Positions 1 to 64,000 of a stretch of 64,000 nucleotides of DNA are shown in pieces. Positions within the stretch are counted from its first letter, which is position 1. Each line of letters opens with the position of its first letter. The notes under the pieces were generated by a model. The model was given only the letters and a program-made list of their open reading frames with translations. It did no database searches and was not told where the DNA came from. Source of the DNA: a virus; the IMG/VR virus record IMGVR_UViG_3300006224_000007, positions 13,151-77,150 of that record; one strand, given 5' to 3'. A program made the position numbers and the translations under genes.

Positions 1-7
1 TATCTAT

Positions 8-469
8 TTGTGGAGAAATGATGACCTTTATGGATTTGAAGATGTTATAGCAACATTTGTACTCATTGTATTTATTGCCAGTGGAATTTTTTGGGGTGGG
101 TTAACTTTTGGTCTTAGTTGGCTTGGTAATTATCATGAGAAGGTTGGAGAATATCAATTAGTAGCTTTGAAAGATACTGGAAGGGTTGAAGGCTCCTTCT
201 TCTTAGGAACTGGATATTTTCAAGGTTCCGCTGCTTATAGGTATTACTATCAACTTGATGAAAACTTTATTGCTATGAATCAAAGAAATTTTAGTGATGG
301 TTTTATAACCTATATTACTGATGGTAGTTATCCTAGAGTTGTTACGACCAAAGAACATTTTAAGAGCGGATTCTTGAATCACTTATTTTGGGACGTAAAA
401 GGTTATGAAGATACTTATTATGTTCCTGAAGGTTCTGTTCTTAATGAAATTAGATTGGACTTAGAGTGA
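8..469 (+). CDS. hypothetical membrane-anchored protein
   Basis: N-terminal hydrophobic helix (VIATFVLIVFIASGIFWGG); stop overlaps the next start; true start may lie upstream of the window. Confidence 0.6.
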   Translation: MWRNDDLYGFEDVIATFVLIVFIASGIFWGGLTFGLSWLGNYHEKVGEYQLVALKDTGRVEGSFFLGTGYFQGSAAYRYYYQLDENFIAMNQRNFSDGFITYITDGSYPRVVTTKEHFKSGFLNHLFWDVKGYEDTYYVPEGSVLNEIRLDLE

Positions 470-1119
470 ACCAATATCATAAGATAAACTCAATCTTTAA
501 GAGAACTACAGATGGAAAGAAAATGCTTTTTGGGGAATACTCCCAGCCTGAGTTTGAATATCTTAAAGATAATTTGTGGGAGTTTACTGAGAAAGTAGAT
601 GGAACTAACATAAGAGTCATGTATGTTGGTTGTGAAGCCTTTGGCGATGATATGTGGTTTGGTGGTAAAACTGACAACGCTCAAATTCCTGCCCATTTAG
701 TAAACAAATTGAATGAACTTTTTTGGATTGATAAGCTAAGGGATGCTTTCCCTAGTGATAATCAAGAGGACGCTATCAGAACTATTTGTCTTTATGGTGA
801 AGGCTTTGGAGCCAAGATTCAGAATGGTGGAAAATATATCCCCGATGGGGTTGACTTTGTGCTGTTTGATGTTAAAATAGGGGAGTGGTGGCTCAAGAGA
901 GAAGCTGTTGAAGATATAGCTACCCGACTTGGTATTATGGTCGTACCAATAATAGACCAAGGAACCTTAGAAGGAATGATTAACCTTTGTAGGCATGGAT
1001 TTAAGTCTCAATGGGGAGATTTTATAGCTGAAGGTATAGTAGCAAGACCAGTAGTAGAGCTTAGAGATAGGAGCGGCCATAGGATTATTACTAAGCTGAA
1101 GCATAAAGATTTTCAGTAG
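466..1119 (+). CDS. ATP-dependent RNA ligase (Rnl2-like adenylyltransferase domain)
   Basis: nucleotidyltransferase motifs EKVDGTN, LYGEGFG, FVLFDV, EGIV, KLK; no OB domain. Confidence 0.8.
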   Translation: MNQYHKINSIFKRTTDGKKMLFGEYSQPEFEYLKDNLWEFTEKVDGTNIRVMYVGCEAFGDDMWFGGKTDNAQIPAHLVNKLNELFWIDKLRDAFPSDNQEDAIRTICLYGEGFGAKIQNGGKYIPDGVDFVLFDVKIGEWWLKREAVEDIATRLGIMVVPIIDQGTLEGMINLCRHGFKSQWGDFIAEGIVARPVVELRDRSGHRIITKLKHKDFQ

Positions 1120-1131
1120 GAGTAAATTACT

Positions 1132-1377
1132 ATGAGTGTATTCTTAATTCGCGGCCCATTTGTGGGCAAGGGGAACAGAAGATATTGTATAGCAGAAGTT
1201 GATGGCAAGAGACGTAAAATAAATTACGCTAAATATCTTGTATTAAAGGCAGGAATTCCTGTAGGAAAACATGAAGAAGTACATCATGTAGATGAAAATA
1301 AACTTAATGATGTGCTAGAAAATTTGAAGCCTCTAAAGGAATATAAGCATAATAAAGAACATAAAGGAAAAAAATGA
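1132..1377 (+). CDS. small HNH endonuclease-like protein
   Basis: VHHVDENKLNDVLENL...H..EH motif; AGGAG RBS. Confidence 0.7.
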   Translation: MSVFLIRGPFVGKGNRRYCIAEVDGKRRKINYAKYLVLKAGIPVGKHEEVHHVDENKLNDVLENLKPLKEYKHNKEHKGKK

Positions 1378-1504
1378 TTACCTGTCCTTTAACAAAAAGT
1401 GCATGTAATATGCAGTATTGTGAATGGTGGTACACTAAATATAATACTTGTATGATTATGTTTATAGGAGTATCGTTAGGTCTATATTGTGAAAGGAATT
1501 CAAA

Positions 1505-1936
1505 ATGAGTAAGAAGTTTGTTGGTGTACAGTTTGTTGAAACAGTCAGAACGGGTAAGAATACTCTAGCTTTTGGTATCTATAATGATTTTGATATAGGT
1601 AGAGTTCCTTTTGCTGGAGTGTCAGAAAAAAATGCGGAAGACACTGAAAAAATTAGTAGAGGTAGAAACTTTGCTGTTGGTCGTGCCTTTCAAAATCTCG
1701 GTAAAGAAATTGAAAAGCGTGAATGGGCAAAGCTTAAACAGCCTGTTAAGAAAGAAGTGTCTGCTAAAAAGTTATCTGCTAAAGAAGTGGCAGAGCTTAT
1801 GAACACACCAGAAGCCATTAAAAAGCGTGAGGAAAGAGCAAAGAAACATGCTAAAGAGAATCCAAAAGCCGCTAAATCCGCAGTTGAAGCAGATAGTAAA
1901 GTCGGCAAAACAAAAGCGACAGCTACAAACAAGTAA
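1505..1936 (+). CDS. hypothetical protein with Lys/Ala-rich C-terminus
   Basis: ORF with GAAAGGA RBS. Confidence 0.55.
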   Translation: MSKKFVGVQFVETVRTGKNTLAFGIYNDFDIGRVPFAGVSEKNAEDTEKISRGRNFAVGRAFQNLGKEIEKREWAKLKQPVKKEVSAKKLSAKEVAELMNTPEAIKKREERAKKHAKENPKAAKSAVEADSKVGKTKATATNK

Positions 1937-2151
1937 CTATAAAGAAATTGTAGAGCTATTTTGGACTATGCCACATAATAATTGTGTAGTTTCAGATATG
2001 CCTACTAATCCTGATAATGTAAAAAGAGGACTAGATAGAGCCATTAGGAAGTGTGGTTATCCTATGGTATCTACTGTCAAAAGGGGAGAGGTCTTTATTA
2101 AGAAGACCTGAGCCAATAGGGGGGTTAATCCCCCTAGCGAAAAGGAGAGTT

Positions 2152-2382
2152 ATGCCAACATGGAAATGTAAATATTTTGCTAAGATAGATGAAGCAGTTT
2201 TTTACTGGAATCCTTATGTAGAAAATTGTGGACTTTGTATCAATTGGTGTGATGGAGAATGCATACACCAGGATAAATTGAAAGTACAAGGTGAGAATGA
2301 GGGGTTCGAAGAAGGTTTTATTGACAATGATTTTAGTAGGAACGTTCCTCAACTTGATGATGGGGGTGAGTATGGCAATTGA
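2152..2382 (+). CDS. small Cys-rich hypothetical protein
   Basis: AAAGGAG RBS before ATG 2152 inside ORF 2053-2382; CGLC..C..C. Confidence 0.45.
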   Translation: MPTWKCKYFAKIDEAVFYWNPYVENCGLCINWCDGECIHQDKLKVQGENEGFEEGFIDNDFSRNVPQLDDGGEYGN

Positions 2383-3184
2383 AAAACCGTGGGATGATTG
2401 GCCTGATACAGATATAGAAGCAGGTTGGTATGTAAAAAATGAAAAAATCTTTAAGGGTTATTCTGAGACAGAATTTAGACCTAACGAAAATATAACTCAA
2501 AAGCATTTCTATGATGTTCTTTTTAGGGCTAAAATTATAGATGCTACTGACACAGTAAATATTTCTGACAACACTGTTACAATATCTCAATCTCAGATTT
2601 ATATGCCTGGAACTGCTTGGACTTCTAAACCAACTGATTTGGTAACTAGATATCGTATGGCAGTTATGGTGTATCGACATAAAAATAATATTCAGCCACC
2701 TAACCAAGACCAAGTAGTTATTGATAGACTAGAAAAATTGTTTCAAGATAAACCTGTAACTTGGCAAGGAGTAACTCGTAAGTCTAAACTGATTGGTCAT
2801 GCCAAAACTATTGTGGAAGATTCCAGAAAATATGGAATTCCTATTTGGTTATGCCTTGGTCAAGGTTGGCGTGAATCACAGTGGTATACTACTGGACTTA
2901 GCATAGACTATAACTGTGGTTGGGGAATGAAAGACACTAAGGGATGGGGAGAAAAAGGCACTCCTGAATATGCTAGTGGCTTTGCTAATTATGTCTCTAT
3001 TGATGAGTCTATTCATGCATATTTTCGATTGATGAGTAGTTCTAAGATGCCTTACAAGTCTCTCATTGATGCTGGTGAATATAGAGAAGCACTTGAAATC
3101 TATTCTCCTGATGGAGATATTGCGCGCCACTATAAAACAGTTATGACTGTAAAGAGTTGGTGTGAAGAAAGAGGAATAAGATGA
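2372..3184 (+). CDS. SLH-domain plus glucosaminidase/lysozyme-like peptidoglycan hydrolase (endolysin candidate)
   Basis: SLH signature IFKGYSETEFRPNENIT and VTRYRMA; catalytic region GQGWRESQW...YNCGWGMK...FANYVSIDESI...YS; GGGGGTG RBS favours ATG 2372 over GTG 2291. Confidence 0.7.
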   Translation: MAIEKPWDDWPDTDIEAGWYVKNEKIFKGYSETEFRPNENITQKHFYDVLFRAKIIDATDTVNISDNTVTISQSQIYMPGTAWTSKPTDLVTRYRMAVMVYRHKNNIQPPNQDQVVIDRLEKLFQDKPVTWQGVTRKSKLIGHAKTIVEDSRKYGIPIWLCLGQGWRESQWYTTGLSIDYNCGWGMKDTKGWGEKGTPEYASGFANYVSIDESIHAYFRLMSSSKMPYKSLIDAGEYREALEIYSPDGDIARHYKTVMTVKSWCEERGIR

Positions 3185-3366
3185 GAATAGATGACCCATC
3201 ATTAGATAAAATGGCTCTTAATAGAAGAGAGTTTTATCTTTTGATAAAACGACTTCAAAGTATTGGTCAAGAGATAGACTCAGGAGCAGTACGTTATGCT
3301 AGAGATAATTTGCATAACTTAGTTCAAGGTCTAATATATAGATATAAAGAGGAATTAAATGAATGA
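3181..3366 (+). CDS. hypothetical protein
   Basis: ATGA-coupled ORF. Confidence 0.45.
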   Translation: MRIDDPSLDKMALNRREFYLLIKRLQSIGQEIDSGAVRYARDNLHNLVQGLIYRYKEELNE

Positions 3367-3727
3367 ACAAGAGTTAATAACAAGAGTTGAAGAAGACCGT
3401 AAAAAAGTTCAAGAAGATTTGTTTGAAAAAGTTAGCTTAATGTTTCATTCAGTACTAGGAGTTTATCCTGATGCTGTTCCATTTGATGGAATTCATACTG
3501 TAAATTATAATACTTATGTTCATACAGAACTTTGGGAAACATGGTTAGATGGTTATAAGTTTCTAGTTGAAAAATCCACCATCGTTTCTAGAATAAAAGA
3601 TACTCCAAGATACAGTGTTTATCAAATAACTAACTATAAAAATGATTCTTCATATTTTACAAAACTAATTTCTAGGTTTGCAGATATCGACCTTAAAAAA
3701 GGTGCTAAGATAAAGAAGAAGAAATAA
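3359..3727 (+). CDS. hypothetical protein
   Basis: overlapping ORF with GAGGA RBS. Confidence 0.5.
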   Translation: MNEQELITRVEEDRKKVQEDLFEKVSLMFHSVLGVYPDAVPFDGIHTVNYNTYVHTELWETWLDGYKFLVEKSTIVSRIKDTPRYSVYQITNYKNDSSYFTKLISRFADIDLKKGAKIKKKK

Positions 3728-3901
3728 GATGGGCGATTTAATTATGCTTATCTTTGTAGGAGCTTTTAGTATTTCTCTTGGATGGTTTGCTGGTATTAGC
3801 TATGCTAGAACTAATCTTCCTAAATGGCAAGCTGAACAAGCAGCAAGACAAGAATTGGAAGACCAAAAAGAGTATGAACGTCTAAAAAAGAAGTATGAAA
3901 A

Positions 3902-4174
3902 ATGACTAAGATAAAGGAACTAGAGAAGTTCTTAACTTCCCTAGAAGAAACTCCTTATGAAGTAAAAGTATTTACTTTTGACGCAGATGGAATAAGGATA
4001 GCGGAAATAAGCTATGTTCATCGGCGTTCTAGTGGAGTATTTGGTGCATCTTACATGAGAAGTGAGCCAGAATGTGCCGCTATTATTCTTGCCGCAGAGA
4101 ATTTTCTCATATATGAGGATGAGGAAGAGCTTGAAGAAGTAAAAGGCATATTAAAATATCTTATTGGGAGATAA
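3902..4174 (+). CDS. hypothetical protein
   Basis: ORF in a packed gene run. Confidence 0.5.
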   Translation: MTKIKELEKFLTSLEETPYEVKVFTFDADGIRIAEISYVHRRSSGVFGASYMRSEPECAAIILAAENFLIYEDEEELEEVKGILKYLIGR

Positions 4175-4371
4175 TGATGAGGCTTTATGAAATAGGAATC
4201 TGTTTGACATTATACAGAACAGTAGAAGTTCCTGACAGTTATCAAGATGAACAAGATATAGATGATTACATCAATGAGCATTATACAGGCAATAAAACCA
4301 TGATAGAAGCTATTGATGATGGGGATTTTCAAATAGATGATTTCTTCTGGCATGAGGTAGGTAAAAAATGA
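4174..4371 (+). CDS. acidic hypothetical protein
   Basis: TAATG-coupled ORF. Confidence 0.5.
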   Translation: MMRLYEIGICLTLYRTVEVPDSYQDEQDIDDYINEHYTGNKTMIEAIDDGDFQIDDFFWHEVGKK

Positions 4372-4583
4372 AGGTTGGCGACAAAGTTAAAGTTATTGGC
4401 TTATTGAATGAGCATGGAATCTTAGAAGGAGATTTATGCACAGGAGCAGTAGGTATAATCTCTCAAAGAGGAATTTTGTTTCCCTGGATAGTAACTTTTG
4501 ACCATCCTATAGAATGGATAGAAAATAAATATTGGGTAGATATGCCCTGTTATGAATCAGAATTGGAGTTATTGAATGTGTAA
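4368..4583 (+). CDS. small SH3/KOW-like protein (dispersed paralog of the 12.7-13.9 kb array)
   Basis: MKVGDKVKV...GAVGII...ESELELL pattern. Confidence 0.6.
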   Translation: MKVGDKVKVIGLLNEHGILEGDLCTGAVGIISQRGILFPWIVTFDHPIEWIENKYWVDMPCYESELELLNV

Positions 4584-4773
4584 GTATCCTGAAATTGAAG
4601 TAGAACTTGTTGGTCAAAATGGAAATGCTTTTGCTATTCTAGCAAATGTCTCAAAAGCATTGAAGAAGGGTGGAGTGCCTAAAGAAGAGATTGATAAGTA
4701 TATGGATGAAGCTATGGCAGGAGATTATAATCATCTTCTGCGAACTACAATGGAATGGGTAGAGGTTTATTGA
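4576..4773 (+). CDS. conserved phage hypothetical protein
   Basis: LVGQNGNAFAIL...V.KAL...GDYNHLL pattern, recalled from small phage ORFs. Confidence 0.6.
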   Translation: MCKYPEIEVELVGQNGNAFAILANVSKALKKGGVPKEEIDKYMDEAMAGDYNHLLRTTMEWVEVY

Positions 4774-5102
4774 TGGGTACAAGAGCATTAGCAAAAGTTT
4801 ATGATGAAAGTGACAAAGTTTTAGTAACAATCTATAGACACATGGATGGTTATCCAGAAGGATTTGGAGCAGAGCTAGAGGATTTTTCTTCTACTTTTAA
4901 ATTGGTTAATGGGCTTTCTTCTTGCCAAGAAGGAAATATAGCAAATGGTATGGGATGCTTTGCTGCCTCTCTTATTAAAGAACTTAAAGAAGGACCGGGA
5001 AGTATTTATATAGTTCCTCCAGAGGGTGGTATGTGGGAAGAATATGTCTATCATATTAAACCTAATGGAGAACGAATAAGTATTTCTGTAGAAGAAACTT
5101 AG
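4773..5102 (+). CDS. conserved phage hypothetical protein
   Basis: MGTR...YRHMDGYPEG.G motif; TGATG coupling favours ATG 4773. Confidence 0.6.
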   Translation: MGTRALAKVYDESDKVLVTIYRHMDGYPEGFGAELEDFSSTFKLVNGLSSCQEGNIANGMGCFAASLIKELKEGPGSIYIVPPEGGMWEEYVYHIKPNGERISISVEET

Positions 5103-5124
5103 AAAGATACTACGCAGAAAGGGG

Positions 5125-6138
5125 GTGAAAATGAAAAAGATTTTACCTTTTATAGTAGCCTGTCTTATCGTCTTTTTATTGGCGTTTGGTGCATATTATG
5201 TACCAACGGTTAATGCTGATAGGCCAGAAACTACAACTACTACGCAAGTAGTAAGTTCAGGAACAGAAAATTGGACTGGAAATGGTAGTGAAAATAATTG
5301 TGAGAGTGGTGGAACATACCATTGGATATTAACTGCCGGTGGTGGTGGATTTGATTATACTAGTGCCACATTATATGTAACATATTCTAGTGGTCCAGCT
5401 AGTGTGAGTTCTGGATTTTTCCCTGGTGGAAGTAATCATGGAGCAATTCATTTCTATTCACATGGTAATGGAGAAGTAGTAAGTGCTTATGCTGTTTGGA
5501 ATGGTTTAGGTACTCCTGGTAATCAAGTATTAACTATTAGTAGTTCTGTGTGTTGTACAACTACAACTAGCAGTACAACCACAACCAGTAGTACGACTAC
5601 TACAACTGAACCTCCAACTACAACTACAGAAAGTACTACTACAACTACAAGTTCAACTACTACTACAACTGAACCACCTACAACTACTACAGATAGTACG
5701 ACAACTACAACGTCAAGCACAACTACAACTACTGAGCCGCCTACAACTACAACTAGTAGCAGTACGACAACCAGTAGCAGTACAACCACGACTGAAAGTA
5801 CAACCACAACTACTATTCCAGAAACCACAACTACAACTATTCCTGAAACTACTACGACTACAATTCCTGAGACAACTACTACGACTACAGAACCAGAAAC
5901 GACTACAACTACAACGGAAGTAACAACTACTACTACAACTGAGCCTGAAACAACTACTACAACTTCTGAACCTCAACAAGCAACTAGTACAACGTCAACT
6001 AGTTTGACTACAACTACTTCGGTAACGGAAGAATTTCCATTTACTGGATATAGCAATTGGTATTGGCTGTTGTTAGGTATCGGTGTTGTATTGTTAGCTG
6101 GTGGATTGGTAAGTCGTTTTGTTGGAGTTAAAAAGTAA
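5125..6138 (+). CDS. secreted Thr-rich (mucin-like) protein with sortase-type C-terminal sorting signal
   Basis: signal peptide MKKILPF...VNA, globular N-domain, ~155 aa Thr/Ser/Pro/Glu stalk, FPFTG plus hydrophobic helix plus KK tail; likely start ATG 5131. Confidence 0.75.
   Translation: MKMKKILPFIVACLIVFLLAFGAYYVPTVNADRPETTTTTQVVSSGTENWTGNGSENNCESGGTYHWILTAGGGGFDYTSATLYVTYSSGPASVSSGFFPGGSNHGAIHFYSHGNGEVVSAYAVWNGLGTPGNQVLTISSSVCCTTTTSSTTTTSSTTTTTEPPTTTTESTTTTTSSTTTTTEPPTTTTDSTTTTTSSTTTTTEPPTTTTSSSTTTSSSTTTTESTTTTTIPETTTTTIPETTTTTIPETTTTTTEPETTTTTTEVTTTTTTEPETTTTTSEPQQATSTTSTSLTTTTSVTEEFPFTGYSNWYWLLLGIGVVLLAGGLVSRFVGVKK
5557..6030 (+). repeat. low-complexity ACN (Thr) repeats: three ~21 aa EPPTTTTxSTTTTTSSTTTTT units and three IPETTTTT units
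   Basis: visible in the DNA (acaactacaact) and in the translation. Confidence 0.85.
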
Positions 6139-6151
6139 TTTACTTAGGTAA

Positions 6152-6176
6152 GTGGTGCCTCATTATGAGGCACTAC
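6152..6176 (+). terminator. stem-loop after the Thr-rich gene (no clear U-tract)
   Basis: GTGGTGCCTCA-TTA-TGAGGCACTAC. Confidence 0.4.
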
Positions 6177-6194
6177 ACTAAAAGGAGTTAAAAT

Positions 6195-6572
6195 GTGAAT
6201 GATAAATATTGTCCAATGTGTAAACAAAATTTGCCAAGGACAGAGTTTCATAAAAACTCTAGAACAAATGATGGCTTACATGGATTCTGTAAAAAATGTA
6301 GAAGCAATAAATATTATAAAAATGGTCCAGTTAAAAAGATAACACCTTATTCTAAGGAGGAACTTCTTTCTAGACCTATAGAACATATGTTGGAAATTTT
6401 TACAAATAAACAATTAGCAAAAATATGGGGAGTATGTGAGAATGAGGCATCAGATATACGTTGCTCTCCGTGGATTACAAGAGATGATTGGAAGCATGAC
6501 TTATTTGCTGGTGAACCTAAGTTGAATAGATTAAAAAGAGTTCAACTTATGGAGTTCATAGAGAAAATGTAA
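6195..6572 (+). CDS. Zn-finger plus HTH-like putative DNA-binding protein
   Basis: CPMCK..LP..EF....DGL..FCKKC finger, then TNKQLAKIWGVCE helix-turn-helix-like segment. Confidence 0.55.
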   Translation: MNDKYCPMCKQNLPRTEFHKNSRTNDGLHGFCKKCRSNKYYKNGPVKKITPYSKEELLSRPIEHMLEIFTNKQLAKIWGVCENEASDIRCSPWITRDDWKHDLFAGEPKLNRLKRVQLMEFIEKM

Positions 6573-6779
6573 TTCTAAAGAGGGGAGAATTATAGAAAGC
6601 AAGCTTTTTAGCCAGCTTTAAAGAGAGCAAGTGGTTAAGGGGCAACTGGTTAGAGAATATAGCAACGGAATGGTTGCAGACTAACAGCTAGTTAAATGGG
6701 GAGTCTGGAAAATTGTAATGGGATTAGGTTTCTCATACTCTGTCGAAACAGGCTCCCCATTTTTATTCAAGAAGGAAAA

Positions 6780-7403
6780 ATGAAATATATAAGTCTAGTA
6801 ATATTACTCTTAATGTTTTTAGTTGGCTGCGATGGAGAAACTACAACTTCCATTGATACCAATACGACAGATACATTGTACACTACAACAGTTTCAGAAA
6901 GCACTACAGAACATGGAAGCACTACTACAGAAAATGGTACGACAACCAGTAGTGCTGCAACCACAACTACTGAATATTTATCTACTACAACTACAAACGG
7001 TGAAACAACAACTACAGTTACTAATCCCAGTTTTTGGCGAGAAGAATGGCCTGATATAAGTGAAGGATTAGTTGCTAATGTACAGCATTTTGGTGCTATT
7101 CCAAACGATGATGGAGAAGATGGTTGGGCGATTCAAAACGCTATTGATTTTGCGGCGGGAGAAAAAACTCTAGCTCAAGTTGCTCCAAAGGATATGCCTG
7201 AAACATGGAGAACTTATTACCAATTTTGGGAAGATGCTAAGACAGCACAAGTAACTGGAGATTGGTCTGTTCTTGATAAATACTATCTTCCTTTGGAAAC
7301 GGTTGACAAACAAAGTTATGCTAGTATAATAATTGTTGGAATTGTTCTAGCTCTGGCTTTGATAATTGGTACTATATATATGTCTCTTAGGAGAGAAAAA
7401 TGA
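6780..7403 (+). CDS. Thr-rich lipoprotein with C-terminal transmembrane helix
   Basis: lipobox LVGC after MKYISLVILLLMF; Thr-rich linker; C-terminal hydrophobic helix plus RREK; GAAGGA RBS supports ATG 6780. Confidence 0.7.
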   Translation: MKYISLVILLLMFLVGCDGETTTSIDTNTTDTLYTTTVSESTTEHGSTTTENGTTTSSAATTTTEYLSTTTTNGETTTTVTNPSFWREEWPDISEGLVANVQHFGAIPNDDGEDGWAIQNAIDFAAGEKTLAQVAPKDMPETWRTYYQFWEDAKTAQVTGDWSVLDKYYLPLETVDKQSYASIIIVGIVLALALIIGTIYMSLRREK

Positions 7404-7681
7404 ATGACTGGCAATTGATAGGACATTGTGGTGTTGATAGTGGTCAGATTATTTTGGTAGACCCATGCTATGTAATTCCTGACCGCGATGAAAATCCTCC
7501 TAAAGTAGTCTATGAGGATATTCTTGAAACGTGGGATTATAACCAAAGACCACCGCAGAGGCATATCCCATTTGAAATGGGAGTTGTTGTGGAGTCTGGA
7601 TATGGTGATGGTTATTATCCTGTTTATGCTAAGTTTAATAGTGAGGGTAGACTTGTTCAGGCCATGATTGATTTTAATTAA
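7400..7681 (+). CDS. DUF4241-like hypothetical protein
   Basis: GVDSGQI...DPCY...SGYGDGYYPV motif. Confidence 0.55.
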   Translation: MNDWQLIGHCGVDSGQIILVDPCYVIPDRDENPPKVVYEDILETWDYNQRPPQRHIPFEMGVVVESGYGDGYYPVYAKFNSEGRLVQAMIDFN

Positions 7682-7691
7682 TAGGAGGTAA

Positions 7692-8756
7692 ATGTTGGAT
7701 TACAAATTAAGTGTTGAATCTTTAAATGAGTTACAGGAACAGGATTTAGATTTTAAAATCATGTACTCACTAGATAGAATTGCAGAATGGTATCGTCATT
7801 ATGATGGAAAAACCTATGTAGCCTTTTCTGGTGGTAAAGATAGTACTGTTCTTCTTCATTTAGTGAGACAGATATATCCAGATACTCCTGCTATTTTTAA
7901 TAATTCTGGAATGGAATATCCTGAAATAAGACAGTTTGTAAAAGAAACAGACAATGTAACTTGGCTTAAACCAAAAATGAACTTTAAACAAGTTATTGAA
8001 AAATATGGTTGGCCTGTTATTAGTAAGCATCAAGCTGATTCTATAGCACAGGCACGAAGATTCAAAGCAGCAGGAAACCTTGAAGGCTTTCAAAGAAAGC
8101 TAAAACCTGGACCATATTCAGTAAATAAACGTTGGCAATTTTTAATAGATGCGCCTTTTAAAATTTCAGGTAGATGCTGTGAATACTTAAAAAAGGAGCC
8201 AGCTTCTACTTATGTGAGAGCTACTGGAAGACAGGGATATTTAGGATTTTTAGGCTCAGAAAGTTGGATGCGAAGAGGGTTAGCATTAAGATATGGTTGT
8301 AATGCTTACGAATTAAAAACTCCAGTTTCTAGGCCACTCTTCATTTGGAAAGAGCAAGATATTTGGGATTATCTAAATGCTTTTAATGTTCCATATAGTC
8401 CAATATATGATATGGGTTATACACGAACTGGTTGCATGTTTTGTATGTTTGGTCTTCATATGGGAAGAATGCACGGCGAAGATAAATTTGAAATGATGAA
8501 AGAAACCCATCCAAAATATTATTCTTATTGTATGAATAAGCTTGGGTGTGGGGAAATTATAGATTATATTATTCAACGGTCTGGAGAGCTTCCTCCAACT
8601 GAAAAAATATGTAATGCGTGTAAAAGAACTCTTCCTGCAAGCACAGAATTTTTTGCTCCTAGAAATAATACCAGACTTGGATTGCAACCTTTGTGTAGAG
8701 AATGCTTTAATAAAAGAAGACGAGAAAAATATTATGAGAAAGAAGCTGGAGTATGA
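7692..8756 (+). CDS. PAPS-reductase-family (PP-loop) protein with C-terminal Zn finger
   Basis: VAFSGGKDS PP-loop, RCCEYLKKEP, RTGCMFC, C-terminal CNAC...CREC. Confidence 0.85.
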   Translation: MLDYKLSVESLNELQEQDLDFKIMYSLDRIAEWYRHYDGKTYVAFSGGKDSTVLLHLVRQIYPDTPAIFNNSGMEYPEIRQFVKETDNVTWLKPKMNFKQVIEKYGWPVISKHQADSIAQARRFKAAGNLEGFQRKLKPGPYSVNKRWQFLIDAPFKISGRCCEYLKKEPASTYVRATGRQGYLGFLGSESWMRRGLALRYGCNAYELKTPVSRPLFIWKEQDIWDYLNAFNVPYSPIYDMGYTRTGCMFCMFGLHMGRMHGEDKFEMMKETHPKYYSYCMNKLGCGEIIDYIIQRSGELPPTEKICNACKRTLPASTEFFAPRNNTRLGLQPLCRECFNKRRREKYYEKEAGV

Positions 8757-8995
8757 ATATTTATCTAGTAAAAAGAGTTGATAAACCGTGGTATGATGAA
8801 ACTCATGGCATGGTAGTAATAGCTAAAACTTTTACTGAAGCAGAGAAATTTGCCGTTAATGATATCAATGACTATGATGGTCATAGAAGAGAAATCACAT
8901 CTGCTGATATTTATATCCATCACATAGGTAAAACCGTAGAGGGATATGTTTATGATGTTCCTCATGTTGTATTGAGAGATTTCCATGCTGGGTAA
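8753..8995 (+). CDS. hypothetical protein
   Basis: ATGA-coupled ORF. Confidence 0.5.
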   Translation: MNIYLVKRVDKPWYDETHGMVVIAKTFTEAEKFAVNDINDYDGHRREITSADIYIHHIGKTVEGYVYDVPHVVLRDFHAG

Positions 8996-9185
8996 TATAA
9001 TTAAAATAGATTTAAAAGATGGAACGGGAATAGAACTTCGTATAAGTTTAGGCTTTGAAGTTCACGCTACGTCTACTGGAGTTTATATCATCTATAGATA
9101 TAATGTGTCAAAAACATCTCAAATAGCTTATATTCCTTACAAAGCTATTTTGAATTTTAAAGTTGTAGAAGAGGTTTATGAATGA
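8985..9185 (+). CDS. small beta-rich hypothetical protein
   Basis: coupled ORF. Confidence 0.4.
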   Translation: MLGNIIKIDLKDGTGIELRISLGFEVHATSTGVYIIYRYNVSKTSQIAYIPYKAILNFKVVEEVYE

Positions 9186-9841
9186 AAGTTATAATGAAAG
9201 CAAGAGTTGGCTCTCATCTTTATGGTCTTAACACAGAACATTCTGACGAAGATTTTCTTGGAGTCTTCATAAGACCTACAAGAGAAGTTCTTAGTTTCTT
9301 TCACAATGAAGAAACTTATGTCACTAAAGAGCCTGATACTACACTTCATGAATTGAAGAAGTTTATGTACTTAGCTGCTAAAGGAAATCCTACTATACTT
9401 GAGCTTTTATTTGTGCCAGAGTATGAAGTGTTAGAATATGAAGGACACATGCTTTTAGATTATAGAGATTGCTTTTTAAGTAATCATATAAGAGATTCCT
9501 TTGGTGGCTATGCTTATCAACAGGCTAAAAAGCTTCAGCAAAGAGAGGCAGAAGGATTAGAGGGATTCAATCCCGCAGTAAAGAATCGGTATGCTAAACA
9601 TGCTCGTCATTGTTTTAGGCTGCTTAGACAAGGTAAAGAGCTTCTGGAAATGGGTTGGCTTAATCCTAAGTTATCTAATCCAGAAGAGTATTTTGCTATA
9701 GGTGAACTGCCAACAGCCGAATTGGTAGCTAAATTTGTAGACGAATATGATGCCTTTCTTCAAGCTAAGTCTGTACTTCCAGATGAACCCGATTGGGAAC
9801 AACTTGATAATCTATTATTGTTACTAAGAGTAGGGATATAG
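9182..9841 (+). CDS. Pol-beta-superfamily nucleotidyltransferase (RlaP/YcgL-like)
   Basis: GSHLYGLNTEHSDED.LG motif, KGNPTILELL, KHARHCFRLL. Confidence 0.8.
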   Translation: MKVIMKARVGSHLYGLNTEHSDEDFLGVFIRPTREVLSFFHNEETYVTKEPDTTLHELKKFMYLAAKGNPTILELLFVPEYEVLEYEGHMLLDYRDCFLSNHIRDSFGGYAYQQAKKLQQREAEGLEGFNPAVKNRYAKHARHCFRLLRQGKELLEMGWLNPKLSNPEEYFAIGELPTAELVAKFVDEYDAFLQAKSVLPDEPDWEQLDNLLLLLRVGI

Positions 9842-9842
9842 A

Positions 9843-11006
9843 ATGAAAGTAATAGCAACTGAGAAATTACCTATCAAGTTATGGTTGGAAGACATAGAGG
9901 ATGGTGCTTTGGAACAGGCCAAACATCTTGCTAATCTTCCTTTCATACATAAGCATGTAGCAATCATGCCTGATTCTCATGAAGGATATGGAATGCCTAT
10001 TGGTGGAGTATTAGCTACCAAAGGTGTAGTAATTCCTAATGCGGTTGGTGTAGATATTGGTTGTGGAATGTGTGCTGTAAAAACTGACCAATACCAACAC
10101 TGGATTCAACCCGAACAGTACAAACAAATAATGGGTAGAATTCGGGAAGAGATTCCTGTAGGATTTTCTCACCAGGAAACTGCTCAACAAATTCGTGATT
10201 TGCCTGATGGTGTAGAAGAAGACTATGTTATTGCAAGACAATATCTTGCAGCCCAAAAACAAATTGGAACTCTTGGTGGTGGAAACCATTTTATTGAGAT
10301 TCAGTATGATGAAAAAGGCATGGTCTGGATAATGGTTCATTCTGGTTCTAGAAATCTTGGCAAGCAAGTTGCTGATGTGTATAATAAATGGGCGGTTCAT
10401 TTGAATGAGCGTTGGCATTCTCAGGTTCCTAAAGAATGGCAGCTTGCTTTTCTTCCTATTGAAGAAGAAGTAGCCAAGAGATACATCATTGAAATGCAAT
10501 ACTGTGTAGATTTTGCCTTAGATAATAGATTAAATATGATGAACAAAATCCAGGATATCTTTGCAGAAGTTCTTGGTGTAGTTGGCTATGGTGATATAAT
10601 TAACATAGCTCATAACTATGCTGTTTGGGAAAACCATTTTGGACAGAATGTTATTGTTCATAGAAAAGGTGCTACTCGCGCTAGAACAGGAGAGATAGGA
10701 ATAATTCCTGGTAGCATGGGTACTTCGTCTTATATTGTGGAAGGATTAGGAAATGCTGAATCGTTTACGTCTTGCTCTCATGGTGCGGGTAGGAGAATGG
10801 GTAGAAAAGAAGCTACAAAAAGACTGGACCTTAGTACAGAAATCGGAAACATGGACGCAAAAGGAATCATACATGGTCTTAGAAATCAATCAGACTTGGA
10901 TGAAGCGCCAGGAGCTTACAAAGATATAGATGAAGTGATGGAAAATCAAAAAGACCTTGTTAAGATTCTTGTTAAATTACAACCATTGGCGGTAATAAAG
11001 GGATGA
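9843..11006 (+). CDS. rtcB: RtcB RNA 3'-phosphate/5'-OH ligase
   Basis: MPDSH, VGVDIGCG, GTLGGGNHFIE, HSGSR, HNY, HRKGA, PGSMG, SHGAGR, DEAPGAYK. Confidence 0.95.
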   Translation: MKVIATEKLPIKLWLEDIEDGALEQAKHLANLPFIHKHVAIMPDSHEGYGMPIGGVLATKGVVIPNAVGVDIGCGMCAVKTDQYQHWIQPEQYKQIMGRIREEIPVGFSHQETAQQIRDLPDGVEEDYVIARQYLAAQKQIGTLGGGNHFIEIQYDEKGMVWIMVHSGSRNLGKQVADVYNKWAVHLNERWHSQVPKEWQLAFLPIEEEVAKRYIIEMQYCVDFALDNRLNMMNKIQDIFAEVLGVVGYGDIINIAHNYAVWENHFGQNVIVHRKGATRARTGEIGIIPGSMGTSSYIVEGLGNAESFTSCSHGAGRRMGRKEATKRLDLSTEIGNMDAKGIIHGLRNQSDLDEAPGAYKDIDEVMENQKDLVKILVKLQPLAVIKG

Positions 11007-11326
11007 AAAAGTCTCCGAAGATAAGAGTTACTAGAACTATTGATGAAGATATTAAATGGGAATTAGATGGTAGTTTAGAGAATGCCATTAAAACTCTTCA
11101 AACTTATTATGATAATCATAAAGATGATTTTGAAAATCTCTATCTAGAAATAGATACTTATTATGATTATGGTGATTCTTATGCTAAAGTTTCTCTCATT
11201 GGTAGTAGACCAGAAACAGATGAAGAGTATGAAAAAAGAATAAGAATTGATATGGAATATAAAGAAAGAAAAGTAGCAGAAGAGAAAAAACAATATGAGC
11301 AGCTTAAAAAGAAATATGAGCCGTAA
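11003..11326 (+). CDS. hypothetical protein
   Basis: coupled ORF; RPETDEEY...YEQLKKKY. Confidence 0.55.
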   Translation: MKKSPKIRVTRTIDEDIKWELDGSLENAIKTLQTYYDNHKDDFENLYLEIDTYYDYGDSYAKVSLIGSRPETDEEYEKRIRIDMEYKERKVAEEKKQYEQLKKKYEP

Positions 11327-11458
11327 AAATGTTATGTCCTGAGTGTGGTGGAGATAGAGTTCATAAAATCCAGGATAAGTCTGGAGAGAAGATTAAGCAA
11401 AAACGGTCTACTTTAATGATGTGTTCAGATTGTGGTTATACATTTAGACTAGTAGTAG

Positions 11459-12073
11459 TTGGAAAGGGTAAAGATGGAAGTCAAGCCTCTGATAGATGAA
11501 GAAGAGCCTAAAACTCAAGTGGTTGTCAAAGAGCGCACGAAGCAGTTTTTACAATTACCTTTAACTCGCCAGGAAATGATATTGACAGCGGCTATTGGTT
11601 ATGAGATAATGAATCAGCAGGAGAAACTGCTTAAAGCTCGTAGAGACAATGAAATCCGTCCTATTGTTGAAGGTGCCGCAGATGCTTATGGCATAGAAGA
11701 CCAGAATGGTCATTTGCATTTGGTTATGTCTTCTACCATAGAAGACCAGGAAGTAAATACTGAAGTAATTAGAACCAAAAGAATCTCTCGCACTTTGAAT
11801 AGTGTAAAAGCTGAAGCTCTCTTAAAAGAGAAAGGGCTTTATGAATCTTGCGTAATTCAAGTAATCTCTTGGGAGTTTGATGAAGAAAAGATTATTGAAG
11901 CTTATAATGCTGGTATGTTATCAGCGGGTGAGCTTGATGATATTTTCTCTGAGCGTATTGATTGGGCAACTAAAGTAAATACCGATTTGCCTGAAGTTAA
12001 AGAGTTAGAAACGATTCGCAAAGAGATAGAAAAAGCTAAGAAAGGAGAGTTACCAGAAATTGAGTCAAGTTGA
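11459..12073 (+). CDS. hypothetical protein
   Basis: 204 aa ORF. Confidence 0.6.
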   Translation: MERVKMEVKPLIDEEEPKTQVVVKERTKQFLQLPLTRQEMILTAAIGYEIMNQQEKLLKARRDNEIRPIVEGAADAYGIEDQNGHLHLVMSSTIEDQEVNTEVIRTKRISRTLNSVKAEALLKEKGLYESCVIQVISWEFDEEKIIEAYNAGMLSAGELDDIFSERIDWATKVNTDLPEVKELETIRKEIEKAKKGELPEIESS

Positions 12074-12314
12074 AGCTGAATTTTTACCTAATCATGTTTA
12101 TAAGATAGCATATAAGCCAGCTAGAAATGCGGGATATCACACTGGTCTTGATGTAGAATTAGTCTGTGCTAGTTGTGGTGGAAATCAATGGAGCTATCAC
12201 ATAAGAACTGGTACAGGTAAATTACCAGAAGACCAAATGAAATTAAAATGCACAGAATGTGGTCAGTGGTTTATCTGTAATAGAAAAGAGATAACTAAAA
12301 TTCTTGGGCTGTAA
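12060..12314 (+). CDS. Zn-ribbon protein
   Basis: CASC...CTEC. Confidence 0.5.
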   Translation: MSQVEAEFLPNHVYKIAYKPARNAGYHTGLDVELVCASCGGNQWSYHIRTGTGKLPEDQMKLKCTECGQWFICNRKEITKILGL

Positions 12315-12771
12315 AATGCATCTTTATCAAATAAAAGAACATGAAGTTCCCCTTTATACTCTAAGGTATCTTAAATATATCTTCGGTTCCTCTAGGAGTG
12401 CTGTAATTAACAAGGAAGCTAGAGGACATTTACCTCCAGCAAACTTCCGAAATGAGCAAGGAAACCGCTTGTATTCTATAGAAGACCTTGCTATAATTGA
12501 CTACATCTATAAAGAGGTTTGGCCTTATAAGCAGGGTATTCAAGTACCTGAGTGGGTTAAAGAATTGTCTGCCGAAGCCCTTGCACAAAGTAAGAGGGTT
12601 GTGGTAGAATATGGCAAGTCCTTGAATGATGACGATTGGAAAGAGCTTCATCAGAAGTACAGTCAGTTTAATCGGTTCAGAGTTCAGCTTTATATTGAAA
12701 GTTGGAGAAGAAGACTTTTAGACACAAATAAATTTTTTCCAGAACTAGTAGAGGATGAAAATGAAATTTAG
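12304..12771 (+). CDS. MerR-like HTH DNA-binding protein
   Basis: EARGHLP...RNEQGNRLYSIEDL wing motif. Confidence 0.55.
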   Translation: MGCKMHLYQIKEHEVPLYTLRYLKYIFGSSRSAVINKEARGHLPPANFRNEQGNRLYSIEDLAIIDYIYKEVWPYKQGIQVPEWVKELSAEALAQSKRVVVEYGKSLNDDDWKELHQKYSQFNRFRVQLYIESWRRRLLDTNKFFPELVEDENEI

Positions 12772-13021
12772 AGTTGGAGATTTAGTTAAAGTAAGAGACG
12801 ATTTGCCAGAGGATGCTCCAGCATATCAGGACCAGGATTATTTTGATAGCTTTTATAATACTGAGGACTTGCTCATACAAGTAATAAAACAGGTAAAGGG
12901 TGGTAGATTATTAATCCTAGATGAAAAAGATGAATGGGGTTTAATTCCAACAGAAATGGAAGTGACAGTAACACTCATAATTACTCCCCGTTTTGAAGAA
13001 AAAGAATTGGAGTTAATATGA
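12755..13021 (+). CDS. small SH3/KOW-like protein, array copy 1
   Basis: KFRVGDLVKV...FEEKELELI. Confidence 0.6.
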   Translation: MKMKFRVGDLVKVRDDLPEDAPAYQDQDYFDSFYNTEDLLIQVIKQVKGGRLLILDEKDEWGLIPTEMEVTVTLIITPRFEEKELELI

Positions 13022-13230
13022 GCTTTGAAATTGGTGATGATGTAAAAGTATTAAACTTTGATGCTCTTCCTCTTCCTAAGAATGAACAAGAGGAATTTAA
13101 TATGTATATTGGATTAGTAGGAACAGTTGTTGACATAATTGATGATTATGAATCTGTTACTCCAATTGGAGTAGAGTTTTCAAACTTACACTTTCTGTGG
13201 TTTGGGGAAAGCGAGATAGAAAAGGTATGA
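13018..13230 (+). CDS. small SH3/KOW-like protein, array copy 2
   Basis: FEIGDDVKV...GLVGTVV...FGESEIEKV. Confidence 0.6.
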   Translation: MSFEIGDDVKVLNFDALPLPKNEQEEFNMYIGLVGTVVDIIDDYESVTPIGVEFSNLHFLWFGESEIEKV

Positions 13231-13415
13231 ATCTAGAAGTTGGAGATGTTGTAAGAGTTAGCAATCCGACTAATTCAATGTTAAAAGAATTTTATTTAGG
13301 TGCTTTAGGTATAATCTCTAAGATTGCTAAGAGAAAAAACTATCCAATAGAAGGTAGGTTTCCAGATGGAGCTAATTATGCATTCAATGAAAAGGAATTG
13401 GAGTTTATAGAATGA
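13227..13415 (+). CDS. small SH3/KOW-like protein, array copy 3
   Basis: LEVGDVVRV...GALGII...FNEKELEFI; ATGA overlap gives start 13227. Confidence 0.6.
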   Translation: MNLEVGDVVRVSNPTNSMLKEFYLGALGIISKIAKRKNYPIEGRFPDGANYAFNEKELEFIE

Positions 13416-13603
13416 AGTTTGAACTTGGAGATAAAGTAAAGGTTTTAGATGCTTATCCTGGGTCTAGTGTAGCAAACTCTGGAGATATTGGAGTTGTAGT
13501 AGATAACACAGGAGCCTATTTTGAATTAGCTTTTCCAGTAAAGGTTACATTTAAAAAGGGCGATGAAATATTTAGAGAAGAAGAGTTGGAATTAGTAAAA
13601 TGA
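13412..13603 (+). CDS. small SH3/KOW-like protein, array copy 4
   Basis: KFELGDKVKV...GDIGVVV...FREEELELV. Confidence 0.6.
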   Translation: MKFELGDKVKVLDAYPGSSVANSGDIGVVVDNTGAYFELAFPVKVTFKKGDEIFREEELELVK

Positions 13604-13869
13604 AGGGAAATAATTTTGGTCTTCCGTTTGATTTTGAGCCAAAGTATAATTTAGATAGAAACTATCTTACTTGTATTAATCTTTTTAAGCCGGGTGATAT
13701 AGTGACTGTTGAACGGTCAATAACGGAAGATACAAAAGATTTGATTGGAGCATCTGGAATATTAGCAGAAACATTTTCAGGAGTTTGTTTGGTAAGATTG
13801 TTTGGAAGTAATCGTGCTATTGTGTTTCATAACTCAGAATTGAGGTTTTATAATGAAACAAGGATTTAG
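13600..13869 (+). CDS. small SH3/KOW-like protein, array copy 5
   Basis: FKPGDIVTV...GASGIL...FHNSELRF. Confidence 0.55.
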   Translation: MKGNNFGLPFDFEPKYNLDRNYLTCINLFKPGDIVTVERSITEDTKDLIGASGILAETFSGVCLVRLFGSNRAIVFHNSELRFYNETRI

Positions 13870-14119
13870 TGCAGGTTGTTCTCTTGAAGTCACACTCAAA
13901 TTTGCAGAGTATGAAAATCTCAAACCAAGTTTTTGGTGTGGTATCTCAGAAGAGTGGGAAACAGAAGAACCTGTTTCTTATGATAATCTTAAAGTTAAAA
14001 TTTCTACTGTACAAGATATGTGTAGAACAATTTGTGAAGAAAAGATAGACACAGACATTTACGATGTAAAAACTGTCAAAGTCTTTGAACAAATAAACTA
14101 CAAAAAGAAAGGAAAATAA
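13853..14119 (+). CDS. hypothetical protein
   Basis: ORF upstream of SSB. Confidence 0.5.
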   Translation: MKQGFSAGCSLEVTLKFAEYENLKPSFWCGISEEWETEEPVSYDNLKVKISTVQDMCRTICEEKIDTDIYDVKTVKVFEQINYKKKGK

Positions 14120-14122
14120 ATT

Positions 14123-14752
14123 ATGGGTAATTGGTTTAGTAAAGGTTTTGAGGAAGCGGAAGCGCAGGTAGCAGCAAATACAGGCAATTGGACTAGAGAG
14201 TTCTTTCTGAAAAGTAATGAAGAGGCTAAGGGTGTTCGCATCCTAGATGAAGATTCTACTAATATTCGTGACCATTTTGTAAAAGGCAAGGGTTGGTATA
14301 CTTGTATTCAAGGTATTGGTGACGAAAATTGTCCGTTGTGTGAGGCTGGAAACAAAGCTACAAACCACTTCGTTTTCAATGTGTTTGACCCTAGAGAATA
14401 TACTGACCGTAAGGGTGAAACTCATAAAGACCAAGTTAAAATTTGGAGAGTAGGTATTACTCTTCTTCGTGTGCTTAATAAAAAGCGTAATAAGTACGGT
14501 CCTTATCCTACATGGATTATGGAAGTCAGTAAAATAGGTTCTGGTCAAAGTACAGCCTGGAATATTGAAATTGAAAAGGCTGAGAAAGAGTTCAAACTTT
14601 CTGAAGGTCAAGAATTGTATGACCTAGAAGAAGTTTTAGCTCCTAAGACTAGAGCAGAATTGTTAGCTGTTCTTAGTGGCGCTCCTACATCTACTTCTGA
14701 TGATGAAGATGATGGAGACGATGAACCTATCGACTGGAAAAAGAAACTATAA
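14123..14752 (+). CDS. single-stranded DNA-binding protein (gp32-like)
   Basis: H..C....CPLC Zn site, FNV.D, acidic C-terminal tail, next to the polymerase. Confidence 0.7.
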   Translation: MGNWFSKGFEEAEAQVAANTGNWTREFFLKSNEEAKGVRILDEDSTNIRDHFVKGKGWYTCIQGIGDENCPLCEAGNKATNHFVFNVFDPREYTDRKGETHKDQVKIWRVGITLLRVLNKKRNKYGPYPTWIMEVSKIGSGQSTAWNIEIEKAEKEFKLSEGQELYDLEEVLAPKTRAELLAVLSGAPTSTSDDEDDGDDEPIDWKKKL

Positions 14753-14758
14753 AGGAAA

Positions 14759-14796
14759 GGGGGAAGCTGATAGCTTGGCTTCCCCCACCTTTTTTT
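14759..14796 (+). terminator. intrinsic terminator
   Basis: GGGGGAAGC...GCTTCCCCC stem followed by ACC and T7. Confidence 0.75.
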
Positions 14797-14813
14797 CTCA
14801 AAAGAAAAAATAA

Positions 14814-16712
14814 ATGATTATTTTAACTGAAGAAGCATTAGATAATGTATTAGAAACTCTATCAACTTCTGAGTTGATAGCCTTTGACTTTGAGACAATG
14901 CCATCAGGCTTATATCCTGACGTTGATAAAAAAGAAGCTTCTATTCATCACAAAATGCTAGAGATTGAAGGTCTTGCTCTAAGAAGTGAAAAACTTGAGC
15001 CTGTGTACATTCCATTTACCGATACAGAGGTATCGAGAATATATCTAGTAGAGCAATTAAAGAAGCTTTTTAGTCAGGATTCTCTGTTCATAGCACATAA
15101 CATACAGTTTGATGCTAAAGTAGCAGATTACTTTCTTGGAGCAAGACCTAAAAATAAATTCTGTACGCTTGTTGGCTACTGGTATCTTGATGAAAACGTT
15201 CCAAAGGATGCCAAAACTCTTGCCAAAAAACATTTTGGCATGGATATGATTTCTTATGATGAGGCTAAAAAACTTTCAAAAGAAGAATTCTATGAATATG
15301 CCAAAAGAGATGCTCAAGCTACTTACTTGTTGTATTTCTTTCTAAAAGAAAATCTTGAAAAGAAACATTGGCATTTAGCATCTACAATAGAGATGCAATT
15401 TATTGACGTTCTTATAGATATGACTTTACATGGAACGCCTTGTGACCTTGATTACCTTAAAAAAGGTGAAGAGCTTCTTACCAACAAGGCAATAGAACTA
15501 GAAGCTAAAATCCATAGAGAGCTTGGAGAGTTTAACATTGGTTCTACTCAACAACTTTGTGAAAAAATCTACGGAATAAAAATTAAAAGAACTAAGGCTG
15601 AAGGTTTAACTCTAACTAAAGTAGACGATTATAGTTCCAAAAAGTATGCCAAGGTTATAGATACAACTGAAACTGGTGCGCCTAGCACAGATGAAAAAGC
15701 TTTATCTAAATTAAATACTCCTGCTGCTAATCTCATAAAAGAATATCGTGGGATAATGAAGCTTCTTTCTACCTATGCCATAGGATATCAGAAGTATGTT
15801 ATTGACAATAGAATTTATCCTACGTTCAATAACTCAGGCAAGGAATCATTCCAATATGGTACAGTAACAGGAAGATTAAGTTCTGCTGCTCCCAACATGC
15901 AAAATATTTCTCATGAAGCTACAGAAGGATGGTGGCTAAGAGAAGCTATTTATGCTCCTGAAGGATATGATTTAATTGTAGCTGATGAATCCCAGCTAGA
16001 AGTACGATTGCTTGCTCATTTTAGTAAGGATGAATATTTAACTCAGGCTATTAGGTCTGGAGAAGATGTTCACTTAGCGACAGCAAAGCTTATTTTCAAC
16101 AAAGATGATATTGATAAGGAAGAAAGACGCTTTGCCAAGACCATGAATTTCTCCATAAGTTATGGTCAAGGAATAAATGCTATTGCTGAAGCCTTGAAAG
16201 TTACTCCAGCAGAGGCAAAACAGTTTAAATATGACTATTTTGATACGTTTCCTGGTGTAGATGATTGGGTTACAAGGGTTGGGAATAGGGTTGTAAATCC
16301 AGAAAATGCTGACCATCATGTTATAACTATAATTGGAAGAAAAAGAAGATTTCCAGAGATACCAGCATTACAGATTTTGCCAACTGATTCAGAAGAAGTA
16401 TACAAATATAAAAGAGGGCAACTAGCTAGAGTTAAACGTCAAGCTGTTAACTCTATTATCCAAGGCTCTGCTTCTGACGTTTTAAAAATGGCTATGGTAT
16501 GGATAAGCCAGGAGTTTAAAAACAAACAATTAGACGCACATATAATTCTTCAAGTTCATGATGAACTTGTGATAGAATCTAGAAAAGACTATACAGAACA
16601 AGCTATGGAGATAGTCAAGAATCATATGGAAAGACCGTTTGAAGACGAGCTAGATGTTCCCCTAGAAGTTAAGCCGATGAAAGTTAAAAAATGGAGTGAG
16701 GGAAAGGATTGA
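14814..16712 (+). CDS. polA: family A DNA polymerase with 3'-5' exonuclease
   Basis: DFET, HNIQFD, YAKRDA exonuclease motifs; TGRLSS, DESQLEVR, RRFAKTMNFSISYG, QGSASD, QVHDEL. Confidence 0.95.
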   Translation: MIILTEEALDNVLETLSTSELIAFDFETMPSGLYPDVDKKEASIHHKMLEIEGLALRSEKLEPVYIPFTDTEVSRIYLVEQLKKLFSQDSLFIAHNIQFDAKVADYFLGARPKNKFCTLVGYWYLDENVPKDAKTLAKKHFGMDMISYDEAKKLSKEEFYEYAKRDAQATYLLYFFLKENLEKKHWHLASTIEMQFIDVLIDMTLHGTPCDLDYLKKGEELLTNKAIELEAKIHRELGEFNIGSTQQLCEKIYGIKIKRTKAEGLTLTKVDDYSSKKYAKVIDTTETGAPSTDEKALSKLNTPAANLIKEYRGIMKLLSTYAIGYQKYVIDNRIYPTFNNSGKESFQYGTVTGRLSSAAPNMQNISHEATEGWWLREAIYAPEGYDLIVADESQLEVRLLAHFSKDEYLTQAIRSGEDVHLATAKLIFNKDDIDKEERRFAKTMNFSISYGQGINAIAEALKVTPAEAKQFKYDYFDTFPGVDDWVTRVGNRVVNPENADHHVITIIGRKRRFPEIPALQILPTDSEEVYKYKRGQLARVKRQAVNSIIQGSASDVLKMAMVWISQEFKNKQLDAHIILQVHDELVIESRKDYTEQAMEIVKNHMERPFEDELDVPLEVKPMKVKKWSEGKD

Positions 16713-16747
16713 TAGGTCTAGTTGAAAAAATTAAATCCAACTTTGAT

Positions 16748-16882
16748 GTGCGGAAACCGGCCTTGCAACCTCCCGCTACAGTACCGCTAGGACGCGCTAC
16801 AGCACCGCTACAGCGCGTCGGTTTCGCGCCGGTAGTATCGGACCTATGCCACCGCGCCGCCGATTCTAGCGTGTCTGCGCTC
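16748..16882. repeat. GC-rich island with four phased CGCTA repeats and inverted repeats (candidate origin or protein-binding site)
   Basis: 85 of 130 nt are G+C over 16751-16880; CGCTA at 16774, 16785, 16795, 16806; GACGCGCT/AGCGCGTC stem. Confidence 0.7.
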
Positions 16883-16884
16883 TA

Positions 16885-17457
16885 ATGCTAAAAGAAAAGG
16901 AGAAACAAATAAATAATGCATTGAAAATTTGGTTCTGTGGTTCACATGGTACAGGAAAGACTACTCAAATGGAGTACTTTTTGAGTATTCATCCTAACTT
17001 TAATCGCTTGGAAATGGAAAGGCGAAGCCTCTTAGAAGCTGGAATTATAAAAGTAAATAAGGATGCTGCTCCTTGGGATGAAATAGTAATAGCTGGAAAT
17101 GCTATGTTAGCTATGTTATCTACTTCTACACCATTTATTTCTGATAGAAGCTGGGTAGATAAATGTGCTTATTCTCAATGCCTACCATTTAAAAATGAAC
17201 TTCTTGATGCATATCATACTGTTAACACTAATGCTTTCTTTGGTTTTACCGAAAACGATAAATATTTTTACTTTCCTCCTATATTACCACTAGAAGATGA
17301 TGGCGTTCGTTCTCTTGACCCTCAATATCAAAAAGATATAGACTCTATGATTATATTTTATCTAGATTACTTTAAAATACCATATCATATAATGGAAACA
17401 ACAACTGTGCAAGATAGACATTTTGAAATAGAAAAGGTTCTAGGAACACTTAAATGA
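16885..17457 (+). CDS. P-loop nucleotide kinase (AAA_28 / NadR-kinase-like)
   Basis: GSHGTGKTT, FISDRS..D..AY, EDDGVR. Confidence 0.75.
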   Translation: MLKEKEKQINNALKIWFCGSHGTGKTTQMEYFLSIHPNFNRLEMERRSLLEAGIIKVNKDAAPWDEIVIAGNAMLAMLSTSTPFISDRSWVDKCAYSQCLPFKNELLDAYHTVNTNAFFGFTENDKYFYFPPILPLEDDGVRSLDPQYQKDIDSMIIFYLDYFKIPYHIMETTTVQDRHFEIEKVLGTLK

Positions 17458-17730
17458 AATATAAGGAATATGAAAGTGCATTCATAAGATGCCCTGAATG
17501 CGGTAATTATATAGATGAAGATTCTTTGATGTGCAAAAAATGTGGCTATGATTATTCGAAGGAGATAAGAAATGGCAAACCTAGTTACTCCAAAAATAGA
17601 ACCAAGGCGAAAAGATATTGTTAAAACATTTCAAGAGGTTTGTACTGGCTTGACAATTCTTTTCTCCTACAGTATACTGTGGTTATTAATTGGAGCGTTA
17701 GGTTATAGAATTTTCTTATGGGTGTTCTAA

Positions 17731-18801
17731 ATGGCCTACCCTCATATGACAGAACAGGAGAAGGAATTGGCGATACAGAAAACGATTGAAGATGTAAATA
17801 AGAAATATGGTAAGGGCGCTTTGGTAAGAGGCGCAGATGCCAGAGGTCTTAAAATAAATAGACTTAAAACTGGTTCCATAGCCCTTGATGTAGCGACTGG
17901 TGGTGGCTGGGCTTGGGGAAAATTAAATGAGATTTTTGGTCCTTATTCTGGTGGCAAATCCTATGTCTCCCAGCTTACTATGGCACAAACACAAAAAGAT
18001 TTCCCCAGTTCTAATGTAGCTCTCATTGATTTTGAGGGAGCATTTGACTCAGATTGGGCTAACAAAATTGGAGTTGATGTAGATAATCTTCTTATAAATT
18101 CTCCAGAGTTTATGGAAGATGGTCTTCAAATTGCTGTTGACCTTATTCATAGTGAAGATTGCGCTCTTATTGTAGTAGATTCCTTAGCTGCTGCTTGTCC
18201 TAAAGCAGAATATGATGGAGATATTTCTGAATTCACAGTAGGACTAAGAGCTAGACTAGGTAATAAATTTGTGCGTAAAAGTAGGTCTAAAACTAATCTT
18301 CTTGATGATGAATTAGATTTAGGGCAAACAACAATCTTGATTGTAAATCAAACTTACATGAAAATTGGAGGTTATGGCGACCCTGAAGTTACTCCAGGTG
18401 GAGAACAAGTTAAATTTGGTGCCATGATTAGAGTAAAAATTCGTAAAGGTGAGGTTATTAATAACACTCAAGATGGTACTCAAATTATGCAGGAGAGCAG
18501 ATTCTCGGTTGTAAAAAATAAAACGTTTCCCCCTCATAAAGCAGGAGCATTTTGGTTTTCTACCCAAGATAATCCTAAAGGTAAAGCTGGAGAAATTTAT
18601 CGCGCGGGAGAGATTATTACTTATGGTGTACTTACTGGCGTAATTAATAGGTCTGGTGCATGGTATAGTCTTCCTGAAGAATTTGGATTAGAAAAATCTC
18701 TACAAGGTGAAGCTGCTGTAGCAGATTGGGTAGCTGAAAATCCAGATAAATATCCTAGACTTGAAGAACTTGTAATGAAAGAAATTTTAATAAAGGAGTA
18801 A
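17731..18801 (+). CDS. recA: RecA-like recombinase
   Basis: TGSIALD.ATGGG, GPYSGGKS, DFEGAFD, VVDSLAA, NQ, PGG..VKF, KNK, SGAWY. Confidence 0.93.
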   Translation: MAYPHMTEQEKELAIQKTIEDVNKKYGKGALVRGADARGLKINRLKTGSIALDVATGGGWAWGKLNEIFGPYSGGKSYVSQLTMAQTQKDFPSSNVALIDFEGAFDSDWANKIGVDVDNLLINSPEFMEDGLQIAVDLIHSEDCALIVVDSLAAACPKAEYDGDISEFTVGLRARLGNKFVRKSRSKTNLLDDELDLGQTTILIVNQTYMKIGGYGDPEVTPGGEQVKFGAMIRVKIRKGEVINNTQDGTQIMQESRFSVVKNKTFPPHKAGAFWFSTQDNPKGKAGEIYRAGEIITYGVLTGVINRSGAWYSLPEEFGLEKSLQGEAAVADWVAENPDKYPRLEELVMKEILIKE

Positions 18802-18804
18802 AAA

Positions 18805-19050
18805 ATGTCTGTACAGGAAAAATTAAAAAGCGCAGAAGAAAGTAAATATGTAAGAGCATTTAGGTTTGGTACTTTGCTTGATTATATGTTCCTTATCTTC
18901 ATGACCTTAAAACTAGTTGGAGTTATTGATTGGAGTTGGTGGTGGGTTACTGCTCCATTATGGATGCCAATAGCTTTATTAGCTGCTATCTTTTCCCTTG
19001 CTGGTATTCTTTATTTGATAGCAAAGGGATTAGAGAAAAAAGTTGTCTAG
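18805..19050 (+). CDS. small membrane protein
   Basis: LKLVGVIDWSWWWVTAPLW; two hydrophobic segments. Confidence 0.65.
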   Translation: MSVQEKLKSAEESKYVRAFRFGTLLDYMFLIFMTLKLVGVIDWSWWWVTAPLWMPIALLAAIFSLAGILYLIAKGLEKKVV

Positions 19051-19411
19051 TCGTAAATCAAGAAAGTTAGAAGAGAAAACTGCCAAAGATTTTATTGGAG
19101 GAAAAGTGCAAATCGCATCGGGCGCACTTCCATTTTGGAAACAAGATGTTTCTGCCGATAATTTTCTTATAGAACATAAATATACTGAGCCTTATACCAA
19201 AGGTTATGTTCTTAAAAAATCCTACTTTAAAAGCGTCATTGACGAAGCCTTTAAGCTAGGTAAATTACCTATGATGGTAATAGAGTTTACAGGTAAACCT
19301 GAGCTAAGAGTAGCTGTAATAAGATATGAAGATGCCTTGGCTCTTGACAGACTTCTAAAGCTAGAAGAAGAATATTATCATGATGGAATAGAAAAAGATT
19401 TAAATACATAA
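19043..19411 (+). CDS. PD-(D/E)xK nuclease, Holliday junction resolvase-like
   Basis: E...A....G....SGA....DV....IEHK. Confidence 0.65.
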   Translation: MSSRKSRKLEEKTAKDFIGGKVQIASGALPFWKQDVSADNFLIEHKYTEPYTKGYVLKKSYFKSVIDEAFKLGKLPMMVIEFTGKPELRVAVIRYEDALALDRLLKLEEEYYHDGIEKDLNT

Positions 19412-19419
19412 GGAGACAA

Positions 19420-20373
19420 ATGGCGCAAAATTTAAAGGAGCTTGTAAAGAAGAATAAAAAGTATGTTCGTGAAGACATAAATCTTAATGAACTCATAGAT
19501 AAATTTTTACTTTCAGAGCAGAATAGAAAGTCAGAATATTTTATTCCTGCATTTCATCCCTCTCTTATCTCTAAGGGAGTAGAGTGTCAAATCTGGTGGT
19601 ACTATTTCCTTAAAAATCAAGAGTCTCTTCCTGAAGAATGGTCTGATGAAAATCTCACAGCTATGGCAGTTGGGAAAGCTATTCATAATGAAACTCAGCA
19701 CATTCTTTATAGGATGGGAATTCTTGAGGGAGTATATAAATGTATCTCCTGTGGTCATAAATTTTGGGCAACTTCACCCAAAGACCAATGCCCTAATTGT
19801 AGCCAGTTTTTCAAGAATTGGAGCTATCTAGAATTTAAAGAAGTTCCTATTCATACAGGATTGATAAGAGGTCATGCTGATGGTTTTATTAATCAACAAG
19901 GAACCAGATTTTTGCTTGAGTTGAAATCTATAAAGAATGTTGATAGACCTAATGCTAATTATGGGTTTGAAAAACTTATCAATAGACCATTAGATGACCA
20001 TTTCATACAGACTCAGCTTTATTTGTATGGTTGGTATGAACTAGCTAAAAAAGCTCCCCTTGAAGAAGAATTTATTTTAGATGAAAATAATAGAATTTCT
20101 ACAGAAAAACTTGATGGGCCAGTTTATGAAGGTGCTAAGATAATTGGTGTTATAAATCAAGGTCTTGTAGAATATATAGCAAAAAATTCTTCTGAGAAAA
20201 AATCATTTCTTATCAAACGTAGTACAGCCGCCATACAATTCCTTCTTGATGAAATGCAGTTAATATGGAAAGCTTATTTAGAAGACTCTCTTGACGATTT
20301 AAAAGGAATAGTGTATACTGATAAAGGCAAATGTAAAAAATGCCAATATAGGAGTGTATGTAGTTGGACATAA
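19420..20373 (+). CDS. Cas4/AddB-like PD-(D/E)xK exonuclease
   Basis: HPS...C, GKAIH, GHADG, ELKS, QTQLY, C-terminal CKKCQYRSVC; internal Zn ribbon. Confidence 0.75.
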   Translation: MAQNLKELVKKNKKYVREDINLNELIDKFLLSEQNRKSEYFIPAFHPSLISKGVECQIWWYYFLKNQESLPEEWSDENLTAMAVGKAIHNETQHILYRMGILEGVYKCISCGHKFWATSPKDQCPNCSQFFKNWSYLEFKEVPIHTGLIRGHADGFINQQGTRFLLELKSIKNVDRPNANYGFEKLINRPLDDHFIQTQLYLYGWYELAKKAPLEEEFILDENNRISTEKLDGPVYEGAKIIGVINQGLVEYIAKNSSEKKSFLIKRSTAAIQFLLDEMQLIWKAYLEDSLDDLKGIVYTDKGKCKKCQYRSVCSWT

Positions 20374-20696
20374 AGTTTTATGGTGAGCTATCAGACCCAT
20401 CTGAGTTTTCTAAGGAACTGTTAGAAGAGTTTCTTAATACTGGCTATGCTATAGAACAGAAGATAAATGGAATAACCTATATACGAATGACTGACCTTTA
20501 TTATGAGGATTTAGGAGAGTATATAATTAAGCATCCTAGAGAGCTTTGTAGAGACTACTGGAATAGATTAGTTGAAGGTATAATATATCATGACCCAGTA
20601 TACTTTGTTAAGAAACTATGTGAAACTCATACTACTATTAAAAAACTTACACACAATAAAGTAGATTTTTGTGAGATGATAGGAGAGGAATTATGA
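20364..20696 (+). CDS. hypothetical protein
   Basis: ORF with AGGAG RBS. Confidence 0.5.
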   Translation: MDIKFYGELSDPSEFSKELLEEFLNTGYAIEQKINGITYIRMTDLYYEDLGEYIIKHPRELCRDYWNRLVEGIIYHDPVYFVKKLCETHTTIKKLTHNKVDFCEMIGEEL

Positions 20697-21175
20697 TGGA
20701 GTTTAGGGCTGATGCTGAAATACTAACTGAAAGTGTTAGAGACGAACTAAGAAAAAAGGGTTTTGTATATCCAACAGAGGAAGTTGTAGGAGCTATTTCT
20801 GAAGAAGATAAAACTTTCCCTACAGAAGTATCTGATTTACCTCAAGAAATTTTGCTAGATAAATTAGCTACTTTTACTACTCTTTATGCTGCCGCTGCTA
20901 TGGGTGAAGCTAAATACGCAGTTGAAGTAAATATTCTTGAAAGAGACTTAGAATTCAGTAAGGCGGCAGCTTCTCATTCCAGTACAGCAACCAAAGTTAC
21001 TGATAAACGGCAAGAGGTTGCAATTAATGAAAAAGTTGTACGGCTACAGGAAAAAATAAGTATTGCCGAAACTTATCTAAAGACCTATACAGTACTAAGA
21101 ACTAACTATGAGAAATTCTGTTTCATGCTAAGTCGAGCTTTAACAGTTCGTGGAGAGGAATCTAGATTGCAATAA
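20693..21175 (+). CDS. helical hypothetical protein (possible UvsY-like recombination mediator)
   Basis: coiled-coil character, C-terminal LSRALT.R, located in the recombination cluster. Confidence 0.4.
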   Translation: MMEFRADAEILTESVRDELRKKGFVYPTEEVVGAISEEDKTFPTEVSDLPQEILLDKLATFTTLYAAAAMGEAKYAVEVNILERDLEFSKAAASHSSTATKVTDKRQEVAINEKVVRLQEKISIAETYLKTYTVLRTNYEKFCFMLSRALTVRGEESRLQ

Positions 21176-21531
21176 TGGCAAAAGTGTCTCAACAATGGAA
21201 AGCATTAGAAAAAACTGCGGCACGAAAACTAGGTGGCGAACGTCTAGTAAGGGGTGACGATTTTTCTCAGTCAATTCTTGATGTTGAGCATGACTTTCTG
21301 GCGATAGATTGCAAGTGGCGCACTACTCTAGCAGTATGGACTTGGTTTCAAAAGCTAGTTAATGATAATGCAAAAATATACGGAAAAGGAAAGAAGGTGC
21401 CAATATTAGTTATAAAGAAAAAGGGAATGAGAAGCGAGCTTGTTGTCATAGAAATTGACGACTTTATTAAAGTAGTAAATGGCGAATATTATATCGAACC
21501 AAAGGAGATAGAAAATGGCGAAGAAAACTGA
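21175..21531 (+). CDS. second PD-(D/E)xK resolvase-like nuclease
   Basis: WKALEK.AA..LGG.R...DV....IDCK. Confidence 0.6.
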   Translation: MAKVSQQWKALEKTAARKLGGERLVRGDDFSQSILDVEHDFLAIDCKWRTTLAVWTWFQKLVNDNAKIYGKGKKVPILVIKKKGMRSELVVIEIDDFIKVVNGEYYIEPKEIENGEEN

Positions 21532-21829
21532 AGATACACTAGAAACTCTTAAAGTTGCTGGTTCTACTAATCCCTCTAGTCTAGCTGGAGCAATTGTTAA
21601 GATTGTTAATAAAAATGCAGATTGTGAGCTTATTACTATTGGTGCTGGTCCTTGTAATCAGGCTATGAAAGCCGTCGCTATTGCGAATAGATTGCTTGGT
21701 TCTAGTGGTATGTCTCTTTCTGTAAAGCCCTGCTTCTATACTCTTGACCTTTCTAATGAAAGACAGGAAGGAAAAGAAGGTAAATCAGAAGTTACGGCTC
21801 TTAAATTCAAAATTATAGTTGAGAGGTAA
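21515..21829 (+). CDS. spoVS: SpoVS (Alba-fold) protein
   Basis: LKVAGSTNPSSLAGAI, IGAGPCNQAMKAVAIA, P.F, TALKF. Confidence 0.88.
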   Translation: MAKKTEDTLETLKVAGSTNPSSLAGAIVKIVNKNADCELITIGAGPCNQAMKAVAIANRLLGSSGMSLSVKPCFYTLDLSNERQEGKEGKSEVTALKFKIIVER

Positions 21830-21832
21830 AAA

Positions 21833-22129
21833 ATGGGAACTAAAATTTCAGTATCAGTAGATACTAAACTAGAAAAATATCCCAAAGCTACAGCTACTTT
21901 TGATGGCACAAACACGCCTAGATTTTGGCATGACCCAGTTCTTAGAAAAAGTTTGGCTGATGCTATAAATTTAGCTGGTGATAATAAGGATATTTTTGAC
22001 TATTGTAACTTCCTATTTTCCCATGTAAACAACGCTATTAGACGGCGTTATGGAGGACAAGAATTACAGCTTGAATCTGTTACTGTTATTGGTCAGTTTG
22101 GTGATAATTCTATTACGTCCTATCAATAA
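21833..22129 (+). CDS. hypothetical protein
   Basis: GAGG RBS. Confidence 0.5.
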   Translation: MGTKISVSVDTKLEKYPKATATFDGTNTPRFWHDPVLRKSLADAINLAGDNKDIFDYCNFLFSHVNNAIRRRYGGQELQLESVTVIGQFGDNSITSYQ

Positions 22130-22339
22130 ATGGGAGTAAAAGTTAAAATACTAGAGCGGGATTTTGCTACCGGCACTCCTAATATATACTACAAGATTTT
22201 TCCTGAAGCCGATAAATTTGATATACTTATGAATGCAGAGCATGAACAGACACACTTGAAAATAATGAGTGCTGATGCTATAATAGCATTCTTCCCCTCT
22301 GGTGGTTGGTTAAGTGCGGAAATAATAAAGGAGAAATAA
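22130..22339 (+). CDS. hypothetical protein
   Basis: abutting ORF. Confidence 0.45.
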   Translation: MGVKVKILERDFATGTPNIYYKIFPEADKFDILMNAEHEQTHLKIMSADAIIAFFPSGGWLSAEIIKEK

Positions 22340-22773
22340 TGCCTAAGTTAACTAATGAAGACCTTTTGAAAAATTTAGATTTTACTTGCGCCCGTTGTCA
22401 AGCAGAGTGTACTAAGATAAATGCGGCTGAACCTGAACATGGATATATTTCTAAGGTAGATGGTTCCTTTGTTGGTCCTATTTGTAGTAACTGTTTAAAT
22501 CAAATCCCTGAGCCAGAAAGACAGACTAGAAATCCATTTCCTGAAACAGCTTTTCTTATTGTAATAAGACCCAATGGTGAGGGTGCTTTTATGACAACAG
22601 AAGGTGTTGGTTTAACCTATTTAAGAGAGCCTACTTTTCTTGATGTTATGCAAGGTTGCGAAAGAGTAAAGAAAGATGTAGAGGAATCTATTTTTGCTCA
22701 GAAGTTAACCAATCAAATCATGCATGTAGTGGCTGCAAGCCAGAAAGCACCCAAAATAATGGTTCCAAGATAA
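22306..22773 (+). CDS. Zn-binding hypothetical protein
   Basis: CARC...CSNC; probable start ATG 22339. Confidence 0.5.
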   Translation: MVKCGNNKGEIMPKLTNEDLLKNLDFTCARCQAECTKINAAEPEHGYISKVDGSFVGPICSNCLNQIPEPERQTRNPFPETAFLIVIRPNGEGAFMTTEGVGLTYLREPTFLDVMQGCERVKKDVEESIFAQKLTNQIMHVVAASQKAPKIMVPR

Positions 22774-22783
22774 GGAGGTTTGT

Positions 22784-23086
22784 TTGAACATACCAAAACA
22801 GGTTAAAGCCTTTGGTAGAGTATATAAAATTATTAGAGACACTGATACAACAAATAAAATGGAGTGTTGGGGATATCTTGATGCTATGACAGATACCATT
22901 GTGCTTAGAAAAAGAAGCTGCGAGTTTACTCCTGGGCATGAAAAACAAGTTTTTTTTCATGAGTTAATGCATGTTGTTGATAGTAATTTTCATATAGGAC
23001 TGACGGAAGAACAGATACAAACTATGAGTGTTGGAATAACAACAATTATAGAAGATAATAAGCTGGATTTTACAAATGGAACCTAA
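22784..23086 (+). CDS. small HEXXH metallopeptidase-like protein
   Basis: FFHELMH...E; AAGGAGG RBS. Confidence 0.6.
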   Translation: MNIPKQVKAFGRVYKIIRDTDTTNKMECWGYLDAMTDTIVLRKRSCEFTPGHEKQVFFHELMHVVDSNFHIGLTEEQIQTMSVGITTIIEDNKLDFTNGT

Positions 23087-23318
23087 CGAATTACAACATT
23101 TATATACTATACAAGAAGGCTTAGAAAAACATTTTAGTCCTGTCTTTGTTGACTCCTGGAATGACGATGAGACTATAGTATTTAAGTGTGGAATAGATTG
23201 TGGCTTATATAAACCTACTATATGGTTATCTTTTCCTTTTTATACTGAGAGTGTTTTAACTTCAAATCCATATGATGTTGTTAATGCAATATGGGAGTAT
23301 ATTGTAGAGTATATGTAA
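23076..23318 (+). CDS. hypothetical protein
   Basis: coupled ORF. Confidence 0.45.
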   Translation: MEPNELQHLYTIQEGLEKHFSPVFVDSWNDDETIVFKCGIDCGLYKPTIWLSFPFYTESVLTSNPYDVVNAIWEYIVEYM

Positions 23319-23998
23319 TGAAAATTTATCTTGATGGTGTAGAATATAAGGCTTATAGAGAAATAATGGAAAGCCTTGATGTTCGATATGGGTGTCTCAA
23401 TTATGAGTATATCTGGTCTAGAACACCAAGATTTTCTTTGGAAGAGGCTTGTGAGTTTCTTGATGAGGTACTAATAAATCCAGGAAATTTACTACCAATG
23501 CATGTTGAAGAGTATGTTGAATATTTGAATTCTCATGCTTCAATTATTACAGTAGCCATAGAACTATACACTGAAGATAGATTTATGTTAGATACGGAAT
23601 GTTTAGTTGATATTATTCCGTGGCATTATAATCTTACATTAACTCCTAGAGCAGCAGTAGCAAATTTATCTGCTCCATTTGTGAAACAGGCTCTTAAAAA
23701 ATTAAACGAACAAGGAACAAAAGTTCATGGTGTTAACTGTGAACTTCCTTTTTTCGATAGTATGAATAGTGGAACATGGATGCGAGGCACAGCAGGATGG
23801 ATTTCTGATTTCTCTAGAAAAAATAGAATAGAGATGCATACAAGAGATACAAGTTCTGCTATTGCTAGAAAACTTCTTTTAGAAGGATATAACTTAGATT
23901 TAAATAAGATTAAACGTGGTGACTGGAAAGCGATAGCTAAAATGAATTGTGCTTCATGGAAAAAATACCAGGATTATATGGAGGACAAATGCCAATGA
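23318..23998 (+). CDS. divergent TGT/DpdA-like TIM-barrel protein (tentative)
   Basis: MKIYLDG start and KVHG...PFFDSMNSGTW resemble the HxxG...SxDSxxW tail of phage TGT-like proteins. Confidence 0.4.
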   Translation: MKIYLDGVEYKAYREIMESLDVRYGCLNYEYIWSRTPRFSLEEACEFLDEVLINPGNLLPMHVEEYVEYLNSHASIITVAIELYTEDRFMLDTECLVDIIPWHYNLTLTPRAAVANLSAPFVKQALKKLNEQGTKVHGVNCELPFFDSMNSGTWMRGTAGWISDFSRKNRIEMHTRDTSSAIARKLLLEGYNLDLNKIKRGDWKAIAKMNCASWKKYQDYMEDKCQ

Positions 23999-24268
23999 CA
24001 ACTCCAGGGAGGTTTCTTACGGTTTGTCCAGACCCTCCAACAAAATATGTTAAAGATAAAGATGGTTATCGTGGTAGAACAGAAGTTCTCACTTGTAAAA
24101 CTAAATGCCCTGGTTGTCCTTATCCAAAATGGTTTGCTAAAAGCCAAAATTATATGGAGGAAAAATGAAAACTACTTGCGCTCAATGTGAATATTTTAAA
24201 ACTAATGGTTGCAAAAATGTTTCTGGTGGTGATGGAGCTTGTGCAGCCTTTAAACAAGCGGAGAATAA

Positions 24269-24718
24269 ATGATAGAAGATGGAAAAATAAGTCCAGAAGA
24301 AGTAGAGATACTATCTGATGAAGTAGAAATTTGGCGACCAGGAAAGCCTACTATCAGCTTTCTGCGCTGTAGAACGTGCTACTTGAGGAAAGAATGCCCT
24401 TATTGCGATGTAAACAGCGAAGTGTGCGCCTTAAAAGCCCTTGAAGACGTTGACACTACGACAGGAGAAGGTATAATAAGTATCGTGCAACAGCTTCTCA
24501 AGATTCAAGCGGAGCGAGTTTTCCGTTTTGTTAAAATTGAAGAGGCTGAAGGTGGTATGCCTGACCCTAATGTTACTAATGAGCTTATGATATTTGTTTC
24601 TCTTGTAGAAAAACTCAAAAGAATATTAAGTGATGATGACTTCTTAGTAATAAGAGCTAAAGGTAAAGCTTCTGAGGGTATATTAGCAAGGCTCTTTGGA
24701 GATATAGGAAAGGATTAA
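24269..24718 (+). CDS. Cys-rich plus helical conserved phage protein
   Basis: CRTC....CP......C, EE.EGG.PDPNV, GIL..LFG. Confidence 0.55.
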   Translation: MIEDGKISPEEVEILSDEVEIWRPGKPTISFLRCRTCYLRKECPYCDVNSEVCALKALEDVDTTTGEGIISIVQQLLKIQAERVFRFVKIEEAEGGMPDPNVTNELMIFVSLVEKLKRILSDDDFLVIRAKGKASEGILARLFGDIGKD

Positions 24719-24720
24719 TA

Positions 24721-24981
24721 ATGAAACTTCCGTTTATTGATAACAGAGGATTTGAACGTTTGCCTGGAGATAAGGCTGCTTGTAGTGGTGCTTTTAGAAG
24801 AGCCGAAATAGATGCTCTTTTAGAAAAGAAAGAAAGCAAAGTACTAGGAACAGCAGCTAGGTTTCTTCAAGTACCTCAAACTGAAATCACTCAGATAATT
24901 CCTATGTCTACCAATGTTGTTAGTATTATTTTCATGGAAAAATTTCCTGATTTGTATGAATATGGAGACGATGATGATTAG
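24721..24981 (+). CDS. hypothetical protein
   Basis: AAAGGA RBS. Confidence 0.45.
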   Translation: MKLPFIDNRGFERLPGDKAACSGAFRRAEIDALLEKKESKVLGTAARFLQVPQTEITQIIPMSTNVVSIIFMEKFPDLYEYGDDDD

Positions 24982-25177
24982 GACGCTTCCTTCTTATGCA
25001 AGGTGTAAAGAAATTACTTCTGCTACAGAGGCTAAGAATTTTTTTGAAGAGTGGTTTGAAACCAAGGACCATCCAAAAGCAGAAGTATTGTTTAGACTTG
25101 CTTGGGAGCATGGTCATGCAAATGGTGTTTATGAAGTAGCAATCTATTATGATGATTTTATGGAGTTGATTATATGA
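24914..25177 (+). CDS. conserved phage hypothetical protein
   Basis: HPKA..LF.LAWEHGHANG..EV. Confidence 0.5.
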   Translation: MLLVLFSWKNFLICMNMETMMIRTLPSYARCKEITSATEAKNFFEEWFETKDHPKAEVLFRLAWEHGHANGVYEVAIYYDDFMELII

Positions 25178-25848
25178 AATTAGTCATTGGGTGTCCTGTT
25201 TATGAAAGAGAATGGAGTCTTCCTAGATGGTTTCAATGTATATTTAATCAGAAGATGCCGCCTAAAAATATTGATTTAGTATTTGCTTATACAGAAGGAG
25301 CGGATAATACTCTTGAGGTCATTAATAAATATGGCGAAAAGTTTAATAGTCTTAACATCATTGATTGTAATGATTTACCCGCATTTGGTGATAGGGATTC
25401 TAAAAGGTTTTATTCGCTTGTTATCCTTCGTAATAGAATCCTTGAAAAACTCAGAGAATTACAACCAGACTACTTCTTTTCTTATGATAGCGATATTATC
25501 ATTCCTGAAGAAACACTTAAAGGACTCATTAAAGACAAGAAAGATATAGTTGGTCCTTGGATAGACTTAGTGCCGCCCAGTGGAATTCCTAACTGTGTAA
25601 CTAAAATAGGAGAAGGTTTTCGTAGAAGAAAACCTTATGCACAATTCTATCCTCAAGCTGGATTGTATGAAGTATCCTCAGTATTTGCAGTTTCGTTAAT
25701 GATACCTGATGTGTTTAATACTTGTACTTACAAATGGCATTCAGGTGGTGAAGATTATGGCTTTGCTGAAGAAGTAATTAATGCTGGTTTTCATTCCTGG
25801 GTAGACGCTAATTTTATTGCTACACATCTTTATAAGAAGGATATATAA
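25174..25848 (+). CDS. GT-A (family 2) glycosyltransferase
   Basis: IGCPVYER, LRN, YDSD (DxD), GEDYGF, C-terminal H. Confidence 0.8.
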   Translation: MKLVIGCPVYEREWSLPRWFQCIFNQKMPPKNIDLVFAYTEGADNTLEVINKYGEKFNSLNIIDCNDLPAFGDRDSKRFYSLVILRNRILEKLRELQPDYFFSYDSDIIIPEETLKGLIKDKKDIVGPWIDLVPPSGIPNCVTKIGEGFRRRKPYAQFYPQAGLYEVSSVFAVSLMIPDVFNTCTYKWHSGGEDYGFAEEVINAGFHSWVDANFIATHLYKKDI

Positions 25849-26096
25849 TGCAAATTTGCATAATGTGTGGTAGTTCAACTGAAGGTAGTATGGATGGTCC
25901 TTTTATTTGTGGTCATTGTGATTGTGGTATAAGACCAGATGGAGAAAAGTTTACTGTGGATGATGCTAGAAATTATTATATAAGGGTAAGAGAATGGAGA
26001 CAGATGATACAAGAAATTCTTCCTAATGGCGATAGTTTTGATGTTGCCACTATGAAATTTTATAAAGAGAAAGGTTCTATTTTCAATGCCACATAA
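25848..26096 (+). CDS. Zn-finger hypothetical protein
   Basis: CIMC...CGHC. Confidence 0.45.
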   Translation: MQICIMCGSSTEGSMDGPFICGHCDCGIRPDGEKFTVDDARNYYIRVREWRQMIQEILPNGDSFDVATMKFYKEKGSIFNAT

Positions 26097-28422
26097 TCAA
26101 CCACATATTCAGAAACTATTAGAAGACCGTTATTATCTTCGTGATGAAGAAGGTAATCTTCTAGAAGATGACCCAAAGCAGATGTTCTCAAGAGTAGCTA
26201 TTGAAGTCTCTGAAGCAGAAACAAACTTTGATACTAAGCTTGAATGGCAAAGAAAATTCTATGACTTAATGGCGGAAAATAAATTTCTTCCTAATACTCC
26301 ATTACTTATCAATGCTGGTAAACCAAAACCAGGATGCTTCTCTGCTTGTTTTGTACTGCCAGTAGAAGATTCTATGATAGGAATCTTTGAAGCAGTAAAA
26401 CAATCTGCTTTGATTATGAAAGCTGGCGGTGGAGTAGGCTATAACTTTGGTCGCTTGAGAGAAAAAGGTGCGATAGTAAAATCAACTGGTCATAAAGCTA
26501 GTGGTCCTGTATCTTTCATGCAAGCATTTGATTCTATGATTGATACTGTAGCTCAAGGTGGAACTAGAAGAGGCGCGGCAATAGCTGTTCTTCCAGTATG
26601 GCATCCTGATATAGAAGAATTCATTGAAATGAAAGATGCCGGTGGGTTCAGCAATTTTAATATCTCTGTTGGTATTACAGATGACTTTATGGAAAATGTA
26701 GAAGAGGATGATGACTGGTACTTAATACCTCCAGCCTATATTTCCTTGTCAAAAATTCCCACTATGTATTTAAAAACAGTTAAAGCTAGAGAGTTATGGA
26801 ATAAGATAGTAGAACATGCATGGAAAACTGGCGACCCTGGATTAGTATTTCTTGATACTATTAATAGAGCGCATCCATTAGAGGAAGAGATAGAAGCTAC
26901 AAATCCTTGTGGAGAGATTCCTCTCAGACCATACGAGAGTTGTAATCTTGGTAGTATTAATCTTATGGCCTATATAACTGACAAAGGATTACAGACTCAG
27001 GGAATGGGTATGCCTAAAGCATACTACTTTGATTGGGATGCCTTAGCAAAAGATATTCCTACTATGGTTCGTTTTCTTGATGATGTTATTGATGTTAATC
27101 CTTTCCCTCTTCCCGAAATTGATAAAGCTAGTAAGGAAAGTCGTAAGATTGGTCTTGGTATTATGGGATGGGCAGATTGTCTTATCCAGATGAAAATTCC
27201 TTATGGTAGTCAAGAAGCTCTTGATTTAGCTGAACAATTAATGCTCTTTATTAAATCCGAAGCGATTAAAGCATCATCTGAGTTAGGAAAAGAAAAAGGC
27301 TTGTATCCTCTATGTACTCATGAAGGAGAAGGTTTCGGCAGAGATAGAAGAAATGCTACTCTTCTTTGTGTCGCTCCTACTGGAACTATTAGTAGAATGG
27401 CTGGAGTTAGCTCAGGAATAGAACCTATCTTTGCTTGGGAAACTCACCATAAACTAGTAGACCTAGAGTATGACGAAACTCATTGGGCAATTCCTGAATG
27501 GCATAAACATTGTACTGATTTAGACTGGGCAGAACCAGAAGGTGGTACAGGTAAAAAACCTAGCTGGATGAAAACAGCTAATGAGATTCCTTGGGGATGG
27601 CATCTTAAAATGCAAGCTACCTTTCAAAAGTATGTGGATAATAGTATAAGTAAAACTATTAATCTACCAAATGAAACTGCTAAAGAATGTATAGATTTAG
27701 TTTATACAGAAGCATGGAAATTAGGATTAAAAGGAATAACTATTTATAGAGATAAGTGTAAAGAGAATCAACCCTTAAATAAGATTGTTAGTCTTCCTGA
27801 CTATCATATTAATGATTCTGAGCCGCTTGAACAAGCTATAGCTAAACTACAACCTATTTATAGAAAACGTGGTCCTGTAGCACCAGGAGTAACTCATAAA
27901 GTAGATACCGGCAAGGGAAAAATCTATATCACTATTAACTATAGTGAGTATCATTCTGAGCCAGTAGAAGTATTTATCAGATTAGGGCATCTTTCTACTT
28001 CAACTGAAGCTGCCTTAGCAGAGTACACAGGAAGACTCATTAGTTTGCTCTTGAAGCATAATATTTCTATTGATAATATTGTTCGCCAAGGAAATAAGGT
28101 ATACGGAGACAATGTTTTCTGGTATAATCAAGAGTCGTTCTGTAGCTTTCCCAAGCTGATTTCTCACCTTCTCAGTTTTACTTTTGATGAAGCTATGGAT
28201 ATGGCTGGAATGGATTTTGATTCTATGATGGAGAATGGTCACGATGAAGAGGAAGAAGACACTCCTTATGAACCAATTCCCCATGATAAAGATTCCTTTA
28301 ATGAACTTTTACACAGTAGAGTTACTGGTGGAGAGTATTGCTATGAGTGCGGTAACTATGCTATAATCGGTGAAGGTGGTTGCAAAGTATGTCAGAATTG
28401 TGGATTTGAAGAGTGCGGATAA
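26086..28422 (+). CDS. nrdJ: class II (adenosylcobalamin-dependent) ribonucleotide reductase with TSCPD-like C-terminal domain
   Basis: PNTP.L.NAG, SACFV, QGG.RRGA, TNPCGE, CNLGS, APTGTIS, SISKTIN, C-terminal CxxC..CxxC; no beta subunit gene nearby. Confidence 0.9.
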   Translation: MPHNQPHIQKLLEDRYYLRDEEGNLLEDDPKQMFSRVAIEVSEAETNFDTKLEWQRKFYDLMAENKFLPNTPLLINAGKPKPGCFSACFVLPVEDSMIGIFEAVKQSALIMKAGGGVGYNFGRLREKGAIVKSTGHKASGPVSFMQAFDSMIDTVAQGGTRRGAAIAVLPVWHPDIEEFIEMKDAGGFSNFNISVGITDDFMENVEEDDDWYLIPPAYISLSKIPTMYLKTVKARELWNKIVEHAWKTGDPGLVFLDTINRAHPLEEEIEATNPCGEIPLRPYESCNLGSINLMAYITDKGLQTQGMGMPKAYYFDWDALAKDIPTMVRFLDDVIDVNPFPLPEIDKASKESRKIGLGIMGWADCLIQMKIPYGSQEALDLAEQLMLFIKSEAIKASSELGKEKGLYPLCTHEGEGFGRDRRNATLLCVAPTGTISRMAGVSSGIEPIFAWETHHKLVDLEYDETHWAIPEWHKHCTDLDWAEPEGGTGKKPSWMKTANEIPWGWHLKMQATFQKYVDNSISKTINLPNETAKECIDLVYTEAWKLGLKGITIYRDKCKENQPLNKIVSLPDYHINDSEPLEQAIAKLQPIYRKRGPVAPGVTHKVDTGKGKIYITINYSEYHSEPVEVFIRLGHLSTSTEAALAEYTGRLISLLLKHNISIDNIVRQGNKVYGDNVFWYNQESFCSFPKLISHLLSFTFDEAMDMAGMDFDSMMENGHDEEEEDTPYEPIPHDKDSFNELLHSRVTGGEYCYECGNYAIIGEGGCKVCQNCGFEECG

Positions 28423-28588
28423 AGGAGATAACATGATTATTGTGACTGTCGATGATTATTCTGGTAAGGAAGAGAAGTTTGAAAAAGGGCATTATTGGGA
28501 GGTTCGTAGTGGATTTCTCATGATATTTTCTGCTACTTGTGAACTTCTTGCTACGTTTGATTCCTGGAAATATGTAAGAAAGGTATAA
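28370..28588 (+). CDS. hypothetical protein (probable start 28433)
   Basis: AAGGAG RBS before ATG 28433. Confidence 0.4.
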   Translation: MKVVAKYVRIVDLKSADKGDNMIIVTVDDYSGKEEKFEKGHYWEVRSGFLMIFSATCELLATFDSWKYVRKV

Positions 28589-28590
28589 TT

Positions 28591-28782
28591 ATGAAGTGTC
28601 CAAATTGTGGTGAGACAAGAGTATCATGGAAGAAAGAGTTATGGGGTGCTGGTGCGCCTCAATTCTGGTCTGCTAAAAAAGAAATAAAGTTTCTTTGTGG
28701 TGGAAGCTATGTTTATGATGAAGTAGAAAATACTTATGAAGAGACATATCCATGTGGGAGAAAAAATGACAACAAGAAATAA
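28591..28782 (+). CDS. Zn-ribbon hypothetical protein
   Basis: MKCPNCG. Confidence 0.45.
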   Translation: MKCPNCGETRVSWKKELWGAGAPQFWSAKKEIKFLCGGSYVYDEVENTYEETYPCGRKNDNKK

Positions 28783-28978
28783 AACTTTTTATGATGGAGA
28801 ACTAGCTAAAATTAAGGTTGCTCTAGAAAATCCTAAGCTATATAAAAGTAAGCAAACAGATGAAATGCGTGGTATAAATGATTATCACGTTAGAGCTATA
28901 ATGAAAGCCATTACTCCTATTCTCATTGAGAGTTTTGATTCTATATATGAAGAGGGTTTTCAGGATGGTGGATTATGA
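28736..28978 (+). CDS. hypothetical protein
   Basis: coupled ORF. Confidence 0.45.
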   Translation: MKRHIHVGEKMTTRNKTFYDGELAKIKVALENPKLYKSKQTDEMRGINDYHVRAIMKAITPILIESFDSIYEEGFQDGGL

Positions 28979-29241
28979 GAAAACCAAATGTAATTTGCCC
29001 AGCATGTAAAGAACTTCATCTAAAAGTTGGAAGCGATAATTATGTTGTAATATGTGGAATCATATATGAGCAATATGAAATAGGTATGAGTAATTTTCCT
29101 AACTATACTATAGAGCCTATTCATTGTGAAGGCGATAAGTATTCAAGATGCCAAGTATGGCGTGGAGCTAAGGAAGCTGATTGGGCTAGAAAAGCAGGAA
29201 GATATTCTTCCTTAGAACAGGCAGAACAAATAAGACTATGA
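28975..29241 (+). CDS. Cys-containing hypothetical protein
   Basis: ATGA coupling. Confidence 0.45.
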   Translation: MRKPNVICPACKELHLKVGSDNYVVICGIIYEQYEIGMSNFPNYTIEPIHCEGDKYSRCQVWRGAKEADWARKAGRYSSLEQAEQIRL

Positions 29242-29651
29242 CAAAAGAATACCCTTGTATTGCAATAATTCAGAGTACTGCTTACTTCAATGGGGAGCCT
29301 TATCATGATTATGAATGTACATGGGTTGGTTCTAAATATGCTGTCGTTTACGTTAGCAAATACTTGTATGATATGGTTGGATTATCTGTCTATCCGTGGC
29401 CTTTAAAAATTCTAGAGGACGATATAGATTTTGGAAGAAGTATGGCAGTAGTCAGAAAAGATGTTGGTTGGCATTTTTGGTGGATGCTAGTTTCAATGTG
29501 GTATAAGCTATTTAGAAGTCGTGGTTATCGTCACTTTAAATGGAGAGTAGTAAAGACATTTGAAATATGGGGGTTGGCTTATCAACCTGAAGCTGAGATA
29601 ACAAGTTGGAAAAATATAGGGAGAAAACGTGACAAAAGAAAAATGGGTTGA
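29238..29651 (+). CDS. hypothetical protein
   Basis: ATGA coupling. Confidence 0.45.
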   Translation: MTKEYPCIAIIQSTAYFNGEPYHDYECTWVGSKYAVVYVSKYLYDMVGLSVYPWPLKILEDDIDFGRSMAVVRKDVGWHFWWMLVSMWYKLFRSRGYRHFKWRVVKTFEIWGLAYQPEAEITSWKNIGRKRDKRKMG

Positions 29652-30012
29652 TTTAATTTATGTAGCTGGTCCATATCGTGCTGAAACACATTGGTTAGTT
29701 AAACAAAACATAAGACTAGCAGAAGACGTTGGAACATTACTATGGTCTTGGGGATGGGTGCCAATAGTACCTCATTTAAACACCGAGTTTATGAACGGTG
29801 CCTATGGTCTTCCTGATTGGGTATGGCTTAAAGGCGATTTGGCTATAGTAAAAGTTTGTAAGTTTGTTGTGGTTGTTGGTTTATGGAGATATAGTCCTGG
29901 TACTATCGGAGAAATTAAATGTGCCGAAGAACATAATATACCTGTCTTATATTGGTCAGAAGATAAGGACAGATATTTCTTAAAAAATTACTTTGAAGAT
30001 TGGAGAGATTGA
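29629..30012 (+). CDS. nucleoside deoxyribosyltransferase-fold protein (DUF4406-like)
   Basis: IYVAGPY, PH.N, DL.....C, W..SPG...E...A. Confidence 0.7.
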   Translation: MTKEKWVDLIYVAGPYRAETHWLVKQNIRLAEDVGTLLWSWGWVPIVPHLNTEFMNGAYGLPDWVWLKGDLAIVKVCKFVVVVGLWRYSPGTIGEIKCAEEHNIPVLYWSEDKDRYFLKNYFEDWRD

Positions 30013-30150
30013 ATGGCTAAGAAAGAACCAGAAGATAAATGTCCTAAGTGTGGCTGTGAAAATTGGCTAGGTACTAGCCAAGGCGCTTTGTGTAAAAACT
30101 GCGGCTACATTAAAGGACAAGCACCAGTACAACCAGAGGAAACTGAATAA

Positions 30151-31179
30151 TTGAATATAAAGATTACAGGGTGTGGAGACGCTAGAGACGGCTATGGTGA
30201 GATAACTCAGAACCTAGTTTTAGCTCTGGACAAATTAGGACATAAAGTGTGGTTGAACCCTGTAAAAATCTGGTATAGAAAAGAAACTTTAAAAGAACGG
30301 ACAATTGAATTACTTGAACCAGTTAAACCAGATTTTGAACTTATAATTATGTACCCTGTTTATGATTTTGGAATGATTCATAAAAAGGCTGCAATAATGA
30401 CTATGTATGAAGCTCATAAATGTCCTGATGCTTGGGTTAAAAAACTTAATCAACTTCGTCTACCTATTATAGCTCCTAGTCAGTTTGTTGCTGATATGTT
30501 TAAAACAAGTGGAGTTAATGTAGGTATATCTGTGTTAAATCTTGGAGTAGATACAGAGTTTTATTCTCCCAAGCTACGAGAATTTCCAGAAGGAAGACCT
30601 TTTAGATTTCTTACGATGGGCAAACTAGAGCCTAGAAAGAATGTAGAATCGGCTGTTAGATGCTTTCAAGAGTCTTTTAAAACTGAGAATGTAGAACTTA
30701 TAATTAAGACAAGAGAAAGATTTTTATCAAGTAGAATTAGAAATGCTGCACAACAAGATAAAAGAATTCGCTTAATAGAACAAACTATTTCTGAAGAAGA
30801 ACTTAGAAAACTTTTTTATTATGCTGATGCCTTTGTCTATCCTAGTCGTGGAGAAGGCTTTGCTTTTCCTCCACGATTTGCAGTAGCAACTGGTATGCCA
30901 ACTCTGGTAACTGATTGGAGTGCTTTAGCAGAAATTCCTGGAGCTATTAAAATTCCCATTGATGGATTAGGACCAATGCCATCTTGTGGGTTTTCCTATG
31001 GACAGGAAAAGGAACTCCATATGGCCTATATTAATGAGCCTAAGTTAATGTATGAAATGTATTGTCTTGCTACAGACAAATCCTTGTATAAAGAAGCTGC
31101 TAAGGAAGTTTTTAAAGCTAGACAAGATACTTGGGAGGACTGTGCAAACAACTTTATTAGTATGGTGGAGGGTAAATGA
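30151..31179 (+). CDS. GT-B (family 4) glycosyltransferase
   Basis: DGYG, APSQF, GVD, PRKN, YPSRGEGFAFP. Confidence 0.85.
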   Translation: MNIKITGCGDARDGYGEITQNLVLALDKLGHKVWLNPVKIWYRKETLKERTIELLEPVKPDFELIIMYPVYDFGMIHKKAAIMTMYEAHKCPDAWVKKLNQLRLPIIAPSQFVADMFKTSGVNVGISVLNLGVDTEFYSPKLREFPEGRPFRFLTMGKLEPRKNVESAVRCFQESFKTENVELIIKTRERFLSSRIRNAAQQDKRIRLIEQTISEEELRKLFYYADAFVYPSRGEGFAFPPRFAVATGMPTLVTDWSALAEIPGAIKIPIDGLGPMPSCGFSYGQEKELHMAYINEPKLMYEMYCLATDKSLYKEAAKEVFKARQDTWEDCANNFISMVEGK

Positions 31180-32624
31180 CTATAGCTCTTAATATGATTG
31201 TTGGACCTTATGAAGAACCTTTTCTTCATGCAGCTATAACCTCTACTCTAGACTTGGTTGATGAACTTGTTTTTGTAGATACAGCACCAGAAAATAATCC
31301 TAATCGAGAAGAGTTAGAATCCTTTAGGGAATATAATATGAAAATCATTGATATGCCTAGAGGGGAGGATAAAGATTTTAATTTTGCTATGGCAAGAGAA
31401 TTAGCAAGAACATATACAACTATGGATTGGGTTCTTCGTCTTGATGCCGATGAAGTATTGCATGAAAAAGATATTGAAAATCTTAAACGATTTACTAATG
31501 ATGATAGATTTAATACTATAGAAATTTCTTTCTACCATTTTATGGTTTATCCTTGGCTTTATCAATATATAGAACCAAAAGGAATTCTCATGAGAACTGG
31601 CAGTTTTTCCTGGATTAAGGACGTTCATGAAGTACCAAGAACTACGGGAAGAATTCGTAAAGAACATGAGATTAAATATTTTCATTATGGATATTGCCGT
31701 GGTCAAGAGGAAGTTTTTAAACGCTGGCAACTCTATGTTGAAATTGATGGAAGACCAACATGGTATCAAGGAGTTAATCCTGCTACGATATTAGACGATA
31801 GAATATCTGTGTGTCAAAATTTCAAGGGGGAGCATCCTATAGTAGTACAGGATACGCTGGCAAAGTTATTCCATGATGTAACCCCTTTTCAAGTGAAAGA
31901 GATTCCGAGGTATAGAGTGAGTGATAAATTTGTAGGTTTACTTCTTATAACATATAATGATAAGGAAAATCTTGAGAGAATGCTTCTTAGTTTAGAGGCA
32001 ACTATAGATTATCCAACTGTACTATACATAGCAGATATGGGTTCAACCGATGGAACCTATGATTTACTTATTGATTGGCAACAAAAAATGTTTGCAATCA
32101 ATCCTTATTTCAAAGATATTATTATACAAGCTTGGCCTAATCTTGAATCCTTAACAAAAACAATGAATGTTGGTTTTAAGTCATTAATGTCTCGTCAAGA
32201 ATGTGACTTTATTGGTTGGATTCATCCTGATATGCTATTTGAATCTTGCTGGTTAAGTGAGTTAGTAGCAACGTTAGACTATCATCCTGAAATTGGTAAA
32301 GCTTGCTCTTTTAATACCAGAGATGGATGGCCTGTCAGTGAAGAAATTAAAGAAGGGCAAGAACAAGCCTATTTAATTAGAAGAGGTATTCTATTTAGAA
32401 TTGGCTTGTTTGATGAAAAGTTTATTGGTATTGGTGGATATGAAGATTGGGATATGAACAATCGTATACGTCAAGAAGGTTTAAAAGTAGTCATTGTTCC
32501 GCGCTCTAAGGTATGGCATAAAGGAATGCAAACCCGTTCTAGAAGAGATACTTCAGCAGAGCAGATATATAATGCTGGAGTATATCAAACTAAATGGAAG
32601 TCTCATAAAGAAAGCATTGAATGA
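31176..32624 (+). CDS. tandem GT-A (family 2) glycosyltransferase
   Basis: domain 1 VDT...F..AR...LDADE..VHE..HYGY; domain 2 ITYN, DMGSTDGT, HPD, FDEKF..GGYEDWD, WH. Confidence 0.85.
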   Translation: MTIALNMIVGPYEEPFLHAAITSTLDLVDELVFVDTAPENNPNREELESFREYNMKIIDMPRGEDKDFNFAMARELARTYTTMDWVLRLDADEVLHEKDIENLKRFTNDDRFNTIEISFYHFMVYPWLYQYIEPKGILMRTGSFSWIKDVHEVPRTTGRIRKEHEIKYFHYGYCRGQEEVFKRWQLYVEIDGRPTWYQGVNPATILDDRISVCQNFKGEHPIVVQDTLAKLFHDVTPFQVKEIPRYRVSDKFVGLLLITYNDKENLERMLLSLEATIDYPTVLYIADMGSTDGTYDLLIDWQQKMFAINPYFKDIIIQAWPNLESLTKTMNVGFKSLMSRQECDFIGWIHPDMLFESCWLSELVATLDYHPEIGKACSFNTRDGWPVSEEIKEGQEQAYLIRRGILFRIGLFDEKFIGIGGYEDWDMNNRIRQEGLKVVIVPRSKVWHKGMQTRSRRDTSAEQIYNAGVYQTKWKSHKESIE

Positions 32625-33211
32625 TTCATATAATTGGAGATAGTCATTCTAGATGCTTTGAGCAAGATGGTGATAAAACTATTATAGCTCATTGGCTAGG
32701 AGCGGCTACCGCTCTTAATTTATGGAAGAAGAATAAAATAATAGAAGAAATAATCCTTACTAATGGAAGAGAAAATAAATATTGGTTTTGCTTTGGAGAA
32801 ATAGATTGTAGAATTCATATCTATAATAAACATATGGAAACAGATGTTCCAGAGTATGTACTAATAACAAATACTGTTAATTCTTATGTTGTATATCTTG
32901 CCTCTTTAAAATGCAAATATGATATTAGTATTCTTCCTGCACCACCACAAGGTACTCAAGAGAATTATTTTGAATATCCTCATTATGGTACTAGAGAACA
33001 TAGGCAAGAAATCACCGATTATTTCAATATGTGGCTAGAAGAAATGTGCATAAGAGAGAAAGTACCATTCAAAGATATATGGTATAATAAACCAGATTAT
33101 AGCAGACCATTATGGGATACTAAAGATTTTAAAGAAGATAAATGCCATATAAAAAACAGTGTTGCTCGTAAGCATCTGTTTAAATATTTGGAGGAACATG
33201 AAAATAGGTGA
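32621..33211 (+). CDS. SGNH/GDSL-fold esterase or acyltransferase
   Basis: IIGDSH, GA, FGEIDCR, D..H. Confidence 0.7.
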   Translation: MIHIIGDSHSRCFEQDGDKTIIAHWLGAATALNLWKKNKIIEEIILTNGRENKYWFCFGEIDCRIHIYNKHMETDVPEYVLITNTVNSYVVYLASLKCKYDISILPAPPQGTQENYFEYPHYGTREHRQEITDYFNMWLEEMCIREKVPFKDIWYNKPDYSRPLWDTKDFKEDKCHIKNSVARKHLFKYLEEHENR

Positions 33212-33833
33212 GGTAGAATATAAGGGCTTGAAATTTAAGTATCGCCATGATACGACTGATTGGGGAATTATTAAAGAGGCGTGTGGTGGTCTTAATACTA
33301 GATTCTTTGATGTTAAACCTGGAGAATATTGGTTTGATATTGGCGCTCATATAGGAGCGTTCACTTGCTATGCCTTATCCAAGGGAGCAATAGTAGAGGC
33401 ATTTGAGCCTGTTCCAGATAATTTTTGTTTATTAAAACAAAATGTTGCTATTAACGGTTTTGTAGCTCCACAAGTTGAGCTTTGGAATAGTGCCATTACT
33501 AAAAATGGTGGCTTTATAAAACTTTTTATAGATACAAATAACTATGGTAATTGTAGTATTTATGAACGTGGAACTTCACAAACGATAATAGTAGATAGTT
33601 TTCCAACATCAGATTTTGACAAGGATAATCCATATTGTTTAAAAGTAGATACTGAGGGTTGTGAATACGAAATTCTATCAGGATTAGATTTAACAAACTG
33701 TCAAAAACTAATATTAGAAAATCATTATTGGTTACAGCCCAAAGAAAATACTATAGGTATCATTAAGTTAATGAACGATTATTTTAATCACTATGAAGAA
33801 TATGGAGGATATATGTGCTATGCTTGGAAATGA
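33159..33833 (+). CDS. FkbM-family methyltransferase (probable start 33198)
   Basis: DIGAHIG, FEP, KVDTEGCE, E.H. Confidence 0.85.
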   Translation: MLLVSICLNIWRNMKIGEVEYKGLKFKYRHDTTDWGIIKEACGGLNTRFFDVKPGEYWFDIGAHIGAFTCYALSKGAIVEAFEPVPDNFCLLKQNVAINGFVAPQVELWNSAITKNGGFIKLFIDTNNYGNCSIYERGTSQTIIVDSFPTSDFDKDNPYCLKVDTEGCEYEILSGLDLTNCQKLILENHYWLQPKENTIGIIKLMNDYFNHYEEYGGYMCYAWK

Positions 33834-34482
33834 TAATTTAGATTTAGAAACTATCTCTGGAGTTTCTTATTATTCTAGAAAAGATACACTAGAAAAATAT
33901 ATTGTACAGCAAAACTTAGCCGGTCCTTATGAGCTATTCTTTTCCATAGAATATGGGGAAAAATGGTATGATATTGGGGCTAACATAGGTGGCTTCTGTC
34001 TTAGAGCTTGTATGCAAGGAGTACAAGAGATTATTGCTTTTGAACCTATGCCAGTTAGTTTTGAAATACTTGAGAAAAATCTAGAGATTAATAATTTTAA
34101 ACAGTTCGTTACAACATATAACTATGCTCTAGTTGGTTCTGATATAGAAAATGTTACTATCTATGAAAAGACCAATAATACTGGTGGTTGTAGTATGTAT
34201 GACAAGGAGAATTTTGGTCCTATAATTACTGTTCCAGCTATTAACGTGAATAAATTTAATTTTGATGGCTGGTGTATAAAGATGGATTGTGAAGGTGCAG
34301 AAGAACAGTTGATACCTAATATTGATTTTAGGAACGTACCAAAGTTTGCTTGTGAATATCATGCTGGATTTGTAGGCATGGATAAATATGAGTGGGATAA
34401 AAAATTCATTGAAGAAACCTTTCCTAATACATACTTTCAAGAGCTACCTTTTGATACTGTTATGATATCGGCTTGGAGATAA
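33793..34482 (+). CDS. FkbM-family methyltransferase
   Basis: DIGANIG, FEP, KMDCEGAE, EYH. Confidence 0.85.
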   Translation: MKNMEDICAMLGNDNLDLETISGVSYYSRKDTLEKYIVQQNLAGPYELFFSIEYGEKWYDIGANIGGFCLRACMQGVQEIIAFEPMPVSFEILEKNLEINNFKQFVTTYNYALVGSDIENVTIYEKTNNTGGCSMYDKENFGPIITVPAINVNKFNFDGWCIKMDCEGAEEQLIPNIDFRNVPKFACEYHAGFVGMDKYEWDKKFIEETFPNTYFQELPFDTVMISAWR

Positions 34483-34949
34483 TGACAAGAAAATTAGACA
34501 TAGGAACAGGAAAAAAAAGACCTGATGGTTGGGAAACTTGTGACATAAGACCAGGATGCGATTATGTTTGTAATGCTTTGCATGTTTCGTCACTAGGAAA
34601 GTTTGACCAACTATATTGCTGTATGGTGCTGGAACATTTAAATGGCTGGGAAGTTCCTCTTGCTCTAGCTGATTGGTATGAAGCATTAAACTTTGGTGGA
34701 ACTTTAGAAATCATAGTTCCTGATTTAGAACATATTATGAAATTACTTCCAAGTGAAGAAGCCTTGCATAGACTCTTTGGTGGTGATAGAATACAAGATG
34801 GACCAGATGATTGTGTAGAACAATATCATAGATATGCCTTTACTAAGGATACGTTAGAGAAATTTGTTAAAGAGGCTGGCTTTTCTAAAATAGAAACTAT
34901 AGTAAGCCCAGGTAAAATTTATTTAAAGGCGCGGAAAGGAGAAGCATGA
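34473..34949 (+). CDS. class I SAM-dependent methyltransferase
   Basis: LDIGTG, VLEH, L..GG.L.I.VPD, H. Confidence 0.8.
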   Translation: MEIMTRKLDIGTGKKRPDGWETCDIRPGCDYVCNALHVSSLGKFDQLYCCMVLEHLNGWEVPLALADWYEALNFGGTLEIIVPDLEHIMKLLPSEEALHRLFGGDRIQDGPDDCVEQYHRYAFTKDTLEKFVKEAGFSKIETIVSPGKIYLKARKGEA

Positions 34950-35740
34950 TAAGAGCAAAATTAGCAGGAGATAGAGAGATGCTGGTTATTAATGGAGATG
35001 AAGGTATCTCTGAAGAGCTTCTTCTTAAAGGATATCATGAGCCTACTTGTACTGCTATGATGAAAAAAATAGTTTTCTATGGTAGTAATGTTCTTGAGAT
35101 TGGCGCTAATATAGGTTACTATGCTTTAATAGAGGCAGAATTAGTTGGGAAAGAAGGCCATGTTTATGCTGTAGAGCCTGTTCCAAGAAATATTGAGTGC
35201 TTACAAGCTAATATTAAAGAATACAACATTACTAACATGACTACCTATCAATTAGCAATAGGCTTTGAAAACACTTTGACAAAAATGAAACTAGCTAAGT
35301 TTTCAAACTCTGGAACTCTCATGGCAGATGATGAAGATGTTTCTCAAGGATATAAAGATTGGTTTTATGGTTGGTTTACAGAAGAAATTGTTGTTGAACA
35401 AATGACACTTGATGATTTTAGAGAGCTTTATGGTGTTCCTATTCCAGATTTAATTAGAATGGACGTAGAGGGTTATGAGCTTGATGTTATTTCTGGAGCG
35501 CAAGCAACTTTAACACAGATGCCAAAAGAAAGCAATTTATTTATAGAGCTTCATCCTGTAGTTTTTGAGAATAAGTTAGATGCTATGTATACTATTTTAG
35601 AAAATCTTTATTCTCATGGGTTTAGACCAAGATGGTGTGAAGGAGAAGAAAACTTTCCTGTGCAACTTAAAACCTTTACCAAATATGTCTGTAGAGAAGG
35701 CGCACATTGTCCTCATGTTTTCTTTGAAAAGAGACAATAA
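34946..35740 (+). CDS. FkbM-family methyltransferase
   Basis: EIGANIGYY, VEP, RMDVEGYE, ELH. Confidence 0.85.
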   Translation: MIRAKLAGDREMLVINGDEGISEELLLKGYHEPTCTAMMKKIVFYGSNVLEIGANIGYYALIEAELVGKEGHVYAVEPVPRNIECLQANIKEYNITNMTTYQLAIGFENTLTKMKLAKFSNSGTLMADDEDVSQGYKDWFYGWFTEEIVVEQMTLDDFRELYGVPIPDLIRMDVEGYELDVISGAQATLTQMPKESNLFIELHPVVFENKLDAMYTILENLYSHGFRPRWCEGEENFPVQLKTFTKYVCREGAHCPHVFFEKRQ

Positions 35741-36183
35741 TGGATGCAATTGTTTGTATTTCAGGAGGATTTGACCCTGTTCATGTAGGTCATGTTAGAA
35801 TGATTAAAGAAGCTACAAAGTATGGTAAACTTTTAGTTATCCTTAATAACGATAATTGGCTTAGACGGAAAAAAGGTTTCTTCTTTATGGGCCAAGAGGA
35901 ACGTGCAGAAATTTTAGAGGCAATAGATGGAGTAGAATCAGTTTTCATTTCCTTGCATGAACCAGAATGTGAAGATATGTCAGTCTGTAGAGAGCTTAAT
36001 CTAATAAGACCTGATGCTTTTTGTAATGGTGGAGATAGATGTGCAGGTAATATTCCTGAGTATGAATTATGTGAAAAGTTAGGAATTGAATTGATTTTTA
36101 ATGTTGGTGGAGAAAAAATACAGTCCTCTAGTGAGCTTGTAGAAAAGGCTAAAGGAAGAGCTAGAACTTATTTGGAGATATAA
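35740..36183 (+). CDS. cytidylyltransferase (TagD/RfaE-like, HxGH)
   Basis: SGGFDPVHVGH, ER.EI, NGGDR, KIQSSS. Confidence 0.85.
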   Translation: MDAIVCISGGFDPVHVGHVRMIKEATKYGKLLVILNNDNWLRRKKGFFFMGQEERAEILEAIDGVESVFISLHEPECEDMSVCRELNLIRPDAFCNGGDRCAGNIPEYELCEKLGIELIFNVGGEKIQSSSELVEKAKGRARTYLEI

Positions 36184-37085
36184 TGAATATAGCTATGCTT
36201 ACAACTTGGAATTCTGCTTGTGGTATTGCTGAGTACTCAAGAAATCTTGTTAAAGAGTTTTTAAAACTTGGACACAATGTTCTTGTATTAAACAATACTA
36301 CTGATGGAGAATCTATCCGTTCTGGAGCAGCTTTTGTTACATCAAAAGTATTTGGCGTACATTGGTGGGGAGAAGACCCAACATTTAAAACAGAGCTTGC
36401 TTTGGATATGCTTCATTATTTTGAAGGCGCAGTAGGTCCAATAGCTGTTTTTCATGTTCAATATCAAGGAAGTCTTTATGAGCCAGAGGGATTTAATAAG
36501 CTTGTAGAAAATATTAAATGCAAAAAAGTCATAACACTACATGATTCTTCTAAGAATTCTAAACATAATCTAGATATTTTTAATGATGTTATTACTCATA
36601 GTTTTCGGCCTACAGTAAGAAGGCATCAGCAGTATCATGGCTTTTTATTTCCTACTATAGAAAGAACTCCTATGGTATTCAGTTTTGGAATGGGAAGAAA
36701 TGACTATGCCTTTATTGAAAAGGCTTGTAAAGAGATTGGTATAGATTTTGAAGGCCATGATGCTAGAAAAAATGGCTGGCTATCAGAAGAAGCTCTATTT
36801 GAGAAGATGAATAATGCCGATGCTATTGTTTTATGGTATAATGATGTGCCAATAGAAGGTCAAAGTGCTGCATTACGAACAGCGATAAGTTCTATGAGGC
36901 CAGTTATAGTTAACGATGTTGGCTGGTTTAAAAATGAACCACCATTTGTATATAAAGTTAGAACTAAAGATGAGCTACAAAATAAACTTTTACATATTTT
37001 AAATCTATATTATATAAGACAGAACTCATTTCAAAATTGTGCAGAAAAATATCTGGAGGTATTCAGTGAAGTTAAAAAAGCTTAA
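36183..37085 (+). CDS. compact GT-B glycosyltransferase
   Basis: TWNSACGIAEYS, TLHD, AD..VL.Y, SAALR.AI....PVIV. Confidence 0.7.
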   Translation: MNIAMLTTWNSACGIAEYSRNLVKEFLKLGHNVLVLNNTTDGESIRSGAAFVTSKVFGVHWWGEDPTFKTELALDMLHYFEGAVGPIAVFHVQYQGSLYEPEGFNKLVENIKCKKVITLHDSSKNSKHNLDIFNDVITHSFRPTVRRHQQYHGFLFPTIERTPMVFSFGMGRNDYAFIEKACKEIGIDFEGHDARKNGWLSEEALFEKMNNADAIVLWYNDVPIEGQSAALRTAISSMRPVIVNDVGWFKNEPPFVYKVRTKDELQNKLLHILNLYYIRQNSFQNCAEKYLEVFSEVKKA

Positions 37086-37260
37086 TGATTCTACCGCTGT
37101 AGACGAAAAAGGTAATGGTTGGTTCAGATACAAAGCTGGAGAACGACATTCTCAATGGGTAAGTTGTATTGTATGTGGAAAAACCGTACAGTATTATTGG
37201 TCAGATTGGCCTGATTATGAAGCAAAAGTTTGTGATGTTTGTATGGTATGGGAGAAATAA
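37039..37260 (+). CDS. Zn-finger hypothetical protein
   Basis: CIVC...CDVC. Confidence 0.4.
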   Translation: MQKNIWRYSVKLKKLNDSTAVDEKGNGWFRYKAGERHSQWVSCIVCGKTVQYYWSDWPDYEAKVCDVCMVWEK

Positions 37261-37577
37261 TGAGAATTGATTTTTTACACCCAAAATTTCATGAGGGTTG
37301 GAATAGTACTGTTAGAAGAGGTATTCGCAGTATAAATCCTGGAGATAAAGTAGAATTATTTGAAACTGGAGCAGAAACTCCTGTAGCTATTGGAGAAGTA
37401 ACTGATATTATTGTAACTCAGCTTTCAACTATTTATATGTTTCCACAACTTATTCAATATCAACATGATGAAGAAACTCAACACTTACATGGTTTACTGG
37501 AAGCTATGGATAGAGCCTACCCAGGAATTAGACCGTCTGAAGTAATTACAATTATCTATTTTATGGTGGAGGAATAA
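37239..37577 (+). CDS. ASCH/PUA-like domain protein (probable start 37260)
   Basis: STVRRG....PGD.V, M...YP.......TII.F. Confidence 0.5.
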   Translation: MYGMGEIMRIDFLHPKFHEGWNSTVRRGIRSINPGDKVELFETGAETPVAIGEVTDIIVTQLSTIYMFPQLIQYQHDEETQHLHGLLEAMDRAYPGIRPSEVITIIYFMVEE

Positions 37578-38026
37578 TGGAAAGACCTAGTTGGGATGAA
37601 TACTTCATAGACTTAGCAGTATTAGTAGCTAGTCGCTCTACTTGTCTTAGAAAACAACACGGCGCAATTATAGTGAAAGACAAGCAAATTCTTAGTACAG
37701 GATACAATGGTACTCCCTCTAAAATAACTCACTGTGAAACTTGTTTTAGAGAAGAGCATAATATTCCTCATGGAACTATGTATGAGCTTTGCAAATCTAC
37801 CCATGCTGAAGCTAATGCTATTGTACAAGCGGCCAAACATGGAGTTTCTATTAATGGTGCCGATATGTATATTACTGGTATTCCGTGCCTTATGTGTGCA
37901 AGACTTATAATCAATGCTGGTATCAAGAATATAATTACTGCGTTTGATGAAAACGAAGACCAGATGCAAGCATCATTAGAGCTTCTTAAAGAAGCCAAAC
38001 TACCCTTTAGGAGAGTGGACTTGTAG
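37577..38026 (+). CDS. dCMP deaminase
   Basis: RPSWDEYF, RSTC, TGYNG, HAEANA, PCLMC. Confidence 0.92.
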   Translation: MERPSWDEYFIDLAVLVASRSTCLRKQHGAIIVKDKQILSTGYNGTPSKITHCETCFREEHNIPHGTMYELCKSTHAEANAIVQAAKHGVSINGADMYITGIPCLMCARLIINAGIKNIITAFDENEDQMQASLELLKEAKLPFRRVDL

Positions 38027-38238
38027 TGGAATGTCCAAGATGCCATAAGACACACTTTAATACTTTTATAATTAGCCGATATAAAGAGAAGATGCCTGTT
38101 AATAAATGTTGTATTTGTGGGTATCTTTGGATAGATGACAAAGATTTAATTACACTAACAAAGGCTGAGTCGAAGAAAATGTTCATAGAAACTTTGAGGA
38201 ATATGGGGAAATATGACCAACGAAAAGACAGTAGTTAA
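38026..38238 (+). CDS. TFIIB-type Zn-ribbon protein
   Basis: CPRC...C..CG.LW.D. Confidence 0.55.
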   Translation: MECPRCHKTHFNTFIISRYKEKMPVNKCCICGYLWIDDKDLITLTKAESKKMFIETLRNMGKYDQRKDSS

Positions 38239-40741
38239 ACTATCTCCTGCACTTGAAGAGAAGATAGTTGATAAAATTGTAGACCTTGCTCAATATATGG
38301 GAGAGATGAAATTCTACCCATATCAACTTCCTTTTGCTCGGAGACTAACTCAGAGCATTATCACTAATGAGGGTGCTACCCTCTCCGCTCTTTTTTCCCG
38401 TCAGTGTATTCTTCAAAAATCATTTATCATGGACCGTGATGGTAAGGTCATGTTCATTGAAAAACACCCTGATGCCTGGGAAACACAAAGTCAAGCTAAT
38501 ATTTTAGAGATTAAAACTCTTGGTGGTCATGTAATTAAATGCACAGAAGAACACCCTATTGCTACAGACCAAGGTTGGATGCCAGCCCAATGTGTAGAAA
38601 AGGGTACAAAAGTAGTAGTCCTAGACCAATGGAATAAGTTTGGAGATGGAATAATTCCATACAAGGACAAAACTTTTGTTATGAGTAATGATTTGGCTGA
38701 GTTAGTTGGATGGCTTACTGCAAATATCAGAGATTCAGAAGAAGTTAAAATCACCATAGGCCATAAAAGAGTCTTAGAACTGATTACAAAATATTTTCTT
38801 GATTCAGATTTTACTGCTAGAAAGACTAGTTTGACCATTCGATTGAATGGTCACTTAAAAAATTTCTTAAAATTTGTAATTAAATACAATAGTTATGGTA
38901 TGCCTGAAGGCATTAACTATTTTACTAGAGAACAGTTGATTAGATTCTTTTACCCACTATTTCTTACTAATGGAAAAACCTATAAGAAACCTAGCACTAT
39001 GAAGATAATGCTAAAAGACTTAAACTATTTTGCTCTATTGTTTTACAAGGAGCATCTTAATAAGCTAGGTTTACATGGAAACTACGAGATGTGGATTGGT
39101 CATAACTTAATTTTTCAATGTGCTACTAACTACTTACGTTTTAAAGAATTGTTTGAAGAATATCTTCCCAAAGAGTATTTTCCTTCTTTCTATCAGTATA
39201 GAAAAAGAGCCAGCAAAACTTTTGAAGGAGAAGATGGAGAAATTCTTACCTATGCTAGAGTACATTCAATAAAATGGGAAGCTGTGCATGTTCCTGTATG
39301 GGATATTAATGTTCCTGATAAGGGATGGTTTTTAGTTTCAGGTGCAAAAGTGCATAACTCAGGAAAAACTCAAGTTGTAGCTATGATTACGGCTGCTTGC
39401 ATGGTAGTTTTGCCTACGTTAGCAGAAAAATTTCCTGAGAATTTTGGCTTGTTTATTAAGGGATTTTGGGCTGGATGCTTTGGTCCTGTAGGAGAACAAG
39501 CTATTACAATGTTTGATAGAATCTACTCAGTTTTTGTTTCAGATAATAGTAAAAGATTATTCATTGAAGAGTTAAAGATGCCAATACCAGCGCAGGGTGG
39601 AGCGCGTGGAAACCTAATCAAGCTTAAAAATAAGTCCTTTGTACGTTATCAATCTGGTAGTCGTAGAGCAAAAGTTGAGTCTAAAACATACCATCTTATC
39701 ATTCTTGATGAATGTCAAGATATGGAATCCTTCAAGATTAAGAAGTCTATTCTTCCTATGGGTGCTGCTGTTAATGCTACAGTTGTAACTACAGGTACAC
39801 CTGATGTTTACATTGGTTATTTTTATGATACAATAGAACAGAATAAAGCCGAAGATATTAAAAATCCAGGTCCAAAGCAAATGCACTTTGAAATTGATTA
39901 TCAAGTTGCTCAAAAATATAATCCTATGTATAAGAAGTATATTCAAAAAGAGATAAAACGTCTTGGTTTTGAATCTGATGAATTCAAGATGGCCTATAGA
40001 CTTATTTGGCCTATAACAAAAGGGATGGTATTTACTAAATCTCAACTAGATGAAAAGTGTTATAATAAGGCATTGAAGTTTGTACAGGAATGGCATGAAA
40101 CACCTTGTATAGCTGGGCTTGACTTAGGAAAGGCTCAAAACTCTACAGTCGTGTTTGTTCTTAGACCTTTTTGGGAAGATGCTGACGAAGAAGGAAATGT
40201 TCCTAAACAAATTTTAAACTGGATGGAACTTGAAGGAGATGAATGGGAAGAACAATATCCAAAAGTGGTAGACTTTCTAAGCAACTATTGGATTGATTCC
40301 CTAGTCTGTGATTCAACAGGAGTAGGTAATCCTATAACAGAACGTTATGCTAAACTACTTCCTAATACAAACGTAGTTCCATTTGTATTTAGTCCTACCT
40401 CTAAAGATATTGGGTATAAATACTTTCTTCAAGAAGTTAATCAAAAGAGATTAATTATTCCCGCCCATACGAGCGTTCGTAATACTAATCGGTTCAAAAA
40501 ATTTGAGCATCAGATGACTACTTTGAAGAAACATTATAGTGGTAAGTTTTTAAGTCCATGCCCTATAGATGCCGATAAAGGTCATGATGACTATTGTGAT
40601 TCCTTGATGCTTGCTATATTCGGTACATTTTATGAAGTTATGCCTGAAATAGAAGAAACATACAATGATTTCTTCCTAGCATCAAGAGATAATATAGAAC
40701 AAACCTTTGGAAGAAACTATTCTAGACCGAGAAAAACATAA
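38213..40741 (+). CDS. terL: terminase large subunit (intein-containing)
   Basis: YPYQ, Walker A SRQ/SGKT split by the intein, LIILDECQ, TGTP, GLDLGK, DSTGVG, HDDYCDS; upstream of portal. Confidence 0.9.
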   Translation: MTNEKTVVKLSPALEEKIVDKIVDLAQYMGEMKFYPYQLPFARRLTQSIITNEGATLSALFSRQCILQKSFIMDRDGKVMFIEKHPDAWETQSQANILEIKTLGGHVIKCTEEHPIATDQGWMPAQCVEKGTKVVVLDQWNKFGDGIIPYKDKTFVMSNDLAELVGWLTANIRDSEEVKITIGHKRVLELITKYFLDSDFTARKTSLTIRLNGHLKNFLKFVIKYNSYGMPEGINYFTREQLIRFFYPLFLTNGKTYKKPSTMKIMLKDLNYFALLFYKEHLNKLGLHGNYEMWIGHNLIFQCATNYLRFKELFEEYLPKEYFPSFYQYRKRASKTFEGEDGEILTYARVHSIKWEAVHVPVWDINVPDKGWFLVSGAKVHNSGKTQVVAMITAACMVVLPTLAEKFPENFGLFIKGFWAGCFGPVGEQAITMFDRIYSVFVSDNSKRLFIEELKMPIPAQGGARGNLIKLKNKSFVRYQSGSRRAKVESKTYHLIILDECQDMESFKIKKSILPMGAAVNATVVTTGTPDVYIGYFYDTIEQNKAEDIKNPGPKQMHFEIDYQVAQKYNPMYKKYIQKEIKRLGFESDEFKMAYRLIWPITKGMVFTKSQLDEKCYNKALKFVQEWHETPCIAGLDLGKAQNSTVVFVLRPFWEDADEEGNVPKQILNWMELEGDEWEEQYPKVVDFLSNYWIDSLVCDSTGVGNPITERYAKLLPNTNVVPFVFSPTSKDIGYKYFLQEVNQKRLIIPAHTSVRNTNRFKKFEHQMTTLKKHYSGKFLSPCPIDADKGHDDYCDSLMLAIFGTFYEVMPEIEETYNDFFLASRDNIEQTFGRNYSRPRKT
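38405..39358 (+). mobile_element. intein (318 aa) with degenerate LAGLIDADG-like core
   Basis: starts at Cys after SRQ; block B CTEEHP; block F VWDINV; ends VHN followed by Ser; removal restores SRQSGKT. Confidence 0.9.
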
Positions 40742-40756
40742 TATTATAGAGAGGGG

Positions 40757-42346
40757 GTGTTTAAAATAACATACGCTTTACCTGGAAATTTTGATTCACA
40801 AGTATATTCTAGTACATTCTTTGCTCAAGTGTTCAACTTTGGTCCAGACCATTCTGAGCGAGTTACAAAATATCAAAACTGCTGGGATTTCTATGATGGA
40901 AAACATTGGACACAAACATCACCAGAAGGTTTTGACCAAGTTACAATTAACTATTGCAAAACTTTTGTTAAAAAACTAAGACGTTTTGCATTTAGAAATT
41001 CCTGGTCAATGGTATTTACTCCAGAGCAAATTGAAGATGGAATTGATACTTGGGTTAAAGATGTTTGGAAGAACAATAACTTGAAAGGAATTACGAATAC
41101 TGTGGCTGATTTTGGTGGTATTTTTGGGGATTGGTTTATCTATCCTCAATGGCTTCCTAGTGCAGATGATGATATAGAAAAGCCAACTAATCCTGCTGAT
41201 GTTAAATTAGTAGCCTTAGACCCTAGATATGTATTTCCACAATACAATTCGAAAACTGGAGATATGGAATTCTGTATCGTTTTGATTCCTTATCAAGATT
41301 TTAAACTTGTAGGAAACCAATTTGAATTAGAAAATAGAATCTATAGAGAGGTTCACACAAAAGAAAAAATCTTTATACAAGAACTAAATGAAAAAAATGA
41401 AGTTGTAGAAGACAGGGTAATTGACAATCCTCTTAATAAACTATTGATTGTTCATGGAATTCATCAACCTAAGCCTGGAAGCGATTTTGGCGCTGGTATT
41501 GTGGAGGACGTAATTGATGGAAATAAACTTTTCAATGAAAAAACTTCTGACGTATCCGATATCTTGGATTATCACGCTGCTCCTATTACTATTATTTACG
41601 GAGCCAAGGCGAGACAACTAGAAAAGGGAGCAAACAAGATATGGTCTGGTCTTCCTGCTAATGCTAAAGTAGAGAACTTATCTAGCCAAGGAAATATTCC
41701 TGCGGCTAGAGACTTCTTGAAAGACGTTAAAACTTGGATGCATGAATTAGCAAGTATTCCTGAAAAGTCCCTTGGTGGTGAAAGACAAATTAGTAATACT
41801 GCTGCCTCTGCATTAGCTATTGATTTTGAACCTATTATAGAGTTGGCAGAAGATGTTCAGTTTTATTTTGATACGGGTATAAAGAAAGTAAATGAGCTTA
41901 TTATAGATATTGGTATCTATACTGGAGCTATTAGTACAGACCTAGAAAAACCAATTCTATATGAACATCATATAGAGCATGGGTCTTTACTTCCTAGAGA
42001 TAGGTCTATCGACCTAGCAGATATTACTACAGAGATTAATCTTAGTATAGAGTCTAAAAGAGGCGCTATGCAAAGACTTGGAATTAAAAATGTTGATGCT
42101 AAGATTAAAGAAATTGAAGATGAAGAGGAAGAAGAAAAGAAACGTGCTATGGAGTTAGCTCAGAAATATATGCCACCTGAAATGGTATATGAGGCTGGTA
42201 ATACTGAAAACTTTGAAGAGCCAGATATATACGAGAAAGAAGAAGGTACTACTACTAAACAAAAAAAGGCAAGAAAAGCGGTGAATAAAAATCCTGTTGT
42301 TCATGGGCAACAAGTAACTGATGAAGCTACGGTTAATAAATCATAG
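40757..42346 (+). CDS. portal protein
   Basis: follows TerL; WDFYDGKH, NYCK.FV, SALAI.FEP, acidic tail; SPP1-type size. Confidence 0.85.
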   Translation: MFKITYALPGNFDSQVYSSTFFAQVFNFGPDHSERVTKYQNCWDFYDGKHWTQTSPEGFDQVTINYCKTFVKKLRRFAFRNSWSMVFTPEQIEDGIDTWVKDVWKNNNLKGITNTVADFGGIFGDWFIYPQWLPSADDDIEKPTNPADVKLVALDPRYVFPQYNSKTGDMEFCIVLIPYQDFKLVGNQFELENRIYREVHTKEKIFIQELNEKNEVVEDRVIDNPLNKLLIVHGIHQPKPGSDFGAGIVEDVIDGNKLFNEKTSDVSDILDYHAAPITIIYGAKARQLEKGANKIWSGLPANAKVENLSSQGNIPAARDFLKDVKTWMHELASIPEKSLGGERQISNTAASALAIDFEPIIELAEDVQFYFDTGIKKVNELIIDIGIYTGAISTDLEKPILYEHHIEHGSLLPRDRSIDLADITTEINLSIESKRGAMQRLGIKNVDAKIKEIEDEEEEEKKRAMELAQKYMPPEMVYEAGNTENFEEPDIYEKEEGTTTKQKKARKAVNKNPVVHGQQVTDEATVNKS

Positions 42347-42384
42347 GGTTAACTCTAGATAAAGAGTTAACCCTCCCCTTTTTT
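42345..42384 (+). terminator. intrinsic terminator after portal
   Basis: AGGGTTAACTCT/AGAGTTAACCCT 12 bp stem, then CCCC and T6. Confidence 0.7.
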
Positions 42385-42461
42385 GCCTTTTGTTAGAATT
42401 TAAAGTTAAATATTAAGTTGACCGATATTTAAAATAACTACGTTTAGAGTAAGGGGGTGAA

Positions 42462-42659
42462 ATGGCTAGAGGAACATTTAAACCTGAAAAACCTGCTAAG
42501 AATACAGAAAAGGTGGGTGTATTCAATAAGGCTGTTAATGATTTAAGACCAACTACAATGGATGATTCAGCTAATGCTGATGCTTGGGCAAAGCATGTTA
42601 ATCAAATTGGTTGGGAAAAAGAAGCATATAAGTCGGATGACCCTAATGCTACTTCGTAA
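42462..42659 (+). CDS. small hypothetical protein in the head module
   Basis: AAGGGGGTG RBS. Confidence 0.6.
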   Translation: MARGTFKPEKPAKNTEKVGVFNKAVNDLRPTTMDDSANADAWAKHVNQIGWEKEAYKSDDPNATS

Positions 42660-42678
42660 ATAAGAAAGGAGAACGAAA

Positions 42679-43422
42679 ATGTCTGATAATAATGACGCTC
42701 TTGAGCCGCAGAAAGAAGATGAGACAGACGAAAAGGAACTAGAAGGTAAGGAAACCCCGGTGGAGGGGAAAGAAAAAGAGGAAAAGAAAGAAGAGAAAAA
42801 AGAAGAGAAGTCTGTTGATGTTGAAGCTTATAAAAAAGCTCTTGAAGATGAGTGGTTAGAAAAAATTCGTACTCAAGAAAAAGCAAAGCTTTATGACTCT
42901 TTCGAGAAGTATAAAGAAGATGCTAAAAAAGCTAACGAAGCACGAAAAGCCGCTGAAGATAAGCTTAAAGAGTATGAAACTTCTAAGTTATCTGTTGAAG
43001 AACAATCCGTTCTTAAACTTGAACAACTAGAAGAATCTAATGCTAAATTACAAGCTCAAATGCAAGAATTGGTTGAGGAAGCTAACAACAAAATTAACAC
43101 TCTTCAGCTAGAGTTGGTCAAAAAAGAAGTGCTTGCACAGTATGGAGACGAAATAATTCCTGCACTTGTAACAGGAAGTACTATTGAGGAATTGACCCAA
43201 AGTGCCGAAAATGCTCATAGAGAATATATCTCTATTCGTGAACGTGAGCTTGCTAAGGTAAAAGATATTGTTAAACCAAAGACACAAATTGGTGGTGGAA
43301 TAAATCCTCAGAATGATAGACTTAATGCTGGAGTCAACGTTGCAGACTTAAATAAAATCACAGACCCAAAAATTTGGGAAGCTAATAGGGATAAATTCCT
43401 AGAAGAAGCTCTAAAATCATAA
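42679..43422 (+). CDS. capsid scaffolding protein
   Basis: Glu/Lys-rich coiled coil directly upstream of the capsid gene. Confidence 0.8.
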   Translation: MSDNNDALEPQKEDETDEKELEGKETPVEGKEKEEKKEEKKEEKSVDVEAYKKALEDEWLEKIRTQEKAKLYDSFEKYKEDAKKANEARKAAEDKLKEYETSKLSVEEQSVLKLEQLEESNAKLQAQMQELVEEANNKINTLQLELVKKEVLAQYGDEIIPALVTGSTIEELTQSAENAHREYISIRERELAKVKDIVKPKTQIGGGINPQNDRLNAGVNVADLNKITDPKIWEANRDKFLEEALKS

Positions 43423-43431
43423 TTTTAAAGA

Positions 43432-43452
43432 AAGGAAAGGGGGTGAATAACT
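43432..43452 (+). promoter_or_regulatory. 21 nt leader/RBS motif, copy 1
   Basis: AAGGAAAGGGGGTGAATAACT, identical to 46480-46500. Confidence 0.7.
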
Positions 43453-43455
43453 AGA

Positions 43456-44376
43456 ATGACAAGTTATCTTACTACTGCTCTTGCAGCTACGGGTGGAACT
43501 AATGTAAGACTTTCTGAAGTGGTTCTTACCATTTACAGCAAAGATATTATGTTCCAGGCGCAGCCTGTACTAAGATTTGACCAGTTTGCTCAGGTTAAAA
43601 CCGACCTTTCCGCTACTCCTGGTAAACAAATTACCTTCTTCAAGTATAATAACCTAACTGCTGGTGGCCTGTTAACTGAAGGTACGCCTCTGGCTACTAA
43701 AGCTTTGGCGGGTTCGCAAGTATCTATTGCGGTGTATGAATACGGTAACGCTGTTGCTGTGTCTAATATGCTGTTAGTTACTGCTTTCACAGATGTTATG
43801 GCTGATACTGCTAAATTGCTTGGACAAGATTATGCAAAAGTCATCGACGCTTTGGCGAGAGATACGGTTGAAGCTGGTGCCGGTAGTACTGTATTTGCTA
43901 ATGACAGAGCTAATGCTGATGCTATTACATCTACAGACTATCTAACAATGGAAGAAGTTAAAGACGCTGTTGAAATTCTTGCTACAAATAACGCGCAAAA
44001 GATTAACAACGACCATTGGGTTATGTTTGTGCATCCACACCAAAGCCGTAATCTGCGTGATGATGCTGACTGGGTAACAGTTGGTAAACTAGACCCTCAA
44101 CGTTTGTACAATGGGGAAATAGGACGTATTGATGACGTTATCTTCGTGGAAACTACTCAAGTTAGTATAGATGCTAATGAGGCAGCTACTCCTGTTGATA
44201 CTTACTCTGCTATCATGATTGGCGACAATGCTTTCGGTAAAGCCGTAGCGTTGCCGGTTGAAATGCGTGATAATGGTGTTGTAGACTTCGGGCGTGAGCG
44301 TGACTTAGCATGGTATACTATTGTTGGATATGGTGTTCTTAATGCTGATAACATCGTTAAAGTCCAAACTGCTTAA
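43456..44376 (+). CDS. major capsid protein (HK97 fold, N4-gp56-like family)
   Basis: LTEG, EYGNAV, VHPHQ..NLR, GEIGR..DV.FVET, DFGR; position; biased codons. Confidence 0.88.
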   Translation: MTSYLTTALAATGGTNVRLSEVVLTIYSKDIMFQAQPVLRFDQFAQVKTDLSATPGKQITFFKYNNLTAGGLLTEGTPLATKALAGSQVSIAVYEYGNAVAVSNMLLVTAFTDVMADTAKLLGQDYAKVIDALARDTVEAGAGSTVFANDRANADAITSTDYLTMEEVKDAVEILATNNAQKINNDHWVMFVHPHQSRNLRDDADWVTVGKLDPQRLYNGEIGRIDDVIFVETTQVSIDANEAATPVDTYSAIMIGDNAFGKAVALPVEMRDNGVVDFGRERDLAWYTIVGYGVLNADNIVKVQTA

Positions 44377-44391
44377 TCCTAAGTTTTGGCA

Positions 44392-44420
44392 TTGACAAGA
44401 CGGGGAGTGGATGATATTAT
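44392..44420 (+). promoter_or_regulatory. sigma70/sigmaA-type promoter
   Basis: TTGACA-N17-TATTAT with extended -10 TG at 44412. Confidence 0.7.
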
Positions 44421-44446
44421 GATATATTGTCTACTCCCCTATTTTA
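44402..44446 (+). terminator. long hairpin after the capsid gene (terminator-like)
   Basis: GGGGAGTGGATGATAT pairs with ATATTGTCTACTCCCC (G-U allowed), then TATTTTA. Confidence 0.55.
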
Positions 44447-44459
44447 TAAAGGAGATAAA

Positions 44460-44777
44460 ATGAGTAAAATAAAAAAAGCCATCTTTGAAGATGAGGAAGC
44501 TCTCCAGAGCATTGAAGAATTGAAAGAGATTACAGAAGAGCCTAAAGAAATACCAGAAGAAGAGATTGAAAAACTATTTAGCTATGAGCCGATTCAAGTA
44601 GAAGAGGTTCAAACAATAGAAACCACTATAGAGGTCATCCCTCTTAGGGATGATAGGTTTTCTTTTGGTGGAACATGGTATTATTTGACAAAAGGTAAAC
44701 CTCAAAAAGTGCCTATTGCGGTACGAGATTTTCTTTTAATGAACAAACAAAACCCGAGAATTAAGGATATATGGTAA
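44460..44777 (+). CDS. head-associated hypothetical protein
   Basis: AAAGGAG RBS before ATG 44460; G..Y...KG...KVP..V..FL. Confidence 0.55.
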   Translation: MSKIKKAIFEDEEALQSIEELKEITEEPKEIPEEEIEKLFSYEPIQVEEVQTIETTIEVIPLRDDRFSFGGTWYYLTKGKPQKVPIAVRDFLLMNKQNPRIKDIW

Positions 44778-45235
44778 ACTATAATAACATATTTCTTGAA
44801 AAAACAGGACAGTTAGATGCAACAAATCCTTGGGATGATACTAAAATTGAGGGTTTTCTAAACAACTACTCTTTTATTATTTCAAAGGATTATGCGACTC
44901 CTTGGGCTGATTTTGCTACTGTTCCTGATAGATATCAATATCCTGTTGTGCTTTATTCCGCTATACAATTTTGGTGGTTTAAAGCTGGAGAATCAGCAAC
45001 CAAATTTGATGTTCAAGTTGGTGGTACAACAGGCCAAAAATCAACACAGATTTTCTATCGTGCATTGGAAATGATAGATTATCTTACAAAAGAGCTTGAA
45101 AAAATTGCTTCTGATATAATGTTGGAAGATTCATCTGCTGGTGATATAATTGTTGGAGACTTAGTAAAACGTAGTAAATTTACAGGATATCTTGTTCCAA
45201 GAGAAGATGACCCAGCAGGAGATTGGACTAGTTAA
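44771..45235 (+). CDS. head-tail adaptor (putative)
   Basis: position and size. Confidence 0.5.
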   Translation: MVNYNNIFLEKTGQLDATNPWDDTKIEGFLNNYSFIISKDYATPWADFATVPDRYQYPVVLYSAIQFWWFKAGESATKFDVQVGGTTGQKSTQIFYRALEMIDYLTKELEKIASDIMLEDSSAGDIIVGDLVKRSKFTGYLVPREDDPAGDWTS

Positions 45236-46023
45236 TGGGAGTAATAGCTGACACATTTGGTCAGATTATAAATGATTTACAAAATGCTACAGGTGCAGGA
45301 GCAGCTAGATTTGGTCGTGTATCAGGGCATGTATCTACATTTGGACCAAGAGGAATGTGGACAGATGAAAAAACTGGGAGAAGATATGGACCAGAGCGCG
45401 GAGGAATTGGTGCAGCCCTTTTACTTACAATGAGTAGAGAAGATTTTGCTGCGGCTACTAGAAGAGTTAGAGCATATGAACGAATACCATATCTTACTGG
45501 TACATTTGCTTTAAATAAAGTTGGTCACTATATAATTGGTCATGATGGACCTGTAAATAGAGCTTTTGATACAGAAAGTGCGCCAGGTGGTGAGCCGTGG
45601 CAAGAGCTTTCTGATTCAGAAAAAAGATGGAGAGCGCATGGTGGTGGAGGAATGGTTGAAGGACCAATTCTTGATGATGCGACTGACCAAAATCCTTCTG
45701 AAAAACTTAAAATGATAGCTATGAGTGAATCCCAAATGCTACAAGTAAATGTTACTGGGCAATATGCTAGATTATTAGTAAGTCCTGAACATCTTGAAGG
45801 TAAAGCAAGATTTAAATTTTTTGTTCATCAACTAGGAAGTGATAATGGTTGGGGAATGGGAATAGAAATTCCTGCAAGACCATTCTTCCCTGAAAGTCCA
45901 GACGATTTAAATTCTGCTGAAGTTGCAACTATAACACATTTAATCACAGAAGGTATTGACGAAGGTGTGGAAGAAAGGGCTGCGGAGAGAGGATTACGAT
46001 TGGCGAGAGGTCTTAGAGGATGA
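45235..46023 (+). CDS. virion morphogenesis / tail completion protein (Mu gpG-like)
   Basis: F.TE..PGG..W..L, HQLG, IPARPF. Confidence 0.65.
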   Translation: MGVIADTFGQIINDLQNATGAGAARFGRVSGHVSTFGPRGMWTDEKTGRRYGPERGGIGAALLLTMSREDFAAATRRVRAYERIPYLTGTFALNKVGHYIIGHDGPVNRAFDTESAPGGEPWQELSDSEKRWRAHGGGGMVEGPILDDATDQNPSEKLKMIAMSESQMLQVNVTGQYARLLVSPEHLEGKARFKFFVHQLGSDNGWGMGIEIPARPFFPESPDDLNSAEVATITHLITEGIDEGVEERAAERGLRLARGLRG

Positions 46024-46478
46024 TTACACTAATAGAAAATAAAGTTGTTGAGATTTTACAAGCGGCTACAATTGATGATGTATCTACTGACGTTGTTGTG
46101 GGAATTGATGACTTGTTGCTAGACTGGAATCAGTATGGAGAATATCCAAGAATTGTAGTAGCTTGTGAAGGTGTTGAGACTCAATATATACAAGTTGGCG
46201 CTGTTACAAAGGAATATGCGGTTAATATTTTCTTATTGTGCTATAATACTAACAAGGATGAATTAGTAAGGCAAAGAGATGTTATAGTCGATAGAATAGA
46301 GGTAGCCCTAAGAGCTAATCAAAGATTGGATAATTTAGCCGATAATAGTATAAGAGAAACTGTGTTTAGTTCCTCAATTCCAAGAGTTAGAGTTTCTAAG
46401 TCTGGAGTAAACGATAGTTACTATGCGGTTGCATGGATTGATTTTAGGGTAAATACTGATAGAATAATCGCTCTATAA
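46020..46478 (+). CDS. tail terminator protein (putative)
   Basis: directly upstream of tail tube; YP.I.V pattern. Confidence 0.6.
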   Translation: MITLIENKVVEILQAATIDDVSTDVVVGIDDLLLDWNQYGEYPRIVVACEGVETQYIQVGAVTKEYAVNIFLLCYNTNKDELVRQRDVIVDRIEVALRANQRLDNLADNSIRETVFSSSIPRVRVSKSGVNDSYYAVAWIDFRVNTDRIIAL

Positions 46479-46479
46479 T

Positions 46480-46500
46480 AAGGAAAGGGGGTGAATAACT
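46480..46500 (+). promoter_or_regulatory. 21 nt leader/RBS motif, copy 2
   Basis: identical to 43432-43452. Confidence 0.7.
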
Positions 46501-46503
46501 TAA

Positions 46504-47523
46504 ATGACAATTACAGGCTTAGTTGGACATTTAGGCGTAGGGGTACAAGTTCCTAGTAGTGGTGGTGTAGACGTTAATGGTATGGTTGCTGAAGCTGATT
46601 TGGGTGATGGTACTTATACACCTACTATTAGTGACTTCTTTGTTATCACAGAAGAAAGCTTTACTGCTGAAAACAACCCAATGGTTGCTGAAAATGAAAT
46701 TGGTAGAGGTCGTGACCGTACTGGTGCTGTAGCTGGTGGATATGCTATTGCTGGTGGTTTTGGTGGTTACGCTAGAACTACTGACTTAGGATTACTTTGC
46801 CAGATGGCATTAAGTAATGATGAGGCTGCTTGCGCTGCAAGCGGCTCTACTGGTATTTCTACTGTTGTTCCTACAGACTATCTTGATTGGTGGACTGTAG
46901 AGAAAAACGTTGGTGATACCTTATACCAATGGCTAGTAAATGCGAAGATGAACACGTTAACAATCTCTGTTAACCAAGGTGAAATCGCAACTTATACTAC
47001 TGATTGGGTAGTTTCTTTGGAAAAGAAAATTACATCTGGTGACGCTACTACTCCTACCTACGTTGATGATGACTTGTTAGCTTTCCACGGTGGCTTGCTT
47101 AAACTTGGTGGTACACAGTACAATAACATGGAATCAGTAGAAATTGCTATTGGTAATGGCCTTTCTAATGATGAGTATACGGTACACCCTTCTCGTTTCC
47201 TTAATAACGTAACTGAAGGAGCAAGAACATTTGACTTGAACTTCAACCAAGTATTCCAGGATGCTGATGACTACGCTAACTACACTTATGGTGCTGTTGG
47301 TCGTACAACTCCAGGATATGACTTGTATGAAGATGATGTTTATTTCTTGCTTATGAACGCGCAGACTAAAGCTGCGGCTACTGAGTATATTGAATTCTTC
47401 TTCCCCCGTGTGATGTTTGGTGGGTTGCCTGTGACCCTTGCATCTGGTAGAATTGTTGTAGCCAATACTGGTACAGTATTGTCTCCGACAGTCGGTAATA
47501 TAATTACCGTTTATTACAAGTAA
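46504..47523 (+). CDS. major tail tube protein
   Basis: beta-rich, strong RBS, precedes chaperone and tape measure; no sheath gene. Confidence 0.8.
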   Translation: MTITGLVGHLGVGVQVPSSGGVDVNGMVAEADLGDGTYTPTISDFFVITEESFTAENNPMVAENEIGRGRDRTGAVAGGYAIAGGFGGYARTTDLGLLCQMALSNDEAACAASGSTGISTVVPTDYLDWWTVEKNVGDTLYQWLVNAKMNTLTISVNQGEIATYTTDWVVSLEKKITSGDATTPTYVDDDLLAFHGGLLKLGGTQYNNMESVEIAIGNGLSNDEYTVHPSRFLNNVTEGARTFDLNFNQVFQDADDYANYTYGAVGRTTPGYDLYEDDVYFLLMNAQTKAAATEYIEFFFPRVMFGGLPVTLASGRIVVANTGTVLSPTVGNIITVYYK

Positions 47524-47548
47524 TAGTTAAGTAAAGGAGTAAAAGAAA

Positions 47549-47998
47549 ATGGCTCAAAGAATTTATGTACAAACTGTCCCTGAAATATTTCGAGTTTATA
47601 TACCTGAAGAAAAAGACTTACCAGAAGAAGACAAGACTTGGTTTGAGCATCGCAAAATGACTGAAGCTGATTACCAGAAATTTGTGGACTTAACTTCAAC
47701 AGTTAAGTTGGCAAACAAGAAAAAAGGCAAAGAGACTGATGACAAAGCTGAAGTTGATATGATGCTTGGTACTACAAGAGCATTCCTAATTAAGACTCTT
47801 ATCGTGAACTGGAATGTTATTGGTGAGGATGGCAAAGTATTAGCTGCTACATTAAACAATGTCAATATGTTATCACCTGAAATAGTTAAGATTTGGATTG
47901 ACGATATTTATGACAAGAACCCAATTCTTAAAGCGGAAGAGGAAGACGATGGAGATAAAGAGATTGTAGCTGTTGGAGAAAAATCCCCTTTAGCTTAA
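47549..47998 (+). CDS. tail assembly chaperone (gpG-like)
   Basis: between tube and tape measure; IVNWNV motif; slippery site before the stop. Confidence 0.8.
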   Translation: MAQRIYVQTVPEIFRVYIPEEKDLPEEDKTWFEHRKMTEADYQKFVDLTSTVKLANKKKGKETDDKAEVDMMLGTTRAFLIKTLIVNWNVIGEDGKVLAATLNNVNMLSPEIVKIWIDDIYDKNPILKAEEEDDGDKEIVAVGEKSPLA

Positions 47999-48276
47999 TC
48001 TTAGAAAATCAAGTAATAGCAATCTTAGAAGGAAGGCAGGAGATAGGAGAGCATCCACTCCTGCCTTCCGTTAGACAATGGTTAGACTGGAAGCTAACTA
48101 AAATTCTGCCTAGAGAGGGTGGAACTTTAAACCAAGACCCTGAATTCATGAGAGATTTAAGAATTATCTCTGGACTTGAAGCTGATTGGGAAAAAATTGG
48201 TAAGGCTAGGGCTGGTATTAGAAAACAGATACAAGAAGGAAAAGGTAAAGTAAAAGGTGGATACTTACTTAAATAA
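47549..48276 (+). CDS. frameshift-extended tail assembly chaperone (gpGT-like), -1 shift at 47986-47992
   Basis: C CCT TTA heptamer; -1 frame open for 95 codons to TAA 48274-48276, containing LPREGG..NQ.P. Confidence 0.75.
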
Positions 48277-48288
48277 GGAAGGTGCATC

Positions 48289-51200
48289 ATAGACCGAGAA
48301 CTTAGATTTGTAGTTTCTCTTAAAGATAACGCCTCACGGCAAGCAAGACAACTGGCTAGAAATCTTAGCCAGTTGAATACTACCCATGTTACAAACATTC
48401 GCCTTAACTTAATTGATAATGTAACTAGAAAACTAAAAGCCTTATATGCAGCTATATCTAAACAGGAAGGCGCTGTTTCTCTAGCGGCACTTACAGCAGG
48501 AGCAACAAATCTAGGTACTGCTCTTCAAGGCGCATTTAGTACTACTTCCAGTCAAAAATGGTATAACACTGTCTTTGGTTTTCTAAAAGGCGCAACAAAA
48601 TATGCCACCATATTTGGTGATGCATTAGTAGGTGGCTTTCTTGCCGCAGGTGCCGCAGCACAAACTCTTGTTACAGTAATCTCCGCTATCGCAACTAAAT
48701 GGATTGTTAGCATCAATAGTGAGATGGAACAATTCGAAGTTATGCTTCAAACTACTCTTCACAGCCTTACCGCTGCAAAAGAACAAATGGCAGACATTGT
48801 TCAATTTGCAAAAGAAACCCCTTATCAAATTAAAGAGATTACTGCTGCCGTTACAAAATTAGCGGCTTATAATATGCCTGTCGATAAATGGTTAAAACCA
48901 TTAGGCGATATGGCTTCTGCTTTTGGTCGTGATATTACTGATGCCGTAGAAGCTGCTGCTGACGCTATGACTGGTATGTTCCGTCGTGCGTTATCTTATG
49001 GTATTAAAATGGAACGTTCAGACTTTGACCAAGGTGGTAAATATGCTGGTATGACATATGCTGACGCTTTTATGATGGAAGTTCAAAAAAGATTCTCTGG
49101 AGGTATGGAACTTCAAGCTAAGACCTTTAAAGGAATCGTGTCTAATATCAAAGATACGTTCTATATTGCTTTTCAACAAGCTACTCAACCTGCGTTTGAG
49201 GGAATAAAAGGAATAGTAAGTGATGTTTATGATTGGCTAAATGCTAATTCTGGTCAAATTCAGCGCTATTTCAAAATTATAAATGATACTGTGATGGAGT
49301 TATTAGATACTGCTAAAGAGGTATTTAAATATTTCCAAAAAGATATTCTTCCAAGCCTTGTTCAATTATTTGAAGTAACTATGGAAGTTTGGTCTACCTT
49401 TAAAAAAGTTATGGGAACATTGATAACTGCTTTTGTTGTTCCTGCTCTTACTGTTTTAGGAAAACTTCTAGAGTTATTTGTTGACCTTATTGATTATGCA
49501 AAAATGCTCCTAGTTATCTACATGGGATACAGAGCAGCAGTTCTAGTTTTAAAACTCTTAGGCGTTCAAATGGTAAGTCTTGCTGCTAAAACGGCTTCTG
49601 CTAATGGAGCAGCAACTTTACTTTCTACTACCTTAAAAACTGTAACAACGCGAGTATTGCTGTTAGCGGCTGCTCTTGGTATTATGTGGATAGCAGAAAA
49701 ATTCATAAAAACTAGAGATGCTATTAAAGAACTTGGTGGTTCTTTTGATAAGATTGCTGGTGGAGCAGAGAAAGTTAAAGGATATCTTGAAGAGCTAGGA
49801 AAAGCAAACAACTTTAGCACAGATGAAATGGCTGAAGCTGCTAATGTGGCTAAAGAATATGGTAACAATATGCAAAACGCTCTTGAAATTGGTGCTAAGG
49901 CTGCTGGAGCTTCTAATCTTAATATGCAGCTTTCTGATACTATAGAACTAATAGGACAAGTATCAGATGCCTTTATTCATGAGGGAGATTCTGCTGAATT
50001 AATGGCTAAAAAAACTACTGAGGCTGCTGAGTTACTTAAATATCTAAAAGATAATGCAGAAGAGCTTGGAATTACATTTGAAGATGTTCAAGCTAATTTT
50101 GAACGCTATCCTGATGTTCTTGAAGCTTACGGAGACAACATAGAAGGTCTTGGAATAGCGATTAAAAAATTTACTGCTGCCGCTTGGTTAGAAGAATCAA
50201 CTGCTGATTTGAATGTTCTATTTAAAATGCTTCAAAACTTAATGGCACCAACAAAAGAGATGCTATTAAATTATCCAACTGATACTTGGATTTCCCGTTC
50301 TACAGCAGATTTAAAAACTCTTTCAAAACAATTAGAAACTTCAGATGCAGAACTATCTGCTAGGTATTTAGCTAGTGCTGAAACTATAGAAGAAATTATG
50401 AATACCTATGGTATTATTGCTGGACAAGCAGATAAAGCACAAGCAGCAGCCAAAAGCACAGTAGGTATGACTGAAGAATATGCTGCTAGACTTGAAGAAG
50501 AAATAGAAAAAAGACGCTTAACTGGTGCTGATGCAGTAGCATCGGCGGCTGATAAAGAACTGCAAGCTGCTGAAGCAAGAGAAAGGTCTGCTAAGGCAAT
50601 AGAAGCTGCTAACAAAACAGGTGTGTTGACACCGTTGGCTACTAATCAACCTGCTGGAGCAGTTTCTAAAGTTTCAGTGGTTGATTGGGTTGTAAACCAC
50701 CCTGTAGCTGGTGTGTTAGGAGTAATAGCTGCTACTATTGCTATAGCAAAAGTACTTAATAAAGGTTTTTCTAAACTTGGTCAAATAGGAATAAGAGCTA
50801 TTAAAGTTCAAACTGCTGCTGCTGGTACAAGACTAGCTCGCTTTGGGTTGAACTATGCTACTAGAAATGCAAGTGCTACTGCATTGGGAATGGCTCCTGA
50901 AGAAGCTGCCGCAGGTAGAACATGGTTAGCAAGAAGATTACTTAAAATGGAAGACAAACTTATATATAGAACTCTTCCTTCAAATCTATTAGATAGAATT
51001 GAAACTGCTACTCAAGAGCAAGTAAAAATATTAAATGCAGCAAGAAATAAAAGAGTTGACCAATTAACTAAGGAATTAGATGCTGCTCTACAAAAAAGTG
51101 GTAGAAAAGCTGGTCAAAAAGCAAGAACTTTAAGTTCTCAAATTAGAGTAACTAATGCTCAATTTGATGATGCTATAAGAGATATTAGAAGAAGCTATGG

Positions 51201-54200
51201 AGATTTAGCCAAAGAAGTTGCTAATAAACGAGTACCTACTTCTATGCGTCAATTAGCACTTCAAATTGTTGATTTTACTAATAATCTTGAGTTAGCAGCA
51301 AAATCAACAGCTAGAACAGCACGAACTACTGCTACAGCCGCTAGAAGTCTTTCTAAATCAGGAAAAGGAATAATGGGAGCCTTATTCTCTGTTCCTCTAT
51401 TTGGACCTGGGCTTAAAAAAATTTCTAGAAGTATTTTTGGTGCTGGTAGAGTAGCTCCTAGAGTAGCTGGTGGTGGTGCGGGTGTATCTTCTGTTGCGGC
51501 ATCTGTTAATGCTGTTCAAACAGGAAATGTTGTAAAGCGTCTTGAATCCCAATGGCTTCGTAAACAATTTTCTAGATTAACTGGCACTATTTTAGGTCCG
51601 TTCAAAAAAAGTGTTTCTAGTGGTCTTGCTGCTGAAGCTGTTTATAAACCTATAGTTGAAGCTATTGATTCACAAACAGCTTCTACTGTAAATGCCTTCG
51701 AAAGATTTGGAAAAACTATTCCAGATGAAATAGGAAAACGTCTTACTGAACTTGGTGGAACAACTACTAAAGAGTTTGAAACTATTTTTCAAGAACTTTT
51801 CGCAGGTAGAAATATAAGAACTGTCTCATTAGCAGGAATTACTGAGCCTGAAGCTATTACTCATATTAACAAAGTAACAAAAGCATTTATGGATGCTATT
51901 ATTGAAATGCCTAAAACTGGACGATATGCTTTGACTGGAGAAGAAGGTTTATCTGCTTGGCTACATGAATTTATGCATACTGCTCAAGAAGGAAAAGGTA
52001 GAACAGCACAAGGAATTGTAGCTAAAACAGCTAATGAAGCACAATTCTTAAAAGAACTAGATGCATGGCAAAAAGCTGCTGATGCTTTAAAAGCTATGGG
52101 AGTCGATGTTAAAAATAATACTGCTTTTATTAAAACTGCAACTGAGTCTCTAGAAACTTATGCTAAAAAAGCTGGTCTTTCTACTGATATTCTAGATAGA
52201 GCAATAAAAACTGTTGCTGATAGACTTCCAGTAGCCGTAGAAAATATTTCAAAAGCTGCTACTGAAACAGCAACTAAAGCTACTACTGTTACAAGAGCAA
52301 CTGCTCCTGGAAGAATAACAATTGACTCATATGCTGGTAAAGCCTTAGCACAAACTGAAAAAGCTGCTGTTAAAGCTTCTAATAAAAGCGCATTGATTTT
52401 AGGAAAACAACTTGGTAAACTTGTAGGAAAAGGAATTGGTGGAGTTACAACCGCAACAATGGTTACTGACCTTCTTGGTACTCTTGTGGCACAAGAAACA
52501 GTTATGAGAAAATCAACTGGTCAAGAAATTTCTATGAAGCCACTAGAATATCAAAAGCAAATGTCTGAAGCTTTATTAGGTCCAGGAGAGGCTTTAAATG
52601 ATACTCTTAAAGGACTAGCGGGAGCTATAGGAACCGTATTTACCGCTGGACAAGTTGGTGGTACTAAGGAATTGGCAGGAGCTATAAAAGATGTACCTGA
52701 AGACTTAGGTAAAGCTGCACAGGCTTTGATAGATTCTGTTCAAAGCAACAAAATGATGATGGATTATCTATATTCTCATGGCATGGACGTAGAAATGTAT
52801 AATAAAGCTACAGCAGAAATAATTGCTGGTACAGGCAAAAGTAAAGAAGTAGATATGCTTTATGATAAGTTAGTAGATTATTCGAAAGCAGAACCATCAC
52901 TTATGGCTGCTGCTAAAGCTAACGAATTAGCTGCTAAAACTAATAAACTAGCTGCTGAAGGCAAGGTTCCTGGTATTAAGTTTGATGCAGAAACAATGGC
53001 TAGTGGTGCTGGAAATCCATTTATGCAAATGGCTATTCAAGGAATCCCCGAAGCTGCTGAAAAGGCTATGGAAGAAGTAGTTCCTGTTTTTGAACAAGGG
53101 GCAAAAACTGCTGGTCAAGCCATAGCTAATGGAGTAAAGGAAGGAATGGATAGTGTAGATATAAGTTCTGAAGGCGTAGACCAAATGTTAGAAGGTCTTG
53201 TAACCAAAGGTTCTTATGGTTTAGCAGATATTCAAGCTGGACTTAAAAAAATGGATGATAGATTACAACATCTTGAAAAGACAGAAATCCCATTGACTAC
53301 TAAAAAAGTTCAAGAGCTTGAAGAAATGCTTAGTAGCTTGGATAGACAAATTAAACGTAATGAACTTGATTTAGCCAAGTTTGGTCAAGAAATGACTAAT
53401 ATTGCAAGTACCTTTGATTTGGCTATTGCTATAAATGAATTGGCTCTTGTCTCTGATTCTGCTCAAGCAGCCAGAAAAGAAATAGCTAGACTTAATGTTG
53501 TTCTTGCTCAACAAGAAATTGAACTGGCTAGTCTAGAAACTCGTCTGCAAGCTATTCAAACAGAATTTGATGAAGTAAGCAATACTATTAATAAAGCTCA
53601 AGAGTCTCTAGATAAATTCCTTAATGCTCCAGTAGAAGGAGAAGGAGCATATCTTGATAGGATTTATGAAATTGATAAACAATTAAGTGAGCTTGAACTT
53701 AAAAAGATAAATCTACAACCTACCTATGATTTATTCTCAAAAGCAGGAATGCTTGATAGTGATGCCTTCAAGAAATGGGCTGCTGAAACTGGCTGGGCTA
53801 TGATAGAAAATCAAATGGCAGCATTAGAAAATGAGAAAACTTTAGAGGAAGCTAAACGTAGAAATGCTACAATGGATATTGAACATTTCAAAGAAAAATC
53901 TCAGCGTGAAGAAGAGTTTACTACTAAACAAATTGAAGACGGCGTTAATGCTGCTATGGCAGTTATAGAAGCTAATAAACCTAGACTTGAACAGTTAGAA
54001 AAAGAACTAGAAAAACAACAATCTCTTGTTGAGAAAAAACAACAAGAAATTGAAGCTACTAATAATGCTATTGCTGCTCATGAAAGAGAACTTACATTAC
54101 TTGAAAGAAAAGTTGAATTAGCTAATCAAGATGCTCAAGCAGCTAAGGAAAAAATGGAAGCTAACAAAAAAATCTTTGACTTAGAAGGCGCTATTACTGA

Positions 54201-54894
54201 TATGAAGATGATGCAAACAGCAGAAGCTATGGCTCAAGGTTTAATTAGCACAGAGGTTATGGAAAGTCTTGTTACTCAATACAATGCCTTAGCAGATAAA
54301 ACATCTGATATTACAAGAACACAAACAGGATTGAACTATAGAGTTCAAGCAATAACCTTTGATAAGGAATACTGGGATAAAAGATTAGCTACAGCCCAAG
54401 CTGAGCAAGGAACATTAATAGACAACATTAATAGATTAGTCCAAGCTGCTGAAGATATGATTACTGGAGTAAATGCAGACAGTGAAGGATTTGAAACTGC
54501 CTTAGCAAATGTATTTGGAGCAGATATTAAAGGGGTTGTAGGCCAAATGTCATTGAATTTAGCAGCGATGGCTAGAGGAAAAGAAGGCGCAACTACGGCA
54601 TTTCCAAGCTATCAATTTGGTGGCATTGAATTAGCACAAGAACAATTAGCACTACTACATGGTCCAGAAGCTATTATTCCCTTGCATGGTGGCGCGGTTC
54701 CTGTTAAAATATATGGTGCTGCAACTCAAGGAGAATCTGGTCCAGTCACAATCAATCAAACTACTGTTGAAGTTGGTAGTATTGTTGTGCGTGATGATAA
54801 TGACTTAGAAGAAATTAAACAAGCTATCCTAGATTTACGTCAGGGTAACACTACTTTCTTCTCTAGAGCATCTCAATATTCAGAAAGATTTTAA
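48289..54894 (+). CDS. tape measure protein (~2200 aa)
   Basis: Ala-rich helical; FAKETPY, LGDMASA, QAKTFKG..SNIKD; C-terminal LLHGPEAIIP; frame open upstream of 48373 to an ATA at 48289 behind an RBS. Confidence 0.9.
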   Translation: MDRELRFVVSLKDNASRQARQLARNLSQLNTTHVTNIRLNLIDNVTRKLKALYAAISKQEGAVSLAALTAGATNLGTALQGAFSTTSSQKWYNTVFGFLKGATKYATIFGDALVGGFLAAGAAAQTLVTVISAIATKWIVSINSEMEQFEVMLQTTLHSLTAAKEQMADIVQFAKETPYQIKEITAAVTKLAAYNMPVDKWLKPLGDMASAFGRDITDAVEAAADAMTGMFRRALSYGIKMERSDFDQGGKYAGMTYADAFMMEVQKRFSGGMELQAKTFKGIVSNIKDTFYIAFQQATQPAFEGIKGIVSDVYDWLNANSGQIQRYFKIINDTVMELLDTAKEVFKYFQKDILPSLVQLFEVTMEVWSTFKKVMGTLITAFVVPALTVLGKLLELFVDLIDYAKMLLVIYMGYRAAVLVLKLLGVQMVSLAAKTASANGAATLLSTTLKTVTTRVLLLAAALGIMWIAEKFIKTRDAIKELGGSFDKIAGGAEKVKGYLEELGKANNFSTDEMAEAANVAKEYGNNMQNALEIGAKAAGASNLNMQLSDTIELIGQVSDAFIHEGDSAELMAKKTTEAAELLKYLKDNAEELGITFEDVQANFERYPDVLEAYGDNIEGLGIAIKKFTAAAWLEESTADLNVLFKMLQNLMAPTKEMLLNYPTDTWISRSTADLKTLSKQLETSDAELSARYLASAETIEEIMNTYGIIAGQADKAQAAAKSTVGMTEEYAARLEEEIEKRRLTGADAVASAADKELQAAEARERSAKAIEAANKTGVLTPLATNQPAGAVSKVSVVDWVVNHPVAGVLGVIAATIAIAKVLNKGFSKLGQIGIRAIKVQTAAAGTRLARFGLNYATRNASATALGMAPEEAAAGRTWLARRLLKMEDKLIYRTLPSNLLDRIETATQEQVKILNAARNKRVDQLTKELDAALQKSGRKAGQKARTLSSQIRVTNAQFDDAIRDIRRSYGDLAKEVANKRVPTSMRQLALQIVDFTNNLELAAKSTARTARTTATAARSLSKSGKGIMGALFSVPLFGPGLKKISRSIFGAGRVAPRVAGGGAGVSSVAASVNAVQTGNVVKRLESQWLRKQFSRLTGTILGPFKKSVSSGLAAEAVYKPIVEAIDSQTASTVNAFERFGKTIPDEIGKRLTELGGTTTKEFETIFQELFAGRNIRTVSLAGITEPEAITHINKVTKAFMDAIIEMPKTGRYALTGEEGLSAWLHEFMHTAQEGKGRTAQGIVAKTANEAQFLKELDAWQKAADALKAMGVDVKNNTAFIKTATESLETYAKKAGLSTDILDRAIKTVADRLPVAVENISKAATETATKATTVTRATAPGRITIDSYAGKALAQTEKAAVKASNKSALILGKQLGKLVGKGIGGVTTATMVTDLLGTLVAQETVMRKSTGQEISMKPLEYQKQMSEALLGPGEALNDTLKGLAGAIGTVFTAGQVGGTKELAGAIKDVPEDLGKAAQALIDSVQSNKMMMDYLYSHGMDVEMYNKATAEIIAGTGKSKEVDMLYDKLVDYSKAEPSLMAAAKANELAAKTNKLAAEGKVPGIKFDAETMASGAGNPFMQMAIQGIPEAAEKAMEEVVPVFEQGAKTAGQAIANGVKEGMDSVDISSEGVDQMLEGLVTKGSYGLADIQAGLKKMDDRLQHLEKTEIPLTTKKVQELEEMLSSLDRQIKRNELDLAKFGQEMTNIASTFDLAIAINELALVSDSAQAARKEIARLNVVLAQQEIELASLETRLQAIQTEFDEVSNTINKAQESLDKFLNAPVEGEGAYLDRIYEIDKQLSELELKKINLQPTYDLFSKAGMLDSDAFKKWAAETGWAMIENQMAALENEKTLEEAKRRNATMDIEHFKEKSQREEEFTTKQIEDGVNAAMAVIEANKPRLEQLEKELEKQQSLVEKKQQEIEATNNAIAAHERELTLLERKVELANQDAQAAKEKMEANKKIFDLEGAITDMKMMQTAEAMAQGLISTEVMESLVTQYNALADKTSDITRTQTGLNYRVQAITFDKEYWDKRLATAQAEQGTLIDNINRLVQAAEDMITGVNADSEGFETALANVFGADIKGVVGQMSLNLAAMARGKEGATTAFPSYQFGGIELAQEQLALLHGPEAIIPLHGGAVPVKIYGAATQGESGPVTINQTTVEVGSIVVRDDNDLEEIKQAILDLRQGNTTFFSRASQYSERF

Positions 54895-54904
54895 GGAGGG
54901 ATAA

Positions 54905-55258
54905 ATGTCAGATATTAATGGTTATGAAATTCATGTAACAGATGAAACACTTCCCCACCTTGAATCTACTTGGACTGAAGTTGAAGTAACATCTGATAAT
55001 AAAACTTACAAGTTTAAACGCGAGACTAATAAAAGTTTAGTGTTCGATATATCTGGTTTTATTTCTTTGAGTACTTATGCTTTAACTAGAACTGAAGCAG
55101 AAGGTTTAAATGATGACTTAAATGATACGCCTTCTGGTACTTATACAGATGGATTTGGAACTACCCGTAGTGTTCTTGTTGATAGTTGGAGCATTAAACC
55201 TGTAGCTGCTCTTAATAAATATACCTTTACTATGACTCTAAGAATTCCGGTGACTTAA
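54905..55258 (+). CDS. distal tail protein (putative)
   Basis: small beta protein right after tape measure; AAGGAGG RBS. Confidence 0.6.
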   Translation: MSDINGYEIHVTDETLPHLESTWTEVEVTSDNKTYKFKRETNKSLVFDISGFISLSTYALTRTEAEGLNDDLNDTPSGTYTDGFGTTRSVLVDSWSIKPVAALNKYTFTMTLRIPVT

Positions 55259-56736
55259 TGCCTATTGGAGATGAAGATTATAGCAACAATTTACCCGCTC
55301 TAGGAAGATTTAAGCCTGGAAGTGTTGGCTCTGGAGAAGACACAGGAGCATTAGATGTTACTCTGTCTACTAATTTAGCTGGAGAACCAATTCGTTTTAC
55401 ACTTAATGAATCTCTTGATAATATTGTTTCTACAGGAACTTTAACTATGCTTAATGCCACTATTGGTGATGAGGGTGAGCAACAAGTTGGAGTTATGGGA
55501 GAAGTAAAAACCGAAGAAGATGAAGCTAAATGGGGAACATTATATGATTCTGCTCCTATAGAACCTAATCAATTAGCTACTGTAACCGAAAGTGGTGGTG
55601 GATTAGGAACTTGTACTACTTATTGGCGAGTAGTTGGAGTTACTTCATATCTTGATGAAAACGATGTTCCATACTATGAAGTACAACTTGAAGGATATGG
55701 TCAAATCGCTATTGATACTAAGTTTGACCCAAGTAAAATTGTTACAGAGCCTAGTATGGCATGGTTTTATCTTAAAGATTACTATGATTCTCTAGTAGAA
55801 AAATCACAAGCTGATTTAGATAATGATGGTTATATTTCAGAAGAAGAGGTTACAGATGCGACTGAACAAGAACCTGCCTTAGCCACAATTTTTGCTGGAG
55901 CAAGATATATAGTAGATGAACCAACAGATTATTTGACTCCTTTTTTAAATCAATTAAATGAAGCAGGATTAGAATGTGGTGCTGGAGGAACGCCAGGTAT
56001 CAGTGTAGTTCCTCTTGAAAGTAAAATTCAAAAAGGTGAAAGTTGTTGGCAAGTAATTGAAGATATTCTTGGTCTTAATGGATATATGGCTAGATTCAAA
56101 AGAGATAAAAAAATGGTTATGATTGATATAACTGGAACTGAAGGTTGGTCAGCTATGCCAACAGCAAAAGCAGATGATGGAACACCTATTTATGACCAGG
56201 AGGATATTGATAATCCCCCTCTACAAGATACAGATATAGGAGATTTTGGTAGAGGTTTACAATTAAGCTATTCAAAAGAAGGTGTCTTTAGCCAAGCTGT
56301 TGTATCGGGGATGGTTGGAAAAGTTGGTGAGGATGGATTATGGGTAGTTGATGGTGAAGACCCTAAAGAAGTAATTGTAACATCATCAGCAGGATTAAAC
56401 ATTCTTAATGGTCAAGTAGTAGAATTAGCTGTTCAAGTTGAAGAGAGATATCATTTACAATCTACTGATGAACTAACAAAGTTTGGTCAAAAAGAGCTTT
56501 ATAAGTCAGTAATAGGAGCTAGAAGTGCTACCTATGATAGTGAGTCTGTACCATTAGCAGTAGAAGTAGGAATGAGCATGACTGGTTCTTCAAAACTTGG
56601 TGGAGCTACTAATATTTTTATTACAGCCTTGAATAGAACTACAGATGCTCAACAAAATAAAATAACTACTGGATTATCTGGTACTCGTATTACTGGTGGT
56701 GCTGGTGGAGAAGAAAATACTATGGGATGGGAATAA
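55258..56736 (+). CDS. tail tip / baseplate hub protein (putative)
   Basis: position; GESCW.VI..IL pattern; acidic; EF-hand-like loop. Confidence 0.6.
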   Translation: MPIGDEDYSNNLPALGRFKPGSVGSGEDTGALDVTLSTNLAGEPIRFTLNESLDNIVSTGTLTMLNATIGDEGEQQVGVMGEVKTEEDEAKWGTLYDSAPIEPNQLATVTESGGGLGTCTTYWRVVGVTSYLDENDVPYYEVQLEGYGQIAIDTKFDPSKIVTEPSMAWFYLKDYYDSLVEKSQADLDNDGYISEEEVTDATEQEPALATIFAGARYIVDEPTDYLTPFLNQLNEAGLECGAGGTPGISVVPLESKIQKGESCWQVIEDILGLNGYMARFKRDKKMVMIDITGTEGWSAMPTAKADDGTPIYDQEDIDNPPLQDTDIGDFGRGLQLSYSKEGVFSQAVVSGMVGKVGEDGLWVVDGEDPKEVIVTSSAGLNILNGQVVELAVQVEERYHLQSTDELTKFGQKELYKSVIGARSATYDSESVPLAVEVGMSMTGSSKLGGATNIFITALNRTTDAQQNKITTGLSGTRITGGAGGEENTMGWE

Positions 56737-57242
56737 TGACTAAGAAAATAAATCTAAAAGCCTATACTTATCCAGCACGGAATTTAAATTATAGTGCTGG
56801 TGATATACTAAAAAAAATGCGTCAAAATCAAGAACTTGCTAGAATTAAACAAGCAAATGGATTAGTAACTCTTGGTGTAATGGAAGCAACACAAGTTGAA
56901 GGTGGTTATGGATGGGCTATAAGTGACTATATTCCATTTGCCTTTGCTTATGTTTCTAGACCAATATTTACTTCAGGATTAGATGGAACGGCTGGAATAG
57001 ATTTTAGTGCGCTTGGAGACAATATGTATACTCAAGCACTTCCAACATCATTATCTGAGCTAACAGCAGAAGATTATCAACCGGCGATTTTTATACCTAG
57101 AGTAATTCATTGGCATATTGAAGATAAAATCTTCTTTGGATGCTATCTTTTAGTATGTCAAGTAAACTCAGAGTGTACTGAAACCGATAAAGTAGTAAGA
57201 ATACATTATAGATTCGAAGGAAAAGGATATGTAGCCTCTTAG
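56727..57242 (+). CDS. tail tip protein (putative)
   Basis: position; I.F...Y...P.FT.G pattern. Confidence 0.45.
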   Translation: MGIMTKKINLKAYTYPARNLNYSAGDILKKMRQNQELARIKQANGLVTLGVMEATQVEGGYGWAISDYIPFAFAYVSRPIFTSGLDGTAGIDFSALGDNMYTQALPTSLSELTAEDYQPAIFIPRVIHWHIEDKIFFGCYLLVCQVNSECTETDKVVRIHYRFEGKGYVAS

Positions 57243-57258
57243 TAGGAAAGGATAAAAC

Positions 57259-59028
57259 ATGACAGTAACAACAACAGATTATTTTGGATTTACAGCAGTT
57301 CATAATGCAGTTCCCTCTACTAATGATTGGGCAGCTACTTATTGGAATTGGATTGCCGCCGATGAAATTTTATATGGGCTTGTAGCACATACACATACTG
57401 GAGCAGCAGCAGTACAAAATCCTACAGGAACATTGTCATTAAGTACGGCAACAACAGGAGGATATTTACCGGCCAGTACAACTTATTATATCGCAATAAC
57501 TTATGTTGATGCTCTTACAAGAGAAACGGCAGCTTCAGATGTTGTAAGCATAGCAACAGGAGCAGGAATAACAACTCCTACTACACCTACTATAAATGAT
57601 GATGCTACTCCTACTGATATTCAAACTTGTCCTGGTGGTCTTACTGGTGGAGATTATTGGTATAAAATCTCTTACACAAAAGATGGGGGAGAATCCTTAC
57701 CAAGCGCACCAGTATATGTATCAATTCCTACTGATGATACTTATGAATGTACTATTCATTTTCAATCTCTTAATGAAGTTGCTAATGGTGCAGATGCAAT
57801 ATTTGTTTACAGAAAAATTGGAAACTCTGGTAGCTATGTAAAACTAGCTGAAATTACTGCTGGAGCTACAAATTCTTATACTGATGATAACACTGGAGTA
57901 CCTACTTGTGATAAGGCTCCTGTAACTGCTAGTACGATTAGTTCTTTCAATACAATTACAATAAATTGGGCTGCACTTGATTATACTAGTGCAGAAAAAG
58001 TAAGAATTTATGGAACTACAACTAGTGGAACTTATCCAACTAATTCTCTTATTGCTGAAGTAGATATGAATGATGCTACTCCTGTAGAAGAATATGAATG
58101 GACTGGAGTAGCAAGAACATTAGGAAAACCCCCAGCAGTTAGCCATTGTTATTCTAGCCCTGGAAAGATTACCCTAACTGCTGGCGCAGAAATAGAAGGT
58201 AACTTACCTTGGGCAAATCTTCCTTCTGATTTTAGTTGGCAAGCACCTGTAGCTAATTCTGCGGCATTACCTGATGGAATCGCAGGAGAAGCCAGAGTAG
58301 TTCTGGATGAAGATGCTATCTATATTTGGGATGATGATTTAGCTACTCCTGCATGGACTAAGGTATCAGGCTTAGTTGATTTTGAAGAGCTTGAAATTGA
58401 GGCTTTTGGAGTTATTAACTGGGATAGCATGACTACTGTAGGAATTGCCAATACTCATTTACTCATTGTTATACCAGAAGAAGCAGAATCTTCTGACAAC
58501 AACAATAAAATGGTAGGTCTATTTGTTTGGCGCGAAGATTGGGCCACTCCTGCATGGCAACGTCTTAATTATTGTTTGCCATTTGAATATACAGCAATTG
58601 GTAAAACTCCATTTAGTACTGATGAACCAGGAGTTATGTGGGTAAGATATAGTGAATCAGAAGATACTTATTATCTTGCCTATAATAATCAGGATGGGTC
58701 TGCTACATGGACGTTTCCACTGGTTATAAGTAATCAAGCTGTTGGTTCATTAAATGATGAAATAGGATATTTTGGTTGGTGGGAAACTGGAATGGATGAT
58801 ATAACACCTAACTATAGTTATGGTGCTATAAGATTTAACTGGGATGATAAAGCATTTCAATATTATGATGATACTATTGCTACTCCTGCTTGGGTTGATG
58901 GACCAGGAGTAGTAAAAACTGGAGAAACTGTGGCTGATGTTGCTGAAGATGCTACTCCTACTCCTGAGCAGCTAAAAATAAATGAGATACTAGAAGTGCT
59001 TAGAACTTCTGGTCTTATTGAAACCTAA
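57259..59028 (+). CDS. tail fibre / minor structural protein with Fn3-like repeats
   Basis: HTHTG, two GG.L...Y.Y.I.Y....E..S units, W-D hairpin repeats, C-terminal KINEIL..LR..GLI. Confidence 0.65.
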   Translation: MTVTTTDYFGFTAVHNAVPSTNDWAATYWNWIAADEILYGLVAHTHTGAAAVQNPTGTLSLSTATTGGYLPASTTYYIAITYVDALTRETAASDVVSIATGAGITTPTTPTINDDATPTDIQTCPGGLTGGDYWYKISYTKDGGESLPSAPVYVSIPTDDTYECTIHFQSLNEVANGADAIFVYRKIGNSGSYVKLAEITAGATNSYTDDNTGVPTCDKAPVTASTISSFNTITINWAALDYTSAEKVRIYGTTTSGTYPTNSLIAEVDMNDATPVEEYEWTGVARTLGKPPAVSHCYSSPGKITLTAGAEIEGNLPWANLPSDFSWQAPVANSAALPDGIAGEARVVLDEDAIYIWDDDLATPAWTKVSGLVDFEELEIEAFGVINWDSMTTVGIANTHLLIVIPEEAESSDNNNKMVGLFVWREDWATPAWQRLNYCLPFEYTAIGKTPFSTDEPGVMWVRYSESEDTYYLAYNNQDGSATWTFPLVISNQAVGSLNDEIGYFGWWETGMDDITPNYSYGAIRFNWDDKAFQYYDDTIATPAWVDGPGVVKTGETVADVAEDATPTPEQLKINEILEVLRTSGLIET

Positions 59029-59045
59029 TATTTAGGAGCCGCTGA

Positions 59046-59912
59046 ATGCCATCAGCTAGAAAAAGAATAATTTATACTCATGATGATTGGGATTGGGATT
59101 TACAAGCTGAAGGATATTATTTTTTTAGTGACCAATTACCCGAACTATATACTGATGCTATTAATGGAACACATGACCATCTAACTAAAATTGGAACTGA
59201 TAGACATTTTACTACTGGTAAAGTAATAGTTACAGACATAGATAATATATGGGATATAGTCAATGCTAGACAAACAAACAGTTCCAGTAATAATGGATAC
59301 CTTCGTTATACTGAGATTAGAATGGATGAAGACCCAGCAGTAGCTTGGGATAATATATTAACTGATTCTGGTGGCGGTTTTATCTTTTTTGACTTCACAG
59401 TAGGTAATTTTTCTCCAGGAAAAAGACTATATTATTTAACTGAAGGTGCTAATGCGGGAAATTATAGTGCGCGTTGGGAAGTGTTGTGGTTAAATTTTTG
59501 GGGAATGGCAACTGATAGAACACCAATAACAAAGCGTATCTATTTTCCTATAGGTTATAGCACTTCTAGCTATAATTTATGTGTTTCAGAAACAGTTAGC
59601 ATTTATCTTCAAAATTCTGGAGATTATCCTACTAGTACTGCTGAAGCACAAGCTAAACAGTATTCCCCAGGAACTTTGCTATATACTTTTCCTACAATAG
59701 CTTCTACTGGAAGACAGTATGCTGCATTAGATATTACAACTAGTGTTGCTGCTCCTGTTACTTTGATGATAACATCAACTAATCAAACATCACAACCAAC
59801 AATAGAAGATGAAACTGATGGTACTAGTCACAATAGAGAGGCAGCACTATTGATGCAGGTTGATTCCTCTCATTATGCTAAACTAGTACAATATTATGGT
59901 TGGGTGGGCTAA
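59046..59912 (+). CDS. putative minor tail / receptor-binding protein
   Basis: Thr/Ser/Tyr-rich beta protein in the tail module. Confidence 0.45.
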   Translation: MPSARKRIIYTHDDWDWDLQAEGYYFFSDQLPELYTDAINGTHDHLTKIGTDRHFTTGKVIVTDIDNIWDIVNARQTNSSSNNGYLRYTEIRMDEDPAVAWDNILTDSGGGFIFFDFTVGNFSPGKRLYYLTEGANAGNYSARWEVLWLNFWGMATDRTPITKRIYFPIGYSTSSYNLCVSETVSIYLQNSGDYPTSTAEAQAKQYSPGTLLYTFPTIASTGRQYAALDITTSVAAPVTLMITSTNQTSQPTIEDETDGTSHNREAALLMQVDSSHYAKLVQYYGWVG

Positions 59913-61204
59913 TGGCTTTAACTTATTATCATCCAGATATGTCATTTTATAATATTTCAGAGACAAACCATAAACATATAAAAGTATGGGAGTCTAGAGA
60001 TAATGGTAACACATGGGAAGTTCTTCATAATGGTGGTTATATAAATTGTAACTCTCCTTCAGACTATTTTTCAACAGTAGCTAGTCCTGTTGGTGGAGAT
60101 TACAAAAAAGGACTAATGGCAGAAACTACTCCCTTTGCCTTTGATGAAGATAGAAATATCCATGTATGCCAAATTGTTTATAGGCATTCATCTGATTCTG
60201 TTGACCAAGGATTTACAGGTATAAAATATTTTATCAATGATGAGGTTGTACTAGAAAAAACTTTATATTTAATGCTTAATCAAGCTGATGTAACTGATGT
60301 TTGGGAAGATGGTACAGATTATCGTGCAATTGAAGGCCAATTAATAGTTAAGGATGATGGTACAGCTAAGTTTTTTCTGTTTCCAGATAAAAGAGTTATC
60401 TCAGGAGGTTCAGCAACTTGGACTAATGCTTTCCATGTAGTTAACTTTAATGTTACTGGTTCAAGTGCTACTTATGTTAATACTGAAACTTATGACCTTG
60501 GAATTACTAGTGATGGTTCTCCAACTGGCTATAAACTATTTTTTGTTCATGAAAAAGCTGACGGAACTTATTATGTTGGTGCATTATTAAATGAAAAGGC
60601 TGTTCTAATTGCCTATGATGGAGAAAGTGCTACTCTAGTAGAGAACTACTCATTAGGAACCAATAATAAATATGATATAACAATAACCGATGATTATATG
60701 GCTATTATCTCAAGTACAAGAGATACAATAAAGATATATAAAATTGCTGATGATTCATGGGTAACAATGCCACCTTCTGGAGCTTATGCAGAAAGTATTA
60801 CTACGTCACTTTTTGTCAATATTATAGGCACTAAAGTTTTTCTATATGCTGATATCTATTATTATGAAACTGTAGAAGATGAGGCTGGAGTAGGGAAAAT
60901 TTATTACAGAGATATAGAAACTGGAACTGAATGGCTTACCTTTTCAGTTCCTCCAGGAAACTCAAGAGTTGGTTATGATTTACCTGAACCCGGTACTTTT
61001 CCAGAGGTTATGATTACTTCACGTTCTGAAGAAGAGGGAATTGAATTCGTTTTGTGTAGAGTGGTTGGTTATTGGGGGGGAGTTGATGTGACTACGGCTC
61101 CAGCCGATATCATGTATGTAAGGGTTTCTCTTATTGGTTCAGCAGAAGCAGGACCAAACAGTGAAAGAGCAAATAAAACTAATAATAAATATGGAGCAGG
61201 ATAA
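59900..61204 (+). CDS. putative beta-propeller receptor-binding protein
   Basis: BNR/Asp-box SRDNGNTW; beta-rich; tail module. Confidence 0.5.
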   Translation: MGGLMALTYYHPDMSFYNISETNHKHIKVWESRDNGNTWEVLHNGGYINCNSPSDYFSTVASPVGGDYKKGLMAETTPFAFDEDRNIHVCQIVYRHSSDSVDQGFTGIKYFINDEVVLEKTLYLMLNQADVTDVWEDGTDYRAIEGQLIVKDDGTAKFFLFPDKRVISGGSATWTNAFHVVNFNVTGSSATYVNTETYDLGITSDGSPTGYKLFFVHEKADGTYYVGALLNEKAVLIAYDGESATLVENYSLGTNNKYDITITDDYMAIISSTRDTIKIYKIADDSWVTMPPSGAYAESITTSLFVNIIGTKVFLYADIYYYETVEDEAGVGKIYYRDIETGTEWLTFSVPPGNSRVGYDLPEPGTFPEVMITSRSEEEGIEFVLCRVVGYWGGVDVTTAPADIMYVRVSLIGSAEAGPNSERANKTNNKYGAG

Positions 61205-61761
61205 TGAGTTTACCAATAGAACAACTTATAGCTGGAGTTTTTATGCTGTTCGGCGCACTTGTCACCGGCTTCTTTTCGGTGTATACTGCCAAGGTGAACA
61301 AAAAAATCTCTCAGGTAAAGAAGAAAACTGAGCAGAATCAGACATTAACGGCAGAAAATGGTATACTAGAACAGATAATCCCTGCTTTGGAAAGAAAGGA
61401 CGAGGCACTTGACAAAATCGCTGAAGTACTCGATAATATCCTTAGAGCGCAGACTCTTACCAGTCAGCAGCTAAAAAGTTTAACTATTATCACTGAGGCA
61501 AGATGCCAAGCTCTTGATTTAATAAAGACTATAAAGGCCATAGAAGATGCTAGGATTATGCGAGAAAAGCTTTCCCAATTAAAAGACGATAAACAAGATG
61601 CTATTCAAATAAGACAAGATGCTACCCAAATAAGGCAAGATGTTAGTCAAATAAGAGTAGATGCTGCTCAAGAAAGAGTAGATAAAGCTGCTGAAGGATA
61701 TGTATCAACTTTGGATGAAATAGTTAAGGCTCTTGAAAATGGTAAAAATAACTGCAAATAA
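61204..61761 (+). CDS. membrane-anchored coiled-coil protein (lysis-region type)
   Basis: N-terminal hydrophobic helix, coiled coil, 7 aa repeats QDAxQIR. Confidence 0.55.
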   Translation: MSLPIEQLIAGVFMLFGALVTGFFSVYTAKVNKKISQVKKKTEQNQTLTAENGILEQIIPALERKDEALDKIAEVLDNILRAQTLTSQQLKSLTIITEARCQALDLIKTIKAIEDARIMREKLSQLKDDKQDAIQIRQDATQIRQDVSQIRVDAAQERVDKAAEGYVSTLDEIVKALENGKNNCK

Positions 61762-61969
61762 GGAAAGGGGGTGGGTATAGACTAGTTTAGTCTAGTTAAA
61801 AAGATGCCAGTTTTGAAGACACTCCAAAAAATAGATGAACTCGCTGTTAAACAGGAGGAAATAGAAAAGCGAGAGTTAGCGCGTAGAGAAGACCTTATGC
61901 TACGTTTAGCCAAAAGTAAGAATAACAACTTAAAGTTGTTTAGTTTAAAATCAAAAGGAGAGTAAATTT

Positions 61970-63070
61970 TTGCAAGCTGACCAATTTCAATTCATAGGTG
62001 AACGATTAAAAGAAGAACAGTCGTGGAAAGAAGTAACAACAGAATTTAATAACGAATATAAAATAGGTGTCACTCAAGAGGCACTAAGAAAGAGGTATCA
62101 AAGGGAGATTTCAAGGTTAGAAACTCTAGGCGATGACCCAGTAGAAAAGGCTTTTAGGCTGATAAGAACAAATCCCCAAAAGCCTACTGATTTAGCCAAG
62201 AGGTTTAATTTAGATATGGATGGTCTTGAAGACCTTCTAGATGACTTGCTTAATAGTAGAACAGCCATAAAATTCCATCAAGGATATCTTGTCTTTGATA
62301 GGTTAGCTCCTACTCCTGATAACATATCTCATAAGATTAACTTGTTTAAGGACGGAGAATGGATTAAATGGGGAATTATGGCAGACCCTCATATTTGTTC
62401 TACTCATGAGCAGTTAGACCTTCTATATAACTTCTATAAGATTTGTGAAGAAGAGAAAGTAGAAGGTGTTATTTGTGCAGGAGATTTCACTTCAGGTAAC
62501 GGTACAGTATATCGTGGTCAAATGCAAGACCTTAAAATAGTTGGAGAAGATAAGCAAATTAACTATGTTTGCTCTGTGTTTCCTCAAACTAGTCTTAAAA
62601 CCTATACTATTAGTGGAAACCATGACTTAGACCTTTATAAACAATGTGGCTCTGATATTGTTCAAAAAATAGCTGATAAACGAGATGATATTGTCTATCT
62701 AGGTAAAATGAGCGCCACTATGGAACAGGATGGTATTAAATTTCTTGTCCATCATGGTGAAGGTGGATTAGGATTAGTTCGTAGCTACAAACCACAAAGA
62801 ATTCTTGATAGTTTAAAAGCAGAATCAATTTGTGATGTGTCTATTATAGGGCATTGGCATATTTCTCTTTATATGCCTAGCTATCGTGACTCTATTGTAT
62901 TACTACCTGCTTGTTTTGAAGCTCAGAGTGATTACCTTATTAAAAAACGGCTAGACCCTGATGTTGGCGGGGTTATATTGCATATGAAAGTAGCCGATAT
63001 TGATGGTATCAAGAAAATTGTTAGACATAAAGTTGATTTTCTAGATTTGGGGGTTTTAAAAGGAGCGTAA
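61970..63070 (+). CDS. calcineurin-like metallophosphoesterase with N-terminal HTH-like region
   Basis: ADPH, AGD, GNHD, HHG, GHWH. Confidence 0.85.
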   Translation: MQADQFQFIGERLKEEQSWKEVTTEFNNEYKIGVTQEALRKRYQREISRLETLGDDPVEKAFRLIRTNPQKPTDLAKRFNLDMDGLEDLLDDLLNSRTAIKFHQGYLVFDRLAPTPDNISHKINLFKDGEWIKWGIMADPHICSTHEQLDLLYNFYKICEEEKVEGVICAGDFTSGNGTVYRGQMQDLKIVGEDKQINYVCSVFPQTSLKTYTISGNHDLDLYKQCGSDIVQKIADKRDDIVYLGKMSATMEQDGIKFLVHHGEGGLGLVRSYKPQRILDSLKAESICDVSIIGHWHISLYMPSYRDSIVLLPACFEAQSDYLIKKRLDPDVGGVILHMKVADIDGIKKIVRHKVDFLDLGVLKGA

Positions 63071-63272
63071 TGAAAAAAGAGAAAGACAGAAAATTACCTT
63101 CTGCCTGTTATGATTACCTAATTAAAAATGGAATGGATGAAGCCGTAGCCTTAGAAATAGATGAATATACACAGCAGAAAGAGAAAAGACGCAAAAGAAT
63201 GGAGCGAAAGGACAAGGATGAAAAATGGAAATAAGAAATAAGTGTAAAACTAAAAAGAAAGGAAAGAAATAA

Positions 63273-63638
63273 ATGGAAGAAATTACTTGGCAGGGATTAG
63301 CAACTCTTCCTGGTGCCGTTGCTGCTGTAACGCTAGTTTTAACTATTCTTAAAGCTGTTTTAGGAATTTACTGGACAGAATTCGTAAATAGAATTGCTGC
63401 TCTAGCTCTTTCTGTAGCAGTTGTTGTTGGTGTTACTGCATATTTTGGTAATGGTGAATGGCCTAGCTATATTCTAGCCGTATTTAACGGTTTAATTGTT
63501 GCTGGAGCCTTACTAGGTGTAACTCAGGTCTATAATCGTAAGATTGTAGAAGATAGAGCATTAGGATTTAAACCTAGATTTAGAGATATATTTAAAAGAA
63601 AACCTAAAGAAGTAACGTTCGCTAAAAAAGGCAAATAA
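63273..63638 (+). CDS. holin-like membrane protein
   Basis: three hydrophobic segments and a basic C-terminal tail. Confidence 0.65.
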   Translation: MEEITWQGLATLPGAVAAVTLVLTILKAVLGIYWTEFVNRIAALALSVAVVVGVTAYFGNGEWPSYILAVFNGLIVAGALLGVTQVYNRKIVEDRALGFKPRFRDIFKRKPKEVTFAKKGK

Positions 63639-63641
63639 ATT

Positions 63642-64000
63642 GTGGAAACAATAGATTGGGCATCTGCACTTCAAGATACGGCTCTTATTGCTGGTGTATC
63701 TACAGCAATATTCTTTGTCCTTGATTTTATCAAGAGACTTTACTATAAACTACCTTGGGGGTGGGTACAAAAAACGCCGGGAGAAGTGTGGTTTGCCCTT
63801 TCTATTGCTTTAGGATTAGCAGTTGCATTACTTATTTTATGGCCTGTTCTAACCGCTGGTGAAGGTTCCTTGTTTAATAAATTTACGGCTGGTATTTATG
63901 GTCTTGTTTTTGGTGCTGGAAGTAAACTAATTAACTCTATATCATCTTCGGCAGGATTAAAGCTTAAAGCTTCTAAAGAAGAATCAACAGCAAGAATTGA
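63642..64000 (+). CDS. second holin-like membrane protein (runs off the window end)
   Basis: manual translation from GTG 63642: METIDWASALQDTALIAGVSTAIFFVLDFIK..., three hydrophobic segments, no stop in window. Confidence 0.55.
   Translation, partial: METIDWASALQDTALIAGVSTAIFFVLDFIKRLYYKLPWGWVQKTPGEVWFALSIALGLAVALLILWPVLTAGEGSLFNKFTAGIYGLVFGAGSKLINSISSSAGLKLKASKEESTARI

Follow-up and report, generated by a model that had tools for sequence, protein, structure and literature searches.

To our knowledge, mycobacteriophages are the only phages in which virion glycosylation has been proven experimentally, and there it shields the particles from antibodies. In the literature available to us we found no description of a short acceptor motif for phage virion glycosylation, or of how the glycosyltransferases (GTs) choose their sites. 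Phage-encoded GTs glycosylate the capsid and the tail tube in mycobacteriophages, with virion glycosylation by phage GTs described for Che8, Corndog and Myrna (Freeman et al. 2023, Cell Host Microbe 31:1216, as reported in PMC12363180 and PMC10877033). As far as these reports describe that system, the phage analyzed here resembles it in being a tailed phage with GTs of its own, known here from the genes. Unlike the mycobacteriophages, it is an uncultured phage, unrelated to them, of 35% GC and with a probably Gram-positive host. Besides the GTs it encodes FkbM-type methyltransferases, and the proposed cytoplasmic targets are surface proteins of the virion, including the capsid. Mycobacteriophages glycosylate their tail tube; that of the present phage is free of the tripeptide described below, for which a fibre is the main carrier.

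Three systems outside phages offer further points of comparison. The general O-glycosylation system of Bacteroidetes recognizes the motif D-(S/T)-(A/I/L/V/M/T) and transfers the glycan en bloc in the periplasm. The tripeptide Ala-Thr-Pro (ATP) studied here is like that motif in consisting of three residues around a Ser/Thr, in having an acidic residue upstream and in being reused on many unrelated proteins. However, the Bacteroidetes motif has its Asp directly before the Ser/Thr and an aliphatic residue at +1, whereas here the acidic residue lies one to three positions before the Ala, and does so in the close clade only; with Ala before the Thr and Pro after it at every site, ATP falls outside the Bacteroidetes definition. 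GtfA/GtfB carries out cytoplasmic, GT4-type glycosylation of serine-rich repeat adhesins. The likeness lies in a GT4-family enzyme for which action on Ser/Thr is proposed while the substrate is still in the cytoplasm, ahead of its delivery, and Thr-rich wall-anchored proteins are also encoded in the stretch of DNA analyzed here. The GtfA/GtfB substrates are long low-complexity repeats, while those considered here are isolated tripeptides in folded domains, and neither a GtfB-like partner nor accessory Sec genes were identified. Eukaryotic mucin-type O-glycosylation, carried out by GT27 enzymes, favors Pro at +1/+3 and small residues at −1. A Thr with Ala on one side and Pro on the other, in extended and probably exposed segments, recalls this preference as a resemblance only, the mucin-type system belonging to other enzymes, another compartment and another domain of life.

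ATP sites in the window

We counted ATP in the non-overlapping set of 106 plus-strand ORFs of the window, that is, the whole 64,000-nt stretch of DNA that was analyzed. It occurs exactly nine times: six times in a fibre, twice in the capsid protein and once in a head-tail region protein (“adaptor”). The other 103 ORFs, with the portal and tape measure among them, contain none, and the remaining 13 kb of the 77-kb record, which is 66% complete, adds no further copy. The original prediction had placed all nine correctly and had noticed none in replication or metabolic proteins.

The fibre, a distal tail/fibre-like protein of 589 aa (57259–59028, plus strand) with 44 homologues, carries ATP at residues 116, 273, 362, 429, 541 and 565 (nt 57604, 58075, 58342, 58543, 58879 and 58951). 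These six copies compare with 0.45 expected, a count reached in 0 of 20,000 shuffles, and any tripeptide at all reached six or more copies in just 0.6% of the fibre shuffles. Non-fibre proteins of the window have three copies against 3.03 expected, so the excess in the window is a property of the fibre; window-wide, nine copies against 3.5 expected place ATP at rank 68 among tripeptides, which is not significant. Measured against composition within the window, the anticipated enrichment is present in the fibre and does not extend across the virion.

Codon usage at the nine sites is mixed for Ala (GCT seven times, GCG and GCC once each) and uniform for Thr-Pro (ACT-CCT at all nine), the latter a point overlooked previously. 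The varying Ala codons had been taken as a sign of protein-level selection; they do vary, but the argument is weak because this genome always encodes the Thr-Pro of these sites in one way. A motif acting at the DNA or RNA level was considered and rejected as the cause, since the codon pairs found at the same sites in relatives are diverse and the nucleotide pattern is seen in frame only. The acidic residue reported upstream is likewise a local feature: one lies within three positions before the Ala at 9/9 sites in the window (background about 0.35), but in distant clades the frequency is 29% versus a 27% background.

An AF2 model of the fibre with a pLDDT of 88 (a single-sequence run gave 37 and was of no use) places all six sites in coil, four in hairpin loops and two in linkers, the placement being the secondary structure of the model and exposure being read from secondary structure only. 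The location in hairpin turns that had been proposed from sequence finds support in this model. Three of the six copies are ATPAW inside repeated W/Y-D...W hairpins. A simple internal repeat fits just these three, while the remaining sites and those of other clades stand in different contexts, and it was rejected as the source of the enrichment. Foldseek searches with the fibre returned Ig-like domain matches alone, to phage capsid-decoration and tail proteins. No cultured relative of the fibre was found, and a megablast search against cultured phages gave no match.

The major capsid protein (MCP), HK97-like and of the N4-gp56 family (43456–44376, plus strand), has ATP at residues 53 (nt 43612) and 244 (nt 44185). 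Its profile match to phrog_1357 (residues 12–305, 2e-56) covers the whole length, as expected of an N4-gp56 protein; PF25209/PF13252 matches and the JGI source name of its homologues agree with this family, and its sole PDB relative is a weak match. The adaptor, a protein of 154 aa without a family match (44771–45235, plus strand), contains DYATPW at residue 42 (nt 44894). In the tail tube protein (46504–47523, plus strand; Phage_tube_2, 2e-15) we find the related form GDATTPTYV, as noted before, and no ATP, which is also absent from the four tail tube homologues examined.

Conservation among relatives

The copies in capsid and adaptor become significant solely through their relatives. Six MCP homologues contain 11 ATP and six adaptor homologues contain seven. 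ATP is kept at capsid site 244 in MCPs as distant as about 58% identity, at site 53 only in those of at least 78% identity, and at neither site in about 68 outgroup MCPs. YATPW is retained in adaptor homologues of 50–68% identity, with a second ATPxW site gained in two relatives.

Among fibres the pattern is much stronger. The close clade has 233 ATP where 17.4 are expected; its ATP sites are kept while the flanks differ, and additional sites arise at new positions. Codons at these sites differ among relatives and the tripeptide is retained, and this conservation in the face of synonymous variation argues that A-T-P is under selection at the protein level.

For a broader view we used a distant set of 127 fibre representatives with a mutual identity of at most 50%. 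Here ATP is 2.9-fold enriched and is the sole enriched tripeptide of the forms xTP and ATx, so that the enrichment is specific for the Ala before the Thr and for the Pro after it, and ASP is enriched 2.3-fold. ATP ranks fourth by z-score, and the three tripeptides above it likely reflect single conserved positions. As a multi-copy tripeptide it ranks first, occupying 22 recurrent alignment columns (at least three sequences each, out of 72 ATP columns in total) versus 13 for the runner-up, and these columns lie in linkers as well as in Ig-like and unrelated C-terminal domains. Counts per fibre are zero-inflated, and the counts in the N-terminal and in the non-homologous C-terminal parts are correlated after correction for composition (rho 0.50, p 7e-9). 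The fibre tree requires at least 11 changes between rich and zero states, and status is phylogenetically clustered. IMG/VR was scanned for clade 2 and for its sisters with zero ATP, with no match, and the sequences in alignments A2 and A8 had diverged too far for patterns to be scanned. Bias in amino-acid composition or GC as the difference between rich and ATP-free fibres was rejected: the expected counts are 0.44 and 0.50, respectively, and rich fibres do not exceed the others in GARP content.

Concerted presence and absence in capsid and fibre

On 13 contigs, capsid and fibre agree in status, with ATP present in the two or absent from the two, the proteins being paired by the identical size of their “longest contig” alone and not by sequence. 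For example, a fibre with nine ATP (P0075) and an MCP with GATPV (P0300) share the size 91,587, and a fibre and an MCP with zero ATP each (P0304 and P0281) share 42,863. Other Logan contigs with ATP-rich fibres measure 89,444 bp (P0104, of clade 2 like that of P0075) and 40,178 bp (P0303), and one of 71,662 bp has the ATP-free sister P0055. A further pair, fibre P0051 and MCP P0397, also has zero ATP in both proteins; it is matched on a 30,405-bp NCBI contig and is nested within the ATP clade. One nested relative thus seems to have lost ATP from capsid and fibre alike. A metagenome scan with P0051 recovered relatives at 43–46% identity and none closer.

The glycosyltransferase operon and its distribution

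The proposed writer, a GT/methyltransferase operon, proved to be real, and its genes, all on the plus strand, lie directly upstream of the terminase and structural genes. It begins with a GT4-family GT (30151–31179; PF20706, PF13692, PF00534), followed by a GT2-family GT (31176–32624) that has two GT2 matches and is partly conserved in the relative G001. The GTs were confirmed in both G000 and G001. The variable part of the operon (32621–36183) has no counterpart in G001, where other genes sit. It encodes a 196-aa ORF without assignment, three FkbM-type methyltransferases (33159–33833, 33793–34482 and 34946–35740), an ORF with a weak Methyltransf_23 signal (34473–34949) and a cytidylyltransferase-like ORF (35740–36183). 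Adjoining the operon is a 300-aa protein (36183–37085) that is 53–55% identical in G001/G002 and gives a weak signal for a GT4 N-terminal domain (PF13439, E 0.01, below the cut-off).

Orthologues of the GT4 form a group of 44–100% identity, after which there is a gap to at most 32%. This group is confined to the ATP-bearing clade, and its distribution coincides with that of capsids with ATP, to a lower limit of about 59% identity. Contigs of the same size link it 12 times to ATP-bearing MCPs or fibres, or 13 times if a fibre link at 111,176 bp is included. In five complete outgroup genomes there is neither a GT1/GT2 nor an excess of ATP. Beyond the clade, the presence of GTs in general is not predictive of ATP. 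G039, G041, G042 and the complete G031 have GTs and fibres that are ATP-free or ATP-poor, and G032–G034 (42–69% complete) have ATP-bearing fibres with no GT1/GT2 detected. In the independent phage G037, two unrelated fibre-like proteins are ATP-rich (6 versus 0.66 expected and 4 versus 0.32) and there is a seven-hit GT2 cluster, with no BLAST homologue of any operon protein of the window. None of the ATP-rich clade-2 contigs is among the GT4 matches. One NCBI-sourced GT4, P0352, lies on a 15,746-bp contig of the assembly that has the 30,405-bp contig and could belong to that ATP-free phage; scans of the genome collection with P0051 and P0352 gave no match. The association between GT4 and ATP is a single phylogenetic event, and the link of ATP to the operon is correlative only.

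Possible readers of the tag

On these patterns of occurrence, we regard A-T-P as a real, selected tag. Its joint gain and loss across unrelated virion proteins suggests that it is probably read by something, perhaps the phage's own sugar-adding enzymes. In the explanation we prefer, selection at the protein level would maintain A-T-P, or more loosely A-[T/S]-P, as a short tag that the fibre presents in surface loops and linkers, the capsid at two sites, and a head-tail connector protein as well, and a trans-acting factor would read it during virion assembly in the cytoplasm. The Thr would be the acceptor for an O-linked modification, the writer would be the glycan operon of the late region with its clade-specific GT4 in first place, and the methyltransferases and the cytidylyltransferase would elaborate the glycan. 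What we observe is that the tripeptide is enriched and conserved, that it lies in loops, and that unrelated proteins gain and lose it jointly. The explanation goes further by three inferred steps: the tag carries a modification, a glycan is what is attached, and the operon described above attaches it. We hold the explanation as a whole only tentatively. That ATP functions as a sequon is plausible, with our confidence falling short of even. As a hydroxyl-bearing motif it is enriched over composition in the fibre, its close clade, the distant set and the MCP and adaptor homologues, and not in the proteome of the window as a whole. The same division applies to the acceptor tag of the original prediction: selection, loop location, occurrence in three unrelated virion proteins and concerted behavior are in its favor, but the virion-wide excess in the window is missing, and the tail tube, although abundant and exposed, has no ATP. 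It is rather doubtful that ATP is a true minimal O-glycosylation sequon with which cytoplasmic phage GTs coat fibre, capsid and connector, its sites being gained and lost with the writer.

If this last reading is true, virion glycosylation in phages would have its first defined acceptor motif, one widespread in uncultured siphoviruses of anaerobic and wetland metagenomes. With a tag of three residues recognizable in the sequence itself, glycosylated virions could be predicted from metagenomes, and the glyco-engineering of phage particles or of recombinant proteins in the bacterial cytoplasm would gain a portable acceptor. Such a tag would also account for one layer of fibre and capsid evolution, in which surface sites are gained and lost jointly. 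Even without glycosylation, concerted status across unrelated virion proteins points to a new trans-acting reader.

Alternatively, ATP could be a structural cap between a loop and the following strand or helix, inherited and duplicated with the fold, with coincidental copies in capsid and adaptor and no reader. In the AF2 model each fibre ATP ends exactly at the start of the next strand or helix, and the three ATPAW hairpins, the reappearance of ATPxW in distant clades, the phylogenetic clustering and the lack of excess outside the fibre are all consistent with such a cap, as is the conservation of Pro-Gly and Pro-Val in MCPs, where the Thr alone varies. However, the zero-ATP clades retain the W-D-D...W hairpin, with a shorter loop in the consensus, and therefore ATP is not needed for the fold. 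The spread of the 22 recurrent columns over linkers, Ig-like and unrelated C-terminal domains, the correlation between non-homologous halves of the fibre, the concerted loss from fibre and capsid on one contig, and the richness of both unrelated G037 fibres also argue against a cap, which we consider unlikely.

About as unlikely, in our estimation, is a reader other than the operon, such as a host cytoplasmic modifying enzyme or an interaction with the host surface or host defence, the operon then modifying host wall polymers or the phage's Thr-rich secreted proteins. ATP-rich fibres occur in several deep lineages without a common GT, and operon content is exchanged between close relatives while ATP sites are unchanged. 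The GT4 orthologues carry the source annotation “involved in cell wall biosynthesis”, and the cytidylyltransferase suggests a CDP-activated precursor, in line with wall polymers. More obvious O-glycosylation substrates are also encoded in the window, namely two mucin-like proteins rich in Thr, of which one has a lipobox and the other combines a signal peptide with an xPxTG-like anchor. Against this stand the position of the operon immediately upstream of the terminase and structural genes, the coincidence of GT4 with ATP-bearing capsids, and the outgroup genomes that lack both GT and ATP. Moreover, no further modifying enzyme was found in the 77-kb record (66% complete); prolyl hydroxylase and Ser/Thr kinase were rejected as readers because neither is encoded there. 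As for a post-hoc pattern, one of 8,000 tripeptides enriched by chance and conserved in homologues by inheritance, the window-wide rank of 68 would be compatible with it, and a Bonferroni correction over all protein-by-tripeptide pairs leaves the single-window fibre result borderline. We nevertheless find it very improbable, and largely refuted already: the enrichment is reproduced in independent data sets, including the 127 representatives, ATP leads as a multi-copy and multi-column motif with specific residues on either side of the Thr, and it has been gained independently in a separate clade that has zero-ATP sisters.

The Ala-Thr-Pro motif in the window

The Ala-Thr-Pro (ATP) motif is real: it is under protein-level selection, lies in loops, and comes and goes in concert across virion proteins unrelated to one another. 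It is found in a siphovirus-type phage on a 77-kb linear IMG/VR viral contig with a completeness estimate of 66%, of which the window (bases 13151–77150; GC about 35%) carries nearly all genes on the + strand. The terminase large subunit (TerL, 38213–40741), portal (40757–42346), major capsid protein (MCP, 43456–44376), tail tube (46504–47523) and a tape-measure-sized ORF of 2173 aa (48373–54894) are present, with the 589-aa "fibre" (57259–59028) among the distal tail genes. The glycan operon (30151–37085) sits immediately upstream of the terminase and comprises a GT4 glycosyltransferase (30151–31179), a GT2, three methyltransferases of the FkbM type, another, weak methyltransferase and a cytidylyltransferase-like protein; the 300-aa protein that follows has a sub-threshold GT4 N-domain signal. 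We found no close cultured phage, the top MCP identities being about 45% (Bacillus phage BCD7, the Streptomyces BRock group and a Bacteroides phage), and no cultured relative of the fibre.

All nine ATP copies of the original prediction lie exactly where it placed them: the fibre has six, the MCP two, and the adaptor, a 154-aa ORF (44771–45235), one. ATP is absent from the remaining 103 ORFs of the window and from the other 13 kb of the record; TerL, portal, tube, tape measure and the 492-aa protein have none. Window-wide, nine copies compare with 3.5 expected (rank 68 among tripeptides), and the sole outlier is the fibre (6 versus 0.45 expected, 0/20,000 shuffles), where any tripeptide reaches six copies in just 0.6% of shuffles. 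Without the fibre, three copies are observed versus 3.03 expected, thus virion-wide enrichment in the window is not by itself significant. The acidic residue originally noted upstream of ATP is present within three positions at all nine sites, but is clade-specific rather than a general rule (close clade, 68% against a background of 31%; distant clades, 29% against 27%).

Conservation and gain of ATP in fibre relatives

We count the motif as real because the fibre relatives reproduce its enrichment. In 41 aligned homologues, with identities down to 38%, there are 2–8 ATP each versus 0.2–0.5 expected, and the close clade sums to 233 versus 17.4. A273-T274-P275 is conserved in at least 90% of the homologues while its flanks vary, and new sites arise, such as S[TAP]PATPT in place of the window phage's ITTPTTPT. 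An exhaustive search showed the N-terminal ~320 residues to be common to 585 relatives. Among 127 distant representatives (pairwise identity at most 50%), ATP is enriched 2.9-fold, fourth among all tripeptides, the three above it being likely single conserved positions. It is the only enriched member of the xTP and ATx families; in the AxP family ASP comes second, at 2.3-fold. ATP is also the commonest tripeptide with at least three copies per protein, followed by GGG, and occupies 22 recurrent alignment columns versus 13 for the next tripeptide.

Counts of ATP are zero-inflated (57 zeros versus 35 expected), and those of the conserved N-terminal and non-homologous C-terminal parts of the fibres are correlated after composition correction (rho 0.50, p 7e-9). 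The tree of the N-terminal region requires at least 11 changes between ATP-rich and zero states. One well-supported clade of five has 3–10 ATP each and its ten sisters 0–1, with full-length homology and differences at the ATP spots specifically. Composition was rejected as the cause of the rich and zero states, as it fails to separate the two groups.

Codon usage in relatives places selection on the peptide, since many different codon pairs encode the same ATP sites and the ACT-CCT-type pattern occurs in frame only. A nucleotide motif, which the window alone would suggest, was rejected on the same grounds. The variation of the Ala codon, originally taken as a sign of protein-level selection, is a weak argument, since Thr-Pro in the window is ACT-CCT at 9/9 sites (for example 57607–57612) against a background of about 0.3 for this codon pair. 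This uniformity is a peculiarity of the window genome.

Concerted ATP status across virion proteins

ATP at MCP site 53 is confined to MCPs of at least 78% identity, others having ANPG, VSPG or KQPG, while site 244 retains it down to about 58%, below which AAPV, SAPV or TAPV is found. From these alignments, the Thr looks specific to the clade, and Pro-Gly and Pro-Val seem to be there for structural reasons. Loci with MCPs of at least 71% identity have ATP observed/expected ratios of 2–20; in some 68 outgroup loci (MCP 43–52% identical) ATP occurs once at the MCP sites, and its locus-wide count equals expectation. Adaptor homologues of 50–68% identity retain YATPW, with an additional ATPxW gained in two of them.

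Fibres and MCPs were paired by identical size in bp of the "longest contig", not by contig sequence, and none of the 13 pairs is discordant in ATP status. On eleven contigs both the MCP and the fibre bear ATP. The 852-aa fibre P0051, nested in the ATP clade beside P0036 (4 ATP), has all its ATP sites replaced; its 30,405-bp NCBI contig also carries MCP P0397, from the sole ATP-free MCP cluster within its identity range. In a second clade, fibre P0075 (9 ATP) and MCP P0300 (GATPV) share 91,587 bp, and the zero-ATP fibre P0304 and MCP P0281 share 42,863 bp. In G037, an independent IMG/VR phage (136.6 kb, 96% complete), two fibre-like proteins with undetectable mutual similarity (L109:2206–4602 and L113:3427–4818) are both ATP-rich (6 versus 0.66 and 4 versus 0.32 expected), in GGGATPT-type contexts. 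The concordance of fibre and MCP, together with these two dissimilar rich fibres, points to a genome-level factor.

Structural setting and candidate readers of the motif

In an AlphaFold model of the fibre (135-sequence alignment, pLDDT 88) all six ATP sites are in coil. Residues 116–118 lie in the linker preceding an Ig-like domain and 565–567 in the linker preceding the C-terminal helix; the other four (273–275, 362–364, 429–431 and 541–543) lie in beta-hairpin loops ending at the start of the next strand, in agreement with the predicted hairpin-turn placement. A fold search with the model returned Ig-like phage domains only. That ATP serves as a structural cap seems to us somewhat unlikely: zero-ATP clades keep the W-D-D...W hairpin, with a shorter loop in the consensus, so the fold does not need ATP, which has been added to it.

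Our leading hypothesis, correlative and tentatively held, is that ATP is an O-glycosylation sequon for the glycan operon. There is precedent for virion glycosylation by enzymes of the phage itself (Freeman 2023, as cited in PMC12363180 and PMC10877033). The GT4 orthologue group is sharply bounded (44–100% identity, then 32% or less), and its contigs coincide with ATP-bearing MCP or fibre contigs in thirteen cases, with MCP identity down to 59% (twelve links plus the fibre link of a 111,176-bp contig, matched by equal contig sizes in bp). Five complete outgroup genomes have neither GT1 nor GT2 and show no ATP excess. Against the operon as writer, the GT4–ATP association is a single evolutionary event, and in other fibre clades some GT-bearing genomes (G039, G041, G042 and the complete G031) have fibres with little or no ATP. 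ATP-bearing fibres also occur in records without a detected GT, which are only 42–69% complete, and the NCBI-sourced GT4 P0352 could belong to the ATP-free phage of the 30,405-bp contig. The tail tube, a glycosylation target in mycobacteriophages (Freeman 2023, through the same two papers), lacks ATP in the window phage.

It is unlikely, in our judgement, that the tag is read by something else while the operon does another job. In its favour and against the operon as writer, BLAST finds no homologue of the operon's proteins in G037, where seven GT2 matches cluster at 46.7–56 kb, and no clade-2 contig is among the GT4 matches. Two Thr-rich secreted proteins of the window are possible alternative substrates of the operon, more conventional than the ATP sites, which also counts against the operon writing ATP. 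However, the 77-kb record (66% complete) contains no prolyl hydroxylase or kinase, and the GT4 group tracks ATP-bearing MCPs and fibres, as the sequon hypothesis would have it.

Additional features of the phage and its relatives

Between its conserved ends the glycan operon acts as an exchangeable cassette: the relative G001/G002 keeps GT4, part of GT2 and the 300-aa protein, with the methyltransferase cassette replaced, and this retention counts for the operon as writer. In G001 the intervening region (L011:1333–8639) holds different genes, without FkbM and with another GT2. A DUF7768/nucleoside 2-deoxyribosyltransferase-like protein (29629–30012) lies just upstream of GT4, and a dCMP/cytidine deaminase (37577–38026) between operon and terminase; together they hint at nucleotide or DNA modification. 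In the 842-aa TerL the main profile match, phrog_2, spans residues 381–811 only; weaker terminase-family matches touch residues 97–153 of the N-terminal extension of ~380 residues.

Both Thr-rich proteins are mucin-like, lie in the early region and are the source of TTT, the strongest tripeptide anomaly of the window. One (5125–6138) carries a signal peptide and TTTTT[ES]-type repeats with 57 overlapping TTT; at its C-terminus, FPFTG precedes a hydrophobic stretch and a KK tail, as in a sortase/LPXTG-like anchor. The other (6696–7403) combines a lipobox (LVGC) with a membrane segment at the C-terminus. By these sequence features the pair suggests a Gram-positive host.

One fibre relative, on an 18,376-bp ENA contig (L129), comes from a "fermentation metagenome", a hint at the habitat of the group. 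Another, in an 18-kb relative (L094, G029:C1:2519–4156, minus strand), is read through one in-frame TAA, for which sequencing error, pseudogene formation and recoding are possible causes.
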